Shown: positions 1 through 64,000 of the stretch, piece by piece | How the letters are laid out: every line of letters starts with the position of its first letter | How positions within the stretch are numbered: position 1 is the first letter of the stretch | DNA from: an uncultured delta proteobacterium | GTDB lineage: Bacteria; Desulfobacterota; Desulfobaccia; Desulfobaccales; 0-14-0-80-60-11 | Length of the DNA: 64,000 bases | Reading direction: 5' to 3' | Assembly (NCBI GenBank): GCA_963701845.1 | Contig: CAVPBF010000006.1 | Coordinates: 477,084 to 541,083 of the forward strand | Program-made: the position numbers and the translations under genes | The notes under the pieces: model-generated | The model's input: the letters and a program-made list of their open reading frames with translations, nothing else | Told to the model about the DNA's origin: nothing | The model's database searches: none

Positions 1-129
1 CAGGACCAGCAGCAAAGCGCCGCCGCCGATCAGGGCCAGGCGCCGCTGCTGGGGATTCAGCCGCTCAAACTGCCGGCTCGAATCACTTAAAATCTGCTTT
101 AATCTTAAAATGTTCTTGTTTGGTGGCAT
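1..129 (-). CDS. GspM/PilO-like type II secretion protein, N-terminal part only (runs off window start)
   Basis: ATG at 127-129 overlaps the gspL 3' end. Translation MPPNKNILRLKQILSDSSRQFERLNPQQRRLALIGGGALLLVL ends in a hydrophobic anchor. Position directly after gspL. Confidence 0.35.
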   Translation of the reverse strand, partial: MPPNKNILRLKQILSDSSRQFERLNPQQRRLALIGGGALLLVL

Positions 130-1498
130 CGGTCACTATAGGTGAAGCGAATTCGGTATTGGTCAACCAGCCGGATTTCTCCAACCGGGGGATTAAATCG
201 GAAGCCGATTTGGATATCCCACTGATATCCAGGCTCTGCCTGCTGAGGCGCAGATTGAAAAGCCAGGTGTTGTCGGGGATTAGCTCGGTCAGGTCTTTCA
301 GAACCCTGAGCTTATCGGGAGTGCTGCCCATCTTGCGGAAGTTTTCCATCTGCTTGGCCAGGGTCCGGCTCTCCTCCAACTGGCGCTCGACGCCCCGCGC
401 CTCAGGCTCCAACTTGGCCAGTTGGCTGTTCATCTGATAGAGCACCACGCGTTCGTGGATAAAGCCGCTACCGGCCCAGAGGCAGCAAAGGCCCAGAAAG
501 ACCAGGAGCATCAGGGTATTGAAGTTAAAGCGGCCCAGGTGCACCATGGCCCGCTCCGAGACCGGCAGCAGGTTGCCCAGCAGGGAGACCTTGCCCAGGC
601 TCCTCAGGGCGGCCCCCACTGCGGCCAGGGCCCCTTCCTGCTCCGTTTCCGGCGGCAGGTTTTGGATTGCCAAGTGGCTGGGGTAGACCAGATTCAGGTT
701 TTGGGACTCGCTCAAGGCGGTGGCCTGGAACCCCGAACCGCTCTGTCCATACAGGCAAATGGCCTTAAACTGGTGTCCCGCGGCCCTGAGGCGCTCGATT
801 TCGCCACCCAGAAGCCGGTTGAGATCGGCTCCGGGGGAGGTGCGCCCCTGGCGGAAGGCCCGGATGGTCTGGCCCTGGATGTGGGCCAACTCGAAGGCCC
901 CCGACTCCAGGTGCAGCAGCAACCAGGAAGGCGGCAGTTTGGCGGCCAATTGGGAGAAGGCGGTGGCCACCGCGGCGGGACCCAACTCCACGGCCATGGG
1001 CCGCAATCCGGCCTGGGACAGGAGGTTGAGGCTGCCGTCCACCGCTTCCCGGGGCAGGGCCATCAACATAATGTGGATCTCGGTATCCGTCTCTCCCAGG
1101 ATTTGATAATCGTAATAGAGGCGCTCGGCCGGCAGAGGCAGAAACCGGTCCAGTTCGTAGGTCACCACCTGGGGCAGGTTCTCGGCCGCGGCCCGAGGCA
1201 GGGCCGCCGGACGCAGGAAACCCAGGTCCCGGCTCACCGCCAGGCTTACCGGGCAACCTTCCAGCCCCCATTGGACCACAGCATCCTTGAGCCGCGTCGC
1301 CAGGGCCTCGGCTTCGCCCTGCCGCTCCAGCCGCAGGATATGCTGCACCTGGAAGCCTTTGAGGCCCTTTTCCACCTGGGCCAGGGTCAGGGCGGACTCA
1401 TCCAGATAAACCCCCAGGCCCTCGGCGCCGGTCAGAACGGCGGAGGAGAAACTCTGCCACAGGTCGCTAAAGTTGAAGCTCAATTTCATAACTTCCAT
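83..1498 (-). CDS. gspL: type II secretion assembly protein GspL-like (PilM/PilN-like fusion)
   Basis: 471 aa ORF between gspK and the gspM-like gene. Cytoplasmic actin-like N-part, one TM segment (LMLLVFLGLCCLWAGSGF), then a PilN-like C-part. Confidence 0.6.
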   Translation of the reverse strand: MEVMKLSFNFSDLWQSFSSAVLTGAEGLGVYLDESALTLAQVEKGLKGFQVQHILRLERQGEAEALATRLKDAVVQWGLEGCPVSLAVSRDLGFLRPAALPRAAAENLPQVVTYELDRFLPLPAERLYYDYQILGETDTEIHIMLMALPREAVDGSLNLLSQAGLRPMAVELGPAAVATAFSQLAAKLPPSWLLLHLESGAFELAHIQGQTIRAFRQGRTSPGADLNRLLGGEIERLRAAGHQFKAICLYGQSGSGFQATALSESQNLNLVYPSHLAIQNLPPETEQEGALAAVGAALRSLGKVSLLGNLLPVSERAMVHLGRFNFNTLMLLVFLGLCCLWAGSGFIHERVVLYQMNSQLAKLEPEARGVERQLEESRTLAKQMENFRKMGSTPDKLRVLKDLTELIPDNTWLFNLRLSRQSLDISGISKSASDLIPRLEKSGWLTNTEFASPIVTDATKQEHFKIKADFK

Positions 1499-1515
1499 CC
1501 ACCCGGAATCCGGCC

Positions 1516-2508
1516 TTATCCGGGGAAATCATCCACCCAAGAGAGGATTTGCCAGGCACTTTGCAAAGACGAGTCTATCCGCACTATGGCCTTGACGGTT
1601 TGCCTCCCGCCCTTCTTATTTACCATACCCGTTGACTTAATTGTAAAAAAAGGTGATGTCGCAAAGGTCACCGGCTGGAACTGGCCCGGCTGAGCGGCCA
1701 CACCCAATGGCGCGATATCCTGGAAATTGCGAAAGAGCTGGTGCCGTCTGGTCATGATGATGTTCTGGGCCACCTCCGGGGGAAACCCCCTGGTCAATAA
1801 GACTGCCATAGGTGCGGTGTTGATATTGACTCCCTGGCCGACACCCTGGACGGTCAGCCACTCGCTGAGGCGGGGCAGTATGGAGCTGTTCTCGAAGCCT
1901 CGCACCCAGCCCAGCTCTTCCACCGCTTCCAGGGGCCCGTTCCGGGCCACGTAAGGTGGGTCCAAACCCAGGTAATAACTGCTCTTGGCTCCGTAGGGGC
2001 GGGGTTGATCCCCGTCGCTGCGCCAGTCCAGGATGGAGTCCACCATGGTGCGAACTTTCTCCGGGGGAAACTCCAAGGCCGTGAAGAGGCCGGTCAGATT
2101 TTCTTCGCTGGCCTGGTTGATATTGAGCTTGCCGCCCTCATCTTCCACCCGCACCTGCACCGTGCCCCCGGGCATTTGGATCAGGTGAGACTCCTGGCTC
2201 CCCCGCCAGGCGGCCGCCAGGTTGGCCGCGGCCTCCGCGGAACCGCTCGAGGTGGTCAGGCTGGACTCCAGGATTTTGGCCTCCAAGAGTTTGCCCATGG
2301 CGTAATAGACTCCGCCCTCCGCCAGGCGACGGCACTGGCTGGCTTCCCGGAAGTTGGCGGCGAGCAGCAGCTCAGTGCGCCATTCCTGGGCCCAGCTCAA
2401 CACCATGACACTAATGAGGGTCAGGATCATGAGCACCAGCAGCAGCACCACGCCCTGCTCATCCCGGGGGCCGCGCCGGCTCCTATTTGATCTTAAATTC
2501 CGCCACAT
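1516..2508 (-). CDS. gspK: type II secretion minor pseudopilin GspK
   Basis: 330 aa with N-terminal hydrophobic segment GVVLLLVLMILTLISVMVL. GspK-like body (NINTAP motif, helix-hairpin-helix-like region). Sits after gspJ. Confidence 0.7.
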   Translation of the reverse strand: MWRNLRSNRSRRGPRDEQGVVLLLVLMILTLISVMVLSWAQEWRTELLLAANFREASQCRRLAEGGVYYAMGKLLEAKILESSLTTSSGSAEAAANLAAAWRGSQESHLIQMPGGTVQVRVEDEGGKLNINQASEENLTGLFTALEFPPEKVRTMVDSILDWRSDGDQPRPYGAKSSYYLGLDPPYVARNGPLEAVEELGWVRGFENSSILPRLSEWLTVQGVGQGVNINTAPMAVLLTRGFPPEVAQNIIMTRRHQLFRNFQDIAPLGVAAQPGQFQPVTFATSPFFTIKSTGMVNKKGGRQTVKAIVRIDSSLQSAWQILSWVDDFPG

Positions 2509-3082
2509 GAATGGGGATTTCCACTTCGAGGGGCGGCTGGCCGTTCAGGGTCAGGGAGACCTTGACCCAAGCCGGCAAGGCACCGACCTTTTTGCCGTCC
2601 CAGGTTTCGTATTCATCATTGCCAGTTCCGTAGGTAAAGTGCAGATCGGTCACATCTCTCAGGATGATCTGGCGGATCTCAACTCCCTCGGGGTCCCGGT
2701 ACCAGTTGACGTTTTTGGTCTGTTCCACCGCCAGGACGCCGTGGTGGGCCTCATCCTCCCCCAGGAGCAGCCGCCAATGGTAAACGCCCCCCAGATTGTG
2801 GGCCTCCAGGGGCACCAGGGTGAAAAACCGCATCTGGCGGCGCTCGCCGATAAAATAGACCGGGTTGCCCAAAGTCCCCAGAACCGCGGAGGTCAGGGAG
2901 CGCTCCAGGATGGCCACGCCCACCCGCTGTTCCTGCAGCCGCTCCGCCGCCACCCGGCCCCGGCCCAACGCCTTCAGGCTCAGGTTAAGGGAGCCGTAGG
3001 CCACCAGGGAGAGGAGGCTGGTCAGGGCCAGGGCGATCATCAGCTCCAGCAAAGTGAAACCGGTTTGTCCGTGGGAACTCAT
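2483..3082 (-). CDS. gspJ: type II secretion minor pseudopilin GspJ
   Basis: Prepilin-type N-terminus MSSHGQTGFTLLELMIALAL. Start chosen at the internal ATG (3080-3082), which forms an ATGA overlap with the gspI stop. Confidence 0.6.
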   Translation of the reverse strand: MSSHGQTGFTLLELMIALALTSLLSLVAYGSLNLSLKALGRGRVAAERLQEQRVGVAILERSLTSAVLGTLGNPVYFIGERRQMRFFTLVPLEAHNLGGVYHWRLLLGEDEAHHGVLAVEQTKNVNWYRDPEGVEIRQIILRDVTDLHFTYGTGNDEYETWDGKKVGALPAWVKVSLTLNGQPPLEVEIPIHVAEFKIK

Positions 3083-3522
3083 CACTTGCTCTGCCGGGAG
3101 GCGGCGCGGATAGTTTCCAGGGACACGGACGGGGTCCGGCGCCGCTCCTTCCAGGATACCGTCACCTGGATCAGGGAGCACCTGACCAGGCTATTGGGCG
3201 CGGCCACTTCGTATTGGGGGGTGACCTTCACCTGGTAGCTGTAAGCCCCGTCCTGACCCGAGTATTGTCTGGCGGACAGGTCCATGGCGTTGCAGCCATC
3301 TTGCAGCACCCTATTCGCCGTCTGCAGGGCTCGGGCGTGTCCCAGGGCGGTCTCCTGAGCCATCATGGCGCCGCTGAGTACATGGAGAAGCACCACCAGC
3401 ACCAGCCCCATGATGGCGGTGGCTACCATCACCTCCAGAAGGGTGAATCCCTGACAATTGGCCTCCCGCCGCGGGGGCGCAGAAGCATCCCCCTTTTTAA
3501 AAAGGCGGTTGGGGGGATGCAT
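3082..3522 (-). CDS. gspI: type II secretion minor pseudopilin GspI
   Basis: Prepilin motif QGFTLLEVMVATAIMGLV. Start uncertain: the ORF extends to 3612 through a REP-like GGF-encoding hairpin. Confidence 0.55.
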   Translation of the reverse strand: MHPPNRLFKKGDASAPPRREANCQGFTLLEVMVATAIMGLVLVVLLHVLSGAMMAQETALGHARALQTANRVLQDGCNAMDLSARQYSGQDGAYSYQVKVTPQYEVAAPNSLVRCSLIQVTVSWKERRRTPSVSLETIRAASRQSK

Positions 3523-3630
3523 AAATAAGCCTTTCAGAATCCCCACAAATCCCCCTTTAGACCAGGGGGACTTTAAAAATCTCTCAAAAAACCGCGGTGG
3601 AATAGTTGTCATGCCATTGCACCAAACAGG

Positions 3631-4143
3631 CTAAGCCTGTCCCTCTGCGATCTTGAGGGTAACCTTGCCGGTAATGATTTCCACCTCCAGGTTATAGACG
3701 CGGCCGGTGGGGTCGGTCATCGTCAGCTTGCCGCCGCTGGAGGTGCCGTCGGGGTAGAAGGCAATATACCCCTGGCGCCGGTCCGTTCCCTTCCAGACCA
3801 GGCGGACATCCCCCAGGCGCATCCCGGCCAGGACCCCCTGGCGGTTAGAGCCCTCCAGCCAGTAGCGCCCGTTTCCCTTATCCAGGAAGACCCGCACCCG
3901 CTGATGGTTGGTGGCCGCCTGGCTGCGGGCCAGCCTCAAGACCGTGGTAAATTGACGTAAGTTGCTTCGGTCCTGCTCTTTTTTGACGGCGCGTAGCAGG
4001 CCAGGCAGCACCAGGCCCAGGAGCAGGGCCAGGAGGGCCATGACCACCACCAACTCCAGGAGGGTGAAGCCGCCTTCCCCCCAGGGAACGGTCTTTCCGA
4101 CCCGGGTGGGAGCGAGACGATGCCTGAACAAATGCGAATTCAT
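3631..4143 (-). CDS. gspH: type II secretion minor pseudopilin GspH
   Basis: Prepilin motif GGFTLLELVVVMALLALL. Start set at MNSHLF (4141-4143) to avoid a 92 nt overlap with gspG. Confidence 0.55.
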   Translation of the reverse strand: MNSHLFRHRLAPTRVGKTVPWGEGGFTLLELVVVMALLALLLGLVLPGLLRAVKKEQDRSNLRQFTTVLRLARSQAATNHQRVRVFLDKGNGRYWLEGSNRQGVLAGMRLGDVRLVWKGTDRRQGYIAFYPDGTSSGGKLTMTDPTGRVYNLEVEIITGKVTLKIAEGQA

Positions 4144-4165
4144 CCTTGCTTCACAGAGGTCCTGA

Positions 4166-4594
4166 TTACTCGGTTTGCCAGTTGGTGATGGCGATGTTGT
4201 CGCCTTCTCCGCCGAGTTGACCGGTGGCCCCGAAGGAGAACAGGTCATAGGGCCCATGTTCGCCAGGGCACTTATAGACGTACTCCCGGCCCCAGGGGTC
4301 CTTGGGCGCCGGCTTGTCCAGGTAAGGCCCGCTCCAGGACGACAGGCTCTCGGGCTTAGAGTACAGGACCTTGAGCCCCTCTTCGTCCGTGGGATAGCGA
4401 CCCACGTCCAGGTGGAACAGGTCCAGGGCCGTGGCCAGCATCTGGATCTGGGTCTGGGCCGTCTTGACCTTGGCCTTGGCCACCCGCCCCATGAGGCGGG
4501 GAGCCACCAACATAGCCAGCAGGCCCAGGATGAACAGGACGACCATCAATTCGATAAGGGTGAAACCTGCCTGTCGCGGCGATTTATCTTTCAA
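4166..4594 (-). CDS. gspG: type II secretion major pseudopilin GspG
   Basis: 142 aa. N-terminus GFTLIELMVVLFILGLLA followed by the conserved GspG core (QIQMLATALDLFHLDVGRYPT, DPWGREYVY). Confidence 0.9.
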   Translation of the reverse strand: MKDKSPRQAGFTLIELMVVLFILGLLAMLVAPRLMGRVAKAKVKTAQTQIQMLATALDLFHLDVGRYPTDEEGLKVLYSKPESLSSWSGPYLDKPAPKDPWGREYVYKCPGEHGPYDLFSFGATGQLGGEGDNIAITNWQTE

Positions 4595-4643
4595 AGCTGC
4601 TGCACCTCCTAGAAAACCGTTTCCCGTTACGCGCTAGCCCTGA

Positions 4644-5858
4644 TCAAAATTGAATCTCATAGAGGTTCAGGATGGGCAGCATCAAGGAGACAATGAAAAA
4701 GGCCACCAATACCGCGGTGCCCAGGATTAACACCGGCTCCAGCAGGGCCATCAGCCGCTGCACCGCGGTCCGGGCGTCGTTTTCCAGGGATAGGGCCGCG
4801 GACAGCAGCATGTCTGCCAGATTGCCGGTCTCTTCGCCGATGGCGACCATTTGCAGGAACAACTCCGGGAACATTCCCACTTTTTTCAATAAGACCGAAA
4901 GCTGCTGCCCTTTTTCCACGTTGGCCAGCACCCCGGAAAGAGAACGGGCCATAAAGCGATTGGCCACGGAATTGATCACCACCTTGAGGGAGGTGACCAT
5001 AGGGACCCCATTGTTGAGCAGGGTGCCCAAGGTTTTGGCGAAAAAGGCGGCGGCTACCCGCCGGCTCAAATCTCCTACGAAGGGCGCGGTCATTTTGAAG
5101 CGGTCCAGGGCCATCTGGCCCTGGGGGCTCCGGGCCAGGCGCGAGACGATCATGACCGCCAGGGCCGTCAGCAGCCCCGCCGCCCACCAGTAGGAACGGA
5201 AGGCGTGGCTCAGGGCCAGCAAGAATTGGGTGCTCCAATAGAGGTTCGGCCCCATTTGCTTGAAAAAATCCTCGAAGCTCGGCACCACGAAAAGGAGCAT
5301 GAGGGTGAGAAGGAGGCAAGCCACTACCACCAGGATGACGGGATAGATCAAGGCCGAGATGAGATAACTGCGAAAATCGCTCACCGTCTTGAGATAATCC
5401 CCCAGCCGCTCCAGGGCATCGTCCAGGAAGCCGCCGGTTTCACCGGCCGCGACCAGGCTGACGTAGAGCGACGAGAAGACCCGGTGCCGAGCCAGGGAGT
5501 CGGACAAGGATTTGCCCCCTTGCAGGTCCCGGTGCACCTGGGCCAGGATCTCCTTCATGGAGGACCGGCTGGTCACTTCCTGGAGGGCCAGCAGGCTGCG
5601 ATCGAGGGGGAGCCCCGCCTTCAGGAGGGCTCCCAGTTCCTGGGTAAAGTGCACCACTTCCTTGAGAGGCACCCGGGGGCCGCGGCTGCGCCCCAGGCCG
5701 CCTTTCCGGCCCGCGGTCTCTTCTTTACGGCTGATGCGCAGGGGGATAAGGCCGCCTTGTTGGAGGTGCTGCACCACCAGGCGTTCCTCCCGGGCCTCCA
5801 GGGTGCCGGTGACCACGTTGCCGCCCGGGTCACTAGCCCGGTAATGATAAAGGGGCAT
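4644..5858 (-). CDS. gspF: type II secretion inner-membrane platform protein GspF
   Basis: 404 aa with two GspF/PilC repeats and three TM segments. Typical C-terminus LMLPILNLYEIQF. Confidence 0.9.
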   Translation of the reverse strand: MPLYHYRASDPGGNVVTGTLEAREERLVVQHLQQGGLIPLRISRKEETAGRKGGLGRSRGPRVPLKEVVHFTQELGALLKAGLPLDRSLLALQEVTSRSSMKEILAQVHRDLQGGKSLSDSLARHRVFSSLYVSLVAAGETGGFLDDALERLGDYLKTVSDFRSYLISALIYPVILVVVACLLLTLMLLFVVPSFEDFFKQMGPNLYWSTQFLLALSHAFRSYWWAAGLLTALAVMIVSRLARSPQGQMALDRFKMTAPFVGDLSRRVAAAFFAKTLGTLLNNGVPMVTSLKVVINSVANRFMARSLSGVLANVEKGQQLSVLLKKVGMFPELFLQMVAIGEETGNLADMLLSAALSLENDARTAVQRLMALLEPVLILGTAVLVAFFIVSLMLPILNLYEIQF

Positions 5859-6005
5859 ATCTTTAAATACCGTTTTCGGTTTTCAGTTTTCGGTTAAAAA
5901 AAATATGAAATGCCATTAAGTTACACCTTAAGCTGATTGCCTTTCAGAGAGAACCAGGATAACGGCGGCCACGGGCCGCCCTATGAAACTGACCACTGAC
6001 AATTT

Positions 6006-7530
6006 TCATTCCTGGGTCACCCGGAGGACTTCCTGCGTGGTGGTGAGGCCCTGGGCCACCTTGACCCAGCCGTTCTCCGCCATGGTCTGCATCCCTTGAG
6101 ACATGGCGGCTTGGCGGATGGACGCCGCCTCTGCCCTATTCAAGATCAATTGGCGAATGGTCTTGTCCACCAACAAAAGTTCGTAGATGCCGGTGCGGCC
6201 CTGGTAGCCGGTATGAGCGCAGGCGGGGCAGCCCTGGCCCACGAACAATTGGACCGGTTCCTGGGTCGGCAGGCCGTTCGGCGCATTTTTAGCCAATTCC
6301 AGCTTGGCTGCTTCCGGCGGCAAGGGCACGCGGCATTCAGGGCAAATGACGCGCACCAGCCGCTGAGCCAGGATGCCGATAATCGCTGAAGCCAGCAGAA
6401 AGTCCTCAACGCCCATCTCTAACAGACGGGAGATGGCTCCGGCCGCGTCGTTGGTGTGCAGGGTGCTGAAGACCAGGTGGCCGGTGAGGGCGGCGTGCAC
6501 CGCAATTTCGGCGGTTTCCCGGTCCCGGATCTCGCCCACCAGCACCACGTCCGGGTCCTGGCGGACGATATGGCGCAGGGCCCGGGCAAAGGTAAGGCCG
6601 ATACCGGCCTTCACCTGCATCTGGGTGACCCCGGCCAGGCGGTACTCCACCGGGTCCTCGATGGTGATGATCTTCTTGTCCGGCGAATTGATGATTTCCA
6701 GGGCGCCATACAAGGTAGTGGTCTTGCCGCTGCCGGTGGGCCCGGTGACCAGAAGCATGCCGTAGGGCTTGTGAATCAGCCCGTCGAACTGTTTCAGTTC
6801 CCGGGCTGGGAAACCCAGGCGATTCAGGTCCAGAATAACCTTTTCCCGATCCAGGATACGGATAACCATGCTCTCCCCCAACAAGCGTGGGAAGGGTGGA
6901 GACCCGGAAATCGATATCGTGGCCCTGGACCTTGAGGCGGAAGCGGCCGTCCTGGGGCAGCCGCCGTTCGGCGATGTCCAGACGGGACATGATTTTCAGG
7001 CGAGAGAGGACCGCAGCCTGCAGCCCTTTGGGGGGTGATTCGGCCTCGTAGAGGAGGCCGTCTTTGCGGTAGCGTACCCGGAAGGAGTCTTCGTAGGGCT
7101 CCAGGTGGATGTCACTGGCCCCCATCTGAATAGCCCGGAGCACCAGGAGATTGACTAACTGGATGATGGGCGCCTCCCGGGCCATATCCCGGAGATGGCC
7201 GATTTCGGAGGTCTCCTCCGAGGCCAGGTCCATGTCCTCCGGCTCCAGGTCGCCCACCAGCCGGGACATGGCGCTCCCCGGCCGGTAAACCGTATCGATG
7301 TATTCCAGGATTTCTTCTTCGGCGGCGGGTACGGCTGCTACCTTGGCGCCCAAGGCCACCTCCAGGGCTTGAAAGGCGTCCTGATCATCGGGGTCGGCCA
7401 TGGCCGTAACGACCTGCCCGTCTTCCCGTTTCAGGGGCAGACAGCGGTTTTCCTTTAAGAAGCGGATAGAGAGGCCCTCGAAGGGTTCGATGGGTCCCCA
7501 ATCCTTCAGACTGGCAGGATGAATATCCAT
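6006..7530 (-). pseudogene. gspE: type II secretion ATPase GspE, reading frame broken once
   Basis: N-part ORF 6406-7530 and C-part ORF 6006-6884 (Walker A GPTGSGKTT) join at RVSTLPTL / GESMVIRILD. Removing one G from the G5 run (C5 at 6875-6879 on the plus strand) restores a single frame. Confidence 0.9.
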
Positions 7531-7579
7531 AAGTCATGATCCTTTGGGTCCGGTCGCCGGCTGCGTTTTACCGGGAAAA

Positions 7580-7969
7580 TCATTCCCGCTGCCCCGGTGC
7601 GCCGTGAGCGGGAGGGACGGCGGGGGCCGGTTGAGCCTCCCCGCCGCTCCCCGGAGCCGGCGGCGGGGCTTCGTGGCCAGATATTTCCGGGGGCTCCGTC
7701 GGAGGCGGCATTAACTTCGGCGGAGGGACCGGTCCTCGGGGCGTGGCTGGTGGAACTATCTGGGGGGGCGGCGTCCCTATTGGGGCTGGCGCCTGGACCC
7801 CGCCGGGCTTGCCGGGCTCTGCCGGCGCTTCATTGGAGATATGCAGGGTCCCCTCTTGGTCGGTGAAGCGCGCGACCTTGGCGCTTATCCCGGGTGGGCT
7901 CCAAAGGAAAACCACAATGAGAGTGAAGACTGGAATCCATCTCATGTCAACCGGTGCTCCCTGCTGCAT
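7580..7969 (-). CDS. secreted proline-rich protein, DUF4124-like N-terminal motif
   Basis: Signal-like MRWIPVFTLIVVFLWSPPGISA, then ARFTDQEGTLHISN, then a Pro-rich tail. Family assignment is from memory of the motif only. Confidence 0.4.
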   Translation of the reverse strand: MQQGAPVDMRWIPVFTLIVVFLWSPPGISAKVARFTDQEGTLHISNEAPAEPGKPGGVQAPAPIGTPPPQIVPPATPRGPVPPPKLMPPPTEPPEISGHEAPPPAPGSGGEAQPAPAVPPAHGAPGQRE

Positions 7970-8136
7970 CGTTTCCCTGGCCTGGGGCCATTTTTGTTCA
8001 ACAGTTTTAATAATTAATTTTAATTATAGATAATCCAAAAGGCAAGGAAAGGAGTGCGGCCCAATCCTCAGGTAATTTATACGCTATTAAGTATAGCAAT
8101 GAAAGGGGGAAGGTAGGTTCTGGGGGACGCCGCCGC

Positions 8137-8174
8137 AGGAGGAAGGAAACTGCTGACCCTCCCTCCTGATTTTT
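8137..8174 (+). terminator. hairpin plus T-run, terminator-like on the plus strand
   Basis: AGGAGGAAGG (8137-8146) pairs with CCTCCCTCCT (8058... read as 8158-8167) in 9 of 10 positions, followed by GATTTTT. No annotated plus-strand gene lies upstream. Confidence 0.3.
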
Positions 8175-8184
8175 CAGGGCAGTT

Positions 8185-9336
8185 TTAGGAGAGAATTTCC
8201 CTCAGGGTGGCGATTACCCGGTCCTGGTCCTCCTCGGTCAGCTCAGGGTAGAGGGGCAGGATGATGCTGCGGTCCTGCAAGAGTTCGCTCACCGGCAGGG
8301 GGTGCCGCCGGGGCAGGTCGCGGTAAGCCGGCTCCCGGTGGGCGCACATCACCCCTCGCCGGGTATGGATGGACCGGGCCAGCAGGGCCTGTATCAGTTC
8401 CACCTGGGACAGGCGGGAGTCGCCGGTTAGAATGATCCAGAAGGATTGCCAGTTGCTGCGGGCGAAGTCCGGCTCCCGGGGCAGGATCAGTCGGGGGTGG
8501 CCGGACAAGCCCTCCCGGTAGCGGGCCACCAGGCGCCGACGGTCCGCCACCAGGCCGGGAAGGCGCTTGAGTTGCTCCCGGCCCACGGCCCCCTGGATGT
8601 CGCTGAGGCGGTAATTGTAGCCCACTTCCAGGTACTGCTCGAACCTCACCTTGGCGGCGCCATGGCGTTCGGCGGTGGACAGGGACATGGCGTGAGTACG
8701 GAGCCGGGCCAGACGGGCCATGACCTCAGGATCGCTCCCCGTGACCATGCCGCCGTCGCCGGTGGTGAGGACCTTGCGGGGATGAAAAGAAAAGGTGGCG
8801 AGCCAGCCCCGGGGCCGGCCGATGGGTTCCCAGAGGCCCTGGTCCAGGCTGATTTCCGAACCGATGGCGCAAGCCGCGTCTTCCACCACGGGCAGATGCT
8901 GTTGGTCAGCCAGGGCCAGAATCCGCCCCAAATCGCAGGGCATCCCCAACTGGTGCACCGCAAGGATGGCCCGAGTGCGAGGGGTGACGGCGGCTTCGAG
9001 TAGGTCCGGATTGAGGTTGCCCGTTTCCAGCTCCACGTCCACGAAGACCGGGGTAGCGCCTACGTAGCGTACGGCGTTGGCCGTGGCGATGAAGGAGGAG
9101 CTGACGGTGATGACTTCGTCGCCAGGCTGCAGGTCCAGGGCCAGCAAGGCCAGGTGCAGAGCGGCGGTGCCGCTGGAGCAGGCCACCGCCAGCGGCGCTC
9201 CCACCAGGGCGGCAAATTCCTTTTCAAAGGCCTCCACCTCCGGCCCCTGGACCACCCAACCGGAGAGGATGGCCCGCCGGGCCGCGGCGGCCTCCTCCTC
9301 CCCCAGGGTCGGCCGGGCTACGGGGATTGGCTGCAT
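8185..9336 (-). CDS. DegT/DnrJ/EryC1/StrS family PLP-dependent sugar aminotransferase
   Basis: 383 aa with family-typical segments (SGWVVQGPEVEAFEKEFA, SFHPRKVLTTGDGGMV). Confidence 0.85.
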   Translation of the reverse strand: MQPIPVARPTLGEEEAAAARRAILSGWVVQGPEVEAFEKEFAALVGAPLAVACSSGTAALHLALLALDLQPGDEVITVSSSFIATANAVRYVGATPVFVDVELETGNLNPDLLEAAVTPRTRAILAVHQLGMPCDLGRILALADQQHLPVVEDAACAIGSEISLDQGLWEPIGRPRGWLATFSFHPRKVLTTGDGGMVTGSDPEVMARLARLRTHAMSLSTAERHGAAKVRFEQYLEVGYNYRLSDIQGAVGREQLKRLPGLVADRRRLVARYREGLSGHPRLILPREPDFARSNWQSFWIILTGDSRLSQVELIQALLARSIHTRRGVMCAHREPAYRDLPRRHPLPVSELLQDRSIILPLYPELTEEDQDRVIATLREILS

Positions 9337-9410
9337 GAATAATCTCCTTGCTTAATTATCGGGGAGGGGACCAGGGGCGGATGGCCCCGGCCCTCCCCTC
9401 ATAAAGGCCT

Positions 9411-10388
9411 TCACTTTTCTGCCGCCAGATCCCAGGCGAGGCGGGCGGCGCCCAGGAGGCCGGCGTCGTCGCCCAGTTTAGCCGGGGAGACGCTCACGGC
9501 TTCCGGCGGGAATAGGGTGAGCCGGTGGTGCAGTTCCTCGTGCAGGGCTGGTTCGAAAACCTCCCAAGCCCCGGCGAAACGGCCGCCGATGATCACCCGG
9601 GAGAGGCCCAAGAGGTGGACCACCGTGGCGATGGCCAGCCCGAGGCTGCGACCCACCCGGTCGAAGGCCCGCCGGGCCAGGGGATCGCGGTTGAGGGCGG
9701 CCGCCACCAGGGCTTCCCCCCGGATGGCGTCCGGATCGGTGGCATACAGGTCCTGGAGCCAGGAGGGGGCTCCTTGGGCCAATTGCTCCTTGACCCAGTC
9801 CACGGTCCAGGGGGCCGAAGCCAGGGTCTCCAGGCAGCCCCGGTTGCCGCAGTGGCACTTCCGGCCATCCGGCTCCACGGTAATATGGCCGATCTCACCG
9901 GTGGTGCCCTGGGTGCCCTGCCAGAGGCGGCCGTTCAAGATGAGGCCGCCGCCCACCCCGGTTCCCAGGGTAATGCCCAGCAGGTTCTGGTGCCCGGCGC
10001 CGGCCCCCAGCCAATGCTCACCCAGGGCAAACAGGTTGGCGTCGTTTTCCAGGAACACCGGCCAGGGAAGCTTAGGCTGCAGATATTCCACCAGGGGGCA
10101 GTCGTTCAGGGCGGGAATGTTGGGGGAAAAGGCCACCCGGCCTGCCTGGGAGAGAATCCGGCCGGGGATGCCGAAGCCCACGGCTTTGATTTCGACGTGG
10201 CGGGAGCGGGCGTCGTCGCCGATAACCCCCAAGTCCTTGGCCAGGGTGGAAACTATGGCATTCTGATGGGGCATGGTGGCGGTGGCCCGTTCCCAGCGGG
10301 CCAGGATCTCTCCGCCGGGGGAGACCAGGGCCAGGCGGACGTTGGTACCGCCCAAATCAATGCCCACAACCGCCGCATCTTTTGCCAT
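9411..10388 (-). CDS. ROK family sugar kinase (glucokinase-like)
   Basis: MAKDAAVVGIDLGGTNVR N-terminus and ROK Cys motif HITVEPDGRKCHCGNRGCLE. ATGA overlap with the tsaC stop at 10388. Confidence 0.8.
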   Translation of the reverse strand: MAKDAAVVGIDLGGTNVRLALVSPGGEILARWERATATMPHQNAIVSTLAKDLGVIGDDARSRHVEIKAVGFGIPGRILSQAGRVAFSPNIPALNDCPLVEYLQPKLPWPVFLENDANLFALGEHWLGAGAGHQNLLGITLGTGVGGGLILNGRLWQGTQGTTGEIGHITVEPDGRKCHCGNRGCLETLASAPWTVDWVKEQLAQGAPSWLQDLYATDPDAIRGEALVAAALNRDPLARRAFDRVGRSLGLAIATVVHLLGLSRVIIGGRFAGAWEVFEPALHEELHHRLTLFPPEAVSVSPAKLGDDAGLLGAARLAWDLAAEK

Positions 10389-11029
10389 CAGGGCCTCATC
10401 TCCGGAAAAAGTTCCTGGATAGCCGAGGTTGCTAGAGCCCCGGCCCGCACCAGGCGAGGGGGACTCACGGTGACATCCACGATGGTGGAGGGCAGGCCGC
10501 CGGGGCAAGGGCCCGCGTCCAGGATCAGATCCACCTCATTGCCCAATTCCCGGGCCACCGCCGCGGCCGTCGCCAGCGGCTCCCGCCCGGAACGATTGGC
10601 GCTGGTGCCGGTCAAGGGCAACCCCAGGGCCGCCAGCAAGCGGCAGACCGGGCCCTGGCGGGGCTGGCGAAGCCCGACGGTGCCGGTGCCGCCGGTGAGT
10701 AAAGGCGGCAAATCCAATCTGGCCGGCAAAATCAGGGTTAAGGGACCGGGCCAAAAGGCCGCCATCAGCGGTAAGGCCGCGGCCGGCACCTCCCGAATCA
10801 CCTGGAAAAGCATCTCCGGGCCGGCGATGAGCACCAGGACCGGCTTGGCCGCCGGCCGCGCCTTCAAGGCGAAAAGCCGGGCCAGGGAGGCCGGGTCAAA
10901 GGGATTGACCGCCAGGGCGTAAAAGGTCTCGGTGGGCAGCGCCAGAACGCCCCCGGACCGGAGGACCTTCCGGGCCTCGGCGAAGAAAGCTTCGGCCTGG
11001 TCCTCCTGCCAAACCCAGATGCGCGCCAT
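10388..11029 (-). CDS. tsaC: L-threonylcarbamoyladenylate synthase (YrdC/TsaC family)
   Basis: 213 aa with LALPTETFYALAVNPFD, KPVLVLIA and TSANRSG motifs typical of the YrdC/Sua5 domain. Confidence 0.8.
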   Translation of the reverse strand: MARIWVWQEDQAEAFFAEARKVLRSGGVLALPTETFYALAVNPFDPASLARLFALKARPAAKPVLVLIAGPEMLFQVIREVPAAALPLMAAFWPGPLTLILPARLDLPPLLTGGTGTVGLRQPRQGPVCRLLAALGLPLTGTSANRSGREPLATAAAVARELGNEVDLILDAGPCPGGLPSTIVDVTVSPPRLVRAGALATSAIQELFPEMRP

Positions 11030-11177
11030 GCCTCATAATAACTACCGTGGTCCCGTCTGGCAAGGGATTAGCGGATAGCTGTCGGCCTGCCGCGGTCGGC
11101 AAAAGAAATTCAGCCTCCTGCAGAAATAAGATGATCATGGAGCGCCGCCGAGGACGGCGGTTTCCCATTTGACCTGT

Positions 11178-11651
11178 CTACTTTCTCACCTTCCCAGTCA
11201 GGTGATCAAGATCTATTCTAATGACCAGGGTCTTATCCAGGGATTCAGCCGCTTTAACCTTGCCCTTTTCGATGTGGGCCCGGTCGGTATAATACTTTTC
11301 CACCAGGGCGATCAGCGCGGCCAATTTTTCCCGGTCATCCTGGACCTCGACCGCCTGCCCGAAGGCCATGGCGCTCCGGTATTGCATGCTGTATTTATGG
11401 GGCAGGGGCTCGGCCTCGAGGACCACACAGAAGCTCACCTGATTATTCCGACGCAACAGGGTTAACTTCTTGCCTTCCGGGGCGCAATGCAGATAAAGCT
11501 TTTTATCCTGATAAACATAACTAAACGGCACGCCATAAGCATAATCGTCGGGGGCGTTGATGGCCAGGACGCCGTACAGTCCCTGGACCAGGATGGCCTC
11601 GGCTTCGGCACGACTCACCTGCCGCTGGTGCAATCTCATTTCCTGGAACAC
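11178..11651 (-). CDS. pyridoxamine 5'-phosphate oxidase-like FMN-binding protein (NimA-like)
   Basis: 157 aa with a split-barrel-family pattern (GVLAINAPDDYAYGVPFSYVY, LYLHCAPEGKK). Confidence 0.65.
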   Translation of the reverse strand: MFQEMRLHQRQVSRAEAEAILVQGLYGVLAINAPDDYAYGVPFSYVYQDKKLYLHCAPEGKKLTLLRRNNQVSFCVVLEAEPLPHKYSMQYRSAMAFGQAVEVQDDREKLAALIALVEKYYTDRAHIEKGKVKAAESLDKTLVIRIDLDHLTGKVRK

Positions 11652-11652
11652 T

Positions 11653-12408
11653 TTATTTTTCCTTTCCTTGTATCAGCCTTTGCCGGCGCACCTCGAACAG
11701 GGCCACCGCGCCGGCGGTGGCGGCGTTGAGCGAGCCGATCTCCGGGGCGGCCTGGGGGATGGCCAGGACCAGGTCGCATTGGCTTCGCACCCGGAGGCGC
11801 AGGCCCTTCTCTTCGCCGCCGATGACCAGAACCAAAGGCCCGGTGAGGTCGGCCCGGTAGAGGCTTTGTGGGGCGCCGGCGTCGGTCCCGATGACGAACA
11901 GGCCGGCCTCCTTGAGTTGCATCAGGCACTGCGCCAGGTTGGTGACCCGATAAACCGGCAGGTATTCCAGGGCCCCGGCCGCGGCCTTGGCCACCGCCGG
12001 GGTGACGCCCGCGGCCCGGTCCTTGGGGATGATGACCCCGTGGGCCCCGGCGCTCAGGGCGCTGCGGCAGAGGTTGCCCAGGTTCATGGGGTCGGTGAGG
12101 CTGTCGGCGGCCACCAGGAGGGCGGGCTCCGTCAGCTCCGGCAGGCGGTCCAGCAGATCCGACTCGGAGCGGTAGACATAGGCGCCGCGCCGGGCCATGA
12201 CCCCCTGGTGGTGCGGGGTGCCGCAGAGGCGGTCCAGGGCGGCCCGCTCCTGGACCCGGAAGCGCACCTTGGCGGCCCGGGCCAGGCGCCGCACCTCATC
12301 GAGCCAGGGGCCTCCGATCCCCTGGGCCACGATGACCTCTTCCAGGGGGCTCTCCTGCTGGCGCAGGGCAGCTAAAACGGGATGGCGGCCGTAGATGATG
12401 TCGGTCAT
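11653..12408 (-). CDS. rlmB: 23S rRNA (guanosine-2'-O)-methyltransferase, SpoU/TrmH family (RlmB-like)
   Basis: 251 aa with an N-terminal substrate-binding domain (IYGRHPVLAAL) and SpoU motifs (LVLVIGGEEKGL, IPQAAPEIGSLNAATA). Confidence 0.8.
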   Translation of the reverse strand: MTDIIYGRHPVLAALRQQESPLEEVIVAQGIGGPWLDEVRRLARAAKVRFRVQERAALDRLCGTPHHQGVMARRGAYVYRSESDLLDRLPELTEPALLVAADSLTDPMNLGNLCRSALSAGAHGVIIPKDRAAGVTPAVAKAAAGALEYLPVYRVTNLAQCLMQLKEAGLFVIGTDAGAPQSLYRADLTGPLVLVIGGEEKGLRLRVRSQCDLVLAIPQAAPEIGSLNAATAGAVALFEVRRQRLIQGKEK

Positions 12409-12802
12409 ATTCGGTAATTTATGCTCTAAAAATGCCCTGCAAAGAAGGTCTTTTTGCGATTAATGGTTAATTAAACCCGTTTAAGTTGATAAACCTGGGA
12501 CAGTTGGCCACACCGGGTGTTCCCCACCCAATTGAATTTTGCGGTAATTGTGCCGCTTTGGTGCCGCTTGAAGCCGGAGGCGGATGACCAGCAAGCCCCT
12601 TTAATTCCAGGAAAATCCAGCTTAGAGCCACAGCCGTTGCGGAACAAAGCCAACCCTGACGCTGGTTTAAGAATAATCGCACACAACTGTTCCACATTAT
12701 CCTTTAGTCACATAAACAAGGAGAAAATTCCAGAAAAGAAAAGATAATTGGCTGCTTTTCTATTCCGAAAAGCTCGATCTCACGCAAAGAAGCAATACGC
12801 CA

Positions 12803-13160
12803 AGCAAGACCACACCAAGGTCAGGTGCGCAGTGCGCACCCTACGTGGCTGTCCTGGACAGGCGAGGGCGCCTGTCCTACATTTTGTCTGCTCTGAAGTA
12901 TCCTTCGCAGGGAGCGTCTTTTGCATTAAAAATGGTGCGTGGAAAGCACCCTGCATAAAGCTTGTTCCAAGGTTCCGCTTGGGGGCGCAAATTTAAGCTA
13001 AGTTCCTGCTTCCCAAGTCCAAAGCAGGAGCTTTGGATAAAGGGACGTTCCCAAGCTGGAGCTTGGGAACGAGAGGAAAAAGCAAGCCCGCACCAAGGTC
13101 AGGTGCGCAGTGCGCACCCTACATGGCTACATGGCGGGCGAGACGCCCGCCCCACCAAGG
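12803..13160. repeat. cluster of GC-rich palindromic REP-like elements with a duplicated ~50 nt unit
   Basis: The unit AGCAAGnCCnCACCAAGGTCAGGTGCGCAGTGCGCACCCTACnTGGCT occurs at 12803-12850 and 13082-13128. Each copy is followed by a GGnnnGGCGAGnCGCCnnnCC hairpin (12856-12877, 13133-13151). A further hairpin GTTCCCAAGCTGGAGCTTGGGAAC lies at 13047-13070. Confidence 0.8.
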
Positions 13161-13274
13161 CTATTTTCCCTTTTCGCTTTTACCTTTTTCCCCTCTTCCC
13201 GCCGCTCCCTGCAGCTATTACTTTTATCCAACAAAGGGTATAATCGAATCTCGGATTTATCAAGCTAAACACTC

Positions 13275-14159
13275 ATGGATGCGGAACTCAACCAATTTTA
13301 TCAGCATCTGACCGTGGAACGGGGGCTGGCGGCGCTGACCGTGGCCGCCTATGCGAGTGATCTCCAGGATTTCTGGCAATTTGCCGAGGAACGGGAGCTG
13401 TCCGCCTGGACTGCGGTGTCCCTGAATGATCTGCAAGACTACCTGGCCAACCTGGAAGGGCGGGGCCTGTCGGCCCGCAGCCGGGCCCGGAAGCTCTCGG
13501 CCCTGCGCCAGTTTTTCCGGTTCCTGCAGCGGGAGGAGAAGCTGAAGGCCAATCCCGTGGAACTCTTGGACTCCCCCCGTTTGCCCCGGCGGTTGCCCAA
13601 GGTGTTGGGGGAGGATGAGGTGGCGGCTTTGTTGAATGGGCCGGACCCCGGCACCCCTCTGGGGCAGCGGGACGCGGCCCTGCTGGAGCTGCTTTATGCC
13701 ACCGGGCTCCGGGTCTCGGAGTTGGTGGGTCTGACCCTGAAGCAACTGGACTTGCGGCGAGGGGTGGTGCGGCCCCTGGGCAAAGGCTCCAAGGAGCGGG
13801 TGGTGCCCATGGTGGCGCAGGCTACGGCGAAGATCGAGCTGTTCCTGGCCCAGGGCCGGGTTCAGCTCCTCAAGGGCCGCCAGAGTCCCTATCTCTTCGT
13901 CAATGTCCGGGGCGGGAAGCTGAGCCGCCAGGGTTTTTGGAAGATCTTGAAGCACTATGCCCTGAAACAGGGAATTGGGAGCCTGAGCCCGCATACTTTG
14001 CGCCACTCCATGGCCACCCATCTGCTCTCCCGGGGGGCCAACCTGCGGGTGATCCAACTGCTGCTGGGCCATGCCGACCTGGCCACCACCCAGATCTACA
14101 CCCATCTGGACGCGGCGCGCTTGAAAAAGGCGCACGAGAAGGCCCATCCGCGCTCATGA
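13275..14159 (+). CDS. xerD: tyrosine recombinase XerD
   Basis: 294 aa. SAM-like N-domain (LTVERGLAALTVAAYASDL) and catalytic C-domain with LRHSMATHLL and LLGHADLATTQIYTHL. Confidence 0.85.
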   Translation: MDAELNQFYQHLTVERGLAALTVAAYASDLQDFWQFAEERELSAWTAVSLNDLQDYLANLEGRGLSARSRARKLSALRQFFRFLQREEKLKANPVELLDSPRLPRRLPKVLGEDEVAALLNGPDPGTPLGQRDAALLELLYATGLRVSELVGLTLKQLDLRRGVVRPLGKGSKERVVPMVAQATAKIELFLAQGRVQLLKGRQSPYLFVNVRGGKLSRQGFWKILKHYALKQGIGSLSPHTLRHSMATHLLSRGANLRVIQLLLGHADLATTQIYTHLDAARLKKAHEKAHPRS

Positions 14160-14185
14160 AACGTAAGATTGATTGCTAAGGAATT

Positions 14186-14235
14186 GGTGGGCAGTGCCCA
14201 CCCTACAATAACGGCACAGGCGAGACGCCTGTGCC
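14186..14235. repeat. REP-like hairpin pair downstream of xerD
   Basis: GGTGGGCAGTGCCCACCCTAC (14186-14206) and GGCACAGGCGAGACGCCTGTGCC (14213-14235). Both belong to the same two hairpin families seen at 12.8, 13.1, 38.3, 48.6 and 55.3 kb. Confidence 0.8.
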
Positions 14236-14432
14236 ACCAAAGCCAAGATTGGTTACCCAATTATTTATATTTTTAAAACGCACATAGTTATTTCTAAAGA
14301 TATAAAGGCACTTAACTTAATTGGAGCGGAAAAAGATTCCTTCCCCCTCACCCTACCCTCTCCCCCATTTTTTGGGAGAGAGGGGATAGAAATAAACCCT
14401 CTGGATGATAAATTGGGCCAGGAAAATAGTTA

Positions 14433-17114
14433 ATGGACCAGCGCAATCCCAATCACCGCCAGAATAATCATAACGAGCCGCCCGCCTCGCCCCGCACCCT
14501 GGAGGTGATCACCACCCACCTGAACGCCGACTTCGACGCCATGGCCTCCATGGTGGCGGCCAAGAAGCTCTATCCGAGGCGCCTCCTGGTCTTTCCGGGC
14601 TCCCAGGAGCGCAACCTGCGGGATTTTTTCATCCGCTCCAGTTTTTATTTCCTGGATTTTGCCCGGAGCCGCAACGTGCCGCCGGAGGAGATCAAGCGCC
14701 TCATCCTGGTGGACACCCGCCAGTCCTCCCGCATCGGCAAATTCGCCGAGGCGGCCGCTGTCCGGCGAAGTGGAAATCCACGTCTACGACCACCACCCGA
14801 TCCCGCCGAAGACGTCCACGGCAGCCTGGAAGTGGTGGAGATGCGGGCTCCACCACCGCCATCCTGACCCGGCATAATCCAGGAGCGGGGCCTCGCCCTG
14901 GCGCCCCAGGAGGCCACCATCATGGCCCTGGGGATTTCGAGGATACCGGCTCTTTCACCTTCGCCTCCACCACGCCCCAGGATTTCGAGGCCGCCGCCTT
15001 TCTGCTGAGCCAGGGGGCCGACCTCAACGTGGTCTCCGAGATCATCACCCGGGAACTCACCGCCGAGCAGGTGGCCCTGCTCGAACGACCTGCTGGAGCA
15101 CTCCACCAGCTTTCACGTGAGCGGCATCGAGGTGGTCCTGGCCCGCACCACAGCCCCGGAGTATGTGCCGGATTTTGCCGTGGTGGCCCATAAGCTCATG
15201 GACATGGAGAACATCCAGGTGCTCTTTGCCCTGGCCCAGATGGAGGACCGGGTCTTCGTGGTGGGCCGCAGCCGGCTGCCGGAGGTGGACGTGGCCGAGA
15301 TTCTGGCCGAACTGGGCGGCGGCGGCCACAGCTACGCCGCCTCCGCCGCCATCAAGGACCAGCCCCTGGCCCAGGTGGAGGAAAAGCTGCGCCAGATTCT
15401 GCAAGACCGGGTCCATCCCGGGCGCCGGGCCCGGGAGATCATGTCCTTCCCGGTGAAATCGGTGACCGCCGGAGGTCACCCTGGAGCGAGGCGGAACTGA
15501 TCCTTAACCGGTACAGCATCAACGCCCTGCCGGTGGTGGCCGACGGCCAGCTCCTGGGGGTGATCACCCGGCAGATGGTGGAAAAGGGAATTTTCCACGG
15601 CCTGAAGAGTCATCCGGTGAAGGACTATATGACCACCGAGGTGGCCACCGTGGACCCGGAGGCCCCGCTGCCGGAGATCCGGGACCGGCTGGTGGTCAAC
15701 AAGCAGCGCATCCTGCCGGTGGTGGAAGAACGGCAAGGTCATCGGCATCATCAGCCGCACCGACCTCCTGCACCTGCTCATCGCCGAGCGACGACGAGGC
15801 CCAGTGGTCCCAGCCCGTGCGCACCAAGAACATCGACTCCCTGATGCGGGAGCGGCTGCCCAAGGACATCCTGGAAATCCTCAAACAGGTGGGGCGGTGG
15901 CCGCGGAGCTGAAGTTCCAGGCCTACGTGGTGGGCGGCTTTGTCCGGGACCTGCTGCTCAGCCATGAGAACCTGGACATCGACATCGTCATCGAAGGGGA
16001 CGCCATCGTGTTCGCCCGGAAGTTTGCCGCCCGCTACGGGGCCCGGTCCCGGGAGTTCCAGAAATTCAAGACCGCGGTGATCATTTTCCCGGACGGCTTC
16101 AAGATCGACGTGGCCACGGCCCGCACCGAGTATTACGAGGCCCCGGGGGCCCTGCCCATCGTGGAATACAGCTCCATCAAGATGGACCTCTACCGCCGGG
16201 ATTTCTACCATCAACACCCTGGCGCTGAAGCTCAATCCCGGGGAGTTCGGCATCCTGCTGGACTTCTTCGGGGCCCAGCGGGACCTGAAGGAAGGGCGCA
16301 TCAGCCTGCTCCACAACCTGAGCTTCGTGGAGGACCCCACCCGGGTCTTCCGGGCCATCCGCTTCGAGCAGCGTTTCAAGTTCCGGATCAGCAAACTCAC
16401 CGCCAACCTCATCAATAACGCGGTCAAGCAACAACTTCTTCGACCGGCTCTCCGGGGCCCGGCTGTTCCAGGAACTCAAACTGATCCTGCAGGAGGAGAA
16501 CCCCATCCCCGCCATCGCCCGCCTGGCGGAGCTGGACCTCCTGAAGGCCGTCCATCCCCGGCTGGCCTATCGACGAGGGCGCCCGCCGCCATGCTGGAAC
16601 GGGTCCAGGCGGTGCTCTCCTGGTACGACCTGCTGTTACCTGGAAGATCACTACCAGCGCTGGTTGGTCTATTTTCTGGGGTTGGTGGAACCGTTCAGTT
16701 CCGGGGAACTGGCGGAGATGCTGCGGGGTTTCAATGTGTCGCCGAAACTGGCCGGGGCCCTGGTCAAGGGCAAAGAGGCGGCGGACCAGGCCCTCCTCAG
16801 CCTCTTCCGCCTGGGGGAGCCCAACCGCAGCCAGATTTACCATCTGCTGGCGCCGCTGGAGACGGAATACCTGCTATACATGATGGCCAAATCCCGCCAG
16901 GAGGCTTCCCGGCGGTTCATCTCCCTCTTTTTCACCCACCTCAAGAAGCTCAAGCCGGAACTCACGGGGGCGGGACCTGGTGGCCCTGGGTTACCAGCCC
17001 GGGCCGCTGATCAAAGAGATGCTGGAGCGGCTGCTGGAGGCGCGGATCAACGAGAAGGTCAAGAGCCGGAAGGAAGAAAAGGACTTCATCCGGCGCGCCT
17101 TCGGCCCGCCTTGA
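14433..17114 (+). pseudogene. DHH/DHHA1-CBS-poly(A) polymerase/tRNA nucleotidyltransferase family protein, frame broken about a dozen times
   Basis: Recognisable peptide runs are spread over all three plus frames: LEVITTHLNADFDAMASM, EVEIHVYDHHP, GGGGHSYAASA, CBS pair, YVVGGFVRDLLL, RRDF-TINTLA, SFVEDPTRVFRAIRFEQRF. The last frame ends at the TGA at 17112-17114. Confidence 0.8.
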
Positions 17115-17230
17115 TGGGCGCTTCAGGTTACCTGGGCTTCAGGGCGAAGGCGCCGGCGGCCTCGACGACCTGGACCGGCCCTTGGTTGGCCACCTGGACC
17201 ATATGGTCGGCCCCAAGGTTAAACGGCCGG

Positions 17231-20173
17231 TCAGGCGGACCGGAGAAACTCTTTGGCCAGGCGCTCCCAGCCTAATTCGGGGTACTGACCGTAGACGTCG
17301 TCGATGATCACCCCGCCGGACTGGAGAGTGGCGCCCACCGAGGGTTCCAGCATTCCTAGGAGCCTGAGGGACTCCTCTTCGATCCAGGCGGCGTTGCCCT
17401 CGCCAAAGGTCAGCTTTTCCAGGTCCGGCTTCAGGTTGGTGGCGGCCACGACCAGCAGCCAGCCCTCACCGTAAGGGTCGTCATGGGCCAGTTCAGGTCT
17501 CGCCAGGACCTGGGGATTCACCGCTTCGACGACACCGTCCAGAGGCGCCAGGACCGCGGCCGTTCCTCCCTGGCGACCCAGCGCCAGCGCCGCCTTATCA
17601 CGGCGAATTTCCTCCCCGATCACCGGCAGCCGAATTTCATCGCCGGGCCCCAGGACCTTCTGGGAAAAGTCATCCAGACCCAGGCGCACCCTGCCGCCAT
17701 GCTCCAGAGCCACCCAGGTATGACCCCGGTGGAGGTAACGGGAAGTCGGGACCTGCAGGCCGAAGACTTCCTCAAGTCGCTCGACCAGCTTGGCTAAATT
17801 GACGGCACACCCATGGTAGGCCGGCATCCCGGCGATGGGGTCCAGAGGCGAATTGACGAGGCGGTTAACCACGTCCTCCAGGAAGTGCCGCGGCAGGAAA
17901 GCCGCGCCCGGCCTGACCCGAGCGCTCATCCGGGCGGTGGCCGTGATGGCGCCCTGGCGGCTGCTAAACCTGATTGGTTCTCCCGACTGAATCCCCAGAT
18001 CCCGGGCATCCAGGGAATTGATTTCGATGCAGACCTCGCGGTCTTCCCGGGGGAGGGCGGAGTAACGCGGCATCCCGGCGCCGGTGAGATGCGGGGTGAA
18101 GCTGCTTCCGGTCGTCAGCCAGAAAGGATAGGCGGCGTCCGTTGCCGCGCTCTTTTGGCTGAGGTTGGCCAGCAACTGGTCCACCGCGTTGATCAAATCC
18201 CGGGGGGCGTTGGCGGCCAGGGAATGAAATAACAACCGGCCGGGATCGATGCCGGCCTCAGCCAGAAGCGTCTGCACCTGCTCCACCCCCCATTCGGCAA
18301 ACCGGTTGCCATGGGAAGATTGGCAATTTTCCCGGGGGCAGGAAAGGACCATCACGCCGTCGGCGCCCGCGGTGAAGGCCTGCAGCAAATAATCGGGGTC
18401 AACCTTGCCGGCACAGGGCACCTTGATGGGAGTGAAGCCCAAGGGCAGAGAGGCCTGATTCTGCTTCACCGCGGTTTGATAGGCTTCCCAGGCAGAGTTG
18501 CGGCACATGAAGGCCACGATGCGGGGGCTCAAGAGGGGGTCGAGGGTCGCCAATTGAGCCGCAAGCTGTTCGTCGGTGAAATTCCGGACCTGGATGGCGT
18601 CATTGGGGCACTGGCTGGCGCAAATGCCGCAGCCCTGGCAGGCCAGCTCATTGATAATGGCCCGATTGTCCCAAGTTATGGCGCCGTGAGGGCAGAGCCG
18701 GTAGCAGGTCAGGCAGAGGACGCAGCGGCCGCGGTCCACCGCGGCCCACCCCTGGGGAGCGACCGCCTCGCCCCGGCCCAGGAGGGTTTGAATCTCATTA
18801 ACCGCGGCGCTGACATCGGTGTTGGTCTCTTCCAGGTCCAGGATCCCCCGGCCCGGTCCGATGACATAAATGCCCCGGCGGGGGGTGGCCACCGGGGTGT
18901 GGTGCACGTTGCCGGACTGGAGAAAGCCCCCGGAGCCTAAGGGGAGGCGGAGCCGTTCGGCCAGCCCGGCGTTTGCCGCGGCGGCCTGGTAGGATTCATC
19001 GCAAGCCACCAGGTCAACCGCCAGACCCAGGTCCTCGCGGATCGTCGGCTCAAAGAAGCCAACCACCAGCCCCTCGTCCAGCACGCTGACGGCAGGAGAC
19101 TCGCTCAGCTTGATGAGCAGCATCCCGGCTTCCTGGTTGGCTCGCAGGGCCCGCGCCAGGCCCGGGCCCGCCAGCTTGGTGTTACCCACCAACAGGTAAA
19201 CCCGGCTGCCGGCCGCCAGCAGGCGGGAGGCCGCCTTGAGGGCTCGACCCAGGGCCAGGGGATGGCTCTCCCCCGCCAGGCCCACCAGGAGCGCGGCAGT
19301 TTCCGGGATTGGCGCTTCGGAGCCGCGGCTCAACCGCGCTTCCAGCCGGGTCTGGGAGACCACCCCCGGATGATCGGGGACGCGATAGCGGTGGGGGGCA
19401 GCTTCCATTAGCTGCAACTCGGGGGCCAGCACCAGCGCGCCAACCTGCTCGGTCACGCGGCCGTGCGGGGTATCCAGCCGCAGGGTAAAATTGCCGGTAA
19501 CGCCGCCTAGATCAACGATTTGGGCGGCACAAATCGTCTTGATAAGAGAGTGTTCCCGGGCCTGCCGGACCAGCCGGGCCATGGACTCAGAATCAGCCGC
19601 ACCTTCAGCATCCTCCAAGGCGAGGGGAGTGAGTCCCGGGTTGGGGCCGGCCAGAATAACCGGGTAGCCCAGCTGGGCCAATTCCCAGGCGGCTTGCAGA
19701 CCGGCGGCGGAATCACCCCAGACCAGGACCTGACGGGAAACGGGGATAGATTGAGGGACCTGGGGCCGGGCCCGGCTGACTTGCGAGGCCGCCAGGCGCA
19801 CCATTTCCAGAGCTTTGGCGGTCCGGGAGCCCGGGTCCGGGTGGCCCAGGGCCGCGGTCAGGTCCACGTGCATGAGGCATTCCGGGTTCAGCCCCAACTC
19901 GCCCGTTAACAGGCGGGCCACGCCGGCCCCGCGGTGCTCCGGGTCTTGGGCCGCGAGGACCACGGGATTTAGCTCCCGGTCCTGGCTCAGGAAGCGGCGC
20001 ACCAGCTCCTCTTGCTCGACGGTCGGCAGGGCCGGATCTACCGGCAACACCCGGCAGTTCGGCAAGTTCGCCACTGCCTGGGAAAAGTCTTGGGGATCGA
20101 GGCCGGCGCTAACCAGCTCCGGGCCATGCAGCACCAGGACATTCACCGGTTTCAACGCCTCGGAGAGATTCAT
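17231..20173 (-). CDS. multidomain redox fusion: degenerate HdrA-like module, 2x[4Fe-4S] ferredoxin, MvhD, FwdD-like molybdopterin-dinucleotide-binding barrel, GcvH-like domain
   Basis: Start set at MNLSEAL (ATGA overlap with the upstream stop at 20170). Ferredoxin CVLCLTCYRLCP/CQGCGICASQCP (about 18584-18736). MvhD RIVAFMCRNSAW...ADGVMVLSCPRENCQ (about 18164-18532). Molydop-binding-like EVCIEINSLDARDLGIQSGEPIRF (about 17789-18136). GcvH-like LHRGHTWVALE...DDPYGEGW (17234-17776). Confidence 0.75.
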   Translation of the reverse strand: MNLSEALKPVNVLVLHGPELVSAGLDPQDFSQAVANLPNCRVLPVDPALPTVEQEELVRRFLSQDRELNPVVLAAQDPEHRGAGVARLLTGELGLNPECLMHVDLTAALGHPDPGSRTAKALEMVRLAASQVSRARPQVPQSIPVSRQVLVWGDSAAGLQAAWELAQLGYPVILAGPNPGLTPLALEDAEGAADSESMARLVRQAREHSLIKTICAAQIVDLGGVTGNFTLRLDTPHGRVTEQVGALVLAPELQLMEAAPHRYRVPDHPGVVSQTRLEARLSRGSEAPIPETAALLVGLAGESHPLALGRALKAASRLLAAGSRVYLLVGNTKLAGPGLARALRANQEAGMLLIKLSESPAVSVLDEGLVVGFFEPTIREDLGLAVDLVACDESYQAAAANAGLAERLRLPLGSGGFLQSGNVHHTPVATPRRGIYVIGPGRGILDLEETNTDVSAAVNEIQTLLGRGEAVAPQGWAAVDRGRCVLCLTCYRLCPHGAITWDNRAIINELACQGCGICASQCPNDAIQVRNFTDEQLAAQLATLDPLLSPRIVAFMCRNSAWEAYQTAVKQNQASLPLGFTPIKVPCAGKVDPDYLLQAFTAGADGVMVLSCPRENCQSSHGNRFAEWGVEQVQTLLAEAGIDPGRLLFHSLAANAPRDLINAVDQLLANLSQKSAATDAAYPFWLTTGSSFTPHLTGAGMPRYSALPREDREVCIEINSLDARDLGIQSGEPIRFSSRQGAITATARMSARVRPGAAFLPRHFLEDVVNRLVNSPLDPIAGMPAYHGCAVNLAKLVERLEEVFGLQVPTSRYLHRGHTWVALEHGGRVRLGLDDFSQKVLGPGDEIRLPVIGEEIRRDKAALALGRQGGTAAVLAPLDGVVEAVNPQVLARPELAHDDPYGEGWLLVVAATNLKPDLEKLTFGEGNAAWIEEESLRLLGMLEPSVGATLQSGGVIIDDVYGQYPELGWERLAKEFLRSA

Positions 20174-21405
20174 GTCCTTGCCTCCAGATATTGGCGCACC
20201 TGGCGGACCGACTGGGTCGCCTGGGCGATGCATTCCAAAATGCTTTGAGGGCCGGTCGCGGTGCCGGCCAGGAAAACGCCCGGGGCTTCGCCGTTGCCTC
20301 CCTGCAAAAAGCCATCCGGCGTCAGTGACAGGTGCAGCATTGCCGCCAGCCTGGCATTGTCCGGCCCAGGGGCGATGCCCACCGCCAGGACCAGGAGATC
20401 GACCACCCGGGACAGGGCTTTGCCGCTGGCCTCGTCCAAAAAACGCAGCTTTAGACTCCCGTCCCCCGTGGCGTCCAGGTTGCCGGGGAGGGCCCGGATC
20501 AACTCCACTTCCCGCCGGGCGTCGGCCGCGAAATTCTGGGGATCAGGGCCAACATTCTGCAAATCCATGTAAAAAGTGGTCACCTGGCACTCCGGCCAAC
20601 GATGCCGGATCAGCCGGGCCAGGCGCAAGCCATAGGCGCAGCAGACCCGGGAGCAATACTGGTGCTCCTGGTCCCGGCTGCCCACGCACTGGATGAAGGC
20701 CAGACGCCGGACCGGCCGGCCGTCGCCAGGCCGGACCAGAGGCCCACCCTGCCGCATCATCTCCTCCAATTCCGAGCCGGTGATGACCTGGGGTGAACGG
20801 CTGTGAGCATAGACCGCCCGGGGAGCAGCCTGGGCAGGTTGATAACCGGTGGCCAGGATGAGGCTCGGGGTCGAAAGGGCCGCCACGGTCCCGGGCCGGG
20901 CCAGGTCGATGGCCCGGGTGGGGCAGAGGTCCTGGCAGCGGCGGCAGGAACCATCCTGAAAATAGAGGCAGGCGGCCGGATTCACGGCAAAGCGAGGATG
21001 ATTCTCAGCTGAGGGCGCGCTCAATATGCCCCCCTGGGCAGGACATTCGTCCAGGCAGAGACCGCAATTTATGCAGCTTTGGGGGTCGATGACCTGGGGT
21101 TGCGACTTCAAAGTCAGGTGCAGTAGACCATGGTCAGACCGGGTTTCCACCAGCTCCGTGTGCGCATACAGGGAGATCTCCGGTGCGGCAAGCAGGTCCC
21201 GCAAACCCTGTTCAACCCGGCAGGCCCCACATTTCTGGCAGACATCGGTGGCCTTGCAGCCGAAGCTGGCGGCCCGCCCGCCGAAAAAGGGGCTCTTCTC
21301 CACCAGGGCCACCGGGAGTCCCGCCCGGCTTAACTCCAAGGCCGCGGTAATCCCGGCGATGCCGCCACCCAGAACTACCACCGGATTAGTTTCAGCGTTT
21401 CTCAT
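20170..21405 (-). CDS. short HdrA/QmoA-like FAD-dependent oxidoreductase with inserted ferredoxin domain
   Basis: 411 aa with VVVLGGGIAGITAALEL dinucleotide fold, CINCGLCLDECP and CRRCQDLCP clusters, and the HdrA-type [20 protein letters not shown] motif. Confidence 0.75.
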   Translation of the reverse strand: MRNAETNPVVVLGGGIAGITAALELSRAGLPVALVEKSPFFGGRAASFGCKATDVCQKCGACRVEQGLRDLLAAPEISLYAHTELVETRSDHGLLHLTLKSQPQVIDPQSCINCGLCLDECPAQGGILSAPSAENHPRFAVNPAACLYFQDGSCRRCQDLCPTRAIDLARPGTVAALSTPSLILATGYQPAQAAPRAVYAHSRSPQVITGSELEEMMRQGGPLVRPGDGRPVRRLAFIQCVGSRDQEHQYCSRVCCAYGLRLARLIRHRWPECQVTTFYMDLQNVGPDPQNFAADARREVELIRALPGNLDATGDGSLKLRFLDEASGKALSRVVDLLVLAVGIAPGPDNARLAAMLHLSLTPDGFLQGGNGEAPGVFLAGTATGPQSILECIAQATQSVRQVRQYLEART

Positions 21406-21423
21406 GGGAGTTTCCTATTATTT

Positions 21424-22317
21424 TCAGGCACCCGCCGTCTCCAGAACCAGGGCCATCAAGTCGCCCCGGCCCCGGGCCTTCACGTAGACGCCGTCCGCGA
21501 GTTTTTCCTCTCTGATCTTTTTGAGCAGGCGGCCGGCCAGAGTCGCGCCCTTCCTTAAAATTTCTTCCTGATCATCTGCAGCCAGTTCTTTGACCACCTG
21601 GTCCGGCAGGGAATATACCTTCCGGTGTTCACCCCGGGCCGCCTGGTCCACTTCCGCGGCCTTAGGCACCTTGAGGCAGGCCAGCAGCTTCACCGTCTGC
21701 GGCTCCAGTGATTGCCGGAATTGACGGAGCTTCTCCAGGTCGAAAACAGGCGCGGTGATAAAAAATTCGGCTCCTGCCTCCAGCTTTTTCCTAACCTTAA
21801 GTTGCTGGGGACCCACCGGGTCGGCCTCAGGGATGAGGACCGCCCCCAGGCAGAAGTTGGGGTGGCCCTGCAGGGGAAGACCGGTGCTATCGTGACCTGC
21901 CATCATTCCCCGGGCAATTTGCAGCAGCTGCACCGAATCGGCGTCATAGACCGGCTTGGCGTCAGGATGATCGCCCAGGCTGACGAAATCGCCGCTCAAC
22001 GCCAAGATATTCTCCAGACCCAGGGCTCCGGCGCCCAGCAAATCGCTCTCCAAGGCCAGGCGGTTACGATCCCGGCAGGTCATGAGAAGCAAAGGTTCGC
22101 CCCCAGCTTCTTTGACCAGCCTGGCCGCGGCCAGGGCCGAGAGTTTCATCTTGGCATGCTCGTTGTCCGGAATCCCGAAGGCAGTCACCTTGCCATTGAG
22201 CGCTTTCAGCGGAGCCAGCATCCCCTCCAGATCGATCCCCTTGGGAGGTTTAATTTCCATCAGGATGGGGAACCGGCCGCCTTCCAAAGCTTCCCTGAGC
22301 TTACTCATGGACCCCAT
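21424..22317 (-). CDS. metF: methylenetetrahydrofolate reductase MetF (acetogen/Hdr-associated type)
   Basis: 297 aa MTHFR fold signatures (FPILMEIKPPKG, LLLMTCRDRNR, ENILALSGD). Directly follows metV. Confidence 0.85.
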   Translation of the reverse strand: MGSMSKLREALEGGRFPILMEIKPPKGIDLEGMLAPLKALNGKVTAFGIPDNEHAKMKLSALAAARLVKEAGGEPLLLMTCRDRNRLALESDLLGAGALGLENILALSGDFVSLGDHPDAKPVYDADSVQLLQIARGMMAGHDSTGLPLQGHPNFCLGAVLIPEADPVGPQQLKVRKKLEAGAEFFITAPVFDLEKLRQFRQSLEPQTVKLLACLKVPKAAEVDQAARGEHRKVYSLPDQVVKELAADDQEEILRKGATLAGRLLKKIREEKLADGVYVKARGRGDLMALVLETAGA

Positions 22318-22981
22318 ATCTCCTCTTATAACCCGGATGGATCACCGTCCCGGGGGTAGTGCCCGCGGCGTGAGGATGGAGCGGCAAGATCGGCTCGATC
22401 TGCCCCAGCCGTCCTGCCTGGGCCAACTTTTCATAAATCTCGCACCAGGCGCAGGCCCGGTCCGGATTGACCTCGCACTTCCCCTGGATGTTGCCGCCGC
22501 AAGGACCGTTGAGCAGCCCCTTGGGACACATGGTTTTCGGGCAAATCCCCCCGGTCACTCCCAGGTAACATTGGTGGCAGGCCCGGCAGCGCTCAGTGTA
22601 ATAGCCCGCGGCCTCGTTGACTCCGATGAAGGTGGTGTTGAGGGCCGGGAAGACCGGTTTCATCTGGGGCAGCGCGGCCAGAAACTGCACCCCGGCGCCG
22701 CAAGCCGTTGAGATAACCGCGTCATAATCAGCCGCGGCGTCGCCCAAGGGCCGGATAAATTCCAGGTCGCACTGGCGCTCCACCGTGATTTCCCCGATCT
22801 TCGGGTGCTTGCCAACTTGTCCCAGGGCCAGCTTCAGTTGCGAGGCCAGCAGGCCCACCTCTTTTTCGCCGCCCGCCAGGCACACCGCCACACAGGTGCC
22901 GCACCCGGCAATGAGGATCTTGTCAAAGGGGGCTACCGCCGCCTTGATTTCCGCAAAAGGTTTCCGCTCCGCGATAATCAT
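22301..22981 (-). CDS. metV: MetV, Cys-rich small subunit of methylenetetrahydrofolate reductase
   Basis: 226 aa with ILIAGCGTCVAVC and the C-terminal Cys cluster CRACHQCYLGVTGGICPKTMCPKGLLNGPCGG typical of the MTHFR C-terminal/MetV domain. ATGA overlap with mvhD. Confidence 0.8.
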   Translation of the reverse strand: MIIAERKPFAEIKAAVAPFDKILIAGCGTCVAVCLAGGEKEVGLLASQLKLALGQVGKHPKIGEITVERQCDLEFIRPLGDAAADYDAVISTACGAGVQFLAALPQMKPVFPALNTTFIGVNEAAGYYTERCRACHQCYLGVTGGICPKTMCPKGLLNGPCGGNIQGKCEVNPDRACAWCEIYEKLAQAGRLGQIEPILPLHPHAAGTTPGTVIHPGYKRRYGVHE

Positions 22982-23439
22982 CCTTGCACCGCCAGTTCTA
23001 GTTCTTCCGGGACCACCGCCCCTGGTTCCCGTATCGACACCAGGGGACTAGGGCCCAGAGCTTTAACTCTGTCAGTCATCTCTTTCACTGCGGCCACCCA
23101 TTTGGGGGCGTCCGAGGCGGCCACCTCATACATGACCAGGCGCTCCGCCCCCAGGCCGCACTCTTCCAGCAGATGCTGGGCGTATTCCACCCGTTCCCGG
23201 GCTCGGAGATTTCCCTCCAGGAAATGGCAACTCCCGGCCTCGCAGCCACTCACCATGATGCCATCGGCCCCGGCCTCAAAGCCCTTCAGGATGTGGATGA
23301 TGTCGATCCGGCCGGTGCACAGGTACTTGACGATGCGCACGTTGGCCGGGTACTGCATCCGGGCCGACCCCGCCATATCCGCGGCCGTGTAGGTGCAGTA
23401 GGTGCAAATCAAGGCCAGTATTTTGGGAGTAAATTCCAT
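22978..23439 (-). CDS. mvhD: MvhD-like [2Fe-2S] protein, Cys form
   Basis: ILALICTYCTYTAADMAGSARMQYPANVRIVKYLCTGRID...ADGIMVSGCEAGSCHF matches the MvhD/FlpD signature. Cys occupies the position that is TGA in the paralog at 38370-38900. Confidence 0.85.
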   Translation of the reverse strand: MEFTPKILALICTYCTYTAADMAGSARMQYPANVRIVKYLCTGRIDIIHILKGFEAGADGIMVSGCEAGSCHFLEGNLRARERVEYAQHLLEECGLGAERLVMYEVAASDAPKWVAAVKEMTDRVKALGPSPLVSIREPGAVVPEELELAVQG

Positions 23440-23448
23440 TTGTTATCC

Positions 23449-26400
23449 TCAACTCCTTGCGCCTAAGTCGACCGCGGGCCAGGGCAGCCCGATGGCCTCA
23501 ATTTTGGCAATGAATTGCTCGTCCAGGTTGTGCTTCACTGCAATGGCCTTCCGGGGGCAGGCGCTGGCGCAGTTGCCGCAGCCCTGGCAGGAGGCGGCGT
23601 CGATGACTACCACTCCTTCGCTTTCATCCATCCTGGGAACCCCGTAGGGGCAGGTGCGCACACAGGTGAGACAGGCGGCGCACTTGAGGGGGTCCACCTG
23701 GGCCACCGCTCCGGCCACGTACATCTCCTCCTGGGACAGAACCCCCAGGGCCCGGGCCGCGGCGCCCTGGGCCTGGGCGAGGCTTTCGTCCAGGAACTTG
23801 GGACCGTGGGCCAAGCCGCACAGGAAGATGCCGCTGGAGGCGAAGTCCAGGGGCCGCAGTTTCAGGTGGGCCTCCATGAAGAAGCCGTCGGCATCGAAAG
23901 GCAGCTTGAATACTTGGGCGATTTGCTGACTCACCGGATGAGGCCGGATGGCCGCGGACAGGACCAGGTAATCGGCCGGAAGGGCCAGGGTTGCCTGCAA
24001 CGACTGGTCGAAGACCGAGACCGTGAGGCCCTGGGCCGTCGCGGCCACTTCGGGTTGGCGGTCAGGCTCAAAGCGCACAAACTGCACCCCCAGGTCCCGG
24101 GCCTGCTTGTAGTAAATCTCCTTCAGGCCATAGGTGCGGATGTCCCGATAGAGGATGAAGACCTGGGCGTCCGGATTGAGCTCTTTGAGGGTAATGGCGT
24201 TTTTGACGGCCTCGCCGCAGCAGGTGCGGCTGCAATACTGGTGCTCCGGTGAACGTGAGCCGACGCATTGGATCATCACTACCCTGGGTGCGGTGTTTAC
24301 AACCTCCGGAGTGTCCGCCAGCAGGTTCTCCAATTCCATTTGAGTCAAGACTCGGGAATCCTGACCATAGAGGTATTCCGCCGGTTTATACTCCTCGCCC
24401 CCGGTGGCGACCACCACCGCGCCGTATTCCACTTCCCGGCGGCCGTCCGCCGATTCCACCGTACTCCGGAATTTGCCGATATGGCCGGAGACGTCCAGGA
24501 CCCGGGTGTTGGGCCACCAATCGATACGGGGATGGTTTTCCACCCGGCGCACCAGCTCCTGGAGATACGGCTGAATTGCATGGCCTTCCAGGGTGCGGCG
24601 CATTTCCCGGGCCAGGCTGCCGCCCAGCCGGTCCTGGGCTTCCGTCAGGTAGACCTGGTAGCCGCCGTCGGCAATGGTCAGGGCGGCCGTCAGGCCGGCC
24701 AGACCGCCCCCCACCACCAGCGCCTTCTGGGTTACCGGGAAGAGCAGGTCGCCCAAAGGCTCGAGGATGGCGGCCCGGGCTACCGACATGCGCACCAGTT
24801 CCCTGGCCTTCTCGGTGGCCAGTTCCGGGGTCCCCTGATGGACCCAGGAGTCCTGGTCCCGGATGTTGGCCATCTCAAACAGGTACTTGTTCAAGCCCGC
24901 CTTGCGCAGATTCTCCTGGAACAGGGGTTCATGGGTCCGGGGGCTACAGGAGGCCACCACGATCCGGTTCAGGTTTTCGGTTTCGATTACCCGGCGCATG
25001 TTGTCCAGAGAATCCGTGGCGCAGGTGAAGGTATAGTGATCGGTGTACACCACGCCAGGGAGCGTGCGGGCGTAATCGGCCACCGCCGCCACGTCCACCA
25101 CCCCGGCGATGTTGATGCCGCAGTGGCAGACAAAGACGCCGATCCGGGGCGCCGCCCCGCTGGTCTCCTTTTCCGGGGGGTAGGCTTCCTTGGTGAGCAG
25201 GGTGCCCCGGGCCTCGGCGAGCAGGGAGGCCGCCGCTCCGGCCGCGCCGGAGGCCTGGGTCACGGTCTCGGGGATATCTTTGGGAGACTGGAAGACGCCG
25301 CAGGTGAAGATCCCTTCCCGGGAAGTGGACACCATCTCCAGCGGCGGGCTCACGGCAAACCCCCAGCGATCCGTGGCGATATCGCAGTTGGCCGCCAGTT
25401 CCCGGGCAGCCGGATGGGGGTTCAGGCCCACCGACAGCACCACCAGGTCAAAGATTTCGGTTTGCAGCTGGCCGGACTCGTCGACGTAATTGAGCTCCAG
25501 ATTATGGCTGCTGGGGTCTTGGGCCACCCGGGAGATCATCGCCCGGATATAGCGCACCCCGTGGTCGGTCTTCGCCCGCTCGTAGTACCGGTCAAAGCCC
25601 TTTCCCTGGGCGCGGAAATCGATGAAAAAGATGGTGGGCTCAATATTATGGTCGTGCTCCCGGGCGATGATGGCCTGCTTGGTGGCGTACATGCAGCAGA
25701 CGTAGGAACAATATTCCCGGCCGCAGGAAGCGTCCCGGGAGCCCACGCACTGGATCCAGGCCACTTTCCGGGGCGGGGCGCCGTCGCTGGGGCGTTGAAC
25801 GTGCCCGCCGTACGGACCGGTAGCCGACAGCACTCGCTCGAACTGTAACGACGTCACGACATTGGGATAGCGGCCGAACCCGTATTCGGGCTTCTGGCCG
25901 GCGTCGAAAGGCCGGAAGCCCGGCGCCAGAATCATGGCCCCCACTTCAATTTGCCGGGTATGGGGCTGCTCCTGATGGTTAATGGCGCCGGCTTGGCAGG
26001 CTGACACACACTGCATGCATTCGGAACACCCGCCGCAATTGAGGCAGCGCGCCGCTTCGGCTAGGGCCTCCTGCCTCGGTAAAGCCCTGGTTGATTTCCT
26101 GAAAGCCCTTGACCCACTCGGCCGGCGGCAACTCCGGCATCACGGCCCGCGGCTTTTTGATGGCGTCGGCCGGCAGCGGAGTCCAATTGCCCTCTGCCTG
26201 GGGAATGGGGCGCAGGGGCAGTTCGCGCCCAGCTTTGAGGTCCTGGCCCTGGAGATAGCGGTCGATGGAGAGGGCGGCTTCCCGGCCCGCGGCCACCGCG
26301 GCGATGGCGATGTAAGGACCGGAGACCACGTCGCCCCCGGCAAAGACGCCCTCCCGGCTGGTGGCCAGGGTGTCCGGATCCGCCTCGATCAGGCCGCGGG

Positions 26401-27928
26401 GAGTGAGTTTGATGCCATCCGCGTCAGTGATGAATTTGAGGTTGGTCCGCTGGCCGATGGCCAGGATGACGATATCGGTGCTCCGAGTAGTGGTTTGATC
26501 TTCCAGATAGGTGGGAGCGAAGCGCCCTTGCGCATCAAAGACCCGTTCCACGGCCCTGAGTTCGAGGCCGCTGACCTTGCCCTCCCGAGCCAGGATCTGC
26601 TTGACGCCCCACCGGTGGCTGATCTCGATGCCTTCCTGCTCGGCCTCCGCCACTTCCCAGGAGGAAGCCGGCATCTCTTCCCGGGTTTCGAGCGAGATCA
26701 AGGTGACCTCGCCCCCCTGGCGCCGGGCCGTGCGGGCCACGTCCATGGCCACGTTGCCGCCGCCGACGACCGTCACTTTTTGGCCCTGGAAATCGAACTT
26801 TTGACCCGAGGCCGAGTCTTTGAGATATTCGACGCCCCAGAGGACTCCCTGGGCGTCCGCGCCGGGCACCGGCAGGCGGATGGAGTCTTGCGCCCCGACG
26901 CCCAGGAAGACCGCCCGGAAGCCTGCGGTGGTGAGCAGATCGTTGATGGTGCGGCCGGGGCCGCCGATGGGGGAGTTATAGTTGATCTGCACCCCCAGGC
27001 GCTGGATGTAGTCCACTTCCCGTTGCAGGACATCCTTGGGCAGGCGGTATTCCGGAATGCCGTAGCGCAGCCAGCCGCCGGCCGCCGCGGCGGCCTCGAA
27101 GATCACCGCCTGATAGCCTTGGAGGGCGAGATGATAGGCGCAACTTAAACCGGACGGCCCGGACCCGATAATGGCCACGGCCTCGGAGCGCTCAGGCACC
27201 TCGGGCACCGGCAGCGTCTGCCAGTCCACCGCATCGGCCACAAAGCGCTTCAGGCTGCAGATGGCCACGGGTTCGTCCACTTCCTGGCGCCGGCAGTCCG
27301 TCTCGCAGGGATGGGGGCAGATGCGGCCGATGGTGCCGGGGAGCGGCAGCCGGTCCAGGATGAGGGACAGGGCCTCGGGAAATTTCCCGGCCTTGATGAG
27401 CTGCACATAGCCCTGCACGCTCAAATTCGCCGGACAGCCACGCACACAGGGCCCCCGATCCAGTTTCTTGATGGCAAAGGTGGCCGGGATCGCCTGGGGG
27501 AAGTGCCGGTAGGCGGCATGGCGCACGCCCAGGCCTGCATCGAAAGACGAAGGCAGTTCCACCGGGCAGGCCTCGGCGCAGGCCCCGCAGGCGTTGCACT
27601 TGGCCCGGTCGATGTAACGGGGCTCCCGGCGGAGGGTGACGGTGAAACGGCCCGCCTCGCCTGCCACCGCGGCCACCTCGGACTGGGTGATGATCTCGAT
27701 GTCCGGGTGCCGGGCCACCTCGATGAGCTTGGGGGAGATCAAGCAGGTGGAGCAATCGTTGGTGGGGAAGGTCTTGTCCAACTGGGCCATGACCCCGCCG
27801 ATGGAGATGTCTTTCTCCACCAGATAGACCTTGAAACCCGCATTCGCCGCGTCCAGGGCGGCCTGCATGCCGGCGATGCCGCCCCCCACCACGGAAATGG
27901 CGCCGATTTTGGTGTGGTCAGTGGGCAT
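23449..27928 (-). pseudogene. hdrA: giant HdrA-GltD/NfnB-like-HdrA fusion (HdrL-like), Cys form, one frameshift as sequenced
   Basis: ORFs 25979-28138 and 23449-26016 are collinear with the intact paralog at 42146-46609. Start [22 protein letters not shown] at 27928 (TAATG junction with hdrB). Motif TNDCSTCLISPKL. The junction reads FTEA / EALAEAARCLNCGGCSEC, and deleting one G of GCAGGAGG (about 26070) restores the frame. The first ORF ends in TAA, so this is not a Sec codon. Confidence 0.85.
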
Positions 27929-28782
27929 TACAGCAATCCTTTTTCCTGCAGTAACGGCCGGGGGTCCACCAAATGGCGGGCGAGCCAGCCCTCTGCCTCC
28001 GGGTGCCCCAGGGCCAAGCCGATCAGCTCGGTAAAATAGAACACCGGCAGATAATAATTTTTGCCCAACTTCTTGGAGATACGCGCCTGGGATAGATCGA
28101 GGTTGGCCTGGCACATCTGGCAGGCGACCACGAAACACTCCGCCCCGGCTGCCAGGGCCCGGTCATAGAGACGGCCTACCAGCGTCTCGATGATATCCGG
28201 CCGGGACATAGACAAACCGGCACCGCAGCAGTCGGTCTTGTAGGACCAGTCGAGGGGCTCGGCCTGCAGGATCTGAAGCAAGCGCTCCAAATCTTTGGGG
28301 TTTTCCCAATCCGCTTTATCCGTGATCGCCGGCGGCCGGGAGGCCAGGCAGCCGTAATAACCCACGGCTTTCAGGCCGGTCAGGGGCCGTACCAGCTTCC
28401 GGCCCAGGCTGGACAGAAATGACTCCTGGGTCAGAAAGTCCAGCAGGTCCCAGATCTTGATGTTTCCCAGGGTCTCTTCCCGGCCCTGCTGCGCCTTTTC
28501 GGCGGCCTTGAGCCGGTTGAAGCACAGGGCGCACGGCACCACTACGTCCCGCCCTTGCTCTCGGGCCAGGGCCAGATTGCGGGCCGGAAGCTCGAGAGAG
28601 AGCTGATGATTGAGGCTGTGCGCGGCACTGGCGCCGCAGCAGTTCCAATCTTCCAGTTCCGCCAACTCCAGACCCAGCAAGGGAGTGACGGCGGCGATGG
28701 AAGCGGCGTAATCCGCCGCGGTGCCTTCCAGGGAACAGCCCGGATAATAGGATACTTTCATGAGTTTACTTAAGCCCCGCAC
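27928..28782 (-). CDS. hdrB: heterodisulfide reductase subunit B-like (two CCG domains)
   Basis: KVSYYPGCSLEGTA, NCCGASAAH, GYYGCLASRPP and TDCCGAG are CCG-domain signatures. The start may instead be the internal MKVSYY at 28761. Confidence 0.85.
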   Translation of the reverse strand: MRGLSKLMKVSYYPGCSLEGTAADYAASIAAVTPLLGLELAELEDWNCCGASAAHSLNHQLSLELPARNLALAREQGRDVVVPCALCFNRLKAAEKAQQGREETLGNIKIWDLLDFLTQESFLSSLGRKLVRPLTGLKAVGYYGCLASRPPAITDKADWENPKDLERLLQILQAEPLDWSYKTDCCGAGLSMSRPDIIETLVGRLYDRALAAGAECFVVACQMCQANLDLSQARISKKLGKNYYLPVFYFTELIGLALGHPEAEGWLARHLVDPRPLLQEKGLL

Positions 28783-29383
28783 GGTGAAAAATAGCTTTGA
28801 TCTCCCCCCGCCCTTTGAGGGCGGGCGGGCCGACCGGACGCAGACGGCCGCGTCTGAACAGGGCCCAGCCGAGCTTAGAATTTTCCCAGAGTTCCTTGAT
28901 TTGCGGCCGGCGCCAGAGTTTAAACAGGGTAAAGCGTCGCATCAACGCCACTTCAGACAAGCGCCCCCCGGCCCGGCGCAGGCTTTCCAGGAAGAAGCGA
29001 TGGAAGGCTGCGACCTCCGGCTGGGAGATGGCCTTCCCCTGCCGGATCGCCTCCTCCTTGAGCCAGTCCATGACCCCGGCGATGTCGATGCCATTGGGGC
29101 AGCGAGTGCTGCAGGTGACGCAGGCGGCGCAGACCCAGATGGTCCGGCAATTCAGGAGCGTTTCGGTCTGCCCCAGGAGGGCCAGCCGGATGACCCGGTC
29201 CGGGAGCAAATCCATGGCAAAGGTCAGGGGACAGCCGGCGGAACACTTTTTACATTGAAAACAGGAGGACACCGGCAGGGCGGCTTCCTTGGCCAGGCGC
29301 TCCGGTAAGGAAAACGAAGGAAGCACCGGTTGATTTAGGTTGATTTCCATTAAGATCGGCTCCTGTTGTTGAGAGATCTCCAT
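28766..29383 (-). CDS. hdrC: heterodisulfide reductase subunit C-like (2x[4Fe-4S])
   Basis: CFQCKKCSAGCP and CAACVTCSTRCP motifs with an HdrC-like helical body. The start is probably the second ATG (29350), which follows AGGAG. Confidence 0.8.
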   Translation of the reverse strand: MEISQQQEPILMEINLNQPVLPSFSLPERLAKEAALPVSSCFQCKKCSAGCPLTFAMDLLPDRVIRLALLGQTETLLNCRTIWVCAACVTCSTRCPNGIDIAGVMDWLKEEAIRQGKAISQPEVAAFHRFFLESLRRAGGRLSEVALMRRFTLFKLWRRPQIKELWENSKLGWALFRRGRLRPVGPPALKGRGEIKAIFHRAGLK

Positions 29384-29463
29384 CTATTGCCTGCTATTCC
29401 CGTCAGGGCTTAATCCCGGTGCCTTTACTGAGAGATACTCATTTCTGCTTGGAATGGAATTAA

Positions 29464-29478
29464 GCAAGGCATATGCCA
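29464..29478 (-). promoter_or_regulatory. sigma54 (-24/-12) promoter for the hdrC-led operon
   Basis: The minus strand reads TGGCATATGCCTTGC (TGGCAT-N5-TTGC), one mismatch to TGGCAC-N5-TTGC, about 100 nt upstream of hdrC. Confidence 0.6.
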
Positions 29479-29556
29479 AGTCCCACGTATTACCCCTAAG
29501 TGGTTATTTTTACAAACATATGGTCATTAATGCCCTAAAGCTCAGACTCTCTCAGT

Positions 29557-29573
29557 TGTCGGATAATCCCACA
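29557..29573. promoter_or_regulatory. candidate enhancer (UAS) dyad, site 1
   Basis: TGTCGGATAATCCCACA (TGT-N11-ACA around a GGATAATCC core), about 80 nt upstream of the minus-strand sigma54 promoter. Confidence 0.5.
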
Positions 29574-29622
29574 AAAACTGGGCAGAACCATTTAACTGAC
29601 TGATATTAAAACTTTTTTAAGT

Positions 29623-29639
29623 TGACGGATAATCAGACA
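29623..29639. promoter_or_regulatory. candidate enhancer (UAS) dyad, site 2
   Basis: TGACGGATAATCAGACA, flanked by TT..AA like site 1. Confidence 0.45.
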
Positions 29640-29827
29640 ATTCAACATAATACTATACCCCCGTCAGGTATATTGGTACTTTTAAATTAATTTTAAATAC
29701 TTATCTGAATTATTCAGGGCCAGACTGTCAAAAGGCCTTACCCTCAGGCCATCTCCGATCGTAGGAATATGCGACATATTAGTATTCTTAATAATTTCAA
29801 TATGATATCCAACTAATCAGCAATGTC

Positions 29828-29844
29828 TGTGGATTTATCCGACA
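29828..29844. promoter_or_regulatory. candidate enhancer (UAS) dyad, site 3
   Basis: TGTGGATTTATCCGACA, whose reverse complement is TGTCGGATAAATCCACA. About 90 nt upstream of the plus-strand sigma54 promoter. Confidence 0.5.
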
Positions 29845-29934
29845 AGCTGCCGAGGGCAGCAATATTAGTGCCGATCCTGATTTAATATAAAAATTAATAT
29901 AAAATTCCAGTGGTTACATTGCATGGCCAGTGAT

Positions 29935-29949
29935 TGGCACATTCATTGC
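29935..29949 (+). promoter_or_regulatory. sigma54 (-24/-12) promoter for the GcvH-like gene pair
   Basis: TGGCACATTCATTGC is an exact TGGCAC-N5-TTGC. AAGGAGGGG RBS at 29971-29979 and ATG at 29987. Confidence 0.7.
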
Positions 29950-29986
29950 TTTCTTTTAGGTCAAACCTCAAAGGAGGGGCGAGCTG

Positions 29987-30622
29987 ATGAACAACTTTAC
30001 GAAAATTACCAAAATGGTTGAGGTCTTCGGTTTTCAAGTCCCCGCCGACACTTATTATTTACACCGGGGCCATGCCTGGGCCAGGCTGGAAAGCGAGGAT
30101 CAGGTGCGGGTGGGCCTGGACGACTTTTCCCAAAAAATTCTGGGTCCGGCGGACGGGATCAAGTTACCCGAAGTCGGCAAGGTCTATTACCAGGATCACC
30201 TCTGCCTGGCCCTGATGAGGCAGGGGCGGAAGGCCTCCTTTGAGGCGCCCGTGGATGGCGCCATCGAGGCCGTCAACCCGAAAGTGCGCGATAACCCCAG
30301 CCTGGTTCACGACGACCCTTATGGGGAAGGCTGGATCTGTTTAATGAAACCGGTCAATCTCCAGCGCAATCTGGAACACCTGTCCTCCGGCGCAGCCAAT
30401 GTCGCCTATATCGATGCAGAGTCCCACCGGTTGATGCATCTCATGGACACCCGGGTCGGTTTCACCCTGCCGGACGGCGGCGCCATCGTCGATGACGTTT
30501 ACGGCCATTTTCAGGAGTTAGGCTGGCGGCCCCTGGTGCAGGAATTTTTCCTGCAAAACCTGACCAAAAAGGGTTTCCTGCCGGTGGCGAAATGGCAGAA
30601 GTCTAAGACAGCCGTGAGATAA
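29987..30622 (+). CDS. GcvH-like protein (subtype 2) with a conserved C-terminal extension; lipoyl-Lys position is Gly
   Basis: [28 protein letters not shown]-22 aa-APVDG and DDPYGEGW align without gaps to the E. coli GcvH core, with RQGRKA replacing ESVKAA. The extension reads AYIDAESHRLMHLM...[18 protein letters not shown]. Confidence 0.75.
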   Translation: MNNFTKITKMVEVFGFQVPADTYYLHRGHAWARLESEDQVRVGLDDFSQKILGPADGIKLPEVGKVYYQDHLCLALMRQGRKASFEAPVDGAIEAVNPKVRDNPSLVHDDPYGEGWICLMKPVNLQRNLEHLSSGAANVAYIDAESHRLMHLMDTRVGFTLPDGGAIVDDVYGHFQELGWRPLVQEFFLQNLTKKGFLPVAKWQKSKTAVR

Positions 30623-30693
30623 GCGGACCGGGGGGTGATCTCCCGGAGCCCTGTCTTGCGGTGGCAGAGCGTTAACCTAAGGGGTATGATTCA

Positions 30694-31572
30694 ATGGAAA
30701 AACCAGGTATCGAGGAGAAAAAGCCCTGCATCTGGATGGAAGCCGGGGTGATCGATTTCAAGATTTGCAATCATGATTTCGATTGTCTATCTTGCGATTT
30801 CGACCGGGTCATGAGTGAAACCGCGGCCCAGCATCCGGCCAGCCGCCCAGGCGGTGGACCGGTAGACCAGCCGGCTGCTCTGCCCCCCTGGGAGGGGAAA
30901 ATGCGGCAACGCTTCGAGGGGCAGCAGCAGTGCCGACTCATGCAGACCCGGCATTGCCACGAGTGTTCCTTCGATGAACTCCTGGAGGATCAATTTGAAT
31001 TCTTTCTGGCCCCGGAAAGACCCAGGGTGCAGGAGGTTTTCGGCATTGCGGTGCCGACCTCCAACTTTCTGCATCGGGGCCATACCTGGGTGGCCCTGGA
31101 GAACGCCGGCCGGGTCCGCATCGGCCTGGACGACTTTGCCGTGAAGGTCCTGGGGCCGCCGGATAAAATCAGCCTGCCTGACGTCGGGAAGGAGATTCAC
31201 TCCGATGAGGTGGCTCTGGTTCTATCCCGCCGCGGGAAAAAGGCCGCGGTCCTGGCGCCCCTCAACGGCGTCATCGAGGCAGTGAATCCCCAGATCCGGC
31301 AAAAGCCCGGTTTGACTCATGATGACCCCTACGGCGAAGGCTGGCTGTTCGTCGTCACCCCCAGCAATCTCAAAGCGGACCTGGAAAAAATGCTGTTTGG
31401 CCAGTGCAATGTCGCCTGGATCGACCACGAATCCCACCGACTGCTGGGCATGCTGGAAGCCGCCGCGGGCGTGACGCTGCCTTCCGGGGGAGTGATCATC
31501 GATGACGTCTTCGGCGCCTATCCGCAACTGGGCTGGAAGCGCCTGGTGCAGGAGTTTCTCCATAGCGCCTGA
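30694..31572 (+). CDS. Cys-rich N-terminal domain fused to a GcvH-like domain (subtype 1)
   Basis: N-part CIWMEAGVIDFKICNHDFDCLSC and CRLMQTRHCHEC. C-part LHRGHTWVALE...DDPYGEGW...GGVIIDDVFGAYPQLGW. It ends in EFLHSA, like the fusion protein at 17231 (EFLRSA). Confidence 0.75.
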   Translation: MEKPGIEEKKPCIWMEAGVIDFKICNHDFDCLSCDFDRVMSETAAQHPASRPGGGPVDQPAALPPWEGKMRQRFEGQQQCRLMQTRHCHECSFDELLEDQFEFFLAPERPRVQEVFGIAVPTSNFLHRGHTWVALENAGRVRIGLDDFAVKVLGPPDKISLPDVGKEIHSDEVALVLSRRGKKAAVLAPLNGVIEAVNPQIRQKPGLTHDDPYGEGWLFVVTPSNLKADLEKMLFGQCNVAWIDHESHRLLGMLEAAAGVTLPSGGVIIDDVFGAYPQLGWKRLVQEFLHSA

Positions 31573-31710
31573 TCTGAAGGTCTCTTGACTAATCGACGGG
31601 AAGGGCCCGGCCTCAGGCACCGAATGCCAGGTGCGGCTGGCGGCGCCTCGAAAAGCTGGGGGCATCTCAGGGGCGCGCCGAGCCCCGGCCGGGGCCGCGA
31701 AATTTCCTGC

Positions 31711-33057
31711 TTAATGGGTGAGTCCGTATTTCTTGATTTTCTCGTAGAGCGTGGAACGGTTGATGCGCAGAACCCGGGCGACGTTGGAGAGGTTGCCGCC
31801 TTTGGTGGCCAGGAGCTGGGCGATATGTTGGCGCTCCAGTTCCTCCAGGGATAACTCTCCGAATTCCAGCGCCTCATTGGTCGCCCCAAAGGGCAGGTCG
31901 CTGCATTTGATCTGCCGGCCTTTCCCCACGACGACCGCCCGTTCTATGGCGTTTTCCAGCTCCCGGACGTTTCCCGGCCAGGAATACCGCTGCATCGCTT
32001 CCATGGCCTTCGGATGGATGGAGTCGATCTTCTTTTTGGTCTCGGTGGCGTAGCGTCGCATGAAATGTTGTGCCAGCAAGGGAATATCTTCCAGCCGCTC
32101 CCGCAAGGGCGGCACCTGGAGATGAATGACGTTCAGGCGATAGAACAGATCCTGTCGAAAGGTTTTGCGCCGAATGGCTTCCTGGAGGTCTTGGTTAGTG
32201 GCGGCGATGACCCGAAAATCGCTGCGTAACTGGACAGTTCCCCCCACCCGGGTGAATTCCCGGGTCTCCAGGACCCGGAGCAGGTCGATCTGCATCTTCA
32301 TGGAGATGTCGCCCACCTCATCCAGGAAGAGAGTCCCGGCGTGCGCCATTTCCAGGCGACCTTTCTTGGTATATTTGGCGTCGGTGAAGGCGCCTTTTTC
32401 GTGTCCAAAGAGCTCGCTTTCCAGGAGCTGTTCCGTAAAGGCCCCACAGTTGATGGCAATGAAGGGGGCATAACACCGGGGACTCTGCGCATGGATGGCC
32501 CGGGCCACCAGTTCTTTGCCGGTACCGGTTTCCCCGGTGATCAAGATAGTGGCATCGCTCTGCGCCACATCGACAATGGTTTCGAACAGCTGCACCATAA
32601 CCGGTGACTGGCCCACCAGGTTTTCAAAGCGGGTGATAGTCGCCAGCCGCTCTTTTAAAACCAGATTCTCCATCGCCAGGTTTTGCATCTGGACCAGTTT
32701 TTCAACGGTAAAACTGAGTTCCTCCAATTCGAAGGGCTTGAGCAAATAGTCATAAGCGCCCAGCTTAATAGCTTCCACGGCGTCATGGATATCGCCGTGC
32801 GCCGTCATCATGAGGACGTTGGTCTCGATCTCGCTTTCCTTGAGTTTCTTAAGCAGGGTCAGGCCGTCCATCTCCGGCATTTTGACGTCGATGAGCAGGA
32901 TATCATAGCGATTTTCCCGGATCTTGGCCAATGCCGCGACCCCGTCTTCGGCGGTTTCCACCTCGTAGCCGCCCCTTTTCAGCCAGGCGCTCAGAGATTC
33001 GCGGATGCTCAGTTCGTCATCCACCACCAGGATGCTGATCTTGTTATGGGGCGACAC
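31711..33057 (-). CDS. sigma54-dependent response regulator (NtrC family): REC, AAA+, Fis-type HTH
   Basis: GTG start at 33057 after GGGAGAAGAAA. ILVVDDELSIRE receiver domain. GETGTGKELVARAIH Walker A. GAFTDA replaces the canonical GAFTGA. C-terminal HTH NVARVLRINRSTLYEKIKKYGL. Confidence 0.85.
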   Translation of the reverse strand: MSPHNKISILVVDDELSIRESLSAWLKRGGYEVETAEDGVAALAKIRENRYDILLIDVKMPEMDGLTLLKKLKESEIETNVLMMTAHGDIHDAVEAIKLGAYDYLLKPFELEELSFTVEKLVQMQNLAMENLVLKERLATITRFENLVGQSPVMVQLFETIVDVAQSDATILITGETGTGKELVARAIHAQSPRCYAPFIAINCGAFTEQLLESELFGHEKGAFTDAKYTKKGRLEMAHAGTLFLDEVGDISMKMQIDLLRVLETREFTRVGGTVQLRSDFRVIAATNQDLQEAIRRKTFRQDLFYRLNVIHLQVPPLRERLEDIPLLAQHFMRRYATETKKKIDSIHPKAMEAMQRYSWPGNVRELENAIERAVVVGKGRQIKCSDLPFGATNEALEFGELSLEELERQHIAQLLATKGGNLSNVARVLRINRSTLYEKIKKYGLTH

Positions 33058-35317
33058 TTTCTTCTCCCGGTTTAAAGGCGGGCAGACGGACTGTAAAGGA
33101 GGTCCCGTGCCCCACGACACTGTCCACTTTGATGGAGCCCTTGTGGTCCCGGACAATACCATAAACCACGGAGAGCCCCAAGCCTGCACCGGAGCAAGTC
33201 TTTTTCGTGGTAAAGAAGGGTTCGAAGATCTGGGAAAGATTTTCCTTAGGAATACCTTTCCCGGTGTCGGAGACCTTCACCACCACTTGATGGCGTCGGG
33301 AATTCTTCGTCTCCAGGGTGAGAGCGCCCCCCTGCGGCATAGCGTCCTGGGCGTTTAGGAAGAGATTCAAAAAGGTCTGTTTCATCTGTCCCTTATCCGC
33401 CAAGACCGGGAGCAGGTCCGGAGCCAGTTGGCGGTTCACGGTGATGCCTTGCAGCCGCATTTGGTACCCGGTAAGAGACAAGGTCTCCTCTACTACCGCG
33501 TTGAGGTCCACCGGTTCGAAATCCGGGCTGGTCTTACGGGAAAAAGCCAGAAGGTTGGCAACCGTTCGGCTGACCCGGGAGGTCTCACTATGGATCATCG
33601 TGAGATAACGGCGGATATTAGCCAAATCCTCCTCGCCCGGGGCCCCCTCCTTCAGCATGCTTTCCATCAATCTGACGAAGTTGAGTATACCGGTCAGCGG
33701 GTTATTGATTTCATGCACCACGCTGGCGGACAGCTTCCCCAAAGAGGCCATCTTGTCGTCATGGAGCAGCCGCGTGCGGGAGTTGATCTCCTGGGTGATA
33801 TCCCGGGACAGATCAACAACTTGATGAATCCGTCCTGCTTCATCATACAGCGGGTGACAGACCACGTGATAATAACGCTCGCGGCCTTCCCGGTCGAAGT
33901 GCACATGCGTGGCTGAGGCTGCCTTGCCCGTAGCCACCGCCTCTTTTAAAGGACAGGGATGATCAGGAGTGGTGCATGGTTCCTGCAAGTGGTGCGACAC
34001 CTCATAACAGTGTCTGCCCACCACTTCCTGCCATTTTAGACCCACCATCTTCAGCAAGGCCCGGTTGACTTCGATAATTTTATAGTCCAGGTCGATCACC
34101 ATCATGTGATCCTCAATGCCGTTGACAATGGTCTCAAGAAAGTCCTTCCCCTTTTTTGCCCTTTCCTCGGAACTTTTCAGCGCCTCTTCCAACTGCATGC
34201 GGGGGCTGATATCTTTGATAACCTCGATAACTCTTTTTTTGGTACCTTCCGGCGGGCACAGGGGCGACATGGTAATTTCATCATACCGGATGGTGCCGTC
34301 GGGATTGGGGAAGCCTTGCAAACCCTGGACGGTCTCACATTTTTCTAAAACGGTCGGCAAGGGACAGGGCAGGCCTTTCCGGTCGCAGGGCTCATCAAAC
34401 TGATGAAACACTTCATAACAAGGTTTGCCGATGACCTCATCCGCCTGTTTGTGGAAGCGGTTCAGAAAAGGAAGATTGGCCTCTTCCACCAGATAATTGG
34501 GTTTCAGTACCAGCACCGGATCCGGAAGGTGGTCGAAAATTCCCTGAAAGCGGTTGCGTTGGCCGGCCAACCTGATTTCACTCTCTACCTTGCTGCGCAG
34601 CCGGTCTTCCTCCCGGTGCAATAAATCCCAGAAGAGACGCGCCTTGATGTGGTCGATGATCTGAGTGTGCGGGCCCTTCCGCTGGATGATTTTATCCCGC
34701 ACCTCCGGGTCCCCGGTGAGTTCCAGGATAAGATCCGGATTCGACTCCCGGATGGGAGCTAAATCGGTAAAGGTCGGTATACCCAATTCTTTGGCCAGAA
34801 TGACACCCTGGGCCTGGGGGTTGGGATCGGCCACCCAGATGATTTCGATTCTCCGCCGGTAACGCGGTTCTCCGGAAATAAGTTTGAGAACCTCGTGACC
34901 GCCTTTACCTCCCCCCACGATGCCGATTCTCAACGGGGTAGCTTCTTGAACAGAGCTAAGATCCATGGAGATGAGGTCCCAGAAGTCCTCCCAGGAAAGG
35001 GGACGATCGACATTGAGGACCATCAATCTCGCGGGGCGCTGTTCGTCTAATTGTTTAGAGACTTCCGGGTGGCCGGTGGCGTTGACGATGATGTCTAATT
35101 CGGGGAGTTGGAATAAGTCAGTGAAATCGATGGTGACAAAAAGGTTATGCCGGTAAGCATAGACGATGCCGCGAGCATACGGGTTCAGATCCGCTACTCC
35201 CACGACGCGCAAGGGCTGGTCATCCCGGCGGAGAGGCACCAGGGCCTCCAGGATGGCCATACCTTGACGGCCCGCACCCACCAGGGCCAGATTATAGAAC
35301 GGCTTGCCGGGACTCAT
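33044..35317 (-). CDS. cytoplasmic sensor histidine kinase: two Rossmann-like GxGxxG modules, two Cys/His-rich PAS domains, HisKA, HATPase
   Basis: LALVGAGRQGMAIL and IGIVGGGKGGHEVL. PAS segments with CYEVFHQFDEPCDRKGLPCPL and CYEVSHHLQEPCTTPDHPCPL. H-box SVVHEINNPL. ATPase motifs DTGKGI and GAGLGL. No TM segment seen. Confidence 0.8.
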   Translation of the reverse strand: MSPGKPFYNLALVGAGRQGMAILEALVPLRRDDQPLRVVGVADLNPYARGIVYAYRHNLFVTIDFTDLFQLPELDIIVNATGHPEVSKQLDEQRPARLMVLNVDRPLSWEDFWDLISMDLSSVQEATPLRIGIVGGGKGGHEVLKLISGEPRYRRRIEIIWVADPNPQAQGVILAKELGIPTFTDLAPIRESNPDLILELTGDPEVRDKIIQRKGPHTQIIDHIKARLFWDLLHREEDRLRSKVESEIRLAGQRNRFQGIFDHLPDPVLVLKPNYLVEEANLPFLNRFHKQADEVIGKPCYEVFHQFDEPCDRKGLPCPLPTVLEKCETVQGLQGFPNPDGTIRYDEITMSPLCPPEGTKKRVIEVIKDISPRMQLEEALKSSEERAKKGKDFLETIVNGIEDHMMVIDLDYKIIEVNRALLKMVGLKWQEVVGRHCYEVSHHLQEPCTTPDHPCPLKEAVATGKAASATHVHFDREGRERYYHVVCHPLYDEAGRIHQVVDLSRDITQEINSRTRLLHDDKMASLGKLSASVVHEINNPLTGILNFVRLMESMLKEGAPGEEDLANIRRYLTMIHSETSRVSRTVANLLAFSRKTSPDFEPVDLNAVVEETLSLTGYQMRLQGITVNRQLAPDLLPVLADKGQMKQTFLNLFLNAQDAMPQGGALTLETKNSRRHQVVVKVSDTGKGIPKENLSQIFEPFFTTKKTCSGAGLGLSVVYGIVRDHKGSIKVDSVVGHGTSFTVRLPAFKPGEESVAP

Positions 35318-35401
35318 GATGAACTTGATGGCCGGATTTCCTGCCAGGCGCCTCCAATTTCAACCGGTTTCTTTACATAATAGCATGGACGCCGGAAGTT
35401 T

Positions 35402-37444
35402 TCATCCTTCCACCAATTTCTCCACTCGAGCCTTGCCGACCTTGAACTCCGGAATCTTGGCCAGGGGGTCCACGGCTGCGGAGTTAGTCAGCACATTCGG
35501 GGGATTCTCGCCGAAATGGATGGGGAGAAAGAGGTTGCCAGGCAGTACTGACTGAGTGATTTTGGCCGGGGCCTCAATGCGGCCCCGCAAGGAGGAAATC
35601 ACCAGGATCTCGCCATTTTTTACTGCCAGCCGGCCGGCGTCTTCCGGGTTGATTTCCACGTAGCCGGTGGGCTGCTCCCGGTCCAGGGCCGGTGACACCC
35701 GGGTCATGGTGCCGGTGTGGTAATGGGCGAACATCCTGCCGGTGGTCAAGAAATAGGGGTATTCGGCGTCCGGCATCTCCGCCGGGTCCTGGTACTGGAC
35801 CGCATGCAGCTTGCCTAAGCCCCGGGTAAATCTGTCTCGGTGCAAAAATTTCGTGCCTGGATGGTCGGCGGTGGGGCAGGGCCATTGCAACCCGTCGATC
35901 CCCAACCGGGCATAAGTCATGCCAGCATAACTGGGCGTCAAGGCTGCCATCTCCCGGAAGATCTCCTCCGGGCCGGCGTAGGACATGGGATAGCCCATGG
36001 CGGTGGCCAGCCGGCAAATGATCTCCCAATCGGGCAGGCTGTGGCCCACCGGCTCGACGGCCTTATTGAGACGCAGGCAGCGCCGTTCGGTGTTGGTGAA
36101 GGTGCCGTCTTTCTCCGCCGAGGCCGCCGCGGCCAGGACCACATCGGCCCCTTGGGCCGTTTCCGACAGGAACAGGTCCTGGACGATCAAGAGATCGAGC
36201 TTTTTCATGGCATGGCGAAGGTGATTCATGTCGGGATCACTCAATTTCGGATTTTCGCCCACCACATAGAGGGCCTTGAGTTGGCCCGCGTCAATGGCCT
36301 TCACCATATCCGGGATGGTCAGCCCGGGTTTGTCGGGCAGCGGCCGGCCCCAGGCCTGGGAAAATTTGGCGTTGAGGTCGGGATTGGCCACCGGCTGATA
36401 GCCGGAAAAGACGTTGGGCAGTCCGCCCATATCACAGGCGCCCTGGACGTTGTTCTGACCGCGCAGGGGGTTGACCCCGGCGCTGGCGATGCCCACGTTG
36501 CCGGTGAGCATGGCCAGGTTGCAGACCGCCTTGACGTTGTCCACCCCCGTGGTGTGCTGAGTGATGCCCATGGCATACAACAGCGCGGCCGGCCGGTGCG
36601 TGGCGTACAGCTCGCTCATCTTTTCCAGGTCCCGGGGGTTGACGCCGGTGATCTGCTGAACCCGCTCCGGCGTATAAGCCGCCAGGGATTCCCGCAGCTC
36701 CTCGAACCCTTCGGTGCGGCCAGCGATATAGTCCTTCGCCTCCCAGCCGTTGGTTAGAATCAGGTGCATCATGCCGTTGAGCAGGGCCACGTCGCTGCCC
36801 AGCCTCTGGTTGACGGCCACGTCGGCAAAGAGGCCCAACTGAATCCGGCGGGGATCGGCCACGACCAATTTGGCCCCTCTTTCTTTGGCGCGCAAAATCC
36901 GCCGGGCGATGAGGGGATGGCAAGCCGAGGTATTGGAACCGATGATGAAGATGCAGCCGGCCTCTTCGATCTCGGCGATGGAGTTGGTCATGGCCCCACT
37001 CCCAAAGGCGGCGGTAAGACCTACCACCGTCGAGGAGTGTCAGAGACGGGCGCAGTGGTCGACATTGTTGGTGCCGACCACGGCGCGGGCGAATTTTTGC
37101 AGGAGATAATTTTCTTCATTGGTCACCTTGGCCGAAGCCAGCACCCCGACGCTGTCCGGGCCGTGCTTGGCGATCACGGCCTTGAGCTTTTCGGCGGTAA
37201 ACTTGAAGGTCCGCTCCCAGGTGACCTGGTGGAGGCGGCCGCTGATCCTCAAGCGGGGCGACTGCAGGCGCATGCCGCTGTTGACGTACTCATGCAGGTT
37301 CCAACCCTTGATACACAATTTTCCCTGATTCACGGGGTGGGTCTTGAGAGGCAGGGTGCCCAGGAGCCGGCCGTCCAGCACCTTGAAGAGCACCCCACAG
37401 CCCGTGCCGCAATAAGAACATACCGATGGAACAAGTTTATACAT
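35402..37444 (-). CDS. fdhA: formate dehydrogenase catalytic subunit, selenocysteine-containing, cytoplasmic
   Basis: ORFs 37040-37444 and 35402-37027 are in one frame, joined by the TGA at 37040-37042 in the context NNVDHCARL-U-HSSTVVGL. N-terminal CSYCGTGCG cluster, no Tat signal. SECIS-like hairpin directly downstream. Confidence 0.9.
36997..37039 (-). promoter_or_regulatory. bacterial SECIS element of fdhA
   Basis: The mRNA reads CACUCC UCGA CGGUGGUA GGUCU UACCGCCG CCUUUG GGAGUG. It forms an 8 bp upper stem with a GGUC-containing apical loop, like the E. coli fdhF SECIS, plus a 6 bp lower stem. Confidence 0.7.
37040..37042 (-). other. in-frame TGA read as selenocysteine (FdhA)
   Basis: CARL-TGA-HSS is the conserved active-site Sec/Cys position of formate dehydrogenases. 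Confidence 0.85.
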
Positions 37445-37471
37445 GACTTCTCTCCAGGCTGCGACGCCCCA

Positions 37472-38290
37472 TCAGACCGCTTCCCGATGGGCTTCGGCGG
37501 GCGCGGGAGCACTCTCGCCCAGCAGGCTGAAGGGCGGTTGCTCCCGGCTGAGGCCGGTTTCGTAACCAAACAGGTCTTGGACGATTTCGTTGCTCTTGCG
37601 GTACAACAGCCGCAAGGGGATGTCCACCGGACAGGCATCTTCGCACAAGCCGCAGTCAATGCAGCGGCCCGCCATATGCACGGCCCGGATGAGATGGAAC
37701 AATGGCACCTCCGGCGGCACCCCGCCGGTTTCCACCAGATCCCCGTGTTCCAGGGAGCATTCCTTGCAGAAGCACACCGGACAGATGTCCCGGCAGCCAT
37801 AACATTTCAGGCATTTTTGGAATTCATACATCCACTTATCAAACCGCGTCCCTTCCGCAAATTCTTCCAAGCGGGCTACTGACATATTGTTGTCGATCCC
37901 CAGCTCCAGCTTCACTTTCCCATAGGTCCGGGGCGCAAGAGTGGAGCAATCCGCGTGTTTCTTGAGCGGCGAAGGACAGCAATTGACCCCCAGGACCTCG
38001 ATCTGGCCGGGAGTGATTTGTTGATGCACCGCCAGGACATTCAGGGCCCGTTGGTTGCAGTCGCGGCCCAAAATGCCGAGTTTGAGGCCCGGCTGCTCCG
38101 CCAGGATCTCGACTGCCAGCTTTTCCAGGGGATAGCGGGCCTCACTGACCATTAACTCAGCCAATTCTCCGAGGTTGTCGCGATCAAAGGCGTACGGCAA
38201 GGGATGCCCCTCAACCAGTTTATAGCCCAGGAAGAGGTCTACCTTGCCGGTATCCAGCCACTGGCGCACCGTTTCTGTTATATCAGCCAT
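37472..38290 (-). CDS. 4Fe-4S dicluster electron-transfer protein (AsrA/sulfhydrogenase-beta-like), putative FDH partner
   Basis: 272 aa with CLKCYGCRDICPVCFCKEC and CIDCGLCEDACP motifs. Located between mvhD(Sec) and fdhA. Confidence 0.5.
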   Translation of the reverse strand: MADITETVRQWLDTGKVDLFLGYKLVEGHPLPYAFDRDNLGELAELMVSEARYPLEKLAVEILAEQPGLKLGILGRDCNQRALNVLAVHQQITPGQIEVLGVNCCPSPLKKHADCSTLAPRTYGKVKLELGIDNNMSVARLEEFAEGTRFDKWMYEFQKCLKCYGCRDICPVCFCKECSLEHGDLVETGGVPPEVPLFHLIRAVHMAGRCIDCGLCEDACPVDIPLRLLYRKSNEIVQDLFGYETGLSREQPPFSLLGESAPAPAEAHREAV

Positions 38291-38308
38291 ATCAGTTATC
38301 CCATGCAG

Positions 38309-38373
38309 GGTGCGCGCCGCGCACCATTTTCAATCTTTGATTTGAACAAGTTGGTGCGCAGTGCGCACCCTAC
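38309..38373. repeat. two REP-like palindromes inside the operon
   Basis: GGTGCGCGCCGCGCACC (38309-38325) and GGTGCGCAGTGCGCACCCTAC (38353-38373). The second overlaps the mvhD stop codon at 38370-38372. Confidence 0.8.
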
Positions 38374-38900
38374 ATCTGCCCGGCAGGCCGGCCGCAGCCA
38401 CAGCCGCCTCCCTGCCCGGCCAGGGGCGGCGGGGCTAAATCCAGGCTCTCCAAAGGCCGCTCATAGTTCCGGGCCAGGGGGTTGGGCCCCAGGTCCCGAA
38501 TCTGTTGGGTGAATTCAGTCACCACCTGGACAAACTTGTTGGCTTCGGCGGAGGAAATCCATTCCAGGCGTAATCTGCCCCCCAGGCCGACAAAGGGCAA
38601 TAATTCCTGCAAGAAGGACATCCGCTTTTTAGTCATGTGATTACCGTACAGGTAATGGCAGTCTCCCAGGTGTCAGCCGGCCACCAGGATACCGTCGGCC
38701 CCGCTCTGCAAGGCCCTCAGGATGTGATGCGGCGAGACCGTGGCGGAGCACATGACCCGGAGCAGCCGGATATTGGCCGGATACTGCAGGCGGCTGACCC
38801 CGGCCAGATCGGCGGCCCCGTAAGCGCACCAGTTGCAGACGAAGGCCAGCAGTCTGGGCTCAAAAGTTTCCACGTCCATGGCTTCTCCTTGGCGAGTCAT
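38370..38900 (-). CDS. mvhD: MvhD-like protein, selenocysteine form (VhuD-like)
   Basis: ORFs 38673-38900 and 38370-38636 share one frame: ...ADGILVAG-U(TGA 38673-38675)-HLGDCHYLYGNH.... The Cys paralog has SGCEAGSCHF at this position. Confidence 0.8.
38673..38675 (-). other. in-frame TGA read as selenocysteine (MvhD)
   Basis: Aligns with the Cys of the GC-x-G-x-CH motif in the paralog at 22978-23439. Hairpin AUUACC-UGUAC-GGUAAU lies 16 nt downstream (38640-38656). Confidence 0.7.
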
Positions 38901-41900
38901 TAGCGCGCTAAAGCAGTCTTGATCTGGGCATACATTTGCCGGTTATTGAACCCCATCAGCATGGGCGCTTCGCACGGACAGGCGGCGGCGCAGGCCCCGC
39001 AACCCTTGCAGAGGGCCTCATTAACCAGGGCTATCCCCCGCGCTGCATCAAACCTGATGGCCTGATAAGGGCAGACATTGACGCAGATCTGGCAACCGCA
39101 GCAAAGCTCCGAGGCGATGCGCGAGACCAGGCCGCTCACCTTGATGCTGCCCCGGGCCAGGACGGTGGCGGCCCGGGCCGCGGCGGCCTGCGCCTGGGCG
39201 ATGCTCTCTTCCAGCGGTTTCGGATAATGGGCCATGCCGCAGAGAAAGATGCCGTCGTTGGCAAAATCCACCGGCCGCAGCTTCTGATGGGCCTCGAGGA
39301 ACCAGCCGTCGCCATCCAGCGGCACCCGGAACATCTGCGCCAGCTGATGATCCCGGTGGGATTCGATGGCGGCTGCCAGGCAGAGGAGGTCCAGGTCCAT
39401 CTCCACCGGGCGACCCAGGATAGGATCGACAAAACTCAGGGTGAGACGTCCATCGCCACCAGTCACCACGGGTTTGTCCTGCCGGGAATAGCGGGCGAAC
39501 AGCACCCCTTCATTCCGGGCGGCGGCGTAGAGGTCTTCCCGGGGGCCATAGGTGCGCAGATCCCGGTAGAGGACGATGACGTTGGCCTCCGGGCGGCGAC
39601 GCTTCAACACCAGGGCCGCTTGCACCGAGTGGGTGCAGCAGACCTTGGAGCAATAATGATGAGTTTCGTCTCGAGAGCCGACGCATTGAATAAAGGCAAT
39701 ATTTTCAACCTTTTCCAGGCGCTGGTCCCGGCGGCGCAACAGTTCGTCCAACTCGAGCTGGGTCACCACCGCCGGGTGTTCACCGTAGAGATATTCTTGC
39801 GGCTGATATTCCTTGGCGCCGGTGGCCAGAACGGCGACGCCGTGCTCGATGAGTCGGGACGAGCCAGAGGTTCGCACCTTGGTTTGAAAATTACCGATAA
39901 AGCCCTGCACTTCGGCGATGGAGGTATTGAGATGCACCGACACCTTCGGCTCAGTTTCGACTTCTTGCGTCAACTTCTCGAGGAAGCTGCCGACATCCTC
40001 TCCCTTATAGGTATGGAGGAGCCGCCTGGCGGCGCCGCCGAGCCCAGCGCTCCGCTCCACCAAATCCACCGGATAGCCTTGCCGAGCCAGATTCAGGGCG
40101 GCGGTCATCCCGGCCACACCCCCGCCCACCACCAGGGCGGTGGGGGTCACCGGCAATTCCTCCTCGTCGAGCGGGGCCAGGAGGGCGCTTTTGGCCACCG
40201 CCATCCGCACCAGGTCCTTGGCCTTCTCCGTGGCCACCTCCGGCTCCCGGGCATGGACCCAGGAGTCCTGATTACGGATGTTGGCCATCTCGAACAGATA
40301 CTTGTTTAGACTGGCGTTAATCAGGGTTTCCTGAAACAGCGGCTCGTGGGTGCGGGGTGAACAGGCGGCCACCACTACCCGGTTCAGTCCCTGCTCGGCG
40401 ATGATTTCGCTCATCCGGTCCTGGGTGTCCTGGGAGCAGGTATAGAGGTTCTCTTCCACATGGACCACGTGGGGAAGGGTGCGGGCATACTCCGCCACTT
40501 CCGGGACCTTGATGACCCCGCCGATATTGATGCCGCAATTGCAGACGAAGACGCCGATACGCGGCGGCTCCTGAGCTACGCGGCGCTCCGGCGGATAGGT
40601 CTTGGCCTGCACCAGGGTAAAACGCTGGTCACTCAGTTCACTGGCCACGGCCCCGGCCGCGGCCGAAGCCTCCATGACCGAATAGGGGATGTCTTTGGGG
40701 CCGGCCAGGGCGCCGCACACGTAAATGCCGGGCTTTGAGGTAGCCACCGGGGCAAAGGAGGTGGCGTCGACGAAGCCGTGCCGATCCACCTCCACACCCA
40801 ACTTTTCAGCCAGGGCCCGGAAATCTTTGGGCGCCTCCAGGCCGATGGACAGGACCACCAGGTCGTAGGGTTCCTGCTGCATGACGCCGCTTTCGTCCAC
40901 GTAGGCGATCTGGACCTGTTTGGTTTCCGGGTCCGGAGGCAAAAGGGAATGCACCCGGGAGCGCACAAAGCGCACCCCTTCGTGTTTCGCCTTCTCGTAA
41001 TAGCGCTCGAAATCCTTGCCGTAGGTGCGCATGTCCATGAAGAAGATGGTGGTTTCCAGATCATCCCCGGCATGCTCCTTGGCGATGATCGCCTGTTTGA
41101 GGGCATACATGCAGCAGACGCCGGAGCAATAGGAATGCGTACCGGGCTTGGTGTCCCGGGAGCCGACGCACTGCAGCCAGGCAACCCGTTGAGGCGAGGC
41201 CTGGTCCGCCGGCCGCACCAGGTGGCCGCCGAAGGGCCCGGAGGCGCTCAGGATGCGTTCAAATTCCAGGCTGGTGACTACCGCGGGGTGCTTGCCATAG
41301 CCAAACCCACCCAGGATTTTCGGGTCGAAAGGCTGGAAACCGGCCGCCAGGACCACCGCGCCCACCTGTTTCGTCAGGATTTTCTCAGAGTCGGCCAGGT
41401 TAATGGCGCCGCTGGGGCAATGCTTTTCGCAGGCCTTGCAGGTGCCCTTCTTGAAATAGATGCAATTATCTTGATCGATGGCGTACTTCAGGGGCACGGT
41501 CTGGCTGTACTTGAGATAAATCGCCTTGCGCTTGGCCAGACCCACATTGTATTCATCGGTCACCTTCTTGGGGCATTTCTGGGCGCAGATCCCGCAGCCG
41601 ATGCACTTGGACATATCCACATAGCGGGGCTTTTGCTTGAGGATGGCCGTAAAATTGCCGGCCTCGCCGGAAAGACTTTCCAACTCGGTAAGCGTCAATA
41701 GTTCGATGTTTAAGTGCCGACCGCACTCAACCAATTTGGGCGAGATGATTCACATGGCGCAGTCATTGGTGGGGAAGGTCTTGTCCAACTGCGCCATGCT
41801 GCCGCCGATGCCGGCACTTTTTTCCACCAGATAAACGTAGAAGCCGGAATCGGCCAAATCCAGCGCCGCCTGCATCCCGGCAATACCGCCGCCGACCACC

Positions 41901-41944
41901 AACACCGCACCCAATTTCTGTCCCGGGAAAAGGGCTTCACTCAT
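38900..41944 (-). CDS. hdrA: double-module HdrA (QmoA-like FAD module plus full-length HdrA), selenocysteine-containing
   Basis: ATG at 41944 after [20 protein letters not shown](TGA 41750-41752)[12 protein letters not shown]. The downstream ORF 38900-41734 is in the same frame. HdrA signatures [24 protein letters not shown] and [20 protein letters not shown], plus C-terminal ferredoxin motifs. Confidence 0.85.
41750..41752 (-). other. in-frame TGA read as selenocysteine (HdrA)
   Basis: Occupies the second Cys position of TNDC-x-x-C (TNDCSTC in the Cys paralog at 23449-27928). Confidence 0.75.
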
Positions 41945-42145
41945 GGAACCTTCCTCCAATCGGTCTCTCCAGCAATCCCCAGGCCAGATCTACAAAATCA
42001 GCTCCCTGGCGGCTTAGGGGAACAGGGAAAATGTCCCAACCCAGCAATATCCGGGATGGGCATCAGGCGTTCTCTGCTGTCGCCATGCTTAATTATAAAA
42101 TAAGTTTCGAAATATCGCAACTAATTCAGGGGCTCGCCTGCCCGT

Positions 42146-45100
42146 CTAAAGCAAGCCCAAGGCGGCTTCGACCTGGGCCCCGATCTGCGGCAGAGAATAG
42201 CCGGCGACCTGGATCCCCTGTTTCGGACAGGTGGCCATGCAGGAGCCGCAACCCTTGCAGAGGGTTTCACTAATTTCCACCGTTTTTTTGACCTGGCCCT
42301 GTTTCATGTATTCCAGCAGGGTGATGGCCTGGAAGGGACAGCCATCCACACAAAAGGCGCAACCATCGCAATTTTCATCCATGGGGGTGGCGATGTTGGC
42401 GCCCAGTTCCAGATAATCTTTGGATAAGATGGTAGCAGCACGGGCCGCGGCAGCCAGTCCCAACCTGACCGAATCTTCCAGCGGCTTGGGGTTGTGGCAG
42501 AGGCCGGCCAGGAAGATACCCTCGGTGGCGCAGTCCACCGGCCGGATCTTGGCGTGGGCCTCGCTGAAGAAGCCTTCCTCGTTCAAGGCCACTTTGTACA
42601 TTTCAGCCAGCTGGCTATTATCCCGGGGTACGATGGCGCTGGCCAGGGTCAAAAGATCCACGGTCAACTCCACCGGCCGTTGCAGGATGTGATCCTGTAC
42701 CCGGATGCGGATTCTGCCGTCGGCCTCCTCCACCTGGGGCAGGTCATCCAGTTGGTAGCGGATGAAGATCACCCCTTTCTGGAGCGCCTGGTGATAAAGA
42801 AACTCGCGTTCGCCATAGGTCCGCATATCCCGGTAAAGAATATAGACCTCCATATCGGGATTGATCTCTTTGAACTTGAGGGCGTTGTCCACGGAACTGG
42901 TGCAGCAGACCCGACTGCAGTAAGGCCGCTCCGGAATCCGGGAGCCGACGCATTGAATGAAGGCCGCAGCCTGGGCCTTCCTGATGCGGCGGCTATTGGT
43001 AGCGATCTCCCGGTCCATATCCAGGGAGAGAAAAACGTTGGGGTTTTGCCGGTACAGGTATTGCCCGTCGGGGCGGTAGGGTTCGGCGCCGGTGGCCAGC
43101 ACCACCACGCCGTGGCGGATGAGGGCGCCGTTGCTCAGGCGGGAAGTGAAGTTGCCGACGGCGCCGCCGGCCTCGCTGACGGTGGACTCGAAGTGCACAT
43201 GGATCCGGTCGTGTTCCTGGACTCGATCGATGAGTTCATCCAGATGGGGTTTAACCTGCTCGCCCCGCCAGGTGGTGTGCAGCTTGAGGGCATGGCCGCC
43301 CAGGCGGTCGGTGCTTTCCGCCAATTCCACCCGATAGCCCTGATCCGCCAGGGCCAGGGCCGTGGTGATGCCGGAGACGCCGCCCCCCACCACCAGGGCC
43401 TGGTGATTGACCCCCACCGAGAGATATTCCAGAGGCTGGATCAACCGGGCCTTGGCCACCGCCATGTTCACCAGGTCCATGCATTTTTGGGTAGCCGCCT
43501 CCCGCTGGCCCTGGTGCACCCAGGTGCACTGATTGCGGATATTGGCCATTTCAAAGAGATACTTATTCAAGCCGGCGTTGCGGAGCATGTCTTGGAAGAT
43601 GGGCTGATGGGTGGTAGGACTGCAGGCCGCCACCACCACGCGATTAAGGTTATGCTCCCGGATCATTTGGATCATGAGGTTTTGGGCGTCTTCCGAACAG
43701 GTAAAGAGATTTTCCTGAACGTAGGCGACCTCGGGGATGTCCCGGGCATAGGCCGCCACCGCCGGCACATCGGCAATCCCGCCGATATTGATGCCGCAAT
43801 TGCAGATGAAAACGCCGATCCGGGGCGTCTCTGCGGTCACGTCCCGCTCGGGAGGGTAGACGGTCTGTTTCAGCAGGCTGCCCCGGGCCGGAGCCAGTTG
43901 CCGGGTGGCCGCAGCCGCGGCGGCGCTGCCTTCCCGCACCGATTGGGGGATATCCTTGGGACCGGTAAAGACGCCGCAGGCATAGATGCCGGGCCGGGAA
44001 GTGGCCACGGGGTCGAAGCAGCTGTGCTCCGCAAAATTGAAGCGGCTCAGCTGCACCCCCAGGGTTTCGGCCAACTCCCGGGTCGCCGGAGGAATCACCA
44101 TGCCGGTGGCCAGCACCACCAGGTCGAAGGTTTCAGCGGTGCGCTCCCCCGCCTCGGTGACATAGGCAATCCGCAGGTCCCCGCTGTCCCCCAGGGCTTC
44201 CACGCCCTGAATCCGGGAACGGATCAGGCGCGTGCCCTGGCTCTTGGCCCGCTGGAAATATTTCTCAAAGTCCTTGCGGGGCGTCCGCATGTCCATATAA
44301 AAGATCGTCATGTCCAACTGCGGGCCGACGTGTTCCCGGGCGATGAGGGTCTGCTTGAGGGAGGTCATGCAGCAGACCGACGAGCAGTACGCCTGGGAGC
44401 CTTCCCGGTCGCTGCGCGACCCCACGCACAAAATCCAGGCGATCTTTTGGGGCTCCCGGTTGTCAGACCGCCTCCGGACATGGCCCTGAAACGGCCCGCC
44501 GGGGCTCAAGAAGCGTTCGAATTCCAGGGTGGTGACCACATTGGGGTGGACGCCGTAAAGATAGTTGAGACCCCGGGGATCGAAGGGCTGAAAACCGGTG
44601 GCCAGGATGACGGAGCCGACCTCCAACTGCGTGGTTTCCGGGATCTGGCGGTGGTTCAAGGCGCCGGGCAGGCAGGCCCGCACGCACTCCCAACATTCGG
44701 AGCAGACCCCGCAATTGAGGCAGCGGCCGGCCTCGGCCTGGGCCGCTTCCGGCGTCAATCCCAGGCAGATCTCCTGGAAGCCCTGCACCCACTCCTCCAG
44801 AGGGATGGAAGGCATAGAGGCTCGGGTTTGTTTGGGCTGGTCTTTGGGGATCGGCTGCCATTTCCCACCCGCCGGCAGCCTCAGCGGGAACTGCCGTCCG
44901 TCTTTTAAGTCCTGACCGCGCAGGTAACGGTCAATGGAGATGGCCGCCTCCCGGCCGCCGGCGATGGCGGCGATGGCGATATAAGGGCCGGTAACGACGT
45001 CACCGCCGGCGAACACCCCTTTGCGGGTGGTGGCCAGGGTGTCGGGATCGGCTTTGATCAGGCCCCGGGGGGTCAGCTCAATGCCGTCGGATACGGTGAG

Positions 45101-46609
45101 AAAGCGCAGGTTGGAACTCCGCTGGCCGATGGACATGATGACGATATCGGCGTCCAGGGTTTCCAGCTGGTCTTCAAAATACTTGGGGGCGAAGCGTCCT
45201 TGCTCGTCAAAGATCTGATCCACCTTCTTCAGCCAGACGCCCTTCACCTGGCCGCCGTTGGGGAGAATCTGCTTGATGCCCCAGCGGTAGCGGATTTCGA
45301 TGCCTTCCTTGACAGTCTCTTCCAGTTCCCAGGGAGAGGCCGGCATCTCGTCGGGGCCTTCCAGGCAGACAATGGTCACCTGGGTGGCGCCTTTCCTGAG
45401 GGCGATGCGGGCCGCGTCGATGCCGACGTTACCGCCGCCGACCACCACCACCTTTTTCCCGGCGGTGGGGGCGATACCCGTGGCGGCTACTTCCTTGAGA
45501 TAGTCCGCCGCCCAGACCACCCCCTCGGTCTCGATGCCGGGCACCCGGATATGAACGGATTCCTGACAGCCGACGCTAATGAAGACCGCGGGATAGCCGT
45601 CCCGGACGATGAGGTCGCCGACGCTGCGGTCCGGGGTGATGGGCGAATTGCAGCGAATATCCACTCCCAGCCGCCGGATGTAGTCGATTTCCCGCTGCAG
45701 GACGGCCCGGGGCAACCGGTATTCCGGCACCCCGTAGCGCAGCCAGCCGCCGGGCTCGGCCGCGGCCTCGAGGATCACCGGCCGGTAGCCCATCAGGGCC
45801 AGGTGATAGGCGCAACTGAGGCCGCCCGGCCCGGAACCGATGATAGCCACCTCTTCATCCCGCTTGTCGATCTCCGGGACCGGCAGGGTATCCCAATCCA
45901 CCTGGTCGGCCACGAAACGCTTTAAGGCGCAGATCGACAGCGGTTCGTCCAGGTCCTGCCTCCGGCAGTTGACTTCGCAGGGGTGGGGGCAGATGCGCCC
46001 CAGGGTGCCGGGCAGGGGTAGTCTTTCCATGATGAGGCTGAGGGCTTCCTGAAATTTGCCCGCCTTGATCAACTGGATATAACCCTGGGCATTGACGTTG
46101 GCCGGGCAGGCGCGGATGCAGGGAGCCCGGTCGTATTTCTTGATGGCAAAGGTGGCGGGAATGGCCTGGGGATAGGCGCGGTAAATGGCCTTGCAATCGT
46201 CGAGCCCCAGATTGAAGACGTCCGGGGTGCTCACCGGACAGGCCCGGGCGCAGTCGCCGCAGCCGGTGCACTTGGAGGCGTCGACGTAGCGCGGCTCCTT
46301 TTTCAGGGTAACGGTAAACTTACCTTCCTCGCCGGAAACCTCCTGGAGTTCGGTGAGGGTGTGCAGCTCGATGTTGGTGTGCCGGCCGACCTCGACCAGC
46401 TTGGGCGAGATAATTCACATGGCGCAGTCGTTGGTGGGAAAGGTCTTGTCGATCTGCGCCATGGTGCCGCCGATGCTGGGACCTTTTTCCACCAGGTGGA
46501 CATAAAACCCTGAATTGGCAGCATCCAGCGCAGCTTGCATGCCGGCGATGCCACCGCCGACCACCATGACTGAACCACGTTTCTCCTCAAGGGGTTGGAC
46601 CGGCAACAT
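42146..46609 (-). CDS. hdrA: giant HdrA-GltD/NfnB-like-HdrA fusion (HdrL-like), selenocysteine-containing
   Basis: ATG at 46609 after [17 protein letters not shown](TGA 46415-46417)[12 protein letters not shown]. In frame with ORF 42146-46234. Central GltD-like part ([37 protein letters not shown]), then a complete HdrA module. Confidence 0.85.
46415..46417 (-). other. in-frame TGA read as selenocysteine (HdrL)
   Basis: Same TNDCAM-U-IISPKL context as at 41750-41752. Confidence 0.75.
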
Positions 46610-46689
46610 ACAATTCTCCTCTTCTGAACTCAGGTTACCGAGGCCCATGGCCCCGGGCCAGGCGGTTAGCTCCCAACATGCTGAATCCC

Positions 46690-47592
46690 CTAACTCTGTG
46701 CGGCAGTAAACGGCAGCAGACAGGAACGGACAAACCTGAGCTGTTTTTGGGTGAGATCCCCGATGTGCTCATTCAACCACGGCAAATCGCCCGAAAGGAT
46801 GGCGGTTACGGCCTCGGGGGACAGCTTATAGGCGTCCAGGGCCTCGGTCTGCATCTCGACCAAGGTCCGCCGAAACTCCTGATCTTCGGAGGTGCGATTC
46901 AGCACCCGAAAGACTTCCCGCTTCAACGCTTCATGATCCACCCCCGAGCTTTCCCGGGGCTCCACAGCTGAGGCTGTCGCGCCCTTTCTCCGCCAGGTTC
47001 TGGTCAAGATGGGTAGGAAAAAATCCTGGACCAGGGGTCGCCAGCCCAAATCCGGATAATGGCCGTAGACATCGTCGACGATGGCGCCGCCGTCCGGCAG
47101 GGTAACACCGATGGCGGTGTCCATGAGACTCAGCAACCGGTGGGACTCTTGATCGATCCAGGCGGCACTGGCCTCTCCGGATAACAAGTTGGCCAGATTG
47201 CGCTCGAGATTGGCCGGGTTAACCAAAAACAGCCAGCCCTCGCCGTAAGGATCTTCGTGGATCAGGCCGGGCTTTTGGCATACCTTGGGGTTGACTACCT
47301 CAATAGTGCCATCAACCGGCGCCAGGAACGGAGCCTTGTGTCCCTGCCTGATCTGGGCCATGAAGATGTGGTCCTGAAAATAAGTCTTGCCGACGTCAGG
47401 TAACTTGAGGCCGTCCGCCGGCCCCAGGATCTTCTGAGAGAAGTCATCCAACCCCACCCGGACCCGGCCGCCGCTTTCCGGCACTGCCCAGGCGTGGCCC
47501 CGATGCAAATAATAGATACTGGTAGGCACTTGGAAGCCGAAGACCTCCGTCATTTGAGGGCGTTCCACCGGATCGATATTTTTATTAGACAT
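46690..47592 (-). CDS. GcvH-like protein (subtype 2) with an extra C-terminal helical domain
   Basis: Start at MSNKNID (47592) after AAGGAGAG. The upstream ATG at 47643 would lie at the predicted transcription start. [62 protein letters not shown]. The roughly 90 aa tail contains [17 protein letters not shown]. Confidence 0.75.
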
Positions 47593-47654
47593 TATCGGTC
47601 TCTCCTTTTGTGGTTGTTGCCAGGGTTTGGGGGCAAGAGTCAACTTCTAACGAA

Positions 47655-47669
47655 GCAAAGGATGTGCCA
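47655..47669 (-). promoter_or_regulatory. sigma54 (-24/-12) promoter for the gcvH-like/hdrL/hdrA/mvhD/fdhA/kinase/regulator operon
   Basis: The minus strand reads TGGCACATCCTTTGC, an exact TGGCAC-N5-TTGC. Confidence 0.7.
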
Positions 47670-47749
47670 GCCTGGATATATTGACATATATAGCTGATAA
47701 TTCTGCATATAACCTCCAACAGGCAGAGAATACCTCCCTTAAGGTCTCA

Positions 47750-47766
47750 TGTCTGATAATCCAACA
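47750..47766. promoter_or_regulatory. candidate enhancer (UAS) dyad, site 4
   Basis: TGTCTGATAATCCAACA, the same TGT-N11-ACA motif as at 29.5-29.8 kb. About 80 nt upstream of the -24 element. Confidence 0.5.
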
Positions 47767-47816
47767 ATTAAGATCCTTTAGCTGTTAACTTATGAATAAT
47801 TATATGAATTTCATCT

Positions 47817-47833
47817 GTTGGAAATTACAACGG
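47817..47833. promoter_or_regulatory. weaker candidate enhancer dyad, site 5
   Basis: TGTTGGAAATTACAACG resembles the reverse complement of site 4 (TGTTGGATTATCAGACA). Confidence 0.3.
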
Positions 47834-47997
47834 TGGGCTAGAATTGGCTGATCTGCAGGATAGGTCTTTCAGGAGAGGCTGCCGGGATGAGTCCGATCCG
47901 AACCCGGGGCGGTCGAGAACCGGCCCCGGCGCCTGGAGCTGGCCGCCGCAACTGCTGCATATCCCATTCTAAAAACTAAAAACTCAAAACTCAAACC

Positions 47998-48025
47998 TTG
48001 ACATCGGCCCCGGCGTCCATATTTT
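47998..48025 (+). promoter_or_regulatory. possible sigma70 promoter of the usp gene
   Basis: TTGACA (47998-48003), 16 nt spacer, TATTTT (48020-48025). Preceded by four A-tract heptamers at 47969-47996. Confidence 0.35.
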
Positions 48026-48087
48026 TAAAGATGGTGTCACGTCTTGAAGCTCACGTGAATACAGGAATATTTGATAGGAGGTTTTCC

Positions 48088-48549
48088 ATGGAAGTGCACA
48101 CCATCCTCTGGCCCACCGATCTTTCCAAAAATTCGATCAAGGCCGCCAAGCACGTGGAATCGCTGGCGGACAAGTATCAGGCCAAAGTCGTCCTGCTCTA
48201 CGTCGGGGTGGATCTGATGACTCATTTCGGGGCCTATAGTTACCCCAGCCCGGAGCACGTCAAGCATTTCCAGGACTGGGAATTGCAGCACGCCAAGAAA
48301 CAATTAGAGCTGGTCTGTGAAAAGGAGTTGAAGGCCTGCCCCAAGATCGAGATGCGCCTGGTGCAGGGCGACCCAGCGGCCGAGATCCTCAAGTCCGTCA
48401 AAGAGGAGAAGGCCGACATGGTGGTGCTCACCAGCCACGGTCGCGGCCATGACGAGTTGGATCAGAAGAGCGCCGACTTCGGCAGCGTCGCCAAGAAGGT
48501 CATGGCCAACTCACCGGTGCCGGTGCACCTGGTGAATCCGTGGCAGTAG
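48088..48549 (+). CDS. universal stress protein (UspA family)
   Basis: ATG after AGGAGG. ILWPTDLSKNS, VVLLYV, ADMVVLTSHGRG and the C-terminal GSVAKKVMANSPVPVHLV are Usp signatures. Confidence 0.8.
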   Translation: MEVHTILWPTDLSKNSIKAAKHVESLADKYQAKVVLLYVGVDLMTHFGAYSYPSPEHVKHFQDWELQHAKKQLELVCEKELKACPKIEMRLVQGDPAAEILKSVKEEKADMVVLTSHGRGHDELDQKSADFGSVAKKVMANSPVPVHLVNPWQ

Positions 48550-48551
48550 GA

Positions 48552-48676
48552 GCGAATCTGGTATTCGCCCCAATTCCCGGGCGAACACAAGGTTCGCCCC
48601 TACCCTGGTGATCACGGCTGAAAGTCGGGCCGGTGCCGCTTATAGCAGGCCGAAGGCACAGGCGAGACGCCTGTGC
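48552..48676. repeat. three REP-like hairpins
   Basis: GCGAATCTGGTATTCGC (48552-48568), GGGCGAACACAAGGTTCGCCC (48579-48599) and GGCACAGGCGAGACGCCTGTGC (48655-48676, same family as 14213-14235). Confidence 0.75.
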
Positions 48677-48687
48677 TACCAAAGAAA

Positions 48688-48725
48688 TAAAAACGCCGCC
48701 CTGAAGCCAGGCCGGCGTTTTTTTG
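48688..48725. terminator. bidirectional Rho-independent terminator between usp and the ferredoxin gene
   Basis: AATAAAAA-CGCCGCC-CTGAAGCCAG-GCCGGCG-TTTTTTTG: a GC stem flanked by an A-run and a T-run. Confidence 0.65.
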
Positions 48726-48755
48726 CTATTCACAGGCCGGAGGCCTGTGCCACTG

Positions 48756-48944
48756 CTAAATTTCGGTGACAGTAATTGCCGAAGACGGGCAGACCTCGAC
48801 GCAGCTCTCGCAACCCAGGCATTCTTCTTCATTCACCGGGACCGCTTTGCCTTCCTTCATCTCGAACACGCCCACGGGGCAAACATTGACGCACTCTTCG
48901 TCGCCAGTGCACTTGTCGGTATCGACTTCCACCTGCCAGGCCAT
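48756..48944 (-). CDS. 2x[4Fe-4S] ferredoxin
   Basis: 62 aa with CTGDEECVNVCP and CLGCESCVEVCP. Confidence 0.85.
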   Translation of the reverse strand: MAWQVEVDTDKCTGDEECVNVCPVGVFEMKEGKAVPVNEEECLGCESCVEVCPSSAITVTEI

Positions 48945-49035
48945 TGAACTTACCTCCCTTTAGGATAGTCTATAAACGTCGATCCGAAGGCGACGTTTTA
49001 GGCTCTGCTGAGGCCGCAGCCCCGATTAACCGCCT

Positions 49036-50195
49036 TTAAGCCCTGACTTCTTCCTTGACGGAAATCGCCACCTTATAGAGGACGGTCAGGATAAAGAAGC
49101 CCAGGGCCCAGATACCCAGGGTGATGATAGCCTCCGGGACCGTAGGCCAGTACTCCCTCACCTGCTCCAGTGGGTTGGGCACAAAGCCGCCGGTCATCAG
49201 ACCCAGGCCCTTGTCGATGTAAGTGGTGATGATGATCAGGCCGCAGACCCAGGCCAGGGTGTTTTCGTTTTTGCGGATCTTCGGGTTAACCATGAGCAAC
49301 CCCGCCACGGTCATGCCGACGATGGCGAACCACATGAGGGGCACCAGCCGATCCTTGCCCTCCAGGCCGAAGAAGAGGTATTTGAAGTGCAGCATATGGT
49401 CCGGGATCTGGCTGTAGAACACCGTGAAGACTTCGCAGAAGAAGAGGAAGACGTTGATCAGAATAGCGTAGGTGACGATCTTGGCCAGGCTCTGGATCTG
49501 TTCCTTGCCCGGGTCGAATTTGCTGATCTTGCGGACCAGCAGGCACAGGAGAATGAGCAGGGCCGGCCCGGCGCAAAGGCCGAAGCGAGGAAGCGGGGAG
49601 CCATGACCGCGGTGAGCCAGTAGCCCCGGCCGGGGAGACCGGCGTACAGGAAGGCCGTCACCGTGTGAATGCTGACGGCCCAGGGGATGGAGACATAGGA
49701 CAGCGTCTTCACCCAATGGGGCGGCGGCACGTCATGGCGCTCGCTCTCCAGCACGTTCCAGCCGATCAGGATGTTCAGGAGCAGATAGCCGTTCAGGACG
49801 ATCATGTCCCAGAACAGGATGGAGTGGGGGGTGGGGTACTTGATGACGTTGAGCGCCCGGTCGGGACGGCCCATGTCCACCACGATGAACAGCAGGCACA
49901 TGGTCACCGCGGCCACCGCCAGGAATTCTCCCAGGATGGTGACCCGGCCGAAGGCTTTATAATTGTGCAGGTAGTAAGGCAAAACTACCATCACGGCCGA
50001 GGCCGCCACGCCGACCAGGTAGGTAAATTGGGCGATATAAAAGCCCCAGGAGACGTCCCGGCCCAGGCCGGTGATGCACCAAGCCGTTCATGAATTGCCG
50101 CGGAATAGAAGGCGGCGCCTATGAGCACCAGGGCGCCGCAGCGCCGCCAGCAATCCATAGTATCTTTTGGTTCCGGTAAAGGCATTTTCGAGCAT
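49036..50195 (-). pseudogene. dsrP: DsrP (NrfD-family membrane subunit), several frameshifts as sequenced
   Basis: MLENAFTGTKRYYGLLAAL (ATG at 50195), then [16 protein letters not shown], then [22 protein letters not shown]...[12 protein letters not shown], then [11 protein letters not shown]... to the stop at 49036. These pieces lie in different frames (ORFs 49991-50185, 49458-50009, 49036-49716). Confidence 0.8.
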
Positions 50196-50202
50196 GGCTA
50201 CC

Positions 50203-51022
50203 TCACACGATATAGTAGACTTGAGGGTTGGTGCCGAGGAATGGTTTACGCCGGATGGTGAAATTCTCCCGCAGCAGCTCCCGCACCTTGGACTTTTCGT
50301 CGTTCAGGTCGCCGAAGATCAGGGCGCCCTTGGACGCCACCACGCAGGCGGGCATCAGGCCCTGGGCCAGCCGCTCGGCGCAGAAGGTGCACTTTCTCCA
50401 CCACGCCCGATTTCCCGGGTGGGATAGTCGGGGAAGCTCTTCCTTGATATAAGGCCGGGGGTCCCGCCAGTTGAAGCTCCGGGCCCCGAAGGGGCAGCCC
50501 GCCATGCAGAAGCGGCAGCCGATGCAGCGGTGCATGTCCATCATGACGATGCCGTCATCCCGGCGGAAGGTGGCCTTGGTGGGGCAGACCCGGACGCAGG
50601 GCGGATTGTCGCAGTGGTTGCAGAGCAGCAGGAACTGCATGTGCTCCACCTGCTCATCCATGTGCGGCATGTTCGTCGCCGGGGAAGGCATTGTGATAAT
50701 GGTCGGTCCAGATCCACTTGATCTCCCAGCGTGACCCGGTCCTCGCGGAGATCTTCAGCTTGGGATCGATGGGATGCTTGAAATCGGGGACGTTATGGAC
50801 CTGATGGCAGGCGGCAATGCACTTCTTGGCGGTCGGCTCGTCGAGCTTGCGCATATCGATCACCATGGACCAGCGCTGGGCGTTCAGGGCCTGCGGCTCG
50901 GCCCCCATGGCGGCCTCGACCTGCCCCGGCCGGAGCAATTCAAAGGCGGATTTGCCTCCAAGCCCCAAGAACGTGGAGAGCCCGGCTAGTTTGATAAAAT
51001 CTCTTCTATCGATACCCATCAC
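50203..51022 (-). pseudogene. dsrO: DsrO (Tat-exported FeS subunit), at least one frameshift
   Basis: Tat signal MGIDRRDFIKLAGL (ORF 50654-51022). Ferredoxin body CNHCDNPPCVRVCP, CIGCRFCMAGCP and CTFCAERL in ORF 50203-50691. Confidence 0.8.
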
Positions 51023-51532
51023 TTAGCCTCCGCCTTTGCCACCTTCTGCTGCTTATCCAGATGGCAACCAAAGCAGTTCGGCGTCACTGCAGCGTAATTG
51101 TGGCACTGATCGCAAAATTTATCCTTGTTGGAGTGGCAATCCAGGCAGGTCTTGGAAAGGCTGGCCAGGTACTTCTTGCCCTCGGGATTGACGAACATCC
51201 GGGCGTCCACCGGACCACCGCCGATGCCCTTGCTGCGAACGACGTTTTCCCGCCAGTCGACCAGCATCTGCATGTGGTTGGCCCGCATGTAGTCCGTGGG
51301 CATGACGCACTTGCGGTCCTTGGCCGCCAGCTTCTGGATGGCCGGCGTATCCAGCTTCGGGTCGGGCGCCGCCACGGTCTTCCCCAGGTTGGGCAGGACA
51401 GCGGAGAAGTGGTCAGACCGAAGAAGATCAACCAGCCCCAAGGCGATATATTTGAAGTCATATAACTTCTTGGGAACTTCCGGCTTCGGGGCAAAATTGC
51501 CCGAATTCGTTTTTGATATTTTTATCTTCCAT
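51019..51532 (-). pseudogene. dsrJ: DsrJ triheme cytochrome c, frameshifts in the N-terminal part
   Basis: Heme motifs CLDCH, CDQCH and CFGCH. ATG at 51532 gives MEDKNIKNEFGQF, then the frame changes at a T4 run (A4 at 51493-51496 on the plus strand) to APKPEVPKKLYDFKYIALGLV. Confidence 0.75.
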
Positions 51533-51534
51533 GG

Positions 51535-53180
51535 CTATTCCGCTTCCTCCCCTTCCTCAGACTCCCCGAAGCCCACCAGGTCACGGTCCCGGAGGTCGGT
51601 GGTGCGCTCCAACTCGTCAGGGAAGACCAGGGCGTTGCCCACCAGTTCGGTGATGCCGGTGACCTCCATACCCGGAACCCAGTAATCCATCAGGGTGGGC
51701 AGGGTGGCCCGGTCCAGGGCGCAGATGCAGCCGAGGTGGTTCACCCCGTATTTTTCGGCCACGTACTTCACGGCGTTGGCCCGGGCGAAGCCGCCTTGCA
51801 TCCGGATTTCCATGTTCTCGTTGGCGTTGATGCCGCTGGAACTGCCGCAGCAGAAGGCCTTCTCCCGGATGGTGTTGGGGGGCATCTCGACGAAGTGACC
51901 TTCCGGCATGACATTGTTGATGATGTAGCGGGGCTCCTCGAAGATGCCCATGCCCCGGGCGGGGTTGCAGGAGTCGTGGAAGGTCAGCTTGATGTGGGCG
52001 TTGCGCTGGGGGTCCAGCTTCAGCTTATTGTTCTGGATCAGGTCGGCGGTGAATTCGGAGATGTGCACCATCTTGTGGACCGCGGCGTTCTCGAACACCG
52101 TGCCGGTGATGGGGGATTTCGGCTGCTCCAGGAAGTCCACCGGACCCCACCAGGTGGGCATGTACTGGTTGCATACCCGCCACATGTGGCCGCACTCGCC
52201 GCCCAGGATCCACTTCACCCCCAGGCGCTTGGCTTCGTGGTAGATCTTGGCGTTGAGGCGCTTGCCCATCTCGTGGGAGACGAACCAGCCGAAGTTGCCG
52301 CCCTCGGCGGCATAGGTGCTCAGCGTGTAGTCCAGGCCGATATGCTCGAACAGCAGCATGTAGCCCATCATGGTGAAGGTGCCGGGGTCGGCGAAGTAGT
52401 CGCCGGAGGGCATGACGAAGAGGACCTCGGCGCCCTTGCGGTTAATGGAGGGCATGGTGTTGATGCCGGTGATGCGCTCGTTTTCCTCGGCCAGGAAGTC
52501 CACCATGTCCTTGAAGGCCTGGGGCGTGGCGCCGATGTGGCTGCCCTTGTCGTAGCACTGGGCCACCGAGGCCATGGCCCAGTCGATGTTCACGCCCACT
52601 GAGGACAACAACTCCCGGCCCAGGAGGGTCATCTCCGCCATGTCGATGCCGTAGGGGCAGAACAGCGAGCAGCGCCGGCAGATGGTGCACTGATGGAGGT
52701 AGAAGAACCACTCCTTGAGGACGTCCTCGGTCAGGTCCCGGGCCCCGGCGATCTCGCCCAGGAATTTGCCGATGGGCTTGAAGTAGCGCTTGTAGACCGA
52801 CCGCAGGAGCTCCGCCCGCAAGACCGGCATGTTTTTGGGGTCGCCGGTGCCCAGGAAGAAATGGCACTTGTCGGCGCAGGCCCCGCAGCGCACGCAGATA
52901 TCGAAAAAGACCTTCAGGGACCGGAAGCGGTTCAAGCCGGTCTTCCATGCCCTGGAGGATGATTTCCTTCCAATCCTTGGGCAGCTTCCAATCCTCGTCG
53001 ACCACATCGACAGGCCCGCGGGTAAGGGATAGTTGAGCCATCTCCATCCACTTGGGTTGGGCGGCGTTGACAATAGGTGCCCGGCCGGAAGTCCGGCTTG
53101 ACGTCCATCCAGCCTTTCGCCGGCGGCTGGTAGCTTAACCCTCGGTAAATCTGTGGTGTCGGACCCTTAGCCTTAGCCAT
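51535..53180 (-). pseudogene. dsrK: DsrK (HdrD-like catalytic subunit), two N-terminal frameshifts
   Basis: MAKAKGPTPQIYRGLSYQPPAKGWMD (ATG at 53180), DEDWKLPKDWKEIILQGMEDRL (second frame), then FFDICVRCGACADKCHFF, CTICRRCSLFCP and CCG-type FHDSCNPARG, FCCGSS in ORF 51535-53073. Confidence 0.85.
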
Positions 53181-54232
53181 TACTACTCCACTTAGGCTCC
53201 ATGGAATTTCCACCGGGATCCCGGCTTCGATCATGGCTTCCCTGAAACTTATCTTCGTATTCGTCATAGTGATGGAACTTGACAGGATAGTTCCAGGGGT
53301 TGACGTGCAGGACCCAGCGGTTATTGCTGGCCATGTTCCGGGAGGGGCTCAGGAAGACCCCCGGCGCATGCATCAGCTTGCTGAAGGGGAAGTAGGCGAA
53401 GAGCACGCTCACCAGGAAAAGATGGACGAAGAAGATGGGGCCGATGCCCGCCGGCACCTTGGGATGCAAGGCCACCAGGCCCATGACCAGCTCTTTCACC
53501 GCCACGACGTCCATCTTGTAAACGTAGCGCATGAAGATCCCGGTAAGTGGCGATGGCCAGGATCAACAACAGGGGGAAATAATCCGCCGCCAGGGAGATG
53601 TAACGCAGCTGGGGTTGGTGATCCGCCGGGCCAGCAGGTAGGTCACGGCCACTACCAGCACCACGCCGCTCAGATAGACGACGGGGATGAAGAACTGCAT
53701 GAAGCCGTCCACATTGTCGATGCAGGTGGAGGAAGCCGGGCACCGGCTCGGTGAAGAAGCGCAGGTGCCTGAGCAGGACAACCAGGAAGGCGTAATGAAA
53801 GGCGATGGCCCCTAGCCAGAGCCACTTGTAGGACCAGTGGATCAGCCGGGCGCCTTCGGGGTTATCCGGGTCTTTGCGCAGTTCGGTGCGCAGGTTACGG
53901 AAGAGGCTCCGGAAGGCGAAGACTTCCAGGGCCATGCGGCCCACGAGGTCTTTAAAGGTCGCCGGGTTGTCGAATCGGGTTCCCAGGTCCCTTTCGATCC
54001 AGGGGAGGGTCCGGCCCTGGGCGCCGGTGGTGGGAATCCGGAAGGGTACGGGAGAGCGGGCCCAGGTGATGAGGCGATAAATAAAGCCTTCCACAAAAAG
54101 GAGAATGGCCAGATAGGGCACCACCACCCCGAAGATAATCTGCAAGTTTCCCCGGGCTCCGATGTAGGCCACCAGGACGAGCCCAAGCACTGCGAACAGG
54201 GCCACAGAGAAATGACGCTTAAAAAAATCCAT
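53173..54232 (-). pseudogene. dsrM: DsrM (NarI-like dihaem membrane subunit), multiple frameshifts
   Basis: The N-part MDFFKRHFSVALFAVLG...WLWLGAIAFHYAFLVVLLRHLRFFTEPVPGF is intact. The continuation IDNVDGFMQFFIPVVYLSGVVLVVAVTYLLARRI and MRYVYKMDVVAVKELV...FPFSKLMHAPGVFLSPSRN lies in other frames. Confidence 0.8.
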
Positions 54233-54270
54233 ATACTGTCACCTCGTTTCCGTTGGTCTGCCGATACCGA

Positions 54271-54780
54271 TTAAAAGCTGTTGACATCCATCCCTTTACT
54301 GCGCAAAAAGCCGCTGACGCGCTTCCTTACTTCGGTCACCCGAATCTCGTAGAGCTTCTCCCGCCGCTCTGTATAGACATCAAAGCCCAACAGGGCCATC
54401 CCGTCGATGCGGGATTCCACTTCCCGGAGCTCTGGGGAGAATTGGCCGTCCTTCAACTCCTGGGCCAGTTCCTCGCGGATGACGTTCTTCAGCAAAAAGA
54501 TGAAGGCCAAGGCCTGGGAGGGAGTAAAATTTTGGAGGGCCCGGACACGAATCACTTCGTCCAGGGCGGCGAGAATTTGCTCCCGGTCAAGCTCCTGAAC
54601 GAGCGTTTCCAGAATACCCGCCAGTCCCTGGGAGAGCTGGTGGCCCATCGGATTGTCGAAACGGTTCTTTTCTTTCTTTAAAAAGATAGCAGTTTCAGGA
54701 GGATAGCTTTCAAAGAGGCGCTGCCGCCAGCGCTCCGTCAGGCTGGTTTTTCTTTCCGCCAAGAGACTTAGCAGTTTCAT
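54271..54780 (-). CDS. RsbRD N-terminal domain protein, a commonly observed dsrM-upstream gene
   Basis: 169 aa helical protein. The family call rests on my memory of this domain preceding dsrMKJOP in sulfate reducers, so it needs an HMM check. Confidence 0.45.
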   Translation of the reverse strand: MKLLSLLAERKTSLTERWRQRLFESYPPETAIFLKKEKNRFDNPMGHQLSQGLAGILETLVQELDREQILAALDEVIRVRALQNFTPSQALAFIFLLKNVIREELAQELKDGQFSPELREVESRIDGMALLGFDVYTERREKLYEIRVTEVRKRVSGFLRSKGMDVNSF

Positions 54781-54959
54781 AGTTATCCTTTTTAGCTTGG
54801 GAGAATGTTAAAACATTCACAAATTTGGTGTCAAGGAAAAAATGCGGAAACCTTCGAGCCCTGGCCCGATTCCCGTTGAGGTGGCCGGAGGCATCAGTCG
54901 GCGCGGTTCGGGGGAGGGCGACGATCTAAATATCTGGCGCCGGACCAGGGCGGTTCAGG

Positions 54960-55202
54960 TCAGGAGTCTCGATCCGCCGGCGGCTCCCCGGCGTCCGGTG
55001 GCGGGGCCGCTTCCCGGGCGCTCCCGTGGCCGGGGCGACGGTCGCGGAAAACCAGGTAATCGAGGAGGTACACATTGACCAGGAGCACGGCCGTCAGGCT
55101 CAGCAGGTAAGTCCGGCTGTTCAGGTCGGCGGCCAGCACCACCAGCTTGGCGGCCACAAAGCAGATGAACAGCCGGAGGAAAAAGGCAAACACGCCATTC
55201 AT
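54960..55202 (-). CDS. small hydrophobic protein, hypothetical
   Basis: 80 aa with two predicted TM helices (FAFFLRLFICFVAAKLVVLAA, LLSLTAVLLVNVYLLDYLVF). No family recognised. Confidence 0.3.
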   Translation of the reverse strand: MNGVFAFFLRLFICFVAAKLVVLAADLNSRTYLLSLTAVLLVNVYLLDYLVFRDRRPGHGSAREAAPPPDAGEPPADRDS

Positions 55203-55331
55203 AGCGAGATTCTATCCAATTGGCCCAAGGATGGCAAGGGTCGCCCGATCCCCAGGCATCTCCGGCGCCTGGATGGTTGACAGCCCCGGGCCCCTTCAGA
55301 TATCTTTACTATTTTAAGGCTCTTAGGCGCG

Positions 55332-55388
55332 GCGGTGGGGCGGGTCTCCTGGCCCGCAATGTTTGGTGGCGCAGGCGTCTCGCCTGCG
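55332..55388. repeat. REP-like hairpins in inverted orientation
   Basis: The reverse complement of 55362-55388 is CGCAGGCGAGACGCCTGCGCCACCAAA, the same family as 14213-14242 and 48655-48683. Confidence 0.7.
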
Positions 55389-55464
55389 TGGTGTGGAGCC
55401 GGAGTCCTCGCCGGCTCAAGTACCGCCGAGGGCGGCGGTGCTACCTGTCTTTCTCGGGAGCGAC

Positions 55465-56340
55465 GTGGGCAACCTCCAGGACTTGATCCAATTCATCTTT
55501 GCCGGCCTGACCGGCGGGGCGATCTATGCCCTGGTGGCCCTGGGCTTCGGGGTGGTCCACAACACCATGGGCATCGTCAACTTCACCCAGGTGGACTTTG
55601 TCTCCCTGGGCGGCATGGTGCTTTACAGCGCCCTGTTCGCCGCCGGGCTGCCTATGCCAGCAGCCCTGGCCGCGGCCATTCTCGGGGTGACCCTGGCGGC
55701 CATTGCGGTGGAGGAACTGGGGGTGCGGCCCTCCCGTTCCCAGAGCCATTTGGTGCTGATCTTTCTCACCATCGGCCTCTCTATCATCCTCCGGGGGCTC
55801 ATGAAGCTCGTCTGGGGCAAAAACCGCCTGGCCGTGCCCTCCCTTTCCGGGGATAATCCCTTACACCTGCTGGGCGCCGCCATCCTGCCCCAGACCCTGT
55901 GGATCCTGGGCCTCACCGCCCTGGCCATCGTCCTGCTGATGCTCTTCTTCCGCCGGACCAACCTGGGTCTGGCCATGCGGGCGGTGGCGACCAACGAGGC
56001 CGCGGCGGCGGTGGTGGGCCTCAGGGTCTGGCGGGTCAAGGCCGCCAGCTTCGCCCTGGCCGGGGCCCTGGGGGGCCTGGCCGGCTGTCTGGTGACCCCC
56101 ATTACCACCCTGTCTTACGACGTGGGGGTGCTCCTGGGCCTCAAGGGCTTCGCCGCCGCCATCCTGGGTGGCTTCGGCTCCTTCCCCGGAGCCATCCTGG
56201 GCGGCCTCATCCTGGGCCTGCTGGAAAGCCTGGGCGCCGCTTATATCAGCAGCGCCTACAAGGACGTCATCGCCTTCGTGGTCCTGCTTTTGGTGCTGTT
56301 CATCCGGCCCCGGGGGTTATTAGGCGGAGAAAGAACCTAG
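55465..56340 (+). CDS. livH: branched-chain amino acid ABC transporter permease (LivH family)
   Basis: GTG start. LIQFIFAGLTGGAIYALVALGFGVVHNTMGIVNFTQ and the C-terminal LLLVLFIRPRGLLG are LivH-typical. Confidence 0.8.
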   Translation: MGNLQDLIQFIFAGLTGGAIYALVALGFGVVHNTMGIVNFTQVDFVSLGGMVLYSALFAAGLPMPAALAAAILGVTLAAIAVEELGVRPSRSQSHLVLIFLTIGLSIILRGLMKLVWGKNRLAVPSLSGDNPLHLLGAAILPQTLWILGLTALAIVLLMLFFRRTNLGLAMRAVATNEAAAAVVGLRVWRVKAASFALAGALGGLAGCLVTPITTLSYDVGVLLGLKGFAAAILGGFGSFPGAILGGLILGLLESLGAAYISSAYKDVIAFVVLLLVLFIRPRGLLGGERT

Positions 56341-56453
56341 GGCACAGCTGGTTGGGCCCGACGCAGGGTGCGTTCCATGCAGCATTTAAACGATAGCCTA
56401 GGCGTCCCGCCGGTGTGGCGCCGGCTCGGGTCGGTAAAAAAAGGGCAAGTTCC

Positions 56454-56798
56454 ATGTCCGACACCATCAGGTTCGTCGTCCTCATACTCATGTTCACTTT
56501 TTTGGCTGGCTTTTATATTGTCCCCACCCGCGCCATGCCCGATAATGCCATTATCTTCCTGGATGATCAGAACCGGACGTATTTCTCCCCGAGCTGCGCC
56601 GATCCGGAGCAGAAGAAACTGCGCCCGGCTACGGCCGCCGAGGCGCACCGGTTAAAATATGCGCCGGATAAAGCTTGCCAGCAGAAAACCGGCTTCAGCC
56701 AGGACAGCCGTTCCTTGAGCGGAAAACTGATGGAGCGCCTGGGCATGCTGCCGCCCTTGCCCAGCCGCTGGAACCCCGACGGCACCTGGAATTGGTAG
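56454..56798 (+). CDS. membrane-anchored hypothetical protein
   Basis: MSDTIRFVVLILMFTFLAGFYIV anchor followed by a soluble part with two Cys. No family recognised. Confidence 0.35.
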   Translation: MSDTIRFVVLILMFTFLAGFYIVPTRAMPDNAIIFLDDQNRTYFSPSCADPEQKKLRPATAAEAHRLKYAPDKACQQKTGFSQDSRSLSGKLMERLGMLPPLPSRWNPDGTWNW

Positions 56799-56803
56799 GC
56801 GAC

Positions 56804-57283
56804 ATGGCCAAAAAAAGCGCCGGCCTCTTGATGTACCGGTGGCGGGACGGAGTCCCGGAGGTTTTCCTGGCGCATCCCGGCGGGCCGTTTTGGGCCAAAA
56901 AGGACGAAGGCGCCTGGACCATTCCCAAGGGGGAGTATGGACCGGACGAAACCCCAATGGAAGCGGCCCGGCGCGAGTTCGGCGAGGAGACGGCCTGTCC
57001 GTCCGCGGGGGACCTGATTCCGCTGACGCCCCTTAAGCAGCCCAGCGGCAAGGTCATCGCGGCGTGGGCCTTTGAGGGGGACTGCGACGCCGGGGCCAGC
57101 CGGAGCAATACCTTCTCCCTGGAATGGCCTCCCGGCTCCGGCCGGCAGCTGGAGTTTCCGGAAGTCGACCGGGCGGGTTGGTTCACCCTGGACGAAGCCA
57201 AAGCCAGAATCATCCCGGGGCAGGCGGGCTTTTTGGAGGAATTGGAACAAATTTTGGCACAAAGGAACAATAAGCAAGATTAA
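56804..57283 (+). CDS. NUDIX hydrolase
   Basis: NUDIX box GEYGPDETPMEAARREFGEETA. Confidence 0.75.
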   Translation: MAKKSAGLLMYRWRDGVPEVFLAHPGGPFWAKKDEGAWTIPKGEYGPDETPMEAARREFGEETACPSAGDLIPLTPLKQPSGKVIAAWAFEGDCDAGASRSNTFSLEWPPGSGRQLEFPEVDRAGWFTLDEAKARIIPGQAGFLEELEQILAQRNNKQD

Positions 57284-57286
57284 GCT

Positions 57287-59125
57287 ATGACTAAAGAAAT
57301 CACACGCATCCTCATGGGCAACGAGGCCATCGGCCGGGGGCTGGTGGAGGCCGGGGTCAGTCTGGCCGCGTCCTATCCCGGCACCCCGGCCTCGGAAATC
57401 CTTCAGGCAGTAGTGGTTCATGCCAAGGAGACCTGCGCCGCGCTCCATGCCGAGTGGTCGGTGAACGAAAAGGTGGCCTACGAGACCGCCCTGGCCAACA
57501 GTTACACCGGCCGCAGGTCTGCGGTAGCCATGAAGCAGGTGGGGCTGAATGTCGCCTCGGACCCCTTCATGCGTTCCGCCTATCTGGGGGTCAAGGGCGG
57601 CCTCATCGTCATCGCGGCCGACGACCCCGGGCCGCACTCCTCTCAGACCGAGCAGGACTCCCGCTTCTTTGCCATGTTCGCCAAGCTGCCGGTCCTGGAC
57701 CCGGCCAGCCCCCGGGAGGCCAAAGAAATGGTGCGCACCGCCCTGGAACTCTCGGAGCAGTATGAACTGCCGGTGATGCTGCGGCCCACCACCCGGGTCT
57801 GCCACGCCCGGCAGAATATTTTGTTAGAGCCTTTCCAGCCTTTAGATAGGCCAGCCTTTTTCGAGAAAAACGCCCGGCGCTGGTGCGCCACCCCCCAATT
57901 CCTGCGGGAGCTGCACCGGGAACTCAACGCCAAGCTCGACCGCATCGCCGCCGATGCTAGATTTTTATCCGGCGCTCACGCCGGGCGACGGCTCCCATCC
58001 CGGGACCTGTATCATCGCCTCGGGGGTGGCCTTCGCCCACACCTGGGACCTGTTAGACGACCTGGGCCTGCTGGGCCAAGTCGATTTCTACCAGGTGACC
58101 ATGCCCTATCCCCTCAACCGCGATTTCGTCAGAGAGGTCAACCGCGTCTATCATCAGGTCCTGGTCATCGAAGAGACCTATCCGGTCATCGAGCTGCAAC
58201 TGGCCAACGGCCGGGTCCAGGGCCGGCGCTCCCGGATGGTGCCCAATGTAGGGGAGCTGACCCCGGACGTCCTCCGCCCTATACTGGAGAAATTTCTCGA
58301 TCTGCCGGCTCAGGCTGTAGCCGCCGGCCCCCAGGGGGAGGCCACCCGTCCCACCCTGTGCGCCGGCTGCGCCCACCGCGCCGCGTTTTACGCCATTCGG
58401 GAGACCTTCCCGGCAGGGATCTTTCCCGGCGACATCGGCTGCTACACCCTGGGCATGAACCTGGGGGCGGTGGACACCTGCCACTGTATGGGCGCCGGGC
58501 TTAAGCCAGGCCGCGGGCTTTTACCACGCCTTTGCCGCCGTCGGGAGAACCGGTCCCCACCATCGTGGCCACCATCGGCGACTCCACCTTTTTCCACGCC
58601 GGGATCCCGGCCCTGATCAACGCGGTGTTTCATGGGGCCCGCATCATTCTGGTCATTTTGGACAACTCCACCACCGCCATGACCGGGCACCAGCCCACGC
58701 CCCAGGTGGGGTTGACCGCCAGCGGCGCCCCGGGCCAGGCGGTCTCTATCCCTGAACTGGTGCGGGCCTGCGGGGTCGGCTTCCTGAAGGAGTGCGATCC
58801 TTACGAGGTCCTGGAGTTCATGCAGGTATTGCAGGAGGCCGACGGCTATTGCCGCGGCGAGGCGGGCGGCCCGGCGGTGGTCATCGCCAAACATGCCTGC
58901 CTGCTGGACCGGGAGGCCCGCAAGTCCCAGGCGGTCTATGAGATGTGCGTCACCGACTGCGTCGGCTGCCATCATTGCCTGGAAAATTTCGAATGCCCGG
59001 CCCTTACCCTGGATGAGGCGACCGACCAGGTGAGCATCGACGGGGTGCGCTGCGTCGGCTGCGGCGTCTGCGTCCACGTCTGCCCGGCCGGGGCCATTGA
59101 GGCGAGATTAAAGAGTGAACCTTGA
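57287..59125 (+). pseudogene. iorA: indolepyruvate:ferredoxin oxidoreductase alpha subunit, two frameshifts
   Basis: Three collinear ORFs: 57287-58504 (MGNEAIGRGLVEAGV...), 57954-58616 (CAGCAHRAAFYAI, GDIGCYTLG) and 58532-59125 (IGDSTFFHAGIPALINAV, CVGCHHCLENFECP, CVGCGVCVHVCP). Confidence 0.85.
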
Positions 59126-59180
59126 GGGAGGGAGCCAGGGGCCGAGGGGCCCCTGCCCTCCCCTCAATGAAGGAGCTACC

Positions 59181-59690
59181 TTGAAGCAGCAGATCATTGT
59201 CAGCGGCCTGGGGGGGCAGGGGGCCCTCACCGTAACCCGCTTATTAGCCGAAGCCGCCGCGGCCCTGGGTCTGGAGGTGATTACCTCCGAAACTCACGGC
59301 ATGGCCCAGCGGGGCGGCACGGTCATCTCCATGGTCAAGGTGGGGCCCTTTCGGGGTCCCTTGATCCCGGCCGGGGCTGCGGACGTGGGGCTCTTCCTGG
59401 CGGAGGCAAACCTGGGGGTGCACCGGGGCTTTCTGGCGCCCGAGGCCCAGGTTTTTGTCAATTCCGCCACTCCCGGCGATTACTTCCGGGTGGAGGCCCG
59501 CAAGCTGGCGGCAGAGATGGGCGTACCGGTGGCCGCCAACCTTATTCTGCTGGGCTTCGCCGCGGCCAAAGGCGGGCTCTTCTGCGGGGTAGAACTCCTG
59601 GAGCAGGTCATCATGGATAAGATTCCCCCCCGCTTCCGGGAGGCCAACCTCCAGGCCCTCCGCCGCGGCGCGGCTGCGGCAGCAGAATAA
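59181..59690 (+). CDS. iorB: indolepyruvate:ferredoxin oxidoreductase beta subunit
   Basis: TTG start after AAGGAG. QIIVSGLGGQGALTVTRLLA...ETHGMAQRGG is IorB/pyruvate-ferredoxin oxidoreductase gamma-like. Confidence 0.75.
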   Translation: MKQQIIVSGLGGQGALTVTRLLAEAAAALGLEVITSETHGMAQRGGTVISMVKVGPFRGPLIPAGAADVGLFLAEANLGVHRGFLAPEAQVFVNSATPGDYFRVEARKLAAEMGVPVAANLILLGFAAAKGGLFCGVELLEQVIMDKIPPRFREANLQALRRGAAAAAE

Positions 59691-59726
59691 GCAAAAATTT
59701 CACCGCAGAGGCACAGAAAAACCCGG

Positions 59727-60728
59727 ATGAAATCCCGCCGCAAAACCAGGGCCTACATCCTCCGCCACCACACCGGGCTGACGGTCTGCGGCCTCTCGGC
59801 CGTCTTGCTGGTCACGCCCCTGGTGCTCAACAACCCTTATAGCCTGGGGATTCTCAACCTCATCGGCGTCTACGTCATCGCCGTCCTGGGGCTCAACCTC
59901 TTTATCGGCTACGCCGGCCAGATTTCTTTGGGGCACGCCGCCTTCTTCGGCTTGGGGGCTTACGGCTCCGCCATCCTCACCACCACTTATAATCTCCCGC
60001 CCTGGCCCGCCATGCTGCTCACGGCCGCGGCTCTAGCGGTGGTGGCGCTGATCATCGGGGTTCCCACCCTGCGGCTCACCGGCCACTACCTGGCCATGGC
60101 CACCCTGGGCTTCAATTACGTGGTCCACAGCCTCTTTGTGCAGTGGGACGCGGTCACCGGCGGCCCCAGCGGCCTCTCCGGGATCCCTCCCCTCTCCCTC
60201 TTCGGCCTGGCCTTCGACAATGACGTCAAGTTCCATTATCTGGTCTGGACCTTTGCCCTGGTGGCCCTGACCCTTTGCCTCAACCTGGTGCGCAGCGGCG
60301 TGGGCCGCGGCCTGGCGGCCCTGGCCCAGGACGAAGTGGCCGCCTCGGCCCTGGGAGTGGACGTCAGCCGGGCCAAGGTGGGGGTCTTCGTGCTCTCGGC
60401 GGTCTTCGCCTCGGTGGCCGGCAGCCTTTACGCCCACTATTTCGGCTATGTCAACCCGGACGGCTTCAGCATCTTCAAGTCCCTGGACCTGGTCATCATG
60501 GTGGTCGTAGGCGGCCTGGGCTCTATCTGGGGCACCCTCTTCGGCGTGGCCTTCATCACGATGCTCCCCCACCTGGTGGATTGGTTCGAGACCTACTCTG
60601 ATATTATCCACGGGACCATCCTGGTGCTGATCCTGCTGTTTCTGCCCCAGGGCCTGGTCACCGGACTGCTGGATTATGCCAGGCTCCGCCTGGCCCGGCG
60701 GCGGTTAGCGGCCGCGACTGATAAATAG
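59727..60728 (+). CDS. livM: branched-chain amino acid ABC transporter permease (LivM family)
   Basis: 333 aa polytopic protein. GYAGQISLGHAAFFGLGAYG is the LivM signature. Confidence 0.8.
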   Translation: MKSRRKTRAYILRHHTGLTVCGLSAVLLVTPLVLNNPYSLGILNLIGVYVIAVLGLNLFIGYAGQISLGHAAFFGLGAYGSAILTTTYNLPPWPAMLLTAAALAVVALIIGVPTLRLTGHYLAMATLGFNYVVHSLFVQWDAVTGGPSGLSGIPPLSLFGLAFDNDVKFHYLVWTFALVALTLCLNLVRSGVGRGLAALAQDEVAASALGVDVSRAKVGVFVLSAVFASVAGSLYAHYFGYVNPDGFSIFKSLDLVIMVVVGGLGSIWGTLFGVAFITMLPHLVDWFETYSDIIHGTILVLILLFLPQGLVTGLLDYARLRLARRRLAAATDK

Positions 60729-60848
60729 ATGATGTATAAAAAGATGAACCACCGGGACCCCAAGAGCACCAGGAAAGATAATTGCGCCCCAAGGGCACAA
60801 TTACTTTGCCCCGATCTTTGGTGTTCCTGGCTTGCCGGTTAACTAATT

Positions 60849-61622
60849 ATGGACCCGCTTCTGCAAATCACCCGCCTCAGCAAGCATTTCGGGGGTCTGC
60901 CAGCCCTCTCGGAGGTGAGCTTCCGGGTCGCGCCGGGCCAGGTCACGGCCCTGATCGGTCCGAACGGCGCCGGCAAGACCACCCTGATCAACTGCCTCAC
61001 CGGGGTTATCCGGCCCGATGGCGGTGAGATTTTCTTTGACGGCGTCAATATCGCCGGCCGGCCGGCTCACCATATCGCCCGTCTGGGGGTTACCCGCACC
61101 TTCCAGAACCTGCGCCTCTTTCCCCGCCTCTCGGTTCTGGACAACGTCCTCTGCGGCCTGACCACCCTGGCCGGCGACTCCCTGTGGCAGGCCTTGCTGC
61201 GCCTTCCCGGTTTGCGCCACCGGGAGCGCCGCCTCAGGCTCACCGCCCTGGAGGCCCTGGATACCTTCGGCCTGGCCGACCAGGCGGGGCTGCCGGCGGC
61301 GATCCTGCCTTACGGCGACAAGAAGCGCCTGGAGCTGGCCCGGGCCTTCGCCTCCCAGCCGCGGCTCACCCTGTTGGATGAGCCGGTGGCCGGCCTCAAC
61401 CCCGAAGAGACCGCCCAGATTGCCGGTCTCATCCGCCAGATGCGCCTGTCCGGCAAGACCATGGTCCTGGTGGAGCACGACATGGAACTGGTGATGGGGG
61501 TCTCGGACCACGTGGTGGTCCTGGACGGCGGCAACCGCATCGCCTCGGGGAGCCCCGCGGCAGTCCGCACCAACCCCCTGGTGCTGGAGGCCTATCTGGG
61601 CCGGCTGAGCGCCACCGCTTAA
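60849..61622 (+). CDS. livG: branched-chain amino acid ABC transporter ATP-binding protein (LivG family)
   Basis: Walker A GPNGAGKTT, signature YGDKKRLELARA, Walker B LTLLDEP. Confidence 0.85.
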   Translation: MDPLLQITRLSKHFGGLPALSEVSFRVAPGQVTALIGPNGAGKTTLINCLTGVIRPDGGEIFFDGVNIAGRPAHHIARLGVTRTFQNLRLFPRLSVLDNVLCGLTTLAGDSLWQALLRLPGLRHRERRLRLTALEALDTFGLADQAGLPAAILPYGDKKRLELARAFASQPRLTLLDEPVAGLNPEETAQIAGLIRQMRLSGKTMVLVEHDMELVMGVSDHVVVLDGGNRIASGSPAAVRTNPLVLEAYLGRLSATA

Positions 61623-61642
61623 GCCTGAGACAGGATAGTCCT

Positions 61643-61675
61643 GAAAAAACGACAGGGCGCACCAGGTGCGCCCTG
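61643..61675 (-). terminator. Rho-independent terminator of the 61713-62180 gene
   Basis: The minus strand reads CAGGGCGCAC-CTG-GTGCGCCCTG followed by TCGTTTTTTCAGG. Confidence 0.6.
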
Positions 61676-61712
61676 AAAAAAAGACAGCTCAAATCCGCCT
61701 TGGAGAAGGGCG

Positions 61713-62180
61713 TTATTTCATGGAGATCGTCAGCCCGTCGCTCCCCAGGCTCAGTTGCACCCCGGTCTGCTCCGAAACCAGATTGATGACCACGCCCTTG
61801 TCATTGCGCATTAACAGGCCGGCCTTGCCTTTTATCACCGCGGCGCCGGCCGTAGCCGTCACATAGGTTCCCGCCAGGTCGGTGGGGCCAGTCAAATTGT
61901 AAACGTCTCCTTTGGCATTGAGCGTCGCGACGCCCACCGCGGCCACATTCAGGCCCTGGATCTTGAATGAGTAGGTTTTCCCTTTGAACTTCAGGTTGCC
62001 TCCACCCCAGGTCCAACCGACCCCGGCCGCCACCTGGGTGGCATTGATGGTTACCTCGCCGACGGGGTAAGGTTCCTGGGGTTGGGCCGCCACCATGACC
62101 ACGCTGAACATCAGGACTGCCGCCACGGCCAAGCTCATCAAAATCATTTTTTTGCGCATCCGCTGTGTCCTCTCTCTCAA
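61713..62180 (-). CDS. small secreted Gly/Val-rich protein, paralog 1
   Basis: Signal peptide MILMSLAVAAVLMFSVVMVAAQP. Core AAGVGWTWGGGNLKFKGKTYSFKIQGLNVAAVG...VYNL...DLAGTY is shared with the next gene. Confidence 0.5.
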   Translation of the reverse strand: MRERTQRMRKKMILMSLAVAAVLMFSVVMVAAQPQEPYPVGEVTINATQVAAGVGWTWGGGNLKFKGKTYSFKIQGLNVAAVGVATLNAKGDVYNLTGPTDLAGTYVTATAGAAVIKGKAGLLMRNDKGVVINLVSEQTGVQLSLGSDGLTISMK

Positions 62181-62246
62181 AGTGGGTAATCATTTTTGGG
62201 GGAAATAAGACCTCAGGACCTGAGGTTAAGTGCTCAAGGCTTTCAC

Positions 62247-62687
62247 CTACCTCATCTCAATGTTGAACCCCTGGGGCCCAATGGTCAGCTGGAGGCCCTG
62301 TTGGACGGTGTAGAGCTGGATGATGACCCCCTTCTGGTTCTGCATGCTGACGCCGCCCACCCCGCCGGCCACGGCGATACCAGCCCCCACCGCGGCATAA
62401 TTACCGCCCAGATCGGAGGCCCGGTATAGGTTGTAGACGTTGCCCACGGCGCTGATGGTGGAGATCCCCACGTCACCCACAGTGAGCCCCGTCAGGTCGA
62501 AGCGGTAGGTCCCCCCCTGGTACCTCAACACCCCGCTGCCCCAACTGGTCCCAATCCCGGCGGCGACACTGGTCAAATCAATGGACACCGTGCCCGAAAA
62601 GGTCCCCGGCTGGGTCTGCCCCGGAGCCGCGAACACCAGAAGCATCATAACCATTGCCAGACTCAAGAGAATTCGGTTGGTGTGCAT
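62247..62687 (-). CDS. small secreted Gly/Val-rich protein, paralog 2
   Basis: ATG at 62687 after GGAGAAAGGA. Signal MHTNRILLSLAMVMMLLVFAAPG. Core AAGIGTSWGSGVLRYQGGTYRFDLTGLTVGDVG...VYNL...DLGGNY. Confidence 0.5.
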   Translation of the reverse strand: MHTNRILLSLAMVMMLLVFAAPGQTQPGTFSGTVSIDLTSVAAGIGTSWGSGVLRYQGGTYRFDLTGLTVGDVGISTISAVGNVYNLYRASDLGGNYAAVGAGIAVAGGVGGVSMQNQKGVIIQLYTVQQGLQLTIGPQGFNIEMR

Positions 62688-62873
62688 TTTTCCGTCCTTT
62701 CTCCTGTTTGGATGATTAATTCCTGGCTCAAACCTCAAAAATAAGACCCTTAAGCAAATTGTCAAGCCATTCCCAGGCTCAGCCAGGCTGGTTGGGACCT
62801 TCCGGGTCCGGCTGGACACGGTCCCTCTCGATGGTTAAGATGATGACCAGGCCTGCACGGGTGAGGCGGCAAG

Positions 62874-63632
62874 ATGAAAATGTTTTTTCTGATCTTTTGC
62901 ACCATTCTGGCCATTAGTCTGCTCTTCACTGGCCTGCTCTATTTCCTGCGGCGCCGCTTCGTGGCCGCCGGCCTGGCCATCGAGCACCTGCACCCCTCGG
63001 TCTTCTCGTTTTTCTCCACCATCTACGCCTTTTTCCTGGGCTTCGCCATCGTCACCCTCTGGTCCGCCTTCCTCACCGCCCAGGCCAATGTCAGCCGGGA
63101 GGCCGACACTCTCCAGATGGCCTACCGCCTCTCCAAGACCCTGACCAAGTCCGAGGACTTTCGCCGGAATCTGTCCTACTACGTCCAGAGTGTGGTGGAT
63201 GATGAATGGCCCGCCATGGCGGCGACCGACGCCATGAGCGAGCAGACCGAGAAATTCCTGGAAAAATTGTGGGATAGCTTTATCCTGCTCAAACCCGCGG
63301 ATAAAAACGACAATGACCTCTACCTGGAAGTCGGCAACCGCTTGAGTACCGCAACCCAGCAGAGGCTTTCACGGGCTCTCCTCACCCGGGGCAACCTCTA
63401 CCCTCCCGTCTGGGTGATCATCATCTTCGGTTTCTTTACCCTGCTCTATGGCCTTTATTACAACCACCTGCAACAGAATCCGGTGCGCCTCTGCTTCGAT
63501 TTCATGGTGATCTTCGTGGTCCTCTGCTGCATTTACTTCATTTACGACATCGATACCCCCTTTTCGGGTTACGTGGCGGTCACTGCCGACGCCTTCAAAT
63601 TAGTCCACGCCAGAATGCTGGCTTTACGGTAA
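62874..63632 (+). CDS. membrane protein, possibly DUF4239 family
   Basis: 252 aa with two N-terminal and two C-terminal TM helices around a soluble helical core. The family name is from memory and unverified. Confidence 0.4.
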   Translation: MKMFFLIFCTILAISLLFTGLLYFLRRRFVAAGLAIEHLHPSVFSFFSTIYAFFLGFAIVTLWSAFLTAQANVSREADTLQMAYRLSKTLTKSEDFRRNLSYYVQSVVDDEWPAMAATDAMSEQTEKFLEKLWDSFILLKPADKNDNDLYLEVGNRLSTATQQRLSRALLTRGNLYPPVWVIIIFGFFTLLYGLYYNHLQQNPVRLCFDFMVIFVVLCCIYFIYDIDTPFSGYVAVTADAFKLVHARMLALR

Positions 63633-63783
63633 CTGAGCCATGAAGAACAAGCTGCGTTTCTATCCGGGACGCTCCGGGAGATGGCCGGCGCGCTCGCCCA
63701 GCCGGGGCGCCCAGGCTCCCAAGGCGCTCGTCAGACTAAAAACTTGCAACCCGAAGCTTGAAATCCCTTAAGTTGTAAACAAA

Positions 63784-64000
63784 ATGACCGATGACCTACA
63801 GGTGGGGACTAGAATTTACCGCCCGTTCCACCTCCAGGCGTTGGCGACGGGCTCGTCATTAATCATGGACACCCCGTCCAGACAATATTTCGACGACGAC
63901 GGCACCACCATGGTCCGGGCCAAACCGGCTGCCGCCCCGCTTTCGGGGTGGCAGGTAGTCTCCTGGGAAGAGACCGGCGGTCGGGTCTGCATCTGTGATG
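63784..64000 (+). CDS. hypothetical protein, N-terminal fragment (open to window end)
   Basis: ATG at 63784. The frame stays open for 72 codons (MTDDLQVGTRIYRPFHLQALATG...). No family recognised. Confidence 0.25.
   Translation, partial: MTDDLQVGTRIYRPFHLQALATGSSLIMDTPSRQYFDDDGTTMVRAKPAAAPLSGWQVVSWEETGGRVCICD

Follow-up and report, generated by a model that had tools for sequence, protein, structure and literature searches.

The 64,000-nucleotide stretch of sulfate-reducer-type Desulfobaccales DNA analysed in this study (hereafter, the window) encodes four modules resembling the H protein of the glycine cleavage system (GcvH), which together with their homologues form a distinct, widespread and undescribed family, here named GcvHL. 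The fold itself is already known. At about even chances, we read GcvHL as a cofactor-less version of the H-protein fold that would, through a mechanism which we infer, dock onto Hdr- and Hmc-type redox complexes or serve them as an accessory, under sigma-54 control. In the literature searched, which took in few of the subscription journals, no lysine-less GcvH family was found in Hdr or Hmc contexts.

Four H-protein-like modules in one window

The four proteins are the following:

29987-30622, plus strand: GcvHL-A, 211 aa, stand-alone; module including the extension at 30011-30553; Pfam GCV_H E 2e-20
30694-31572, plus strand: GcvHL-B, 292 aa; Cys-rich N-terminus at 30694-31020, module at 31021-31569
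46690-47592, minus strand: GcvHL-C, 300 aa from the ATG at 47592; module at 47014-47559, tail at 46690-47013
17231-20233, minus strand: protein D, a 1000-aa fusion; GcvHL module at 17231-17788 (Pfam, NCBIfam)

A six-frame HMM scan detected exactly four GcvH-like modules in the 64 kb (E 1e-100 to 1e-106) and no canonical GcvH. An earlier interpretation made from the letters of this DNA (the sequence-only reading) had claimed the same four copies, and all of the open reading frames are indeed present, the copy in D being the C-terminus of 17231-20233. Scoring against the Pfam GCV_H profile (PF01597; gathering threshold, 22.2 bits), which that reading had proposed as a check, was passed by all four modules (58.6-73.3 bits; E 7e-16 to 2e-20). 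The NCBIfam cut-offs for GcvH were missed by all four, with 54.7-74.1 bits against 115.85 for TIGR00527 and 117 for NF002270 (74 vs 117 bits in the case of GcvHL-A). Membership in NF045810 ('GcvH-related protein', GcvH_rel_desulf) or TIGR03077 ('not_gcvH') also failed, at 23-38 bits against cut-offs of 150 and 144, respectively; these two models resemble GcvHL in principle, since their curators likewise set certain homologues of GcvH apart from the H proteins of glycine cleavage.

The four copies are 52-71% identical and fall into the two subtypes that had been recognised from the letters, A/C (71% identity) and B/D (66% identity). The motifs reported as common to all of them are present as LHRGH[AT]W, [VIL]GLDDF, LP-x-[VI]G and AP[VL][DN]G, except that C reads HEDPYGEGW, not HDDPYGEGW. 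Profile matches of all four and structure prediction for B indicate that the modules of A, B, C and D possess the complete H-protein barrel-sandwich fold. An AlphaFold model of B, built from a 111-sequence alignment, reached pLDDT values above 90 at residues 110-290, the N-terminus being low, and Foldseek matched it to 20 solved H-proteins, including 1onl, 3a8i and 3klr, with TM-scores of 0.91-0.94 and rmsd of 1.2-1.6 Å at 25-34% sequence identity over ~125 residues.

The N-terminus of B contains the motif C12-x12-C25-x5-C31-x2-C34, followed by a shortened second one, C80-x7-C88-x2-C91; these Cys residues are 91-100% conserved among 33 B-type homologues, and the region retrieved nothing meaningful from Pfam at E<=10. 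The tail of C is helical, ~100 aa-long, and produced only weak NHLP/Frankia_peptide-like matches, with nothing meaningful at the same Pfam threshold. Protein D consists of an HdrA-like N-terminus, 2x[4Fe-4S], MvhD (FlpD), an orphan Molydop_binding domain and the GcvHL module. The ATG of A is preceded by an AGGAGG ribosome-binding site.

The lipoyl position is occupied by a turn without conserved lysine

Alignment upholds the earlier observation that the spacing LPEVG-22 aa-APV is that of E. coli GcvH, and at the position of the lipoyl-bearing Lys a Gly was found by three routes: phmmer against 1onl and 3a8i, MAFFT, and a 32-sequence profile aligned with 1onl. The hairpins read RQGRK in A, RRGKK in B, RQGHK in C and RQGGT in D, the last of which is devoid of Lys. 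AlphaFold places R180-G181 at the hairpin turn of B, and K182 and K183 in the strand that follows. The profile alignment, set beforehand as the refuting test for loss of the lysine, contains no conserved Lys at the hairpin tip.

The sequence-only reading had called the Gly invariant. This holds within the close Desulfobaccales clade, where 95% of 215 sequences have Gly at the tip, but not for the wider family, where the tip column of 146 family representatives is occupied by Gly in 50%, by Glu, Asp and Ser in 10% each, and by Lys in 7%. Lys does not exceed 20% in any hairpin column of these representatives, and in 90 of the 146 (62%) all six hairpin columns are free of it. No conserved Cys column exists in the GcvHL module in the same alignment, and the Glu found three residues before the lipoyl Lys of GcvH is missing. 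The tip of GcvHL is a Gly or Asp/Asn turn between basic residues, R-x-G-[KR]-[KR], and, since neither Lys nor Cys is conserved, the module cannot be a carrier of a covalent cofactor or of a persulfide.

A modified residue could nonetheless have moved, making GcvHL an LbpA-like acyl or lipoyl carrier that is modified on the Lys two residues past the tip. A, B and C have this residue and D has Thr in its place, as had been noted before and as the MAFFT alignment bears out; the close clade strongly conserves R-Q-G-x-K-A (Lys in 93%), so that a clade-specific modification may exist, and an association with Hdr is also known for LbpA (PMC6067878). We nevertheless regard a shifted site as very unlikely. 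Besides the Thr of D, one D-type fusion (P0145) has Gln at this position (another, P0146, keeps Lys), Arg takes its place in 5% of the close clade, and Lys falls to 15% across the 146 representatives, on top of the 62% that lack any hairpin Lys. The modelled location of K182/K183 in a strand rather than at the turn, as well as the absence of the strictly conserved Lys and of the two conserved Cys of LbpA, also argue against it. Moreover, in work on lipoyl domains (Wallis and Perham 1994; Fujiwara et al. on H-protein) the target Lys reportedly has to lie exactly at the turn, with the Glu at -3 aiding recognition; this Glu is lacking in GcvHL.

A helical extension and a set of family-specific residues

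All solved H-proteins stop at position 137 of the 183-position profile, in keeping with the earlier claim that the C-terminal extension is absent from GcvH, and the copies of the window run for ~46-55 conserved residues further. The ~55-aa extension is modelled in B as helical with high confidence (AlphaFold); no Pfam model (scan at E<=10) and no PDB entry (profile search and Foldseek) matched it. Its most conserved residues in the wide family are a Trp (88%), a Gly-Gly pair (94-96%), a second Trp (96%) and a Phe (92%). Elsewhere in the module, Asp occupies 99% of sequences where GcvH has Thr (G-x-D-D-F), and the Gly before the conserved His reaches 87%.

Such near-invariant residues, unlike those of GcvH, might point to a binder of a non-covalent ligand or metal. 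The cleft that shelters the aminomethyl-lipoamide arm of true H-protein would have been rebuilt, at H-x-G-H-x-W, G-x-D-D-F and the Gly-Gly loop, with the extension as its cap, and the module would serve Hdr/Hmc-type systems as a small enzyme, a carrier or a chaperone. By alignment, the residues would correspond to Ser12, Glu14 and Asp67, which line the arm-binding cleft of pea H-protein. However, the first His of H-x-G-H stays below 85% in the wide family, the extension matches nothing in Pfam or the PDB, and the neighbouring genes suggest no candidate ligand; we therefore consider this reading quite unlikely.

Conservation at this scale also bears on whether the modules are decayed duplicates, that is, non-functional gcvH remnants which lost their lysine by drift. 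Their designation in public records as 'glycine cleavage system protein H' despite the missing key residue would fit such an origin. Nevertheless, the window contains four intact paralogues at 52-71% identity, 24 columns, the added extension included, are kept at >=85% identity across more than 130 deep clusters, dedicated promoters are conserved and domain fusions are recurrent. Pseudogene decay, to which we assign next to no likelihood, was consequently rejected as effectively refuted by the pattern of conservation.

Family breadth and domain fusions

The ~180-aa module is carried by at least 130 clusters (50% identity): a search with the four-copy profile gave 133 clusters at E<1e-30, and profile positions 1-180 are covered by most of the 150 top-scoring representatives that were listed. 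Fusions are varied. GcvHL is joined to HdrA/MvhD/Molydop_binding in D, P0145 and P0146, to HdrC in a related locus (L005:5827-6918), and to 2x[4Fe-4S] in P0175 and P0181, while P0166 combines three GcvHL modules with an FAD oxidase, Fer4_8 and 2xCCG (HdrD-like). In Bacteroidota, Gemmatimonadota and Deltaproteobacteria, a fusion of an HmcD-like membrane helix (Pfam DVU_0533) with GcvHL directly follows Fer4_11 and NrfD genes; DVU0533 is Hmc operon protein 4 (PMC4265775). Fusions to response-regulator receivers (Response_reg+GCV_H) recur in the family as well, and would suit a role in signalling at least as well as one as a redox subunit.

Public records routinely list these proteins as 'glycine cleavage system protein H' or as 'lipoate-binding protein'. 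Several mislabelled copies per genome can therefore inflate the glycine cleavage or reductive glycine pathway, and the dependence on lipoate, inferred in metagenome-based reconstructions.

Gene neighbourhoods

Two gene strings with Hdr genes flank the modules, and the Hdr genes of the window are of the HdrABC/MvhD/MetFV/Fdh type:

20170-29383, minus strand: Hdr/MetFV gene string with HdrC, HdrB, GltD/HdrA-like, HdrA, MvhD, MetV, MetF and HdrA-like, ending in D (Pfam)
35402-46590, minus strand: Hdr/Fdh gene string downstream of C, with a small ORF, GltD-HdrA (1362 aa), HdrA (944 aa), a Fer4 protein and a selenocysteine FdhA (Pfam)

C is the first gene of the minus-strand Hdr/Fdh string, in which FdhA has an in-frame TGA within HCARL*HSST, and in related loci C-type genes always adjoin the genes of this string. 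D closes the hdrCB...mvhD-metVF string and lacks a promoter of its own; the D-type fusion is kept after MvhD-MetV-MetF-HdrA411 in related loci (L051-L057). In addition, GcvHL genes lie within hdr operons at many Desulfobaccales loci, where a string hdrA-mvhD-fer4-hdrA-hdrC-hdrB-GcvHL-GcvHL recurs. Pfam detected no GcvT, GcvP or Lpd among the 44 larger ORFs of the window, and none of the window ORFs of >=150 aa that were scanned showed a lipoate ligase family. An identification as ordinary GcvH was rejected, given the lost tip Lys, the scores below cut-offs, the extra C-terminal residues and the absence of GcvT, GcvP and Lpd nearby.

Seventy related loci were fetched with the four-copy alignment, a sample thereby biased towards Desulfobaccales; among 37 loci with full flanks, a response regulator plus histidine kinase pair is found in 25, Hdr genes in 23 and neither in 5. 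The most conserved neighbour of GcvHL is accordingly not Hdr but a sigma-54 two-component system, whose regulator-kinase pair adjoins GcvHL genes across Desulfobaccales, Desulfobacteraceae, Terriglobia, Bacteroidota and Deltaproteobacteria. GcvHL is also carried by Desulfobacca acetoxidans DSM 11109, a named type strain which we take to be in culture; there, GcvHL-B, a Peptidase_M54, the response regulator and the histidine kinase stand together, with no Hdr gene within 10 kb. This copy, like the five full-flank loci with neither Hdr nor regulator, speaks against a docking role.

Sigma-54 promoters, a shared dyad and a two-component system

The regulatory elements of the window, including matches to the -24/-12 element of sigma-54 (TGGCAC-N5-TTGC), are the following:

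29935-29949, plus strand: predicted sigma-54 (-24/-12) promoter TGGCACATTCATTGC, exact match, 38 nt upstream of the start codon of A
47655-47669, minus strand: predicted sigma-54 (-24/-12) promoter TGGCACATCCTTTGC, exact match, 63 nt upstream of the ATG of C at 47592
29464-29478, minus strand: candidate sigma-54 promoter TGGCATATGCCTTGC, 1 mismatch, ~80 nt upstream of hdrC and divergent from A
29557-29573 and 29623-29639, plus strand: dyad TGTCNGATNATCNGACA, two copies in the AT-rich hdrC/A intergenic region; candidate site for an enhancer-binding protein
47750-47766, plus strand: third copy of dyad TGTCNGATNATCNGACA, ~90 nt upstream of the C promoter
31711-35317, minus strand: two-component system, sigma-54-dependent response regulator plus PAS histidine kinase (Pfam), convergent with A-B

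The only two exact sites in the 64 kb, against 0.2 expected, precede A and C, and the position of the latter makes the upstream TTG at 47643 unlikely as the start of C. Equivalent elements lie upstream of A-type and C-type genes in related loci, where 36 of 44 sigma-54 sites precede a GcvHL gene. The strict motif was not found in three loci (L072, L074 and L076, the last carrying a protein named Bacteroidota), which limits the evidence for a conserved promoter to loci of Deltaproteobacteria type, a Gemmatimonadetes locus (L077) and L078. A site similar to TGGCATATGCCTTGC precedes an HdrC-like gene in one related locus (L003), and the evidence for TGGCATATGCCTTGC is weaker than that for the two exact sites. 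Dyad TGTCNGATNATCNGACA matches the window three times against 0.09 expected, always upstream of A or C. The response regulator (31711-33189; Sigma54_activat) probably starts downstream of its GTG, and the PAS kinase occupies 33044-35317. From the promoters and the adjacent Sigma54_activat regulator, A and C are predicted to be sigma-54-dependent genes, and this regulator may be the one that controls them. Together with the kinase and the sigma-54 regulator, the shared dyad and the -24/-12 promoters would make up a small predicted regulon leading from signal sensing to electron-bifurcating enzymes, which is directly testable.

The same arrangement admits a role in signalling itself, with GcvHL primarily as partner of the adjacent kinase and sigma-54 activator, at once their target and a co-sensor or modulator by feedback, much like PspA towards PspF and ZraP towards ZraSR. 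The Cys4 motifs of B-type proteins would then sense redox state or a metal, and GcvHL genes would lie near those for Hdr and Hmc because they share a regulon, not because the proteins share complexes. The regulator-kinase pair as the most conserved neighbour across several phyla, the repeated receiver-domain fusions, the gene group of D. acetoxidans and the strict conservation of the Cys4 motifs all favour this possibility. We hold it to be rather unlikely, however: the independent fusions to HdrA/MvhD, HdrC, HdrD-like and ferredoxin partners are hard to square with a pure signalling protein, D stands without its own promoter at the end of an hdr/metFV string, and the adjacency of the pair is already explained if GcvHL genes are regulated targets, because sigma-54 promoters stand before them.

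Comparison with known systems

GcvHL shares with GcvH (PF01597, TIGR00527) the motifs HxW, G-x-x-D-x-A-Q, LPxxG, APxxG-x-[IV]-x-x-[IV]-N and DPYxxGW as well as the spacing of the hairpin. Unlike GcvH, a single domain of ~125-130 aa that ends after its C-terminal helix, it has neither the lipoyl Lys nor the Glu at -3 and bears the extension; it is also predicted to be sigma-54-regulated and is embedded in Hdr/Hmc-type clusters, with no gcvT or gcvP nearby.

LbpA of the sulfur-oxidising sHdr system (Cao et al. 2018, PMC6067878) is the nearest functional precedent, by analogy, for cooperation between an H-protein fold and subunits of HdrB/C type; like GcvHL, it is GcvH-like and has a genetic link to heterodisulfide-reductase-like genes. 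In LbpA the lipoylated Lys is strictly conserved, two conserved Cys flank the carrier region, and the gene belongs with an sHdr cluster (hdrC1B1A-hyp-C2B2) and with dedicated lipoate ligase/LipS genes (PMC6067878), whereas GcvHL lacks the conserved Lys and both Cys, has gained the extension, and occurs in anaerobes with HdrA/MvhD/MetFV/Fdh genes of bifurcating type. Identity with LbpA was rejected on account of the missing Lys and Cys residues. GcvH-L of Staphylococcus and Streptococcus (PDB 5a35) is likewise an H-protein paralogue recruited outside glycine cleavage; unlike GcvHL, it is still lipoylated, and it is a weaker match (Foldseek E 2e-6 at 18% identity; profile E 3e-5). As to a possible mode of action of GcvHL, the closest parallel is offered by RnfC_N (PF13375) and NqrA_N (PF05896), cofactor-less barrel-sandwich hybrid domains that are structural parts of redox complexes. 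They differ from GcvHL in having another sub-fold and no H-protein motifs, and similarity stayed below threshold (NQRA_N, 21.2 bits vs a cut-off of 25, in P0185; RnfC_N, 25.5 vs 25.6, in P0166).

A possible role in Hdr- and Hmc-type complexes

Profile, structure prediction and family-wide comparison all support the sequence-only reading as to the GcvH fold, the lost lipoyl lysine and the new C-terminal extension; the link to Hdr complexes that it proposed is suggested by fusions (D, HdrC, FAD-oxidase/HdrD-like) and gene order, not by physical association of A, B or C. That reading had overlooked the breadth of the family, with its HmcBCD-like membrane modules and receiver domains, the sigma-54 two-component system as most conserved neighbour, and the sigma-54 promoters of A and C. 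GcvHL may nonetheless bind physically to Hdr/Hmc subunits and serve in docking. Under our preferred reading of a cofactor-less accessory or docking module, the H-protein barrel no longer bears a swinging lipoyl arm and has acquired a helical extension with an invariant Gly-Gly loop. The non-catalytic module would bind cytoplasmic Fe-S/flavin subunits of electron-transfer complexes of the Hdr and HmcBCD types, and could do so with the docking surface, and perhaps the basic hairpin, by which true H-proteins and LbpA engage their partner enzymes. Its supply would be set by the dedicated histidine kinase and sigma-54 response regulator and, being regulated, would allow the cell to add the module to the complexes upon a redox or energy signal. 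'Docking module' is, it should be said, the default reading for any cofactor-less domain.

A bolder version, possible though in our view doubtful, makes GcvHL a phylum-spanning conditional subunit, in which the lipoyl arm has given way to a hairpin 'finger' of basic character with a helical cap. Made on command of the dedicated sensor kinase and sigma-54 activator, it would plug into CCG/Fe-S/flavin subunits of Hdr/Hmc complexes and control or divert the flow of electrons, for instance as an on/off switch of bifurcating Hdr/MetFV/Fdh modules; it would be a protein mimic of a lipoyl- or thiol-substrate carrier. If this were true, bacterial HdrB-type subunits may originally have had a protein-bound dithiol like that of LbpA as their partner. 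The substrate and control of bacterial, non-methanogen Hdr-like complexes have long been an open question of anaerobic energy metabolism, for which GcvHL offers a concrete new handle.

The cbcBA operon of Geobacter (10.1101/2021.04.15.440034) combines a sigma-54 promoter with GSU0597/GSU3489, both hypothetical proteins, and with the regulator BccR; GSU0597 is classed in the papers only as hypothetical.

A family of H-protein-like modules without the lipoyl-lysine

Four ORFs of the window encode the GcvH-like module described by the sequence-only reading: three separate genes (A, B and C) and the C-terminal part of an HdrA/MvhD fusion (D).

29987-30622 (+): A, 211 aa
30694-31572 (+): B, 292 aa
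46690-47592 (-): C; a longer TTG-initiated ORF extends to 47643
17231-20233 (-): D, 1000 aa

When the window was scanned in six frames with an HMM of the four modules, exactly these proteins and nothing more were retrieved (E-values 1e-100 to 1e-106). Each is matched by Pfam GCV_H (7e-16 to 2e-20), of which the group, referred to here as GcvHL, is a member by fold. With 55-74 bits, the four proteins do not reach the curated NCBIfam GcvH cut-offs (116-117 bits), and they also fall under those of two curated NCBIfam 'GcvH-related' families. The shared motifs are as previously quoted, with one deviation (HEDPYGEGW in C); the 22-residue gap from LPEVG to APV is present, and the two subtypes are recovered (A/C 71% identity, B/D 66%).

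The Gly of the R-Q/R-G motif had been proposed to occupy the place of the lipoylated Lys. Four independent alignments support this: phmmer comparison with the Thermus and E. coli H-proteins, MAFFT alignment with E. coli GcvH, alignment of a 32-sequence family profile with 1onl, and a structure model of B. The latter, an AlphaFold2 model built from a 111-sequence alignment, has pLDDT above 90 over residues 110-290. Its hairpin strands span residues 173-179 and 182-187, so that R180-G181 forms the two-residue turn and K182/K183 lie within the returning strand. When compared by Foldseek with 20 solved H-proteins, the model yielded target-normalised TM-scores of 0.91-0.94 and rmsd values of 1.2-1.6 Å over about 125 columns; GcvHL proteins possess the complete H-protein fold. 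A conserved Lys at the tip, which the sequence-only reading had named as an observation that would speak against it, was not found by profile alignment.

The C-terminal extension reported to be absent from GcvH is indeed so: all solved H-proteins end at position 137 of the 183-position profile, while the window proteins continue. In the B model it comprises a long helix (residues 237-258), a loop in which a Gly-Gly is invariant, and a pair of short helices. This new and conserved extension had no match in Pfam or PDB.

Family breadth and conservation

A search of 1.84 billion cluster representatives with the four-copy profile gave 133 matches at E<1e-30. Most of the best-scoring 150 representatives cover profile positions 1-180, indicating that the GcvH core and the extension form one conserved module of ~180 aa. 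Among 146 representatives, the tip column contains G in 50%, E, D and S in 10% each and K in 7%; Lys does not exceed 20% at any hairpin column, and 62% of members lack Lys at all six. The lipoyl site is thus lost across the family. The hairpin is generally basic, with R at -2 (counted from the lipoyl-Lys column) in 58% and R/K frequent at both +1 and +2; no conserved Cys was found in the module among the representatives aligned. Since neither Lys nor Cys is conserved, a covalent cofactor linked through either residue cannot be the common function of the family. A shifted acylation site is possible, at lower probability than the docking role proposed below: the hairpin of 215 closely related Desulfobaccales sequences reads R(96%)-Q-G(95%)-x-K(93%)-A, with R replacing the +2 Lys in 5%, and this Lys is therefore conserved in the clade, though D has Thr there.

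Among the columns with at least 85% conservation are structural residues typical of H-proteins as well as residues peculiar to the family: Asp replacing the GcvH Thr in G-x-D-D-F, Gly preceding the conserved His and, within the extension, W, GG, W and F. A cleft rebuilt to take a ligand or metal is likewise possible, again with lower probability. The observed conservation excludes decay into pseudogenes.

Without the lipoyl Lys, and with a curated score, a length and window gene partners that do not fit, GcvHL is not a GcvH; identity as LbpA is ruled out by the absence of both the conserved Lys and the conserved Cys that are among the criteria for that family (PMC6067878). GcvHL is a new form within a known fold family, and in its mode of action may most resemble the barrel-sandwich hybrid domains of RnfC and NqrA, which lack a cofactor, or a 'dead' LbpA. 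No description of it was found in the full-text literature searched, which leaves out most subscription journals; the family is widespread and systematically misannotated.

Domain architectures

Both receiver domains and redox subunits of the Hdr/Hmc type have repeatedly been fused covalently to GcvHL.

Architectures of GcvHL proteins (P, homologous proteins; L, related loci)
Stand-alone GcvHL: A-like
One or two N-terminal Cys4 motifs (C-x12-C-x5-C-x2-C) + GcvHL: B-like
Single N-terminal transmembrane helix + GcvHL: many proteins, the helix in many matching Pfam DVU_0533
HdrA-like + MvhD + Molydop_binding + GcvHL: D, P0145, P0146
GcvHL-HdrC: L005:5827-6918 (363 aa; N-terminal GcvHL, C-terminal HdrC-like Fer4_8), L010, L016
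Three GcvHL + FAD oxidase with Fer4_8 + two CCG, HdrD-like: P0166
2x[4Fe-4S] + GcvHL: P0175, P0181
Receiver + GcvHL: P0238; L072 10922-12708 and L074 272-2482 (two adjacent genes in each)
Two tandem GcvHL: P0367-P0383 (~418 aa; two named Gemmatimonadota/Gemmatimonadetes); L077 7001-8257

The GcvHL-HdrC fusion takes the place of hdrC between hdrA and hdrB in all three loci. The tandem-module genes directly follow Fer4_11 and NrfD genes and precede a multihaem cytochrome, and the receiver fusions of L072 and L074 share clusters with membrane-anchored GcvHL. DVU0533 is 'Hmc operon protein 4', i.e. HmcD (PMC4265775).

Three window proteins carry additional segments.

30694-31020 (+): B N-terminus, tandem Cys4 motif C-[ILV]-W-M-E-A-G-V-I-D-[FY]-K-I-C-x5-C-x2-C-x-F-D, then a shortened second copy
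17789-18120 (-): orphan Molydop_binding domain of D (residues 704-810), between MvhD and GcvHL
46690-47013 (-): helical C-terminal tail of C (~100 aa)

The B N-terminus matches no Pfam family and was modelled poorly; across 33 B-type proteins its cysteines show 91-100% conservation, and they probably form a Zn or Fe-S site. Molydop_binding is the C-terminal barrel of molybdopterin enzymes; in D, as in P0145 and P0146, it occurs without the catalytic Molybdopterin domain. The tail of C, lacking in A, B and D, shows weak similarity to leader domains of the NHLP/'Frankia_peptide' type (E 0.007 for NCBIfam NF038399 and 0.0055 for Pfam PF14407), with both matches falling far short of the cut-off.

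Gene neighbourhoods and proposed function

Seventy loci from species-representative genomes were compared, most of them from Desulfobaccales, with several copies in each genome. In these loci, A-type and B-type genes are in tandem, GltD-HdrA and HdrA genes always adjoin C-type genes, and D-type fusions invariably follow mvhD-metV-metF-hdrA; many loci show the order hdrA-mvhD-fer4-hdrA-hdrC-hdrB-GcvHL-GcvHL. Where full 8-kb flanks were available, a sigma-54 response regulator and histidine kinase were present in 25/37 loci, Hdr-type genes in 23/37, both in 16/37 and neither in 5/37. The two-component pairing extends to Desulfobacteraceae, Terriglobia and the type strain Desulfobacca acetoxidans DSM 11109, in which a B-type gene lies beside Peptidase_M54, regulator and kinase genes and Hdr genes are absent within 10 kb. 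The membrane-anchored form recurs in a cluster of GcvHL gene(s), Fer4_11, NrfD and HmcD-like-GcvHL (five loci; Bacteroidota, Gemmatimonadetes records and further contigs), followed in four of the five by a HAMP kinase and a sigma-54 regulator, and in three by Peptidase_M54 too; the Gemmatimonadetes locus differs in having two PAS sigma-54 activators upstream. A Peptidase_M54 (archaemetzincin) gene, absent from the window, follows the sigma-54 regulator near GcvHL in L072, L074, L075 and L078, from distant taxa including D. acetoxidans DSM 11109.

We propose, at roughly even probability, that GcvHL is a cofactor-less docking or accessory domain of Hdr/Hmc-type complexes whose production is timed by the adjacent two-component system. 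The module would bind the Fe-S/flavin subunits, perhaps through the partner-binding face of H-proteins together with the now-basic hairpin, and the two-component system would decide when it is produced. The observation of the sequence-only reading is confirmed and its interpretation partly supported: the Hdr fusions and gene order favour a role in Hdr complexes, physical binding is presumed, and the family is also linked to Hmc-type modules and sigma-54 signalling. In the main rival reading, the primary role of GcvHL is to modulate the kinase and activator or to serve them as a co-sensor. This reading draws on the kinase-regulator pairing and the receiver fusions; the fusions to redox subunits speak for docking. 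The two readings are not exclusive, as a protein under such control may in turn act back on its regulator, for which PspA and ZraP are precedents. These hypotheses are directly testable, D. acetoxidans being a named type strain that carries a copy and is, we presume, cultured.

Proposed sigma-54 regulation

Predicted sigma-54 promoters precede GcvHL genes. The exact element TGGCAC-N5-TTGC occurs twice in the 64 kb (0.2 expected; 0/100 shuffles reached two).

29935-29949 (+): exact element, 38 nt ahead of the A start codon
47655-47669 (-): exact element, 63 nt ahead of ATG 47592 of C
29464-29478 (-): one-mismatch site, about 80 nt ahead of hdrC, divergent from A

The position of the second element argues against the TTG 47643 start of C. 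Related loci totalling 974 kb contain 44 TGGCA[CT]-N5-TTGC sites, of which 36 lie a short distance upstream of a same-strand GcvHL gene, and near-consensus sites precede the Fer4_11-NrfD-GcvHL operon (L077) and membrane-anchored GcvHL (L078). The dyad TGTCNGATNATCNGACA, present in three copies in the window (0.09 expected), two upstream of A and one upstream of C, is a plausible candidate for a common enhancer-binding-protein site. The 600-bp divergent intergenic region 29384-29986, visibly A+T-rich (window 61% G+C overall), holds sigma-54 promoter(s), two dyads and an extra half-site at 29835-29844 (-).

The 17.2-47.7 kb region looks like a sigma-54-controlled 'Hdr island', consisting of hdrCB-...-mvhD-metVF-...-D; A-B; and C-...-gltD/hdrA-hdrA-fer4-fdhA(Sec), then same-strand kinase and regulator genes. 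With its listed GTG start, the response-regulator ORF shares 146 nt with the end of the kinase gene (33044-33189, -), and its receiver domain begins at residue 53; its true start is therefore probably downstream, near MSPHNKISILVVDD.

Other genes near GcvHL in the window

35402-37460 (-): 'Mo-oxidoreductase' ORF, the C-terminal part of a selenocysteine formate dehydrogenase alpha subunit
47998-48549 (+): Usp gene, between C and the following module
49036-53073 (-): Hmc/Dsr-like membrane module, 1.5-5 kb from C
51535-53073 (-): Fer4_8 protein of this module
50203-50691 (-): Fer4_11 protein of this module
49458-50009 and 49036-49716 (-): NrfD gene of this module, split across two overlapping ORFs

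An in-frame TGA (37028-37030) lies within the classic motif HCARL-U-HSST of the formate dehydrogenase gene, which starts near MYKLVPSVCSYCGTGCG; taken with the HdrA, GltD-HdrA and Fer4 genes upstream, this gene points to a putative Fdh-Hdr-type bifurcating complex. The overlapping NrfD ORFs suggest a frameshift or sequencing error. A type II secretion/type IV pilus gene set at 83-7530 (-), with PilM/N, GspK, GspH, GspF and GspE-like genes, bears no relation to GcvHL.
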